Below are positions 1 to 32,000 of a stretch of 32,000 bases of DNA, one piece after another (position 1 is the first letter of the stretch; each line of letters opens with the position of its first letter). The stretch comes from Acaryochloris marina MBIC11017 (lineage in GTDB: Bacteria > Cyanobacteriota > Cyanobacteriia > Thermosynechococcales > Thermosynechococcaceae). The stretch is taken from the NCBI RefSeq assembly GCF_000018105.1, contig NC_009925.1:1650001-1682000 (forward strand), in the 5' to 3' direction. Below the pieces are notes generated by a model. That model was not told the origin of the DNA and did not search any database. It saw only the letters and a list, made by a program, of their open reading frames with translations. The position numbers and the translations under genes were made by a program.

Positions 1-737
1 CAACCCCGACTCTGGGTAATACGGATAGCTATAGCGCTGGAAATCTGAGTATAGAGATTAGCCGAACAGCTTACACCATCAGCGATCTAACACAAATTCA
101 GATCTCTATTAGCTTTAGTAACTTTAGTATTCCTCCTGGTAGCTTGCAGAATTGGCGTTTTCGTATTCGTTGTGTGTCGGCAACTACAGGCAGATTTGAT
201 GCCTGGTTTCATAATTCAGGCTTTGCACGATTCCGATCTCATCCTTTAGTACAGGCTCAAGGGACTATTGGTATCGCCGCAACTGCCCGTGGTTGTATCG
301 CTGTTGCTAGCCATGTTTCCAAGAATAGTTGGGATAGTGATGATGGTCCGCAACAAGATCTTATGGCAGTGATGGGTCGCTCTAGTAGTTTTAGTAGTCT
401 GGGTCCCACTCGCGATGGACGATTGAAACCTGAAATTTCTGCTCCGGGCCAATATATTACTGCGGCACTGGCTGAGAACTCAGACTTATCAGATGTTAGT
501 GTCCGAGCTGATGAGACCAATAGTTTGCTGACGATTGAAGGCACAAGCATGTCAGCTCCAGTTGTGACTGGAGCAATTGCATTGATGCTGCAAAAAAATC
601 CTAGTCTAACGCCGGAACAAGTGAAAGAGATTTTGAAAGAGTCTGCTAAAAAAGATGCACATACGCAAGATACAGCTTGGACGCCTGCCTACGGTTATGG
701 AAAGTTGGACATTGCCGCAGCAGTAAGCAGAGTTTAA
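1..737 (+). CDS. Subtilisin-like serine peptidase (S8 family), 5'-truncated by the window edge
   Basis: The reading frame is open from position 3 with no upstream stop, so the listed TTG at 144 is not the true start. The catalytic-serine motif GTSMSAPVVTGAIALM is followed by an S8-typical C-terminus (YGYGKLDIAAAV). Stop codon at 735-737. Confidence 0.85.
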   Translation, partial: TPTLGNTDSYSAGNLSIEISRTAYTISDLTQIQISISFSNFSIPPGSLQNWRFRIRCVSATTGRFDAWFHNSGFARFRSHPLVQAQGTIGIAATARGCIAVASHVSKNSWDSDDGPQQDLMAVMGRSSSFSSLGPTRDGRLKPEISAPGQYITAALAENSDLSDVSVRADETNSLLTIEGTSMSAPVVTGAIALMLQKNPSLTPEQVKEILKESAKKDAHTQDTAWTPAYGYGKLDIAAAVSRV

Positions 738-763
738 TCCCAACATAATCTCCCCAAGAGAAT

Positions 764-1030
764 TTATTTAACATCTTTTTGGGGAGCTTGATACATTTGA
801 TGAGCTTGCTTGATCTCGACTATCGCGAGATCTTCTAATGCCTTCACAGCTTCAGGATTTATTTCGGCCGAAATAAATCCTGAAGCAGGGATTTTTAAAT
901 TTTCTGCGCCAGATTGCTGTAACTTATTGACTATTTCTTCTTGGGTATGTTCACCACGCGGCGAAATCAGTGCAGGAAGCTTACATGATGATGTATTAGA
1001 TGGAGAAGTATGGGCAGGTTGTAACCACAT
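764..1030 (-). CDS. Small free-standing protein resembling a subtilase I9 propeptide/inhibitor domain
   Basis: The segment GFISAEINPEAVKALEDLAIVEIKQAHQMY matches the pattern of the subtilisin propeptide C-terminus (compare ...[29 protein letters not shown]). It is convergent with the S8 gene. The N-terminal ~25 aa look non-native, so the start is uncertain. The ORF contains a 38-bp palindrome. Confidence 0.4.
   Translation of the reverse strand: MWLQPAHTSPSNTSSCKLPALISPRGEHTQEEIVNKLQQSGAENLKIPASGFISAEINPEAVKALEDLAIVEIKQAHQMYQAPQKDVK
849..886. repeat. 38-bp perfect palindrome (19-bp arms, no spacer); possible terminator hairpin for the S8 gene
   Basis: gcttcaggatttatttcgg / ccgaaataaatcctgaagc; all 19 pairs were checked base by base. 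On the + strand it is followed after 4 nt by TTTTTAAATTTT. Both strands encode ASGFISAEINPEA across it. Confidence 0.8.
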
Positions 1031-1368
1031 GGGCTAAAGATTTAGACTTTACCTCTTAATACTAGCCTCTTGCTGATGAGTTGTTGTGACCTCACTAACA
1101 AAGCTGAGTGCCACATGATACCAAAGTAAATAAGCTGTCATTTGTGGGTTGCCCCCAGGGAGAGGTGGGGCGGATAAATCGGCTACATAGATTATTTTCA
1201 CTTCCCTAGTCTCTTTTGGTGTCGTTTCGCCTAATTCAACCGCTTTGCCAAAAACCCCCCGATAAATGTTGCTTGCTTAATGTGATTATGTCGATAATAG
1301 AACTCTTGCACAATTCGTTTCATGATGCTGTTACTCACTTAATTTCTGTCGCGATCTGACTTGAATTT

Positions 1369-1627
1369 TTAGTCCTCTACCATATCGGTAACTGGATTAT
1401 GGAAGAGGTCTAATGATGTAGACGATACCATAGGGAAATCTTCTCAGGAACAACGGCGTATCTGCCTATCGAGTACTTTCTAAGCTCTTGGATTCTGAAC
1501 GACTCGCTGGACAGTCGCATCTACTGCTTCACAAAACTCTCGCCCTAGCTCAGAACGGTTAACCTCATAGAAGTTGGCGGCAGCTTCAACTTCAAGAAGC
1601 TGGAGTAAGAAAACGATATTTCTTCAA
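1369..1627 (-). pseudogene. Decayed ParE/RelE-family toxin gene
   Basis: The minus strand reads LKKISFLTPAS*, then after a frame change EVEAAANFYEVNRSELGREFCEAVDATVQRVVQNPRA*(TAG at 1480-1482)KVLDRQIRRCS*(TGA), then after another frame change FP-YGIVYII. This is the typical ParE/RelE layout, broken by at least 2 stops and at least 2 frameshifts. The TTG start overlaps the antitoxin TGA (TTGA). Confidence 0.6.
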
Positions 1628-1837
1628 CGAGATAACTTTCCTTTCAGTTCTGAAAGGACACATTCACCATCCACAGCCTCAATTTCACCACGCTGGTAGG
1701 AATTTAAGCGATCGTTCGATCTTTCAGCCATGCCTGTAATGAGCTGGATAAAGGCTCTGCCACAGCGTATCAATTAGCTGCGATCTCTCGAATGGTGAAA
1801 GCTTCAGAGCTGCTTCCCTGAGGAGAACGCTATCCAT
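1624..1837 (-). pseudogene. Frameshifted addiction-module antitoxin (Unstab_antitox / TIGR02574-like)
   Basis: The N-terminal piece MDSVLLREAALKLSPFERSQLIDTLWQSLYPAHYRHG* (1724-1837) carries the LSPxERxxLIxxLWxSL signature. The C-terminal piece MAERSNDRLNSYQRGEIEAVDGECVLSELKGKLSR* (1624-1731) lies in a different frame, so there is one frameshift near 1730. Confidence 0.6.
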
Positions 1838-1974
1838 AGATTCCTACGCCCCTATTCGTTTTGGTTTATTGAATCAATGACATCTTCGCTACCCCACATT
1901 ACAGCGATCGCCCTCTTCACCAAACGCGATCTCATGGAAATTTGAAGATATCAGCACATTAGTAAAGCAGATTC

Positions 1975-2538
1975 CTAGATCTTCAGCCAAGCGAACAAGT
2001 TCTCAACTGATAATTGCAGACCACTTGCAAAATCAGGCCCTAGCAATACTTCACTCGCTGCATCGTAAATTTCTATTTCTTGCTTAGGACGATACACAAA
2101 TACCGTTTTTTCATCAGGGTCAATCAACCAGCCCATCAATGTTCCATGCTGAAGGCAATGCATAATATTCTTCGTTACACGAGTATGGCTTTGGTCAGGC
2201 GATAAAATTTCGATCGTCCAATCAGGTGCAAGCGGGAAAGCATTCGCCACTTCTCCACTGTCATCGCAAGGGATTCGATTCCATGTAAACACCGCAATAT
2301 CAGGAACCGTTGATCGATCTCCAAAAGTGCAGCGTAACTCAGGGAAAGCACAAGCAACTCGTTCTGGCTTAACCACCGCATTAATCGCAGCTAATAGCTC
2401 ACCTTGGATACGGCTATGTTTTCCTTGAGGCATTGGCTTTTGCAGGATCTGCCCTTCAATATACTCACTAGCCGGTTTGGTCTCCGGTAATCTCAGAAAT
2501 TCTCCCAGAGTCAGGGATTTAGAGGGAACTTGAACCAT
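1975..2538 (-). CDS. Uma2 family (DUF820) putative restriction-type endonuclease
   Basis: 187 aa with characteristic blocks: EYIEGQI, PDIAVF, APDWTIEILSPDQS, KNIMHCLQHGTLMGWLIDPDEKTVFVY. This family is highly expanded in cyanobacteria. Confidence 0.9.
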   Translation of the reverse strand: MVQVPSKSLTLGEFLRLPETKPASEYIEGQILQKPMPQGKHSRIQGELLAAINAVVKPERVACAFPELRCTFGDRSTVPDIAVFTWNRIPCDDSGEVANAFPLAPDWTIEILSPDQSHTRVTKNIMHCLQHGTLMGWLIDPDEKTVFVYRPKQEIEIYDAASEVLLGPDFASGLQLSVENLFAWLKI

Positions 2539-2575
2539 ATCGCAAAGTTCTAACAGTGCTAGTTACAGAATAGCG

Positions 2576-3700
2576 TTAGGTTGAAAACTGGACCTGCCCT
2601 GCTTTTACCGTCAAGATTTGCGCAGAGTCTAGCCATTTAGCATCAAAAGCACCTAGATGGGTTGTCGTAATCAGGGTTTGAAAGCGAGTCTGAATCGCAT
2701 CTAAAAGCTGGTTTTGCCGATTCAGATCCAGCTCCGCTAGCACATCATCTAGGAGCAGTAGGGGGGCTTCACCCACCACTTCCTCAATCAGCTTCAGCTC
2801 CGCTAACTTCAGAGCCAAAACTAATGTGCGCTGCTGGCCTTGCGACCCATACTGACGGGCTGGAGTGCCATTAATAAGTAACGTCACTTCATCTCGATGG
2901 GGACCAACCAGGGATAGACCTTGCAATTGCTCCAGCATCGACTTTTCCTCCAGTTGGCTAAGGAACTGCGGATAGAGCTGCTCAGGAAATTGGGGGTCAT
3001 AGCTAACGTTAGGAGTGTAGAGAATTTCTAGCTGTTCTTGATGGCCACTAATGGTTTGGTGCCAGTGGCCTGCTAGGGGGACTAACCGCATCAACATCCG
3101 CTGACGCCTCTGAATCACCCGTGAACCACTCGCTGCCAGCTGCTGATTCCACAAAACAAGTTGCTGGGGGTCAAGCTGAGGAGCATCATCAGCACGATGG
3201 TGCTTCAGATAAGCATTACGCTGCTTAAGGACCTGCTGATATTGCTGCAGCAAATGGGCATAGACAGGTTCCAACTGCACCAGCACTGCATCTAGCCAAT
3301 TCCGTCGCTCTCCGGGGCCACCCCGCACCAAATCCATGTCGAGACTGGAAAACTGGACAATATTGAGGTGTCCAAGGAAATCGAGCTGGCGACGAATCGT
3401 TTCACTGTTCACGGAAACCGTGCGACGGCCATTAGCCCGCAAGGTCAAACTCAAATCGAGAGGGCCACTTTCCCGTTGGAGGGTCGCCGTTACCTGGCTG
3501 AGGGATTCGCCGTCTTTAACCAAGTCGCGATCGCGGCTGACTCGATGAGATTTTAAGGTTGAAAGCAGCTCCACCGCTTCTAAGAGGTTGGACTTTCCCT
3601 GGGCATTCGGCCCCACCAAAATCGTTTTGGGAGCAGAGAACTCCACCTGCTGGGCGACATAGTTGCGAAATTGGATCAGGTGGAGCTGCTGGAGATACAC
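2576..3700 (-). CDS. recF: DNA replication and repair protein RecF
   Basis: 374 aa. N-terminus L-L--FRNY, Walker [14 protein letters not shown], signature-like [16 protein letters not shown], Walker [13 protein letters not shown]. Confidence 0.95.
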
Positions 3701-3706
3701 AAGGGC

Positions 3707-4336
3707 TTAATGCTCAAAAATATTGTCAAAATGCATCAGGTCAAGGGTGACGATGGTGGGTAGGCACTGGAAGCAAGCCATGGCTAGTTCTAGACGCTCT
3801 TCCCGCTCTAACATCTTCACAAGGGTAGCCTGGGCCGATAGCAAATAGCGGACATCATTCGAGGCATAGTTCAACTGCTCTTCCGAGAGGTTTTCTGCAT
3901 TTCCCCAGTCAGAACTTTGGGCTGACTTGTCGAGTTCTTCACCCACCAACTCTCTGACTAGCTCCTTCAGACCATGACGAGGGCTGTAGGTTCGCACCAA
4001 TTTACTGGCTATTTTGGTGCAGAAGATCGGCATGGTTTCAATATCAAGGTGATGCAGCAGCGTGGCGATATCAAAGCGGGCAAAGTGAAAGACCTTTAAG
4101 ACTGTGTCCGACTCCATCAGTTGCTTGAGGTTGGGCGCATCCATTTGTCCCTGGGCAATTCGCACCACGGTGACTTGGCCTTCAGGATTGCAAATCTGTA
4201 CCAGACAGAGGCGATCACGATGGGGCTTCAATCCCATAGTTTCGGTATCCACCGCAATCCGATCTGCCTGGAGATAGTCCTGGAGAAAGGCGTCGCTAAG
4301 ATCGCGATCGCAAACCTGAAACTCACTAAGTGCCAT
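3707..4336 (-). CDS. RNase D-like 3'-5' exonuclease (DEDDy domain only)
   Basis: Exo motifs are IAVDTETMGL (ExoI), HFARFDIATL (ExoII-like) and YASNDVRYL (ExoIII, Y-x3-D). Its stop is 6 nt upstream of the recF start, so the two are probably co-transcribed. Confidence 0.85.
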   Translation of the reverse strand: MALSEFQVCDRDLSDAFLQDYLQADRIAVDTETMGLKPHRDRLCLVQICNPEGQVTVVRIAQGQMDAPNLKQLMESDTVLKVFHFARFDIATLLHHLDIETMPIFCTKIASKLVRTYSPRHGLKELVRELVGEELDKSAQSSDWGNAENLSEEQLNYASNDVRYLLSAQATLVKMLEREERLELAMACFQCLPTIVTLDLMHFDNIFEH

Positions 4337-4456
4337 TCAATGCCCCCATACGTTCTGATGGGCATTGTACAGAAATTAGGGAAGGTTCAACCAAAATAGC
4401 CTCAGAAAAAGCCAGCCTGACCGCTATAATCACCACAGAGTTTTAGGGAAGCGCAA

Positions 4457-4726
4457 ATGCCGAAGTACGTCATGTGGGGTAGCTACTGCGATGGAGTGCT
4501 AGAAAAGCGAGCCCCCTATCGCCAAGCTCACTTAGATGGCCTCAATGCCCAAAAAGAAGCGGGAACGCTGATTACGATTGGCCCGACTAAAGATATCAAA
4601 ATGGTCTTTGGTATCTACGACGCTGAAGATGAAGATACTGTACGCAAGTTGGTGGAATCTGATCCCTATTGGCAAAACGGCATTTGGACCGAGTACGAAA
4701 TTCGAGAATGGATTCAAGCCCTTTAG
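4457..4726 (+). CDS. YciI-like protein
   Basis: 89 aa. The pattern KYVMWGSY...RAPYRQAHLDGL...G-LI--GP...G--I-DAEDE--VRKLVESDPY is typical of the YciI/DGPF fold family. Confidence 0.8.
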   Translation: MPKYVMWGSYCDGVLEKRAPYRQAHLDGLNAQKEAGTLITIGPTKDIKMVFGIYDAEDEDTVRKLVESDPYWQNGIWTEYEIREWIQAL

Positions 4727-4743
4727 GCCATTGCTCCATCGCT

Positions 4744-4875
4744 GTGAAACTGCTTTTAGATGAAAACCTATCCGACCGCATCATTCACAGAATTAGCGAT
4801 CTGTATCTAGATTCTGAGCAGGTCAAAGCGCTAGGACTGAAGCATGCAGCGGAAAACGCAATATTTGAATACTGA
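4744..4875 (+). pseudogene. 3'-truncated DUF5615 (PIN-like toxin-type) gene fragment
   Basis: From the GTG at 4744 it reads VKLLLDENLSDRIIHRISDLYLDSEQVKALGLKHAAENAIFEY*. This matches the first ~43 aa of ~110-aa DUF5615 proteins and stops where ...YA-----IIV-KD-DF should follow. No continuation appears in any frame, and there is no partner DUF433 gene upstream. Confidence 0.55.
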
Positions 4876-5266
4876 CCTTGAACTTCGATCCCATGAACCC
4901 CTAACAACGCTATGCCATGAGTTCGAGAAAACCTGCTGTATTTTGAATCATACCCAAGCTGATAATGGGCACTGGCACGCCATAATAGAAAGTAACCTGA
5001 GTGAAGACTCCGGCGCGAATCTTGCGATTCAGGCCATGCTGGCAGTCCTGCCTCAGTTATCCGCTCAGGCTAAACGACAATGGGATAATTGTTACCTTCG
5101 AGAATTCGATCTGGGATTTGAATGTGGAGATACATGGGCCTATCCTTATGCCCTAACTGCTGAATCCGTTCGCTTAATTGCAGAGGCTAATTGCTCACTC
5201 TCTGTGACCTTGTATCCATTCCGTACCAGTGATGCTGGAGGTAATAAGAGTCTGTCATTCAACTGA
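4844..5266 (+). CDS. Hypothetical protein (layout reminiscent of DUF4279; unverified)
   Basis: 140-aa ORF with no competing frame. The pattern TDLELRS--PLTTLCHEF ... W-A-IES ... LREFDLGF-CG ... LTAESVRLIAEANCSLSVTLYP resembles DUF4279-type proteins from memory only. Confidence 0.45.
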   Translation: MQRKTQYLNTDLELRSHEPLTTLCHEFEKTCCILNHTQADNGHWHAIIESNLSEDSGANLAIQAMLAVLPQLSAQAKRQWDNCYLREFDLGFECGDTWAYPYALTAESVRLIAEANCSLSVTLYPFRTSDAGGNKSLSFN

Positions 5267-5435
5267 CTGGAAGAGAAGGAACACTCACTCGCTACAACAA
5301 TTCCAGGGCTAGATCAGTCTTATAGTCTTACTAAGAAAAATCAAACAGTGATGACGTGCTTCTCTGTCTGAGATGAAGAATGTGAATTGACACCAGAGAA
5401 TAGTCATCCCAACGAATAAGCCTTTTATTTATCTC

Positions 5436-6290
5436 ATGCTTGCCAACCTAGCGCTTCATACTGCGGCTCGTCATTACTGCCAAACGCAATCAAACTATTG
5501 GTATCAACACACAACTGAAATACGGCAAACCATACCTCGTGATCAGGGCAACTATCAGCAGATGTTGTTAGAGAGCTATGCCCGCTCCGATGTGCTCACG
5601 ATCATCTGCACAGAACTTGAGCGACTCGACCCCGATCACCTCGATGATATTGATATAACTCGCGATGGTCTCCGACCGGCCTTCGGCCATCGCATCGTGC
5701 AAATCGGTAGAGATGCTCAGAAAACGCCGTCACATCCCAATATGGGGCAACCGCCACCCCAAATTTCTCAGGCCACAATTGGCGTTAACGTGGACGATGC
5801 AATCACAAACGAACGAGAAGCCTTCTGCACCTACATTCAAGAACTCTCAGAGTCCCAACTTCACGCTGTTCAGCCCTTACCTTATCAGCGGGTCTTGTCC
5901 CCAGCCGAGCCCAGAACCCTGTGGCAGGGACTCCGCAACCGTTGGAAAATTATCAGCCCCTATTGGCATCCACTCCATCCACGCAACTTGTCAGATATCA
6001 CAGCCTTTAACACAGATGCATTTGAAGCATTTTGCGAATCTTTCAGCCTGATCGATCGGTTGTCCAATCGCGGCATTACCCGCATTTGGGAACTGCGGGA
6101 CTATGGAATTGAATACGAGCAGGACATTTCTCTATTTGACCCTGCGTACAATGGCAATGAGGGCTACTGGACATCGAATCGTTTAGACTGGATTGTCTAT
6201 GCCTCCCATGAAGACTCTACAACCGTTGGGGGATGGTTACTAGAAGAGATTAAAGAGCAATGGCTAGACTGGGAAAAACACACCTGGTAA
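5436..6290 (+). CDS. Hypothetical protein, no recognised domain
   Basis: 284-aa ORF. The C-terminal block GYWTSNRLDWIVYASHEDSTTVGGWLLEEIKEQW looks like a conserved fold element, but I cannot name a family. Confidence 0.55.
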   Translation: MLANLALHTAARHYCQTQSNYWYQHTTEIRQTIPRDQGNYQQMLLESYARSDVLTIICTELERLDPDHLDDIDITRDGLRPAFGHRIVQIGRDAQKTPSHPNMGQPPPQISQATIGVNVDDAITNEREAFCTYIQELSESQLHAVQPLPYQRVLSPAEPRTLWQGLRNRWKIISPYWHPLHPRNLSDITAFNTDAFEAFCESFSLIDRLSNRGITRIWELRDYGIEYEQDISLFDPAYNGNEGYWTSNRLDWIVYASHEDSTTVGGWLLEEIKEQWLDWEKHTW

Positions 6291-6393
6291 CCCCGAATGT
6301 GTAGAGGCAAGAACTTGAGATGTCTATTCGGTGGAGGGCTTTTGCAGCTTAAGCGTCCTTAAAAAGGATGTAGCTTCAGATGCATAATCAGGC

Positions 6394-6816
6394 ATGAAAA
6401 AATGGCAAATTATCTATCACCCACAGCGACGATTCAGTCCCGTCAGTTGGTGGGTGCATAAAGCGGTTCATGAAACGCCTCTGACTTCAGAATGGAGGGA
6501 CGCAGATCAGTATGCCCCCGCCTTTCCGCCCTGTGTCTTTGGAGAAGGATTTCCCTGCCTGCTAGTAACAGTCGATGGGTTTGCTTTAGAGTTTGCCTCA
6601 TCCTATGAAGTCAGGCACTGCATTGAGATACTGCAGCAAAAACATTTACCGGCAACGAAAAACTTAGTTTGCGAAAACAGTACAACCTATCAAGGGTTTA
6701 ATCACTGGTTAGCCATTTATCCTGCATCCCTCAAGTCATGGAAACAGCGCCAAAGAACAGTGAAGATCCTTACCAAGACATTAATGGAGTTGGCACAAGC
6801 AGGTATTCATTTTTAA
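6394..6816 (+). CDS. Hypothetical protein, no recognised domain
   Basis: 140-aa ORF, same strand and spacing as its neighbours. No motif recognised. Confidence 0.5.
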   Translation: MKKWQIIYHPQRRFSPVSWWVHKAVHETPLTSEWRDADQYAPAFPPCVFGEGFPCLLVTVDGFALEFASSYEVRHCIEILQQKHLPATKNLVCENSTTYQGFNHWLAIYPASLKSWKQRQRTVKILTKTLMELAQAGIHF

Positions 6817-6952
6817 CTCACGCTTGCAGAAATTTTTCAAGATTGGGCTATAACCCGTCAACTGAAGATTGGGTGTGATATCTATCAATGCATCAGCTAG
6901 AGTGAGATGAGATTATACCCAGAATGCTAGGTATAGGATAAAAATTTTCGGC

Positions 6953-7648
6953 ATGATCAAGCCATCTATAATGCCTAAAAACTGGTCGTTAGTATTATTA
7001 GTGTTGATCAGCACTCCTCTATTCTGGGCCTGTAATCGGATCCCCATCGTTAGGGAATTCTCAAACGATCAAGCTCAAGCAACCGATCCAAAGCCCGACA
7101 AAGTCCTACAAGCCTTTGAATCCATTCCTGGTACTCCTTATCTAGTCGCCAATATCGCACAAGTGAAAGCGGGAAAATCTCGCGTATCTTCTTCTGAATT
7201 CTATTCACGCAAGGGGGGCGGTATTGCCAACCTTGTCTTTCTTGATTCTGGTTCTCTAGAATCTCATAGCCTGTTCGACACGAATCAATACACGATTGTT
7301 GAAGCCAAACAATATTCTCTCGACGAACCAGCCTCTAATCCAGAAGCAAAGAAGATCAAGAAAACGGCTCGCTTTGTCTATCAGGTGCTAAAGCAGGATA
7401 CCAATGGAGATAAGTATTTAGACAGCAGAGATCACCGGACTATCGCAATTTCAGATGCGTTTGGTAAGCAATATGTTGAAGTCTTGACGGATATCAGTCA
7501 GCTTTTCAACTTACAGCCTTTAACTGGCAATCGCTTACTGGTGGTGTATGTCAAAAATGGAACGAAAATGGCGAGTCTTCTGGATCTCAATCAAAGAAAA
7601 ATCGTCCAGACCAAGGACCTGACCAAACTAGGGGATGATGTCGAGTAG
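6953..7648 (+). CDS. Putative lipoprotein with an EF-hand-like Ca-binding loop
   Basis: The N-terminus MIKPSIMPKNWSLVLLVLISTPLFWAC is a signal peptide with a lipobox-like LFWA|C. The loop DTNGDKYLDSRD fits the D-x-N-x-D-x-x-L-x-x-x-D EF-hand spacing. Confidence 0.6.
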   Translation: MIKPSIMPKNWSLVLLVLISTPLFWACNRIPIVREFSNDQAQATDPKPDKVLQAFESIPGTPYLVANIAQVKAGKSRVSSSEFYSRKGGGIANLVFLDSGSLESHSLFDTNQYTIVEAKQYSLDEPASNPEAKKIKKTARFVYQVLKQDTNGDKYLDSRDHRTIAISDAFGKQYVEVLTDISQLFNLQPLTGNRLLVVYVKNGTKMASLLDLNQRKIVQTKDLTKLGDDVE

Positions 7649-7691
7649 TTGAACAGTAAAGCCTTTCCGAAGTTACACCTAAAAATTCAAC

Positions 7692-9341
7692 TCAGCGGAG
7701 ATTCCCCGATCGCAAGATACTAACCGCTAACCACAGTCCCAAAAAGCTTGCCACGGCAAACAGGGTATTGCTCAACCAATACAAGGCCGTCTGTTTCTCT
7801 GCCGAAATCATCGCTGCCCCCATAATCAGCGACCCCACCAAAATACTGAACGACAGGCGATTGGCCGCGTTATCGACGGTAATCCGTAAGCCATTCAGAC
7901 CCAACAGATTTAAGTTCCACTGCAAGGATTCCGACGTCACTTGGTCTAGAAGTTGCTCTAATTGCCGGGGCGATCTCAAGGACAAATTCTTCACATCTAA
8001 TGCCGTCCTTAGCAGCGTCGGCAAGGGATCTTCCCCGACAAACTGGCGTCGAAATAAATCGCTCATCAACGGCTTAATTTCATCCAGCACATTAAACTTG
8101 GGGTCAAAGGTCCGAGCCGCTCCTTCTAAATTGGCTAACGCCTTGACGTATAGCCCCACATTTCCCGGTAGCTTCAGCTTATTGGTACGGGCCACTTGCA
8201 GTACTTCGTACAGCACTTCTCCCAGATTAATTTCCGCCAGATTGCGATTATAGTACTTGCGCAGCAGGGCTTCAAAATCACTTTCGAGCTGGGCCAGGTT
8301 CTCTGCCCGTCGAGTTTTCGCTAGCTGTAAGGTCAAACGGCTACAGCGTTGGGCATCCAGATCCACAATGGCTAACAGCATCTCCGTCAAAATCTGCTGG
8401 GTATTGGGATCTAGGCGTCCGACCATACCGCAGTCTAAGATCGCGGCTCGGCCATCGTTTAGATAGTACAAATTGCCGGGATGAGGGTCGGCATGGAAGA
8501 AGCCATCCACATAGATTTGCTGCAAAAAGGCCCGAAATAACAGCGTTGTCACTTGCCGACGGGCACTATCAATTCTGGGCTCCTGTTGAGAAAAAGGCAG
8601 GTTTGCCGACAACAAGGGCTCTCCGTCTAGCCACTGCATCACCAGCACTTTCTGGGTGGTCAAGGCCAGATTGATTTTGGGGACCACGAGCTGCTGCGGA
8701 TCAAACCAGCGGCTGGTGGAGAGATTTTGGCGAAGCTGCTCCGTATGGCTGGCTTCAACAGTAAAATCCAGTTCATCTAAAAGGGCATTGGCAAACTCTG
8801 CCGCCAAGGACTTAAGGTCGTAATCTTTACCAATATCCGTTCGGGATGCCAAATCCGCGAGGGTATTGATCAGTGCAATATCTTGATTGACGATGACATC
8901 AATCCCTGGTCGCTGCACCTTAATCGCCACTTGCTGTCCGTTTGCCAGGATCGCTCGATGAACTTGGGCAATGGATCCTGAGGCCACGGGAGTCGGGTCA
9001 ATTTCTTTGAACTGAGACCGCAGTTCCTGGGCAATCTGCTGCTGAATCACCGCCTTGATTTCCGGCCAGGCCACAGGTGGCACTTTGCTCTGAAGGGTAG
9101 ACAGAGCGTCAATATAGGGGGCAGGCAAAATATCCGGTCGCGTACTCAAAAGCTGGCCTAGCTTGACATAGACTGGCCCTAAATCCACCAAAATATTGCG
9201 CAGCACCGCAGGCGTCGGCAAAGCAGGCTGATCCGCTTTGCCGCCCGTTAACAGCTGCTGCATATAGTCCCAGCCATTCCGGAGGACCACTTCAATAATG
9301 TCGCGTTGCCGGGAGGCTGTTTGCGTTAACCCTGAGAACAC
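7692..9341 (-). CDS. ABC1/UbiB/AarF atypical kinase family protein
   Basis: 549 aa. Contains KLGQLLSTRPDILP, ASGSIAQVHRA, VAIKVQRPG, FFHADPHPGNL and ILDCGMVGRL, plus C-terminal TM helices. GTG start preceded by AAGGAGG. Confidence 0.9.
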   Translation of the reverse strand: MFSGLTQTASRQRDIIEVVLRNGWDYMQQLLTGGKADQPALPTPAVLRNILVDLGPVYVKLGQLLSTRPDILPAPYIDALSTLQSKVPPVAWPEIKAVIQQQIAQELRSQFKEIDPTPVASGSIAQVHRAILANGQQVAIKVQRPGIDVIVNQDIALINTLADLASRTDIGKDYDLKSLAAEFANALLDELDFTVEASHTEQLRQNLSTSRWFDPQQLVVPKINLALTTQKVLVMQWLDGEPLLSANLPFSQQEPRIDSARRQVTTLLFRAFLQQIYVDGFFHADPHPGNLYYLNDGRAAILDCGMVGRLDPNTQQILTEMLLAIVDLDAQRCSRLTLQLAKTRRAENLAQLESDFEALLRKYYNRNLAEINLGEVLYEVLQVARTNKLKLPGNVGLYVKALANLEGAARTFDPKFNVLDEIKPLMSDLFRRQFVGEDPLPTLLRTALDVKNLSLRSPRQLEQLLDQVTSESLQWNLNLLGLNGLRITVDNAANRLSFSILVGSLIMGAAMISAEKQTALYWLSNTLFAVASFLGLWLAVSILRSGNLR

Positions 9342-9467
9342 AATGCCTCCTTTGAGGTTAGTTGAACCGTTCGAACATCTTGCTGTTGCGATCCTAGCTC
9401 AAAACTCCCTGGGGTCATTGCATTGGACTCAACAGTCTGGGAAGTGGGCGATCGCAGCCCAACATCA

Positions 9468-9497
9468 CACCTATTAATTCAAACGCTTTAATAGGTG
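9468..9497 (-). terminator. Hairpin about 30 nt downstream of the ggpS stop (weak terminator candidate)
   Basis: cacctattaa-(10-nt loop)-ttaataggtg. The stem is 10 bp and AT-rich, with no clear U-tract. Confidence 0.25.
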
Positions 9498-9527
9498 CAA
9501 TATCGCGAATTGAAAAAATTGAGCCGC

Positions 9528-11030
9528 CTAGGAAACAGAGGCTTGATTCGACGGAGCCGACTGAATCGCCTTGAACTTCTGCAGCAGATGATTCGCCCAA
9601 TAATCAACGTCGTACTTCGTGACCGTCTCAAACATTTTGGTCATAGCCGCTTGGCTCTCTTCCTCAGACATGGCCAAGGCTTTATCAATGGACTCATCCA
9701 TCCGATCAATCGAATAGGGATTGGTGAGAATGGCTTCTGGCAATTCCACCGCCGCGCCTACAAATTCTGACAGAATCAAGACACCAGGCTGCTTATCCTT
9801 GGCAATAATATATTCCTTCGCCACCAAGTTGAGGCCGTCTCTCAGAGGCGTGGTCCAGCAAATATCCGCGACTCGATAGTAGCTGAGCAGCTCCTCCAAA
9901 GACAGGGGCTGAGTATAGAGTAAAATCGGCGTCCAGCCAAGCTGGGCAAAGCGGCCATTAATCTTACCCACCTGCTGTTCAATTTCGCTTTGGGCTTTTT
10001 TGTACACCCGCATCCCCGTAGCTGGGGTCACACAGGTCATCACAAAGTTAATTTTGCCGTGGAGATCGGGGCGACGCTCCAGCAAGCGACCAAAAGCTTG
10101 CAGCTTCTCGCGATTGCCCTTGACATAGTCCACCCGGCCCGCTGCGATAATTAACTTGCGATCGCCCAGGTCTGCTTTAATTTCGGCCAGCCGTTTCTGG
10201 GCCGTGGGTTGACTGAGGGTGCTCAAGATATGTTTGGGATTCGTACCCACCGGGAAGGCATCGATATTCACTAACTGGCCTTTATAGCGCAGGTAGGTGG
10301 TCATATTAGGTTCAGCCAAAGCCGTCCCCACCGGGGTAATATGCTCCGGGATGGGGCCTTGCTCTACAATCTCCACGGGCCGCAGACTGCGGGCCACATT
10401 GACAAAGTTTTCCGAGTAGCGGGGAATATGGAAACCGACGATATCGCAACACAGCAGGCTATCTACAATTTCTTCTCGCCAGGGCAAGATATTGAAAACA
10501 TCCACCGAAGGGAAGGGCGTATGGTGGAAAAAGGCAATCTTGGCATTAGGCTTGAGCTGGCGGATGTAATGAGGGGCCATCCACAAGTTATAGTCATGAA
10601 TCCAAATTAAGGCGTCATCTGCCGCTTGTTCACAGGCGGCCTCCGCAAACAGGCGATTAATAGTGTGAAAGTTTTCCCAATCCGAAGACTCATAGGTGAA
10701 GTGGTAGGGGAAAGAGTGGAGAATCGGCCAAAAGGCTTCTTTAGATGTGATGTGGTAGAAGTGCTTGACTTGATCAGCACTCAGGGGAATCCGACAGACA
10801 TTGTAATTGCCCTCACCTTCCACCGTGACCAGGGTTTCAAAGTTACTGCGCTGCTTGGCCGTCACCTGTTTCCAGGCAATCCAAGTCCCCTGATTCACAC
10901 TAGCAAAAAAGCTTTTTAAGGTCGGCAAGATACCGTTAGGACTTTTCTTGGGCCGGTAGTGAACTTTACCGTTTTCAATCACCTCATCATAGGGTTCACG
11001 GTGGTAAAGAATCACCAGGGAAGATTTCAT
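9528..11030 (-). CDS. ggpS: Glucosylglycerol-phosphate synthase (GT20, OtsA-like)
   Basis: 500 aa. The N-terminus SSLVILYHREPYDEV-ENGK--Y---KSPNGILPTLKSFF matches my recollection of Synechocystis GgpS. GT20 blocks are present (IWIHDYNLWMAP, GFHIPRY, GRVDYVKG, LNLVAKEY). Genomic context includes gghA, glpK and stpA. AGGAGG lies upstream of the ATG. Confidence 0.85.
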   Translation of the reverse strand: MKSSLVILYHREPYDEVIENGKVHYRPKKSPNGILPTLKSFFASVNQGTWIAWKQVTAKQRSNFETLVTVEGEGNYNVCRIPLSADQVKHFYHITSKEAFWPILHSFPYHFTYESSDWENFHTINRLFAEAACEQAADDALIWIHDYNLWMAPHYIRQLKPNAKIAFFHHTPFPSVDVFNILPWREEIVDSLLCCDIVGFHIPRYSENFVNVARSLRPVEIVEQGPIPEHITPVGTALAEPNMTTYLRYKGQLVNIDAFPVGTNPKHILSTLSQPTAQKRLAEIKADLGDRKLIIAAGRVDYVKGNREKLQAFGRLLERRPDLHGKINFVMTCVTPATGMRVYKKAQSEIEQQVGKINGRFAQLGWTPILLYTQPLSLEELLSYYRVADICWTTPLRDGLNLVAKEYIIAKDKQPGVLILSEFVGAAVELPEAILTNPYSIDRMDESIDKALAMSEEESQAAMTKMFETVTKYDVDYWANHLLQKFKAIQSAPSNQASVS

Positions 11031-11054
11031 TAGATGGCCTCCTATTTGTCACGG

Positions 11055-11282
11055 TCATCCAGAGCAATGGGGATATAAAAGTTCGAGCAGCCACAGCATC
11101 GCTATATCTGATTTAATGCTGTTGGCATGGACGAGTTGAGGTTTACCCCATACTGTCCCAAAATCCTTTGCAATCAAAGATGACCCCAAGATTACCCTAT
11201 GCCAACATGCCCCACTCTGCAAATTAAGAACCGCTAAATTCTGGCTGCTTTCTGTTAGGCTGGACAACAGCAAAAATGTCAT
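11055..11282 (-). CDS. Small ORF immediately upstream of ggpS on the same strand; positional analogue of ggpR (speculative)
   Basis: 75-aa ORF filling the ggpS-gghA divergent region. In Synechocystis, a small ORF (ssl3076, ggpR) at the equivalent position modulates ggpS expression. I cannot assess sequence similarity here. Confidence 0.25.
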   Translation of the reverse strand: MTFLLLSSLTESSQNLAVLNLQSGACWHRVILGSSLIAKDFGTVWGKPQLVHANSIKSDIAMLWLLELLYPHCSG

Positions 11283-11298
11283 TCACGTCGCAAAAATT

Positions 11299-13818
11299 GT
11301 GGTTGATTCTGCTTTCCCCGAGCCCGTTCTGGATGACCAGGAAACGCAAGTCTTACTAGACTGGGCCGCCAATATTGATCAGTCGGACGCTACTTATTTT
11401 CAAACGGGTCAACTTCTCGCCACCCGATTAGGGGCTCATTACCGAGAAGATGGCCTCACGGAAATCGGCTTCTGGACCCCTGGACTCGCCGCTGAAGTGA
11501 TTCAGTCCGAGCGCAGTATCTATTTAGAAGTCTTTACCCCCCTTGACCCCATTGACTTCCAGGCGACCGAACAAGAAATTACCTGGCAACGCGATCGCAT
11601 CCCCCTCATCCTCCAGGGCGAATATATTTGGGGTGTCATTAAAGGACTTCGGGCCGGCACCCGCGAGCAAGCGGGCAGCTTTTACTGGCTGCGCTATATC
11701 GATAATCAAGGGCACGTCAAAACCACTCGCGATCCCTTAGCCTATTCCCTTCCCTACGGGGTCTTTGCCCCCGCCGAACTCTATGACAGCGATCGGCTCC
11801 AGCGCCAGCGAGCGGATTTGGGCTATTTCAAAACCACAGGGGCCCAAACCAAATCTCGCAAAGGCTTCTTAGCCTCAGACCTCAAGAACCCGCCCCCTCG
11901 ACTCCCCGCTCCAGTCTGTATCCTGCAACTTCATATTCATACCGCGTCTCCTGAAGGGACCCTAGCAGGTCTAACACGCATCTACCAGCGCATCTCGGAC
12001 AAACTCTCTCAGGGAGAAGATCTCACCCCTATAGAACAGAACTATGTGGGCTACGACGCCATTGAGCTACTGCCCATAGAGCCCACCATTGAATATCGCC
12101 TGGACCAAGACAACCACCACCATGAGTTCTTTGCCCGTCCCCCTGAACCCACCAGTCTCACGGACGAACATACCCAGACCATCCAAATTACCCTCCGCAA
12201 ACCCAATACCCAAAATTGGGGCTATGACGTCCCCATTATTGGCTCTGCAGCGACCAATCCAGCCGTCTTAGAAACGCTACGCCCCGACGAAACCATCGAC
12301 TTTATCGCCACCCTTCATAATTTTTCCACGGGGCCAATTCAAGTGATCTATGACCTGGTTTATGGCCATGCTGACAATCAATGCGAGAAGCTGATTAGCC
12401 GCCAATACTTAAAAGGTCCTAACATGTACGGCCAGGACTTAAACCACCAGCTCCCTGCAGTCCGGGCTGTGCTATTAGAAATGCAGCGGCGCAAAAACAA
12501 TACCGGGGCAGATGGCATTCGCGTGGATGGGGGACAGGATTTTCGATTCTTCAATCCCCTCACCAACTTAGTGGAACAGGACGACGGCTATCTGCGAGCT
12601 ATGGGCAATATTGTCCAAGAAATAGAAGGCAACGAGCGCCTGATGTTTACCATCTTTGAAGATGGCCGCCCTTGGCCCCAAGAAGGCTGGGAAGAGACCT
12701 CTCGCTATCTAGAGTTGGTTGAACTCGAACCCCATTCCTACCAGTGGGGCCCCCTGGTATTTGCCCACAACACCCCAGCACTCCAGCATTTTTGGGATCA
12801 GAAATGGCGGCGAGTCTGCGAGGTCATGTTCCAAGGCTCCCACTGGATCACCGGCTGCGCCAACCATGACACGGTTCGCCGGGGCAATCAAATTGACCCC
12901 AATGGTCCCATTAACTGGCACTTGGGCGACACCCTGGTCGAGGTGACCAAAACCGCCTACGATAACCCCGCCATCAAGCTGTGGGTGTTAGGGTTTTGCC
13001 CAGGCTTACCCATGGAATTTCTCAATGCCAACTTCCGAGGCGCTTGGGGCTTTTTCCGCAATACAGATGAGCTATATGGCGTTAAAGTGGTGTCCGAAGA
13101 GATTGGATTCCTAGACTGGCAGCTGACCCCAGAATTATTTCAGCCGCCTGAGGTGTTTCCCCAGCTCAAAGCCCTTGGTTTTACCGACCTAGAAATGCTC
13201 CGCCAGTTTGCAGCCGCCCTACAAACCACTATGTTGGAGTCGGACTATAACCTAGAGATCGTCGCTGATTTATGTCGGCGGTGTTTCAACGGTGATTCAG
13301 GGGTCTGTGCCAACCTCAATTTAGAATCCCTGAAATATTCGGATCGTCCAGCCTTTCTCAATGATTTGGACGTCCCCAAACTCAAGCAATTTGCCCGGGC
13401 CTTTATGGAAGATGGCTATGACTTTTCCAATGTGAAGCATTGGGGAGATAGCTTAGATCCGGACCAGGTGGCCTTTAATTTAGCAGCTCGTCAATATCGA
13501 TTTACCCACCCTTGGCTAGGGGAGAATTTGACAGAACGCGATCGCTTCAACCGGATCACGGAAGATGCCTACACCCTGTTCTATGGTCACCGAACCCAGC
13601 ATGATCCTGACATTGAACAGCCGGAAGACATCGTCATGGTCAGCCATATGGGGGGTGAGCCGGCCATGGTCACCTTAGGAGACTGGTTACAGCTGGAATT
13701 AAGCGAATGGCGGGTGGCATTGACCTCTCCCGGCTTAGCAATCGGGAATGATGTCGAAAGCTTAAGATCTTTTGAACTAAAGGACACACAAGGGGTACTC
13801 CTAGAGAAGATTGTGTAA
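11299..13818 (+). CDS. gghA: GH13-like glycoside hydrolase, probable glucosylglycerol hydrolase (Slr1670/GghA-like)
   Basis: 839 aa with a GTG start. The alpha-amylase-family conserved regions are visible: I VIYDLVYGHAD, II GADGIRVDGGQDF, III MFTIFEDGRPW, IV ITGCANHDTVRRG. It is divergent from ggpS and directly upstream of glpK, the same arrangement I recall for slr1670 in Synechocystis. Confidence 0.7.
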   Translation: MVDSAFPEPVLDDQETQVLLDWAANIDQSDATYFQTGQLLATRLGAHYREDGLTEIGFWTPGLAAEVIQSERSIYLEVFTPLDPIDFQATEQEITWQRDRIPLILQGEYIWGVIKGLRAGTREQAGSFYWLRYIDNQGHVKTTRDPLAYSLPYGVFAPAELYDSDRLQRQRADLGYFKTTGAQTKSRKGFLASDLKNPPPRLPAPVCILQLHIHTASPEGTLAGLTRIYQRISDKLSQGEDLTPIEQNYVGYDAIELLPIEPTIEYRLDQDNHHHEFFARPPEPTSLTDEHTQTIQITLRKPNTQNWGYDVPIIGSAATNPAVLETLRPDETIDFIATLHNFSTGPIQVIYDLVYGHADNQCEKLISRQYLKGPNMYGQDLNHQLPAVRAVLLEMQRRKNNTGADGIRVDGGQDFRFFNPLTNLVEQDDGYLRAMGNIVQEIEGNERLMFTIFEDGRPWPQEGWEETSRYLELVELEPHSYQWGPLVFAHNTPALQHFWDQKWRRVCEVMFQGSHWITGCANHDTVRRGNQIDPNGPINWHLGDTLVEVTKTAYDNPAIKLWVLGFCPGLPMEFLNANFRGAWGFFRNTDELYGVKVVSEEIGFLDWQLTPELFQPPEVFPQLKALGFTDLEMLRQFAAALQTTMLESDYNLEIVADLCRRCFNGDSGVCANLNLESLKYSDRPAFLNDLDVPKLKQFARAFMEDGYDFSNVKHWGDSLDPDQVAFNLAARQYRFTHPWLGENLTERDRFNRITEDAYTLFYGHRTQHDPDIEQPEDIVMVSHMGGEPAMVTLGDWLQLELSEWRVALTSPGLAIGNDVESLRSFELKDTQGVLLEKIV

Positions 13819-13835
13819 ACCCTTCGAGGAAGATC

Positions 13836-15344
13836 ATGACTTCAGCTACCTACATCATGGCCTTGGATTTGGGGACCACTGGCAATCGTGCCATTCTCTT
13901 CGACCAAGACGGCCAGATTGTCGATCAAGCCTATAAAGAACTTCCTCAGTATTATCCTCAGCCGGGATGGGTGGAACATGATGCCTTAGAAATCTGGCGC
14001 GATACCCGTTGGGCCATGGAAACGGTGGTCACCCAAGCCCACATTGATCCCGCTCAGATCGCAGCCATCGGCCTCACTGTGCAGCGAGAAACCTGCCTGC
14101 TCTGGGATAAAACCACGGGCCAGCCCTTGCACAAAGCCATTGTTTGGCAAGACCGACGCACGGCAGCCTACTGTAACCAACTGGCTGAGCAAGGCCATAC
14201 CCAGGATATTTATGATCGCACTGGTTTAGTCCTGGATGCCTATTTTTCCGGGAGCAAGTTAGCCTGGCTGCTTACAGAAGTGAAGAGGCAAAACCCCAAT
14301 CTCAATCTAGACAATGTTATTGCTGGCACCATCGATACCTGGGCCTTGTGGAATCTTACAGGCGGCAAGGTTCACGCCACGGATCACAGTAATGCCAGTC
14401 GGACCCTACTGCTGAATTTAAGCCAAGGCACCTGGGATGACCATCTTCTCGATCTATTTGGCATTCCCAAGTCATTTATGCCCGCCATTCAGCCCAGCTT
14501 AGGTATCTTTGGCAAAACCGATACCAAGTTCCTGGGTCAAGAAATTCCCATTGCCGCCATCTTTGGGGACCAGCAGGCCGCCTTATTTGCCCATGGCTGC
14601 GATCGCCCTGGTGCCCTCAAATGCACCTATGGCACCGGGTCTTTTCTAGTCGCCCATACGGGGAGTAACATTGCTCGCTCCAAGAACCGTCTGCTGTCCA
14701 CCGTGGCTTGGACCCAAACCGATAAGGGACAGACCCAAACTGGCTATGCCATCGAAGGCAGTATGTTTACCTCCGGGGCTTGTATCCAGTGGCTGCGAGA
14801 TGGCCTTAAGCTGATTGCCAATGCTGCTGAAACAGAAGGATTAGCCCAAGCAGTCGAAGATAACGGTGGCGTTTATTTTGTCCCTGCCCTAAGCGGTCTC
14901 GGTGCTCCCCACTGGGATATGAGCGCTCGGGGGGCCTTTTTGGGAATTACGCGCGGGGCTCAACGAGAGCACATGGTACGGGCTGTCTTAGAAGCGATCG
15001 CTTTCCAAACCAAGGAAGTGGTTGATGCGGTCAATCAAGATTGTGGCTCTCCTATTCAGCAACTCAAAGTCGATGGTGGCGCTTGCCAGAACAATTTCTT
15101 GATGCAGTACCAAGCTGATGTTTTGGGCATTCCGGTTGAACGTCCTGCGGTTTTGGATGCCACTGCCCAAGGAGCAGCGTTCGGGGCAGGGTTAGCCATA
15201 GGGGTGTGGAAAGACTATGCAGGGTTAGTCGCTGCTCGCAAAATCGATCAAGTCTTTAAACCAGGTGCGAATGCCCAAACCGCTCAAGCCAATTTTAAAA
15301 CCTGGCAAAAAGCAGTGGAACGCGCTAAAAATTGGGCCGACTAG
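13836..15344 (+). CDS. glpK: Glycerol kinase
   Basis: 502 aa. Contains LDLGTTGNRAILFD, PGWVEHDALEIW, ITNQRETCLLWDK-like (GLTVQRETCLLWDK), GDQQAALF, KCTYGTGSF and VDGGACQNNFLMQ. Confidence 0.95.
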   Translation: MTSATYIMALDLGTTGNRAILFDQDGQIVDQAYKELPQYYPQPGWVEHDALEIWRDTRWAMETVVTQAHIDPAQIAAIGLTVQRETCLLWDKTTGQPLHKAIVWQDRRTAAYCNQLAEQGHTQDIYDRTGLVLDAYFSGSKLAWLLTEVKRQNPNLNLDNVIAGTIDTWALWNLTGGKVHATDHSNASRTLLLNLSQGTWDDHLLDLFGIPKSFMPAIQPSLGIFGKTDTKFLGQEIPIAAIFGDQQAALFAHGCDRPGALKCTYGTGSFLVAHTGSNIARSKNRLLSTVAWTQTDKGQTQTGYAIEGSMFTSGACIQWLRDGLKLIANAAETEGLAQAVEDNGGVYFVPALSGLGAPHWDMSARGAFLGITRGAQREHMVRAVLEAIAFQTKEVVDAVNQDCGSPIQQLKVDGGACQNNFLMQYQADVLGIPVERPAVLDATAQGAAFGAGLAIGVWKDYAGLVAARKIDQVFKPGANAQTAQANFKTWQKAVERAKNWAD

Positions 15345-15557
15345 TATCAATCGCGACATTTTTTCTCGTCTGTAACTCGTTAACATAAGGGTCGTCCAAA
15401 TTTCCCCAACGAGAATCAAAATCGCCATGGTAGAACTATTAAAAATAGCCTCTTAAATGAGATTTGTATCTCATCAATTTATCTACGGCAAAAATTAATC
15501 AATATACAACCATTTATCTTTAAAAAAATCTATTAATAGCTAATATAAACTCAGTTA

Positions 15558-15591
15558 ATAATAGGGTTTCTCAGGAGAGAAACCCTATTAT
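15558..15591. other. Perfect 15-bp stem / 4-nt loop hairpin in an AT-rich 536-bp intergenic region
   Basis: ataatagggtttctc-agga-gagaaaccctattat. It sits 214 nt after the glpK stop and 290 nt before the next start. No adjacent U-tract on either strand. Confidence 0.6.
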
Positions 15592-15880
15592 CTACATTAG
15601 TGAATCATCACATCCGTTGAGGAATCAATATCCATTCATCGAGATGGCGTTGGTTGATCTGATGTAGAACAGTTCTTTCCCCTAATTTAGGACGATTTCA
15701 GGTGTTGTAGGGAGTTCTCCTTGCAATCGTTTTTATTTGGAGCTTCTTGAAGGATAGAAGCCCCAAAAAGTCCTATGCAAATTTTCACACAGCGTCCCCA
15801 AAAAGATACCTTCATATATCTGGAGCGAGAGAACAGCGCTGAGGTTTATATCTTGTTTTTCTTATCTTAAATCCATCACA

Positions 15881-18800
15881 ATGAACCACACTTCATCTGG
15901 CCTGGGGCAACCGATCTTATCCGTTGCTTTTATTGATGCTGAGCTATCACAAACAGATATTTTAATTCAAGAGTTAGACGTTGATCGCGTCTTTTTACTC
16001 AATGATCCTACAGATACCATCGAAGATATTACCCAGACCCTATCTCAATTTCAAGACTTAGACAATATTCATATCATTTCCCATGGCAGCCAGGGAAGCG
16101 TCCAACTGGGCAACACAGACTTAACTCAACACAACCTCAATACTTACACTCATGACCTGGAAAGCTGGGGAGAAGCATTAGCAGACCATGGCGATTTGTT
16201 GTTCTATGGCTGCAATATTAGCGCTGGCGATGACCTCACCTTCCTGCAGACAATCAGTGATGTTACCAACGCAGATGTTGCGGCTTCTAATGACTTAACG
16301 GGGTATGGGGGCGATTGGTTCTTAGAAACCAGGGTAGGACAGGTGGAAACCGCGATCGCTTTAAGCAGTGCTGGCCAAACCACTTATCAAGGCACATTAG
16401 CAACGATTGGTGAACGTGGCAGAATAGACACGCTCAATGACCAATGGACTCGCATTACCCTCCAAGAAACCTATGCCAATCCTGTGGTCATCGCTGGACC
16501 GCCCTCCTTCAATGGGCCTAATCCATCAACGGTTCGGGTTCGAAATGTCACTAGCAACAGTTTTGAAGTCCGCATTGATGAGTGGGAATATCTCGATGAA
16601 CAACACACCCTCGAGTCCCTAGGCTATCTGGTCGTTGAGGAAGGCATACATACCCTTGCAGATGGGACGGTCCTTCAGGCTGGGAGCAGTCAGAGTGATA
16701 ATGACTGGGCTTCGATTGATTTCACATCTGCATTCAACGACACGCCGTTGCTATTTGCTCAAACTACGAGCGAAAATGAAGCAGCGGCTGTGGCAGAGCA
16801 CCTCAGAAATATCTCTAACACTGGGTTTGACTTGAGGTTGCAAGAGGAAGAAGCCGCAGATCAAACCCATGCAGTGGAAGACGTGGATTGGATTGCGATC
16901 GCACCCGGTAGCGGTACCTTTGGCCCAGTCTCCTTTATTGCCAATCAAATCTCCAGTAATCATCAGGACTCCACTGCCAGCTTTGGCAGTGCCTTTAGCG
17001 GTGACATACCTGTATTTCTAGCTCAAGCCAACACCAGTAATGGCGGTGATCCGTTTGCCATTCGTTATCGAACCCTGGCCCCGACCGGCACTACCCTCTT
17101 TTTGGAAGAGGAGCAATCTAGGGACAGCGAGACCTGGCATATCTTTGAAGATGTTGCTTATTTAGCCCTGGGCACCGGATTGTTAGAGGTCCCAGATCCC
17201 GTTGTGGAGACCTTTGCCTTAGGGGATATGAATCCCATTTTGGTGAATGAATCCGCTGGTGTTGTCACCATCACAGCCGTACGTTCAGGGCCAGCCCTGG
17301 CTCCAGCGACCCTTGAGTACACCACCAATGAGGTAGGCAGTTCTGACACCGCCTTAGCCGATATCGATTTCATCACGCCCACCTTAAACGGGCGCAGCAA
17401 TACCGGTGAAATTACCTTCAGCATTGGTGAAATGGTGAAAACCTTTACGATTCCCATCATTGATGACACCTTATTGGAAGGTAACGAAACCTTCTCTGTT
17501 GGTATTCAAAATCCCAGTACAGGTAGCTTGGGTGCCCCCCGCACCACCCTGGTGACGATTATTGATGATGACGCAGCGTCTACCTTATCCGTCACAGATA
17601 CTGCCATTAATGTGGAAGAAGGCACGGCAACTGCCTCGATCACGGTTCAGCGGAGCGGCAATAGTGCGAGCGCTGCATCCGTTGATTTCAGCACCCGTGA
17701 CGGCACAGCCATTGCTGGACAAGACTATCGGGCAACCTCTGGTACCCTGACCTTTGCCGCGGGTCAAACGTCCCAAACCCTTACGGTTCCTATCCTCAAC
17801 GATATCGTTGTTGAAGGGGACGAAATATTTTCTGTGACCTTAAGCAATCCCATGGGTGGAACCCTCGGCAATAGCATCACCAATATCACCATTATTGATA
17901 ATGATTTGGCTTTGGGTAACCTCAATCGCACAACAGCAGTGTCAGGGCTAACACAACCCACTACCCTCGACTGGACACCGGATGGTCGTTATCTGTTGGT
18001 TGCCCAGAAGAACGGGGTTGTTCGGGTTATTGATAATGGCGTACTCCAAACCACCCCCTTAGTCGATCTATCGAGCCAGGTGAATGACACCCGAGACCGC
18101 GGCTTACTGGGGCTAGCCATTCATCCAGATTTTCCCAATTTACCCTATGTCTATTTGCTCTATACCTATGATCCACCCGATACGATTGGCAATACAGGCT
18201 TAGCGGCTCCAGATGCTAATGGCAATCGCCCGTCGCGGATGGTGCGGCTCACGGTCGATCCCACCACCATGGTTGCGGATCCCAGTAGTTTAGTCGTCTT
18301 AGCAGGGACCAACAGCACCTGGGCCAATACCAGTCAACCTGGTAGCAATAGTACGGGCGATCTCTCTATCCTCCCCTCTGGCATTGTCAATGGCACCACC
18401 ATTACAGCTCCCTCTGGCCAAATTGATACTGGCACCCAAGATAATGACCCCAATCGCCCCGGAATTCAGAACCAAAATATTCGAGACTATCTAGCCACTG
18501 ATAGTGAATCCCATTCCATTGGTGACTTAGAATTTGGACCCGATGGATATCTGTATCTCAGTAATGGTGATGGCACCTCCTACAACTTTGTTGATCCTCG
18601 CGGCGTTCGGGTGCAGGATATCAACAATCTGTCTGGAAAAGTTCTTCGCATTGATCCTCTTACGGGGCAAGGAATTTCTACCAATCCCTTCTTTAATGGT
18701 GATCCCAATAGCAATCAATCCAAGGTATTTTACTCAGGACTTCGCAACCCCTACCGCTTTACCTTTGATCCAGTGACCAATTTACCTGTGATTGGTGATG

Positions 18801-19920
18801 TGGGTTGGACAGAATGGGAAGAAATTAATACCGGACTCCCTGGCTCTAATTTTGGTTGGCCTTACCTCGAAGGCCCCAACCCAACGGGGGGTATCAGGAT
18901 TTGTCCTCAGCCATTTCCTTCTACAACAATGGCAACCGAAATAATCCCGGAGACACAGCCGCCATTTTTCCGCTCCTATCCCGTACCCATGGAGCACCGG
19001 ATAATGCCAGAGCCATTACCGTAGGCGATTTTTACAATAGCAACACATTGGTGTTTGGAGATGTGAACAATGGCACCCTTTATGCCGCGACATTCGATAG
19101 TAATCGCCAAATTTCGAACGTCCAAGTCTTTGACTCCAATATTCCGTTTGTGGTGGATATGAAGACGGGACCGGACGGCCGACTCTATGGGGTCGATCTG
19201 GTCTCTGGGGAAATCCTGAAATGGGAGCCGGTGACGCTTCTTCCATCCCCACAACCCAATTTATCGGCATCCTTCAATAATTTTGCTGACCTATCTTCTT
19301 TAAATCTCAATGGCAGTGCATCAGGAGCCAATAGTCGACTCCGATTAACACCTGCCAGTGGCAACCGAGCGGGGAGTGCCTTTTTCAATCAGGCTTTTCA
19401 AGTGGGTGGGAATACCAGCTTCTCCACCCAATTTCAGTTTCAAATTACGGGTAGCCAGGGAACCAATGGTGCCGATGGTTTTAGCTTGGTTCTGCAAAAT
19501 AGCCCTGCAGGAAGCAATGCTGTGGGCCGCTTTGGTGGAGACATCGGCTATGGAGGTATCACCAGGAGTATCGCCATTGAGTTTGATACCTTCAATAATG
19601 GCCCGATGGACCTCAATAGCAACCATTTATCAATCTTGAGCAATGGTATTACCGATGCTCCGTTGGCCTCGGTTAATGCTCCCTTTGATCTGAATAATGG
19701 CGATACCCTGACTGCTTGGGTGGACTATAACGGTACAACCAATCTTCTGCAGGTATACCTGGCAAACAGTACCATTCAACCCAGTACTGCAGTATTATCT
19801 GCCAATGTGGATTTGGCCGGACTTTTAGGCAACCAGGCGTTTATCGGATTTACGGCTGGGACAGGGGGCCTCGTGAACAACCATGAGATTCTGACCTGGT
19901 CCTTTAGCAGTACGGTCTAG
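15881..19920 (+). pseudogene. Giant multidomain carbohydrate-binding protein, split by a 1-nt frameshift in a G6 run at 18886-18891 (genuine or a sequencing artefact)
   Basis: ORFs 15881-19024 and 18856-19920 are two halves of one gene. GWPYLEGPNPTGG (frame 1) continues as YQDLSSAISFYNN... (frame 2) inside the same beta-propeller domain.
Domains, N to C:
- DUF4347 (VAFIDAEL...IHIISHGSQGSVQLGN...FYGCN, ~15920-16330).
- Two modules with H-type-lectin-like patterning (VRVRNVTSNSFEVRIDEW; NISNTGFDLRLQE, ~16400-17200).
- Two Calx-beta domains (~17213-17905; DFxxxxGxLxFxxGExxKTFTIPIIDD).
- PQQ-dependent sugar (glucose/sorbosone) dehydrogenase-type propeller (~17920-19240).
- L-type (legume-like) lectin domain (~19255-19917; FSTQFQFQI..GADGFSLVLQN..IAIEFDTFNN..FIGFTAGTGG). 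Confidence 0.8.
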
Positions 19921-19937
19921 CACTACCCTCTAGATTC

Positions 19938-21221
19938 CTACTGATGACGGCCTTGGGCAATTGCCTGAAAACACTGAATATATTGGGTATGCCCTTCTGG
20001 GAACACCACATTCAGCGTTAGAGGATCGTCTGTATCCCGATCATCCCCAGGTCCCGTCACCACTCGATGGGATACCTGGGACCCTGCGGGAGAATCAAGT
20101 ATGTGCTCTAGCTGCAAGGGTTTACGGTTTTTGACCTCACCACCACTGCTATCAACATAAACGACAACGTTATTCGTCTTAAATTCTTGCCCCAAGGATT
20201 GAATTAGGTGTAAAAAGTTGCGATCGCTTCCTCCCCGCTGAAACCGCAATTCTCCCTGCTCCTCGATTGCCTTACTGGTGACCGTATCACCCACCCCAAT
20301 GAGAGTTGGCATTTGCCCTGAATCAAATTTTTCTTTGACTAAATCCACCAGCTCGGCATGGGACGGTGGGGCCTGACGGGCATTGAAGTCTGCCCCCAAA
20401 GGGTATTGTCCCGTTCGTTGATGATAATAGCGATTTAAAATCGCCAGCACTCCCGCTTCTTTGATGCCGCCCTGCAACATAAATTGGAAATCCGTGGTCC
20501 CTGCTTCTTCAGGAGTCGCTGGCTGCAAAATTTCATTTCCCTGGGAATCTTTCCCGAGGTTGGGCGCGTAATGCACAAAAAAGGATTGTCCTAATCCTTG
20601 ATCTTGGGCTTGGGTCAATAGCTCCGCCGTCAGCGTTTGCATCTCTTGCTGCAGCCGAGCATATACCTCAGTTCTGTCTGCCAGCAGATCGTAGAAGACA
20701 TTTAAATTGGCCGTGGGAGAGACGGGATTGTCTAATACAGCAGCCTGGATACAGGGCTGAATTTGGGAACTATCTTCAGCCAGGGTTTGAAAAAACTGTT
20801 GCAACCGCTGACTAATTTGCTCAGGCACTGCTGCCAAAAACGCTAACTCCTGGTCGCTCACCCCCGGATGGGAGACTGAGCCAAATCGATCTTGCCATTG
20901 CACCCCTCCCGCTGCGAGGCCGGGTAAATATAGACCTTCTTGAACAACGGTTTCGGCATCAAATGTTTTCTCAACAATGCGATTGACCCCGCGATTACCG
21001 ATATGCTCACCATTGGTGAGGACATAAAAATGTCCATCTAGCTGGCGTGCCGCTCGGACATAGGCTGGATCAAGGGTACGGGTCAGGGGATCTTTCACTA
21101 ACCCCATACACACCCCATCTAAATCTTGAATGATTAATAGATTGTTTTGCCGCTGGCCAAGGTCAATCAAAGCACCATGGTCTAAGGACCAGGCTTGCTC
21201 AGACAAAGATACGTTAGACAT
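19938..21221 (-). CDS. stpA: Glucosylglycerol-phosphate phosphatase (StpA/GgpP)
   Basis: 427 aa. The N-terminal third (SLDHGA...LLIIQDLDGVCM...FYVLTNGEH-G-RGV--IVE..QEGLYLPGLAAGGVQWQDR-G-VSHPGV) matches my recollection of Synechocystis StpA (slr0746). Its size is similar (~420 aa). Confidence 0.75.
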   Translation of the reverse strand: MSNVSLSEQAWSLDHGALIDLGQRQNNLLIIQDLDGVCMGLVKDPLTRTLDPAYVRAARQLDGHFYVLTNGEHIGNRGVNRIVEKTFDAETVVQEGLYLPGLAAGGVQWQDRFGSVSHPGVSDQELAFLAAVPEQISQRLQQFFQTLAEDSSQIQPCIQAAVLDNPVSPTANLNVFYDLLADRTEVYARLQQEMQTLTAELLTQAQDQGLGQSFFVHYAPNLGKDSQGNEILQPATPEEAGTTDFQFMLQGGIKEAGVLAILNRYYHQRTGQYPLGADFNARQAPPSHAELVDLVKEKFDSGQMPTLIGVGDTVTSKAIEEQGELRFQRGGSDRNFLHLIQSLGQEFKTNNVVVYVDSSGGEVKNRKPLQLEHILDSPAGSQVSHRVVTGPGDDRDTDDPLTLNVVFPEGHTQYIQCFQAIAQGRHQ

Positions 21222-21269
21222 GGTGGGTAGATGAAATCACAACCGCTAGAAATGCTTTAGCTGCTGTCA

Positions 21270-22883
21270 TTAAGCCGTTTTAGCTGGAATTTGTTCTGGC
21301 TGAGACGACTCTTCTACCGGTTTGACCACCACCCGAGGATGATTAGCCAAATGTACGGCTAACTGCGACTCAATTTCCTCCCGGACAATTTGCCGGTATT
21401 CCATAAAGTGTTCAATAAACGCAGAAGCAGACAGATACCGAGTCAGAACCTGCGGATTCTTTTGGATGATCCGGAACAAGTTAATCCAAAATTTCCAGCG
21501 CGTCTTTCGCACTACGCCTTGGCGCCAAGCCAAGGTAGATAAGGCTCGAATATCAACCCAGCTCACCTTAACGGAGCTCTTACCCGACCCCCCATACTTG
21601 GGACGAATATTCATACTCATAAAGTGACGGAAGGTGCGATCCAGATATTTCACCGGATCGTAAATATTACAGAAGGCCTCGACATATTCATTGGCAATTT
21701 CATCGATGGGACGAGTCGGCACATAGTTCATCAATGAGGTTTGATTACCCGTGCCTTCTTGACCTTGGATAAGACGACCTTCTTTTTCTAGGCGATGCCA
21801 AAGCGCTGTATTGGGCAAGGCTTGCAACATGCTAAACAGGGCAATGGGAATGTTCGTCTTTTCGACGAAACGGGTAATGCGATCGCCTGCTCCCTTCTTT
21901 TCTCCATCAAACCCAATAATGAACCCAGCCATGATCCGCAGCCCTTTCTCAGACATGGTATCGATGGATTCGCTAAGGGAGTCACGGGTATTCTGGAACT
22001 TTTTGGTTACCTTTAAGCTGTCTTCATCCGGGGTTTCAATCCCCAAAAACACGCTGTTAAAGTTGCACTCGATCATCAGATCCATCAATTCCTCATCCTG
22101 AGCCAAATCGACGGAAGCCTCTGTAGCAAAGGTAAAGGGGTAATTTTTCTCCGCAATCCATTCCCGCAACTCAGCTAGCAATAGCTTCACATTCCGCTTA
22201 TTGCCAATAAAGTTGTCATCGACCATAAACACAGAGCCACGCCACCCTAGCTCACACAACCGATCGAGCTCAGCAATGAGCTGCTGGGGGGTTTTAGTCC
22301 TAGGCTTACGCCCATAGAGGACGATAATGTCGCAAAATTCACATTGAAAGGGACATCCCCGGGAAAACTGCACCGACATATTGTCGTAAGCCGGAAATTT
22401 CAGCAGGTCAAAGCGAGGAATGGGGGTCTCAGTCACCGCAGGTTTCTCGGTCGCACGATAGACACCGCTTTCATCGCCCCGCTCTATCGCTTCGATAAAC
22501 ATGGGCAGGGTGATTTCCCCTTCGTCCAAGATCAAGTAGTCTGCACCAACCGCCTGCAAATCTTCAGGAACAGATGTAGCAAAGGGTCCACCCACCGCAA
22601 CTTTCTTCCCGCGGCGATGGGATTCTCCCACAAGGTTCAGCATGTCTTCTTTCTGAACAATCATGCCGGATAGAATCACCATCTCAGCCCAGTCCCAATC
22701 TGACTCAGGCACGGCTTCAACATTGCGGTCAATTAGCCGAAACTCCCACTCCTGGGGCAAAATTGCGGCTACCGTCACTAACCCCAAAGGCGGCAATAAT
22801 GCTTTTTTGTCAACTAAGGACAAGGTTTTCTCAAATGACCAAAAACTTTTTGGAAAGAGGGGGTAAATTAGTAAAACTCGCAT
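21270..22883 (-). CDS. Class B (B12-binding) radical SAM protein with DUF4070-type C-terminus
   Basis: 537 aa. The N-terminal cobalamin-binding-like Rossmann region is RVLLIYP...PPLGLVTVAAILP. The radical SAM cluster motif is SRGCPFQCEFCDI. The long C-terminal extension is typical of the DUF4070 group, which shares its architecture with hopanoid C-2 methylase HpnP. Confidence 0.85.
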   Translation of the reverse strand: MRVLLIYPLFPKSFWSFEKTLSLVDKKALLPPLGLVTVAAILPQEWEFRLIDRNVEAVPESDWDWAEMVILSGMIVQKEDMLNLVGESHRRGKKVAVGGPFATSVPEDLQAVGADYLILDEGEITLPMFIEAIERGDESGVYRATEKPAVTETPIPRFDLLKFPAYDNMSVQFSRGCPFQCEFCDIIVLYGRKPRTKTPQQLIAELDRLCELGWRGSVFMVDDNFIGNKRNVKLLLAELREWIAEKNYPFTFATEASVDLAQDEELMDLMIECNFNSVFLGIETPDEDSLKVTKKFQNTRDSLSESIDTMSEKGLRIMAGFIIGFDGEKKGAGDRITRFVEKTNIPIALFSMLQALPNTALWHRLEKEGRLIQGQEGTGNQTSLMNYVPTRPIDEIANEYVEAFCNIYDPVKYLDRTFRHFMSMNIRPKYGGSGKSSVKVSWVDIRALSTLAWRQGVVRKTRWKFWINLFRIIQKNPQVLTRYLSASAFIEHFMEYRQIVREEIESQLAVHLANHPRVVVKPVEESSQPEQIPAKTA

Positions 22884-23032
22884 AGAGAAGCCACATCTCC
22901 TAATCCAAATACCTCAAATCTTACCGCTAATTCACTTTTCTTGCTGAGAGTAGATTTAACCTTAGACATTGACTCAATTTAATCTTAATTTCTCAGATTT
23001 GTTAGGTGCATTGTCAATTTTGTCAACTAGGG

Positions 23033-23584
23033 TTATGCCTTTAAACCCAACTGTCTACGCACCCATGTCGCCCCCATAAATAGTAGCGGTGTCACAATTG
23101 CTCCTGTTAGGACCAAATGCAGGGGAAAGTGAAAATAGAAAAACCATAGGATCAGCACCCCATAGGTGGAATCCATATGATCAATTACATAGAAAACTTT
23201 GTTGTTTTCATCTCCAGGGGGAATCTCCAACCGTCGTTTTATAAAGGAATTAGGCAACTCGGATAGATTAAAAATAAACCCAACTAACAAGCCATATTCG
23301 ATAAAATTGAATTGAGAGAGTTGAATCTGCAGACCTGAGTTTGTCAAAAATTGCGCCTCTAAGACTTGCAGAAAAAAGGTACTAACCACACAGGTTAATG
23401 GTAAGCTAATCAATCCTCTCCAGCGTTTATTAGCGCCGAACCATTGTGTCTGGATCGGTATATTTACCAGCTCAAAAGGTTTCGTCTTCCAAAGAAACGC
23501 CTCTAAAACTCCGGCAATGAATAGCCCCACCCCAAGCCATAGAATATTTAAAGTGTCTTGGGCAAAATGAGTCCAGAAAAGCAT
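23033..23584 (-). CDS. CarS-like (CDP-archaeol synthase family, PF01864-type) integral membrane cytidylyltransferase
   Basis: Contains GANKRWRGLISLPL (compare GKNKTWRG) and ELPNSFIKRRLEIPPGDENNKVFYVIDHMDSTYGVL (compare GDLxxSFIKRRLGIxxGxxxPxxDQLDF), with about 5 TM helices and a CarS-like size. I placed the start at the internal Met (MLFWTH...). The ORF is open up to 23716, but that would overlap the divergent kinase gene. Confidence 0.65.
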   Translation of the reverse strand: MLFWTHFAQDTLNILWLGVGLFIAGVLEAFLWKTKPFELVNIPIQTQWFGANKRWRGLISLPLTCVVSTFFLQVLEAQFLTNSGLQIQLSQFNFIEYGLLVGFIFNLSELPNSFIKRRLEIPPGDENNKVFYVIDHMDSTYGVLILWFFYFHFPLHLVLTGAIVTPLLFMGATWVRRQLGLKA

Positions 23585-23668
23585 TGTTTTCGCAATAGAT
23601 TGAACTTGGATATTGTCTTCGAGGAACAACTTTTTTTCGTCAGCGACGCCGAGCCCATCGCTGTCGAT

Positions 23669-24988
23669 ATGCGGGCTAGAGGTTGGTTGACGACCTCCAG
23701 TTTGTCCTGGTTCCACGCAGGTCTAAGGCACACATTAGCCTTTGATGACGTGGTCGGCGTCAAGCCGACTGATCAGCAATATCCCCAAGGACTCGTTGGG
23801 TTTATTCTGTGTGCCTATCCTGCTCCTAGGACTTTACCCCACCGCCGACAGTTACGGGAATATGAGTTTGTCTGTGCCACGGAGCAGATGCGCTCCCAGT
23901 GGATGAACGCCATTCGCCAAGCGTTACAGGGCCACCCCATCCAACCCCAGCAGGCCGTCAGGCCCCGCCATCTCCAAGTCTTAGTCAATCCCAAGGGAGG
24001 ACGGCGACAAGCCAAACAAGTCTTTCAATCCATTCAGCCCATTTTAGAAGATGCCCATTGCCAGGTGAGCATTTTGGAAACCCAGGGGGGCGAAGGAACG
24101 ATCCAGGCCGTGCGAGATTTCGACTTATCAGCGATAGATGGATTTGTCGTTGTCGGTGGCGATGGAACGGTTTATGAGCTGATTAACGGGCTGATGACCC
24201 ATGGGGATGCGGAGGTTGCGATCGCAAAACCCATCGGCATCATCCCAGCCGGTACCGGCAACGGTCTGGGAAAAACCATTCTCGACCTATCCCAAGAAAC
24301 CTACGATCCGAGTAATGCCGCGTTTATCATCGCCAAAGGCCAGTACCAGCCTATTAATTTAGGCGTCGTCAAACAGGATGGCAAAGAATATTACAGCATT
24401 CTCTCCTTAGCTTGGGCTTTGATTAGCGATATCGATATTAAGTCCAACAAGCTTCGTTTTCTCAAGTTCCTAGGCTCCTTACGTAGTGATCTCTATGCTT
24501 TTCTCAGCATCTTGGCCCTCCGCAGTTATCGAGGTCGGATTTCCTTTCTACCTGCCCCAGACTGGCCACCTAGCCCCGATACCCCTCAGCCAGACCTCCT
24601 AGCCGAACCGCAGCCAGCAGACATCGAGACCTCTACAGCTTCAGCTTGGCAAGTGCTTGAGGGTGAGTTTATTGCCCTTTGGGTGATGAACGTCGCTTGG
24701 GCCACCCATAGCGTTTTGGCAGCCCCACACGCTCGATTAGCCGATGGCTACATGGATGTCTTAATCATTCGTAAAGGAATTACCCGCTGGCGTTTATTAA
24801 CCGCATTTCTGAAAATTGCCACAGGCGAACATCTCCTGATTCCAGAGATGGAATACTACAAGGTGCGCTGTCTCCACTTAGAACCTCTAAGTTCTGAAGG
24901 CTTACTGGCTGTTGACGGAGAACAAATCAAATACCGCTCCGTTGAAATGAATGTTTTGGCAAACCATGCCCAAGTTTTTTGCCGTTAA
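23669..24988 (+). CDS. DAGK-catalytic-domain lipid kinase of the sphingosine/ceramide-kinase type, with an N-terminal PH-like region
   Basis: Contains LQVLVNPKGGRRQA, VVVGGDGTVYELINGLM and IGIIPAGTGNGLGKT. It also has the SphK-type insert LSLAWALISDIDIKSNKLRFLKFLGSLRSDLYAFLSILALRSYRGRISFLP (compare eukaryotic S-SWG-IADIDIESEKYRW-G--RF) and C-terminal VDGEQI. The start is set at MRARGW (23669). The ORF is open from 23558. Confidence 0.75.
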   Translation: MRARGWLTTSSLSWFHAGLRHTLAFDDVVGVKPTDQQYPQGLVGFILCAYPAPRTLPHRRQLREYEFVCATEQMRSQWMNAIRQALQGHPIQPQQAVRPRHLQVLVNPKGGRRQAKQVFQSIQPILEDAHCQVSILETQGGEGTIQAVRDFDLSAIDGFVVVGGDGTVYELINGLMTHGDAEVAIAKPIGIIPAGTGNGLGKTILDLSQETYDPSNAAFIIAKGQYQPINLGVVKQDGKEYYSILSLAWALISDIDIKSNKLRFLKFLGSLRSDLYAFLSILALRSYRGRISFLPAPDWPPSPDTPQPDLLAEPQPADIETSTASAWQVLEGEFIALWVMNVAWATHSVLAAPHARLADGYMDVLIIRKGITRWRLLTAFLKIATGEHLLIPEMEYYKVRCLHLEPLSSEGLLAVDGEQIKYRSVEMNVLANHAQVFCR

Positions 24989-25100
24989 TCTGCAGGCTAA
25001 CCAGCCGATGTATACTCTTCCCCAACTGCCCGAGCTGAGCTAGGGCTGAGAACATCCCTGTACGACGTATTAGGGATTCAGTGGAGTCATTATCCTCAAT

Positions 25101-27335
25101 ATGAAGTCAATTTCCCTATCGACTGGAGTTTTCGTGGCCATCATGGGTTTGAGCCTGCCAACCCATGCCGAAACCGCCCCATTCTCAGATTCACTCCTCA
25201 CCCCTACTTCATGTGACACATGCCATCTCAGCCCATCTGAGCTAAGAACTGCCGACTTTAGTTTTAGCCCCAAGCCAATCGTTCAGATTAAGCAAAACTC
25301 CAGCAGTTTGCATCTTTCGAGTCCCAAGGAAGCTGCTCCCGCCGTAAATGGGCAAACCACTGCGGCTCAACCCAAAGATCTGGCCCCCTCTAGTGCCGCA
25401 AAGGCAGGCTCAGAAAAGACAACAGACGGCACACTGCTCTCATCCCAGACACCATTACCATCCCGCTCAACCGCCTTAATCCCGCAGCAAACTCTCATTT
25501 CTCAAGCCACAGCTCCGCAGGATGTTACGTCTCCCCTCCCCATCTCGACGAGTGCCGCAGATCTAGCCCAAGTCGACTCTGTCCCTCCAGCCGAAGCGGA
25601 TAGTGATGCTGAAGACAGCACCGAAGAAAGCGAAGAAGCTCCAGCGACTCGTTTTAGCCCCTTAGCCAACCAACAATTTCAGCAACCTACCGCAATTCAC
25701 CTGCCCAAAGGAACAGTGGCCCTGAGCCTCTACAATCGACTGTTCTTTTTGCCCGGTACTGAAGCAGCTAGTGGTACGGCAGCCTATCCAAATTTTGGCG
25801 TTACCTGGGGATTAACAGACAGTACCGAACTGGACCTCACCCTACAGGTGGTAGATACGGGTACCCCCGACCGATTGGGGCCTTTCGGCGTTGTTAGACG
25901 GGTTAATAACCGAGATTTAACCCTATCCGTTAAGCAAAGGCTATGGGATAACACCGACGATACGTTGGCCTTTAGTGGTTCTTTTTCCCTAGCGGTTCCC
26001 CTAACAAATCGTACGTTTGAATTTACCCCCGGCGGGATTGAGCAAGAAGACAACAGTTTAATCCCAGCTCTACAATTTCCGTTCACGGCTACCGTTAGCG
26101 ATCGCTGGCAGTTTACCCTTTCCCCCACCATTGCCTTCTTCCCCGATAGCAATGCTGTCTTTATCCCCCGTCCCCCCCTCGCCAATCCAGGCTCGTTTGG
26201 CACCACCTTGGGACTCAGTGGGGCGATTTCCTACCAAGTCCATCCTCGGATCACCCTCTGGGGCGATGCCTTTGTACCCTTTACGGGCAACAACAGTTTC
26301 AACCGGGATACAGGGCTACCCGCTAAATCCATTGCCTATAATGCGGGTCTGCGATATTTTCTTAATCCCAGTCTGGGACTCGATATCTTTGCCTCTAATA
26401 CCTTTGGCAGCAAGGGACCGTTGGCCTTAACGGCGGATCGAGACTTAACTGCGTTGGGATTGAGAGTTATATCTTTACCGAGTCTCTTTGCCTCCAACCG
26501 CCGGATTGCGGACAGTTTTAACCGTGATCAGGACGGTCAAGATTCACCCAATACAACTGATGGCTTGGCCTTTTTTGATGGCGGGACCGTTCCTAGTCAA
26601 CGGTTTTTGTTCCATTTACAGGGGGGTGGACAGGGCATTCAAACTGCCCTGCGCTACGGAATTGTCAAAGATTTTGAGCTATTTGCCTATTTGGACTATA
26701 TCTCGGGTGAGGTGGACGAATCAGAGCAAGGCTTTGGTGTAAAACTGCGATTGCTAAACCAAGATGAAGCAGCACCATTGACTGCCAGTGCCGCTGTGAC
26801 CGTGGGACTCACCAACAATATCTTCGACAACTTTGATAACAACAATCGCAATGGCTTGTTCCGACAAGGAGCGCCTAAAGACTTTCCGCTAATTTTTAGA
26901 ACGGACAGTCCCGAAGGCAGGCGGTTTGTGGTCACCCTATCCCTACCCTTGCATTACAAAGTCAATGATCAACTGGCCTTTTGGTTTACCCCCATTGCAG
27001 GATTTGTGCAGCGAGATGGTTTAGAGCTAGGCGGCTTTAACGTCGGCGGCTCCGTTGAGGTTATTCAAGACCTGAGTCTAGTCGGCGAATTGGGAGCCAA
27101 TTTCTTGGGTGAAGGGAATGCTTTTATCGGCGACACCTTAGCGGATCGGATTCCCTGGTCTGTGGCCGTCCGTTGGAATCCCCGCAGTATTATTGGCGGG
27201 GATGAATCCAACCCGAATCAACCCAATGTTGAATTCTTTGTCACGAATCGTGTGGGCTCATCCACCTGGCACCAACTAAGAGTCAGAGATCAAAACGAAA
27301 TTACCGTTGGCGCTGGCATTTCGATTCCGTTTTAA
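25101..27335 (+). CDS. Secreted protein: signal peptide, ~170-aa P/S/T/A/Q-rich acidic linker, and two tandem homologous beta-barrel-like modules; probable outer-membrane protein
   Basis: The signal peptide is MKSISLSTGVFVAIMGLSLPTHA|E. It has alternating-hydrophobic beta-strand patterning and the terminal residues ...VGAGISIPF (C-terminal Phe, an OMP signature). The modules at ~25650-26480 and ~26550-27332 share ordered motifs: WQFTLSPTIAF / LAFWFTPIAGF and LDIFASNTFGS / VEFFVTNRVGS. Confidence 0.6.
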   Translation: MKSISLSTGVFVAIMGLSLPTHAETAPFSDSLLTPTSCDTCHLSPSELRTADFSFSPKPIVQIKQNSSSLHLSSPKEAAPAVNGQTTAAQPKDLAPSSAAKAGSEKTTDGTLLSSQTPLPSRSTALIPQQTLISQATAPQDVTSPLPISTSAADLAQVDSVPPAEADSDAEDSTEESEEAPATRFSPLANQQFQQPTAIHLPKGTVALSLYNRLFFLPGTEAASGTAAYPNFGVTWGLTDSTELDLTLQVVDTGTPDRLGPFGVVRRVNNRDLTLSVKQRLWDNTDDTLAFSGSFSLAVPLTNRTFEFTPGGIEQEDNSLIPALQFPFTATVSDRWQFTLSPTIAFFPDSNAVFIPRPPLANPGSFGTTLGLSGAISYQVHPRITLWGDAFVPFTGNNSFNRDTGLPAKSIAYNAGLRYFLNPSLGLDIFASNTFGSKGPLALTADRDLTALGLRVISLPSLFASNRRIADSFNRDQDGQDSPNTTDGLAFFDGGTVPSQRFLFHLQGGGQGIQTALRYGIVKDFELFAYLDYISGEVDESEQGFGVKLRLLNQDEAAPLTASAAVTVGLTNNIFDNFDNNNRNGLFRQGAPKDFPLIFRTDSPEGRRFVVTLSLPLHYKVNDQLAFWFTPIAGFVQRDGLELGGFNVGGSVEVIQDLSLVGELGANFLGEGNAFIGDTLADRIPWSVAVRWNPRSIIGGDESNPNQPNVEFFVTNRVGSSTWHQLRVRDQNEITVGAGISIPF

Positions 27336-27423
27336 GGGGTGGGAAAGGGCTACATCGATGCTTTTGATTTTTCGCCAGAGGACATGTTAGGGTCGCTGTT
27401 GCCTGAGTTTACGGGGAACAGCC

Positions 27424-28059
27424 ATGCCCAACGAGTCCACACCTGTTCAGGATTCTATTGAAAGCCCAGAAGAGACAACGATTACGGTGCCTCTGTCTTT
27501 GCTGGACCGGATTGTGCAGTTTTTCACCATTAAACTGGCCAAGTCTCTTGCTCACTTCACCTGGATTACCCCCAATCGAGTCACCTGGGTGTCTGCAGGG
27601 ATTGGCGGTCCTCTGACGGGATGGCTGATTATTCAGGAGCAGTTCTGGCTGGCAACGGCATTAGTGGTGGTCAGTGGCTTGATGGACGGATTGGATGGGG
27701 ACATCGCCCGAGAACGCAATCTGACTTCGATTGAAGGGGGTATTTTAGACAGCGTTTTAGATCGTTATGTCGATTTCTTCTTGATTGCAGCACTTATTTT
27801 GGTCAACCCCACTGAACATTTACTCGTGGGCCTATTTGCCCTAATGGGAACCACAATGGTGCCTTACATTCGGGCTAGAAGTGAGGTCGCCGGTAAAAGT
27901 TCGATTGCCAGTATTGGCAGCCGAGCGACCCGCATCGTCTTGATTATTTTGGGATTGCTCACCCAACAGCTGTTTATTTTGCTGATTGCATTAGCCGTTA
28001 TTTCCAATATTGCTGCAGTTCACCGATTTTGGTTTGCGCTGATTCCTGCCGAAGATTAG
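27424..28059 (+). CDS. CDP-alcohol phosphatidyltransferase family protein (non-PgsA type)
   Basis: The complete motif D-x2-DG-x2-AR-x8-G-x3-D-x3-D is present in MDGLDGDIARERNLTSIEGGILDSVLDRYVD (27685-27762). It has an ITPNRVT entry helix, about 5-6 TM helices and a hydrophilic ~25-aa N-terminus. Confidence 0.9.
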   Translation: MPNESTPVQDSIESPEETTITVPLSLLDRIVQFFTIKLAKSLAHFTWITPNRVTWVSAGIGGPLTGWLIIQEQFWLATALVVVSGLMDGLDGDIARERNLTSIEGGILDSVLDRYVDFFLIAALILVNPTEHLLVGLFALMGTTMVPYIRARSEVAGKSSIASIGSRATRIVLIILGLLTQQLFILLIALAVISNIAAVHRFWFALIPAED

Positions 28060-28134
28060 CCCACTCCTTCTCCATGCCTGTTCTTCAGAGAGACAAACTC
28101 GTTATAGTGATTACCTAATGCATGCGTTTCTTCC

Positions 28135-29040
28135 ATGCTCTCAGGTAGTCAGAAGGCAGACCCCATGGCGAATACAGAAATAAGAGAACGCTTGCCAGAG
28201 TGGCTACGCCGCCCGATTGGCAAGGCCAGTGAGCTATCCACCGTCCAGCAAATCGTCAAACGCCATAATATCCACACTATTTGTGAAGAAGGCCGATGTC
28301 CTAATCGGGGCGAATGCTATGCCCAAAAAACGGCCACGTTTTTACTCATGGGACCTGTCTGCACCCGGGCCTGTTCGTTTTGCCAGGTTGATAAGGGCCA
28401 TACCCCCCAACCCTTGAATGAACAAGAACCTCAGAAGGTCGCTGATTCTGTACGGTTACTGGGTTTGAAATATGTAGTACTCACTTCAGTGGCTCGAGAT
28501 GATTTACCCGATCAAGGGGCGGGATGGTTTGCCGCAACCATGGCCGCCATTCGAACCGTCAGCCCCCATACCGATATTGAAGTGCTAACCCCTGATTTTC
28601 GAGGCGATCTCAACTTGATTGCCACCGTTGTTGCTGCCCGACCCGTTTGCTACAACCACAACCTGGAAACGGTTCGACGCCTTCAAGGACCAGTACGACG
28701 AGGAGCAAAATATGAGCGTTCGCTCCAGGTACTAGCCACCGTTAAGGAACTTGCACCTAAAAATGATGTCATACCTAGTATTGCTACCAAATCTGGTCTA
28801 ATGCTGGGATTGGGAGAAACGGAAACTGAAATCATCGAAACGATGGAGGACCTAAGGTCAGTGGGATGCGACCGCATCACCTTAGGTCAATATATGCGCC
28901 CGTCCCTCAACCATCTCCCGGTCCAGAAATACTGGCATCCCGAGGAGTTTGATCGCCTAGGTGAGATTGCTCGCTCTCTCGGATTTAGCCACGTCCGGTC
29001 TGGCCCTTTAGTCAGAAGTTCATACCACGCTGGAGAGTAA
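28135..29040 (+). CDS. lipA: Lipoyl synthase
   Basis: Auxiliary cluster [12 protein letters not shown], radical SAM cluster [10 protein letters not shown], and C-terminal RSSYHA. The start could instead be the second Met at 28165. Confidence 0.95.
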
Positions 29041-29066
29041 GCTCCCGACTATCGCTGGAAGCATAG

Positions 29067-29666
29067 ATGAAGGATGTTACCGCTCAAACTAACGCCATTG
29101 CTGATTGTCTCAAAACCTTGGAGCAAGTCTCCGCAATGGTTCACGGCCTAACCGAACAGGCTAATCCTCTGACCGAGGCGCTGGATATGGCCCAATTTAA
29201 TCGTGGTGTCGGAAAAGCCCTGACTCATCTGTTTGAGTTAGAAGCAGATCTATACGATTTAGAACCTGACTATACCCCCGAACATCGACGCCCCTCTTTA
29301 GCGCCAATCAATTTAGGAGCTGTTTTAAATTACTTATCCACCCCCAATAAACCCGCACAATATTCTGCACAACGACAGCTTGCTAGCCATATGACAGATG
29401 TCGTTGCGGCTGAATTCACGGAAGCCTGTGCCCAGGGGCAAGGGTTAGAATTCGCTCAGAAATGGTGGGAATCACAGAATAAGCCTTTTATTCCAGTCAT
29501 TCAGACCTACCGGGATCTCCACCACGCCAGGAAATATGTGCGTTATCACAGTGCAGCACTGCTAGGGGATATCTTCAACATCACCCTATGGGATGACGGC
29601 TCACAAGAGGTATTACTGAACGACGCTCAAGACTGGTTTACTCAATGGTTACAAACACAAGCCTAA
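29067..29666 (+). CDS. Hypothetical protein
   Basis: 199-aa ORF beginning 27 nt after lipA. No overlapping alternative frame and no motif recognised. Confidence 0.55.
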   Translation: MKDVTAQTNAIADCLKTLEQVSAMVHGLTEQANPLTEALDMAQFNRGVGKALTHLFELEADLYDLEPDYTPEHRRPSLAPINLGAVLNYLSTPNKPAQYSAQRQLASHMTDVVAAEFTEACAQGQGLEFAQKWWESQNKPFIPVIQTYRDLHHARKYVRYHSAALLGDIFNITLWDDGSQEVLLNDAQDWFTQWLQTQA

Positions 29667-29784
29667 ATATGCACTCCAGCAAAGGTTAGACGGTATTGGT
29701 TTAAATTATTGCGAGTCTTCAAATTTCCAAGCTTTCGGTTACAGGGAAATCCCACCCCTATTGCATCATTAAACGATATTAATC

Positions 29785-30309
29785 ATGCTTGTGAAAAATC
29801 TCTTTAACTCCATCCGTACTGGCCTCATATTGAGCACTACCCTCTTGATGTTCAGTTGTGACGCAAACTCAGGTAAATCTCCACCCACCTTTCAATCCGT
29901 CCCCATCTTAGGGAAATTATCAGTCGGGAAAACGTTACCGAGTTATGCAGGCAGTTCAGAATCCGGTCAACAGGCGGGAAATACGCCCAAAGATCGGAAG
30001 TATCTGATTCATCTGTTACATACAGACCTACCTCCCCTTTGTGTCAATGAAGAATGCGGTGCATTTGGTTCCATCGCCAATATCAAAGGCGCGGATCTCT
30101 ATGGCGGTTCTGATCTGAAACTAGCCGATCAAGTCTTTGGTATTTTCCCCACGGACTATAAAAGCTTTCAACAACAATCGCAAAATTATGGGGTTTTGAT
30201 TATTTCCGATCAGCAAGCCAAAATTCGAGCCATTTACCAACATGTCTATTTACCAGACGTGGAAACTATCCTGCAAGACTCGGAGGCCATCTTCGCCCAA
30301 GCTGACTGA
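29785..30309 (+). CDS. Putative lipoprotein
   Basis: The N-terminus MLVKNLFNSIRTGLILSTTLLMFSC has a lipobox-like LMFS|C. No further domain recognised. Confidence 0.55.
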   Translation: MLVKNLFNSIRTGLILSTTLLMFSCDANSGKSPPTFQSVPILGKLSVGKTLPSYAGSSESGQQAGNTPKDRKYLIHLLHTDLPPLCVNEECGAFGSIANIKGADLYGGSDLKLADQVFGIFPTDYKSFQQQSQNYGVLIISDQQAKIRAIYQHVYLPDVETILQDSEAIFAQAD

Positions 30310-30367
30310 ATTTCAGATCATGAGATAGGATCACGAAGTATTCTTTCTCAAAATTGATCTACTCTGC

Positions 30368-31699
30368 ATGGCCAATCAGCCCTCCGTCGCCGTTGCTCAT
30401 CTCGGCTGTGAAAAAAATCGTGTTGACACTGAACATATGCTGGGATTGCTGGTGGAAGCAGGCTATCCCGTCGACAGCGATGAAGCCTTTGCCGACTACG
30501 TGATCGTTAACACCTGCAGCTTTATCCAAGCAGCCCGGGAAGAGTCTGTACGCACCCTAGTCGAACTAGCCGAAGCCAACAAAAAAATTGTGATTACAGG
30601 CTGCATGGCTCAGCATTTCCAAGAGGAATTGCTAGAAGAACTCCCCGAAGCCGTTGCCCTCGTCGGTACCGGAGACTATCACAAAATCGTAGATGTGATT
30701 CAGCGCGCCGAAGCGGGAGAGCGGGTGAAAGAAGTCTCACCTGAACCGACCTATATCGCCGATGAAACCGTTCCTCGGTATCGCACCACCACCGAAGGCA
30801 CTGCCTATGTCCGCATTGCTGAAGGCTGTGACTATGGCTGTGCCTTTTGCATCATTCCCCATTTGCGTGGCAAACAGCGGTCGCGCTCGATCGAGTCCAT
30901 CGTGGCGGAAGCCCAACAATTAGCCGCCGAAGGCGTGCAGGAGCTAATTTTAATTTCCCAAATTACCACTAACTACGGCATTGACCTCTACGGCAAACCC
31001 CAGCTCGCTGAACTACTTCGGGCTCTAGGCGAAGTTGATGTCCCTTGGATTCGCATGCATTACGCCTATCCCACGGGCTTAACCCCAGAAGTAATGGCGG
31101 CCATTCAAGAAACGGATAACGTTCTGCCCTACTTAGATTTGCCTTTGCAACATTCCCACCCAGAAGTCTTGCGGGCTATGAATCGACCTTGGCAAGGTCA
31201 AGTGAACGATCAAATTATTGAGAAAATCAAAACTGCCTTGCCGGATGCGGTTCTCCGCACCACATTTATTGTGGGATTCCCCGGAGAAACAGACGAGCAT
31301 TTTGAGCATCTCTGTGAGTTTGTCCAGCGGCATGAATTCGATCACGTAGGCGTGTTTACCTTCTCGCCAGAAGAAGGCACCCCCGCGTTTGATTTGCCCA
31401 ATCAATTGCCTCAAGACGTGATGGATGCACGACGCGATCGCTTGATGGCATTGCAACAACCCATCTCCTGGCAACAAAACCAGCAAGAAGTTGGCAAAAC
31501 GGTACAAGTCTTAATCGAGCAAGAACATCCTGGCTCTGGTCAGCTCATCGGTCGCTCGCCTCGGTTCTCTGCCGATGTGGACGGTCTCGTCTATATCGAT
31601 CCTGGTGAGGCTCCATCACCTCGTTTAGGCAGCTTAACCCCTGTCCAGATTACAGATGCAGATGCCTACGACCTCCAGGGACAACTGGTGAGCCAATAA
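30368..31699 (+). CDS. rimO: Ribosomal protein S12 methylthiotransferase
   Basis: 443 aa. The MTTase N-domain has [10 protein letters not shown]...NTCSFI...GC, the radical SAM motif is [14 protein letters not shown], and there is a C-terminal TRAM-like domain. The size and N-terminus fit RimO rather than MiaB. Confidence 0.85.
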
Positions 31700-32000
31700 T
31701 CATTGCCCTTGGCATTGGAATGTTTTTTTAGACAGTTGGAGTCGCTCATCTGTCTAACCAAATGTCATGATTACTTGACTTATAATGCATTTTGTTACAC
31801 TTTGTTGCAGAATAGAAACAATAGAGAGAACATAGTTCTGTTTATTATCGCCAACTCATACCTGTTGGCACCCTACTGCCCTCTTTTAATCAACCACTCC
31901 CTACAGAGTGGTGTTAGACCGCCTAACTTCATATTTGACGAGCAGACACTGATAGTCATGATTCAGATGCTGCGGTGATTGCTCGGTAGATGTTTATCTG

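What the first reader, a model, noticed from the sequence alone, without database searches (positions are those of the whole stretch)
21270..28059. Divergent cluster of non-housekeeping lipid enzymes: candidate undescribed CDP-activated lipid pathway
Five adjacent genes sit around one ~85-bp divergent promoter region.
- Minus strand: CarS-like cytidylyltransferase, then B12/DUF4070 radical SAM (and then stpA).
- Plus strand: sphingosine-kinase-like lipid kinase, then a duplicated beta-barrel outer-membrane protein, then a CDP-alcohol phosphotransferase.

The three transferases have consecutive chemistries. The kinase would convert lipid-OH to lipid-phosphate. The CarS-type enzyme would convert lipid-phosphate plus CTP to CDP-lipid. 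The CDP-alcohol transferase would convert CDP-lipid plus an alcohol to a phosphodiester lipid.

By sequence, none looks like the canonical housekeeping enzyme (CdsA, PgsA or DgkA). Class B radical SAM enzymes have precedent as lipid C-methylases (HpnP). The co-encoded outer-membrane protein suggests the product may be destined for the outer membrane. I know of no characterised cyanobacterial pathway with this gene set. The functional link is inferred from domain content and adjacency only.
Basis: partly seen in the sequence, partly recalled or inferred. Interest (0 to 1): 0.75.

Follow-up and report, generated by a model that had tools for sequence, protein, structure and literature searches.

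The report
Cyanobacterial kinase–cytidylyltransferase–phosphotransferase lipid head-group module
Three of the five flagged genes form a conserved cyanobacterial module that probably activates a sphingolipid-like lipid with CTP and attaches inositol phosphate, a route not described for any organism and in a phylum where no sphingolipid enzyme has been characterised.

Summary
All five genes exist, and four families pass Pfam thresholds. The "outer-membrane protein" has no family match.

**The real unit is a trio:**
- a PH-like + sphingosine-kinase-like kinase (23606-24988, +)
- a CarS-like putative cytidylyltransferase (23033-23584, -)
- a CDP-alcohol phosphotransferase of the inositol-phosphate-accepting clade (27424-28059, +)

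**Evidence for coupling:**
- Kinase and CarS-like genes sit head-to-head in 13 of 52 species genomes, from about 10 cyanobacterial lineages.
- A CDP-alcohol phosphotransferase lies beside them in 9, from two unrelated subfamilies.
- CarS-like/phosphotransferase fusion proteins exist.
- One Acaryochloris genome has lost or broken all three while keeping its neighbours.

**Wider context:** elsewhere the module joins myo-inositol-1-phosphate synthase, fatty-acyl-AMP ligase and a serine-palmitoyltransferase-like long-chain-base cluster.

**Best reading:** lipid-OH → lipid-phosphate → CDP-lipid → inositol-phosphoryl lipid, with ceramide or a sphingoid base as the probable lipid.

**Not part of the core:**
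- The radical SAM gene is widespread and only loosely linked.
- The secreted protein is Acaryochloris-specific.
- stpA belongs to the glucosylglycerol genes.
- The "85-bp promoter" is mostly kinase coding sequence.

**Closest analogue:** Caulobacter cpgABC, which uses a different cytidylyltransferase fold. Nothing here is shown biochemically.

The parts
23606..24988 (+). Lipid kinase. It has an N-terminal PH-like domain plus a sphingosine-kinase-type catalytic domain (DAGK_cat + YegS_C). The start is probably TTG 23606 (460 aa); ATG 23567 is the alternative.
   Evidence: - Pfam PF00781 90.3 bits, PF19279 40.1 bits, weak PH match E = 0.0026.
- Human SphK1 E = 1.4e-50 over residues 97-432.
- GGDGT, PAGTGNGL and LSLAWALISDIDIKS align to the equivalent SphK1 blocks.
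- The N-terminus is conserved across the family.
23033..23584 (-). CarS-like integral-membrane protein of 183 aa. Proposed role: CTP:lipid-phosphate cytidylyltransferase.
   Evidence: - PF01864 43.5 bits; NCBIfam CarS equivalog only 36 bits against a cut-off of 148.
- Tight cyanobacterial subfamily with 80% mean column identity.
- Relatives are fused to CDP-OH_P_transf, AMP-binding or PlsC domains and give weak CdsA-family hits.
- No PDB sequence or fold match.
23585..23605 (.). 21-bp head-to-head spacer between the CarS-like start and the kinase start. Any promoters must extend into the coding regions.
   Evidence: - Sequence read; start-codon assignment.
- The tight divergent arrangement is conserved in 13 loci.
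- The consensus promoter scan found nothing here.
27424..28059 (+). CDP-alcohol phosphotransferase of the inositol-phosphate-accepting clade (211 aa).
   Evidence: - PF01066 61.1 bits.
- Best NCBIfam models: archaetidylinositol-phosphate synthase 117.8 bits (cut-off 180), DIPP synthase 80.7, PIP synthase 70.6, against PgsA about 18.
- Best PDB matches are A. fulgidus IPCT/DIPPS (58 bits), AF2299, M. tuberculosis PgsA1 and PIPS.
- Motif DGLDGDIAR...GGILDSVLDR is present.
21270..22883 (-). Class B (B12-binding) radical SAM protein with DUF4070. It is a possible accessory enzyme, not a core member.
   Evidence: - Pfam PF02310, PF04055, PF13282; CPFQCEFC cluster motif.
- No NCBIfam equivalog is reached.
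- Orthologues lie near CarS-like genes only in Acaryochloris, L034 and L052.
- Of 80 metagenome loci, 1 has the trio and 5 have AOS, FAAL or FA-hydroxylase genes.
25101..27335 (+). Secreted, outer-membrane-like protein of 744 aa and unknown family. It is an Acaryochloris-specific insertion between the kinase and the phosphotransferase.
   Evidence: - No Pfam, NCBIfam or PDB match.
- Present only in Acaryochloris loci, and intact in L057 where the trio has decayed.

Best explanation
The kinase (23606-24988), the CarS-like protein (23033-23584) and the CDP-alcohol phosphotransferase (27424-28059) form one head-group-attachment module for a membrane lipid.

**Proposed steps (all inferred, none assayed)**
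1. The sphingosine-kinase-like enzyme phosphorylates the primary hydroxyl of a sphingolipid-type lipid. The substrate would be ceramide or a free long-chain base made by a FAAL / ACP / alpha-oxoamine-synthase / ketoreductase set.
2. The CarS-like membrane enzyme condenses that lipid phosphate with CTP to give a CDP-lipid ("CDP-ceramide").
3. The CDP-alcohol phosphotransferase displaces CMP with myo-inositol 1-phosphate. In lineages that carry the other subfamily, the acceptor may be free inositol.
4. The product is an inositol-phosphoryl lipid. In some lineages it is probably dephosphorylated and glycosylated afterwards.

**What is shown and what is not**
- Shown: family memberships, conserved synteny, domain fusions, co-decay and genome co-occurrence.
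- Inferred: every catalytic step, the lipid identity and the head group.

**Genes outside the module**
- The radical SAM gene is at most a lipid-tailoring accessory.
- The secreted protein and stpA are not part of the module.
For: **Coupling of the trio**
- Kinase and CarS-like genes are adjacent and divergent in 13 of 52 species genomes from about 10 lineages: Acaryochloris, a Leptolyngbyaceae genome, two Oscillatoria, an Oscillatoriales MAG, Lyngbya, Limnospira, a Pseudanabaenales MAG, Jaaginema and a Xenococcaceae genome.
- The window-type phosphotransferase lies beside them in L008-L010, L027, L035 and L048.
- A different PF01066 subfamily takes the same slot in L016, L052 and L053. It shares only the catalytic motif.
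- In Limnospira and Lyngbya the trio is a three-gene island among housekeeping genes.
- Fusion proteins exist: CarS-like+CDP-OH_P_transf, CDP-OH_P_transf+CarS-like, and AMP-binding+CDP-OH_P_transf+CarS-like.
- In Acaryochloris bin.137 (L057) all three have decayed:
  - the kinase has lost residues about 102-345;
  - the CarS-like gene is split and more diverged;
  - the phosphotransferase is deleted;
  - the radical SAM (91% identity), secreted-protein (84%) and lipA (91%) genes remain intact.
- Where the CarS-like gene stands alone, the kinase is elsewhere in the same genome. 11 of 15 named kinase hits match CarS-bearing genomes.

**Lipid identity**
- The kinase matches human SphK1 at 175 bits, against 61 for AGK and 47 for DgkB. 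The substrate-binding block is conserved.
- The kinase/CarS pair adjoins a long-chain-base-type gene set in L016, L027 and L150: SDR, alpha-oxoamine synthase, ACP, desaturases, acyl-CoA-dehydrogenase-like, FAAL and fatty-acid hydroxylase. L044 has the same set next to the CarS-like gene. L031 and L053 carry a FAAL-ACP-AOS fusion.
- The best PDB matches of the alpha-oxoamine synthase are serine palmitoyltransferases.

**Head group**
- The phosphotransferase is closest to inositol-phosphate-accepting enzymes.
- myo-Inositol-1-phosphate synthase lies within 10 kb of the CarS-like gene in 22 of 52 genomes, and FAAL in 32.

**Precedent**
- Caulobacter cpgABC combines a SphK-related ceramide kinase, a putative cytidylyltransferase and a PgsA-like transferase to make ceramide phosphoglycerate. 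An NDP-activated ceramide has been proposed there (PMC11324152, PMC9393093).
Against: - No biochemical or lipidomic data exist for any member.
- In the window's own genome, no long-chain-base genes and no inositol-phosphate synthase lie within the 32-kb window or the flanks of six Acaryochloris-type loci. I could not scan the rest of that genome, so pathway completeness in Acaryochloris is unknown.
- The CarS-like assignment rests on HMM evidence only.
  - The profile finds no PDB sequence.
  - A confident AlphaFold2 model (pLDDT 83) finds no PDB fold at E < 1.
- The alpha-oxoamine synthase scores slightly better on the NCBIfam BioF model than on the SPT models, and reaches none of the cut-offs.
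- Some CarS-like relatives are fused to a PlsC acyltransferase, which hints at glycerolipid substrates in part of the family.
- The alpha-oxoamine synthase family is much more widespread than the trio, so the two are separable.
- In Pleurocapsales the genes are scattered.
Confidence: 0.5

Rival explanations
1. **Glycerolipid version.** The kinase is a diacylglycerol kinase. The CarS-like enzyme is an alternative CDP-diacylglycerol synthase. The phosphotransferase is a phosphatidylinositol-phosphate synthase. The product would be ordinary phosphatidylinositol, as in mycobacteria and Bacteroides.
For: - The phosphotransferase resembles AIPS, PIPS and DIPPS.
- myo-Inositol-1-phosphate synthase is the second most frequent neighbour of the CarS-like gene.
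- CarS-like+PlsC acyltransferase fusions and weak CdsA-family hits occur in relatives.
- No long-chain-base genes were seen near the Acaryochloris cluster.
Against: - The kinase is far closer to sphingosine kinase 1 (175 bits) than to DgkB (47 bits) or acylglycerol kinase (61 bits).
- It carries a ceramide-kinase-like PH-type N-domain.
- The module repeatedly adjoins SPT-like / ACP / ketoreductase / desaturase / hydroxylase genes.
- From general knowledge, cyanobacteria already make CDP-diacylglycerol with CdsA for phosphatidylglycerol, so a dedicated kinase plus second synthase would be redundant.
Confidence: 0.2
2. **Five-gene pathway.** The radical SAM enzyme C-methylates the same lipid, and the co-encoded outer-membrane protein exports or receives it in the outer membrane.
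For: - Radical SAM orthologues (61-66% identity) lie near CarS-like genes in two further lineages, L034 and L052.
- In metagenome loci they lie directly downstream of FAAL-AOS(-SDR-GT4) genes (L093, L130) or near fatty-acid hydroxylase genes (L103, L117, L121).
- All Acaryochloris loci keep the five genes together.
Against: - Only 1 of 80 radical SAM loci carries the trio. The orthologue group is far more widespread than the CarS-like family.
- Both the radical SAM gene and the secreted-protein gene stay intact where the trio has decayed.
- The secreted protein is found only in Acaryochloris, and its fold is undetermined.
- No NCBIfam methylase equivalog is reached.
Confidence: 0.1
3. **Other lipid alcohol.** The kinase and the CarS-like enzyme activate an isoprenoid or fatty alcohol (for example phytol, a polyprenol or an alkanol). 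This would echo the isoprenoid substrate of archaeal CarS and give a prenyl- or alkyl-phospho-inositol.
For: - The CarS family's only characterised substrate is an isoprenoid ether lipid (general knowledge).
- FAAL is the most frequent neighbour and is fused to the phosphotransferase and CarS-like domains in some proteins.
- A polyprenyl synthase lies about 2 kb away in Limnospira and Lyngbya.
Against: - The kinase's substrate-binding block matches sphingosine kinase.
- The polyprenyl synthase sits among housekeeping genes.
- No reductase that would make fatty alcohols is conserved in these clusters.
Confidence: 0.07
4. **No shared pathway.** The genes are neighbours by chance or by shared regulation only.
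For: - In Pleurocapsales the genes are dispersed.
- The promoter and terminator scans show nothing above shuffled sequence.
Against: - The divergent pair is conserved across about 10 lineages.
- Two unrelated phosphotransferase subfamilies are recruited to the same slot.
- There are domain fusions and joint decay of the trio.
Confidence: 0.03

Closest known systems
Caulobacter crescentus cpgABC ceramide (di)phosphoglycerate pathway: CpgB/CC_1160, CpgC/CC_1161, CpgA/CC_1159
   Same: - It uses the same three-part logic on a sphingolipid.
  - CpgB is a sphingosine-kinase-related kinase and makes ceramide-1-phosphate. This step is shown biochemically.
  - CpgC is a protein with a CDP-diacylglycerol-synthase-type domain, required for the next step.
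  - CpgA is a PgsA-like CDP-alcohol phosphotransferase.
- The genes cluster with spt, ACP and acyl-ACP synthetase genes.
- An NDP-activated ceramide has been proposed there (PMC11324152, PMC9393093, PMC12275187).
   Different: - CpgC carries a Tam41/Mmp37-type domain (IPR015222) and is predicted to be cytosolic. The cyanobacterial enzyme is a 183-aa integral-membrane CarS-like protein. The two are analogous, not homologous.
- The head group is phosphoglycerate, with CDP-glycerate supplied by CpgD, not inositol phosphate.
- The activities of CpgC and CpgA are themselves unproven.
Archaeal CDP-archaeol synthase (CarS) followed by archaetidylinositol-phosphate synthase (AIPS)
   Same: - The enzyme families act in the same order: a PF01864 cytidylyltransferase activates a lipid phosphate, then a PF01066 enzyme adds inositol 1-phosphate.
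- The window phosphotransferase's best NCBIfam model is AIPS.
   Different: - The cyanobacterial proteins miss both equivalog cut-offs: 36 against 148 bits, and 118 against 180 bits.
- There are no ether-lipid genes.
- A dedicated SphK-like kinase supplies the lipid phosphate.
- No sequence or fold match to solved structures was found.
Mycobacterial / Bacteroides inositol-lipid pathway (MIPS, PIP synthase, PIP phosphatase; in Bacteroides then the AUR1-like IPC synthase BT_1522)
   Same: - A myo-inositol-1-phosphate synthase is clustered with a CDP-alcohol phosphotransferase that accepts inositol phosphate.
- The end product in Bacteroides is an inositol phosphoryl (dihydro)ceramide (PMC9246714).
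   Different: - In Bacteroides, ceramide receives phosphoinositol from phosphatidylinositol through an AUR1-type transferase.
- That pathway has no lipid kinase and no dedicated cytidylyltransferase.
- Here the lipid itself would be CDP-activated.
- NCBIfam PIPS models are not reached: 70.6 against 170 bits, and 56 against 350 bits.
Eukaryotic sphingosine kinase / ceramide kinase
   Same: - The catalytic domain aligns end to end with human SphK1 (E = 1.4e-50), including the nucleotide-binding and sphingoid-binding blocks.
- The N-terminal PH-like domain matches the ceramide kinase architecture.
   Different: - In eukaryotes the phosphorylated products are signals or catabolic intermediates, not biosynthetic intermediates for head-group attachment.
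- Substrate preference is untested here.

Membership tests
CDP-archaeol synthase family (Pfam PF01864 CarS-like) | Scores above the Pfam gathering threshold across most of the model | tested here: met
   43.5 bits against a cut-off of 22, model positions 10-171 of 175. Relatives found with the profile also hit PF01864.
CDP-archaeol synthase family (Pfam PF01864 CarS-like) | Bona fide CarS orthologue (NCBIfam equivalog NF003114) | tested here: not met
   36.3 bits against a cut-off of 148. Ten sampled relatives score 40-71 bits. This is a separate CarS-like clade.
CDP-archaeol synthase family (Pfam PF01864 CarS-like) | Sequence or fold similarity to a solved CarS or CdsA structure | tested here: inconclusive
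   The profile finds no PDB sequence at E <= 1. The AlphaFold2 model (pLDDT 83, pTM 0.80) has no Foldseek PDB hit at E < 1. Small helical membrane proteins are hard cases for this comparison.
CDP-archaeol synthase family (Pfam PF01864 CarS-like) | CTP-dependent formation of a CDP-lipid | not testable with these tools
   Only indirect support: fusions to CDP-alcohol phosphotransferase domains and weak PF01148 hits in relatives.
Sphingosine / ceramide kinase branch of DAGK_cat kinases | DAGK_cat catalytic domain plus C-terminal beta-sandwich | tested here: met
   PF00781 90.3 bits and PF19279 40.1 bits.
Sphingosine / ceramide kinase branch of DAGK_cat kinases | Closer to SphK than to bacterial DgkB/YegS, with the lipid-binding block conserved | tested here: met
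   SphK1 175 bits against AGK 61 and DgkB 47. LSLAWALISDIDIKS...LRSYRGRISFLP aligns to LSLAWGFIADVDLES...LRTYRGRLAYLP. No NCBIfam DgkB or YegS cut-off is reached.
Sphingosine / ceramide kinase branch of DAGK_cat kinases | Phosphorylates a sphingoid base or ceramide | not testable with these tools
   Needs an enzyme assay.
CDP-alcohol phosphotransferases, inositol-phosphate-accepting clade (AIPS / PIPS / DIPPS) | PF01066 domain with the D-G-x2-A-R...G-x3-D-x3-D motif | tested here: met
   61.1 bits. DGLDGDIARERNLTSIEGGILDSVLDR can be read in the sequence and in the alignment.
CDP-alcohol phosphotransferases, inositol-phosphate-accepting clade (AIPS / PIPS / DIPPS) | Reaches an equivalog cut-off for AIPS, PIPS or DIPPS | tested here: not met
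   AIPS 117.8 against 180, PIPS 70.6 against 170, DIPPS 80.7 against 580. These are still the best-scoring models by far, and the best PDB hits all accept inositol phosphate.
Class B (cobalamin-dependent) radical SAM enzymes | B12-binding domain plus radical SAM core with CxxxCxxC | tested here: met
   PF02310 44.6 bits, PF04055 69.7 bits, PF13282 168 bits. CPFQCEFC is in the sequence.
Class B (cobalamin-dependent) radical SAM enzymes | Orthologue of a known lipid methylase (HpnP/HpnR) or another characterised member | tested here: not met
   HpnR 62.7 against 650. All 22 NCBIfam hits are far below their cut-offs.
Outer-membrane beta-barrel proteins | Match to a known barrel family or a confident barrel model | tested here: inconclusive
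   No Pfam, NCBIfam or PDB match. AlphaFold2 single-sequence pLDDT is 30. Only the signal-peptide-like N-terminus and the C-terminal ...ISIPF are visible.
Caulobacter-type cpgABC phosphosphingolipid system | SphK-related kinase plus CDP-alcohol phosphotransferase in one locus | tested here: met
   for the window. Literature.
Caulobacter-type cpgABC phosphosphingolipid system | Tam41/Mmp37-type CpgC protein | tested here: not met
   The Pfam scan of the window proteins returned no Tam41-type family. The slot is filled by a PF01864 protein. CpgC's domain is taken from the supplement of PMC11324152.
Caulobacter-type cpgABC phosphosphingolipid system | Clustering with long-chain-base (SPT / ACP / reductase) genes | tested here: inconclusive
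   Met in L016, L027, L031, L053, L150 and partly L054. Not met in the window or other Acaryochloris loci.

The most novel reading that the evidence does not exclude
A scattered set of cyanobacteria would make inositol-phosphoryl sphingolipids through a CDP-ceramide or CDP-sphingoid-base intermediate. The set includes Acaryochloris, many Pleurocapsales, Limnospira/Arthrospira, Lyngbya and Oscillatoria.

- The intermediate would be formed by a bacterial CarS-like cytidylyltransferase acting after a sphingosine-kinase-like enzyme.
- This would be a third, mechanistically distinct route to inositol phosphoryl ceramide. The known routes use the AUR1-type transferase, as in eukaryotes and Bacteroides.
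- It would give the first genetic basis for sphingolipids in cyanobacteria.
- It would be the first biosynthetic (not signalling) role for a SphK-type kinase outside the Caulobacter pathway.
Probability: 0.4. Interest if true: 0.85.

Novelty: new variant of a known kind. Interest (0 to 1): 0.72.

Why it matters
- **Gap in knowledge.** Cyanobacteria are textbook glycerolipid organisms (MGDG, DGDG, SQDG, PG). A 2022 study states that no cyanobacterial sphingolipid enzyme has been characterised and that only two sphingolipids have ever been reported from the phylum (PMC8895605).
- **A testable genetic handle.** This module and its partner genes offer a concrete way to ask whether cyanobacteria make sphingolipid-type or inositol lipids, and how. 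The organisms include the food cyanobacterium Limnospira/Arthrospira.
- **New chemistry.**
  - A CDP-activated ceramide or sphingoid base would be a new metabolite class. The term "CDP-ceramide" occurs in none of about 8 million papers searched.
  - It would show that all three cytidylyltransferase folds (CdsA, Tam41, CarS) have been recruited for lipid activation in bacteria.
  - It could help resolve the still-unproven CpgC step in Caulobacter.
- **Annotation.** Databases currently label these proteins "CDP-archaeol synthase" and "diacylglycerol kinase family protein". Those names are probably misleading.

Tried and rejected
- **Fold check of the CarS-like protein.** The AlphaFold2 model is good, but Foldseek against PDB gave nothing at E < 1, and the profile found no PDB sequence. 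The fold is therefore unconfirmed.
- **The secreted protein.**
  - No match in Pfam, NCBIfam or PDB.
  - The self-comparison of halves was not significant.
  - The single-sequence model was useless, with pLDDT 30.
- **Promoter and terminator scan of 19800-29200.** Fewer sites than in shuffled sequence, and none in the spacer.
- **The apparently conserved intergenic element.** Rejected as a regulatory site, because the protein alignment shows it is kinase coding sequence.
- **Whether the Acaryochloris genome has SPT-like genes.** The homologue search with the L027 alpha-oxoamine synthase was saturated: 8000 hits, with the top 120 all at 65% identity or more. None was attributable to Acaryochloris. 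This is not evidence of absence.
- **Context of distant CarS-like relatives (P0366, P0368, P0375).** The contigs were too short to be informative.
- **Whether CpgC is CarS-like.** Rejected from the paper's supplement; it is Tam41-type.
- **Literature.**
  - "CDP-ceramide" returned 0 papers.
  - "CDP-archaeol synthase" plus cyanobacteria returned only passing mentions.
  - A broad Acaryochloris / inositol / ceramide query returned nothing relevant.
- **stpA as part of the cluster.** Rejected. It sits with ggpS-like, GHL5 and glpK genes of glucosylglycerol metabolism.

Full report
**1. What is in the window**

The window matches the 6.4-Mb chromosome AP026075.1 (assembly GCA_024347835.1) and near-identical assemblies. 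Its closest relatives in the genome collection are Acaryochloris genomes.

Pfam gives these results:

| Coordinates | Strand | Pfam result |
|---|---|---|
| 19938-21221 | - | stpA, PF09506, 623 bits |
| 21270-22883 | - | B12-binding + Radical_SAM + DUF4070 |
| 23033-23716 (long ORF) | - | PF01864 CarS-like, 43.5 bits, cut-off 22 |
| 23558-24988 (long ORF) | + | DAGK_cat 90.3 bits + YegS_C, weak PH match |
| 25101-27335 | + | no family |
| 27424-28059 | + | CDP-OH_P_transf, 61.1 bits |
| 28135-29040 | + | lipoyl synthase |

None of the three transferases reaches any NCBIfam equivalog cut-off, including those for DgkB, YegS, PgsA and PssA.

Upstream lie three glucosylglycerol genes: a GT20 ggpS-like gene, a GHL5 gene and glpK. 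stpA belongs with that set.

**2. Corrections to the anatomy**

- Homologues of the CarS-like protein are 179-195 aa and begin at the window's M45. The gene is therefore 23033-23584.
  - A database homologue starts MDIVFEEQLF at the position of the window's TTG 23606.
  - The two genes are thus head-to-head with a 21-bp spacer, or an 18-bp overlap if ATG 23567 is used.
  - The block that looked like a conserved intergenic element among Acaryochloris loci encodes the first strand of the kinase's PH-like domain.
- A consensus promoter and terminator scan found nothing above shuffled sequence.
- The 744-aa protein has a signal-peptide-like N-terminus and ends in ...ISIPF. It has no Pfam, NCBIfam or PDB match.
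  - Its halves are not significantly similar.
  - Its single-sequence model is uninformative.

**3. What the three transferases resemble**

- *Kinase.* It aligns over its whole catalytic region with human sphingosine kinase 1 (E = 1.4e-50, 175 bits).
  - Acylglycerol kinase scores 61 bits and DgkB 47 bits.
  - The GGDG, PAGTGN and LSLAW..SD.D..S...LR.YRGR blocks are conserved.
- *Phosphotransferase.* It carries the DG..AR...G...D...D motif.
  - Its best models and structures all use inositol phosphate as acceptor: AIPS 117.8 bits, DIPPS 80.7, PIPS 70.6, A. fulgidus IPCT/DIPPS and M. tuberculosis PgsA1. PgsA and PssA models score about 18-27 bits.
- *CarS-like protein.* It belongs to a tight cyanobacterial subfamily with 80% mean column identity.
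  - An exhaustive profile search of 1.84 billion representatives found 795 relatives at E <= 1e-3, but only 6 at E <= 1e-30.
  - Sampled relatives hit PF01864, and some also hit the CdsA family weakly. All sampled relatives fall well below the archaeal CarS equivalog cut-off.
  - A confident AlphaFold2 model (pLDDT 83) found no PDB fold.
  - The cytidylyltransferase assignment is therefore HMM-based and contextual only.

**4. Comparative genomics: the trio is a module**

A scan of one genome per species (GTDB) with the CarS-like profile gave 52 loci, all cyanobacterial. I annotated them by tblastn and by ORF clustering.

- The kinase is adjacent and divergent to the CarS-like gene in 13 loci. 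These are four Acaryochloris genomes, a Leptolyngbyaceae genome, two Oscillatoria, Lyngbya, an Oscillatoriales MAG, Limnospira, a Pseudanabaenales MAG, Jaaginema and a Xenococcaceae genome. Kinase identity outside Acaryochloris is only 37-47%.
- The window-type phosphotransferase is beside them in L008-L010, L027, L035 and L048.
- In L016, L052 and L053 the same slot holds a different PF01066 protein. It shares only the catalytic motif with the window's enzyme.
- In Limnospira and Lyngbya the trio is a compact island between rpoB / tatD / rpsT / hisD and folD.
- Fusion proteins join CarS-like and CDP-OH_P_transf domains in both orders. A further class adds an N-terminal AMP-binding domain.
- In Acaryochloris bin.137 (L057) the trio has decayed together.
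  - The phosphotransferase is cleanly deleted.
  - The kinase lacks residues about 102-345.
  - The CarS-like gene is split and more diverged.
  - The radical SAM (91%), secreted-protein (84%) and lipA (91%) genes are intact.
- Where the CarS-like gene stands alone (most Pleurocapsales), the kinase is elsewhere in the same genome. 11 of 15 named kinase hits come from genomes on the CarS list, and two Waterburya-type loci show it in unrelated contexts.

**5. What the neighbours say about substrate and head group**

The commonest neighbours of the CarS-like gene are listed below.

| Neighbour | Genomes of 52 |
|---|---|
| Fatty-acyl-AMP ligase | 32 |
| myo-Inositol-1-phosphate synthase | 22 |
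| Kinase | 13 |
| GT4 glycosyltransferase | 11 |
| WecG-type transferase | 8 |

- In L027, L016 and L150 the kinase/CarS pair abuts a long-chain-base-type gene set. L044 has the same set next to the CarS-like gene. The set is:
  - a short-chain dehydrogenase;
  - an alpha-oxoamine synthase whose best PDB matches are plant LCB2a and bacterial serine palmitoyltransferases;
  - an ACP;
  - one or two desaturases;
  - an acyl-CoA-dehydrogenase-like protein;
  - a FAAL;
  - a fatty-acid hydroxylase.
- In L031 and L053 the pair is followed by GT4, Stealth, LicD, an SDR, a FAAL-ACP-aminotransferase fusion, a FAAL and MIPS.
- One Xenococcaceae genome carries kinase / CarS / SDR on one contig and ACP-AOS on another.
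- The alpha-oxoamine synthase family is much wider than the trio. It occurs in Trichodesmium, Moorena, Okeania, Chroococcidiopsis and others, often with FAAL, SDR and GT4. The long-chain-base module and the phospho-inositol module are therefore separable parts.
- Caveat: NCBIfam cannot distinguish this synthase from BioF or Kbl.
- Caveat: none of these partner genes lies in the window or in the flanks of the six Acaryochloris-type loci.

**6. The radical SAM gene**

- Its orthologue group (60-69% identity) is abundant. A metagenome scan found at least 528 relatives.
- Of the 80 loci kept, only the Acaryochloris-like one has the trio.
- Five others place it directly after FAAL-AOS (L093), after FAAL-AOS-SDR-FAAL-GT4 (L130), or near a fatty-acid hydroxylase (L103, L117, L121). 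L052 has FAAL then the radical SAM gene next to the CarS-like gene.
- This is a weak, recurrent link to the lipid-core genes, not to the head-group trio. The gene also persists where the trio has decayed.

**7. Mechanism**

The best-supported model has four steps:
1. The kinase makes a lipid 1-phosphate.
2. The CarS-like enzyme makes the CDP-lipid.
3. The phosphotransferase adds inositol phosphate.
4. Later trimming and glycosylation follow in some lineages.

Ceramide is the more natural substrate for CarS- and PIPS-type enzymes because it has two chains. A free sphingoid base, followed by FAAL-dependent N-acylation, is not excluded. All catalytic steps are inferred.

**8. Comparison with what is known**

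- *Closest system.* Caulobacter cpgABC is the nearest analogue.
  - CpgB is a SphK-related ceramide kinase, and this is shown biochemically.
  - CpgC is required to convert ceramide-1-phosphate. It carries a Tam41-type CDP-DAG-synthase domain.
  - CpgA is PgsA-like.
  - The authors proposed an NDP-activated ceramide, and the CpgC and CpgA activities remain unproven.
  - The cyanobacterial module uses the same logic with a non-homologous CarS-like cytidylyltransferase and an inositol-type phosphotransferase.
- *Bacteroides.* It makes inositol phosphoryl dihydroceramide differently, from phosphatidylinositol through an AUR1-like enzyme.
- *Literature gaps.* "CDP-ceramide" appears in no paper of the searched library. 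No cyanobacterial sphingolipid enzyme has been characterised.

**9. Verdict**

- The system is a new variant of a kinase / cytidylyltransferase / CDP-alcohol-phosphotransferase head-group pathway.
- It is of high interest because it makes cyanobacterial sphingolipid and inositol-lipid biosynthesis directly testable.

Noticed in passing
window 9528-15344 and 19938-21221: A glucosylglycerol (compatible-solute) gene set is split by a large secreted-protein gene. It comprises a GT20 ggpS-like gene (9528-11030, -), a GHL5 glucosylglycerol-hydrolase-like gene (11299-13818, +), an FGGY glycerol kinase (13836-15344, +) and stpA (19938-21221, -). stpA belongs to this set, not to the lipid genes.
   Followed up: partly
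L057 6981-12310 (Acaryochloris sp. IP29b_bin.137): A natural "knockout" of the trio. The phosphotransferase is deleted, the kinase is reduced to residues 3-101 plus 346-439, and the CarS-like gene is frameshifted. The flanking radical SAM, secreted-protein and lipA genes are intact. Because this is a MAG, assembly error cannot be fully excluded for the frameshift.
   Followed up: yes
P0366, P0369, P0375, P0396, P0401, P0412, P0426: CarS-like domains occur fused to CDP-alcohol phosphotransferase domains (both orders), to AMP-binding plus CDP-alcohol phosphotransferase (about 930-970 aa), or to PlsC-type acyltransferases. The organisms of origin are unknown because the contigs are short.
   Followed up: partly
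L016 7913-8614, L052 8179-8841, L053 7980-8651: A second CDP-alcohol phosphotransferase subfamily sits beside the kinase in place of the window type. By eye, its motif LLDEFDGRAARQFKQSSHFGAALDMVTDR, and that of the fusion protein P0366, resembles eukaryotic phosphatidylinositol synthase. That might mean free inositol is the acceptor. No PDB match was found.
   Followed up: partly
L064 (Trichodesmium erythraeum IMS101), L065 (Chroococcidiopsis), one search list: A FAAL + ACP-fused alpha-oxoamine synthase (+ SDR + GT4) gene set is widespread in cyanobacteria that lack the CarS-like gene. Examples are Trichodesmium, Moorena, Okeania, Chroococcidiopsis, Calothrix and Nostoc. This suggests an uncharacterised family of amino-alcohol (sphingoid-like) glycolipids. 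A cerebroside has been reported from Moorea producens.
   Followed up: partly
L132, L136-L140, L143-L145 (metagenome loci): In a subgroup of radical SAM orthologues (about 61-63% identity), a rimO-like methylthiotransferase gene lies about 3 kb upstream on the same strand. In the window, rimO (30368-31699) is also nearby but in a different arrangement.
   Followed up: no
window 15881-19920: A 1047-aa secreted protein (DUF4347, Calx-beta, GSDH domains) is followed by an overlapping ORF that encodes a legume-lectin-like domain protein. The overlap of 18856-19024 may reflect an alternative start or a frameshift.
   Followed up: no
L039 and L041 (Arthrospira platensis PCC 7345): Two scaffolds each carry a CarS-like gene (62% identity) with no kinase detected nearby. 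The related Limnospira MAG (L048), in contrast, has the full trio. This could reflect duplication, a rearrangement or an assembly artefact.
   Followed up: no
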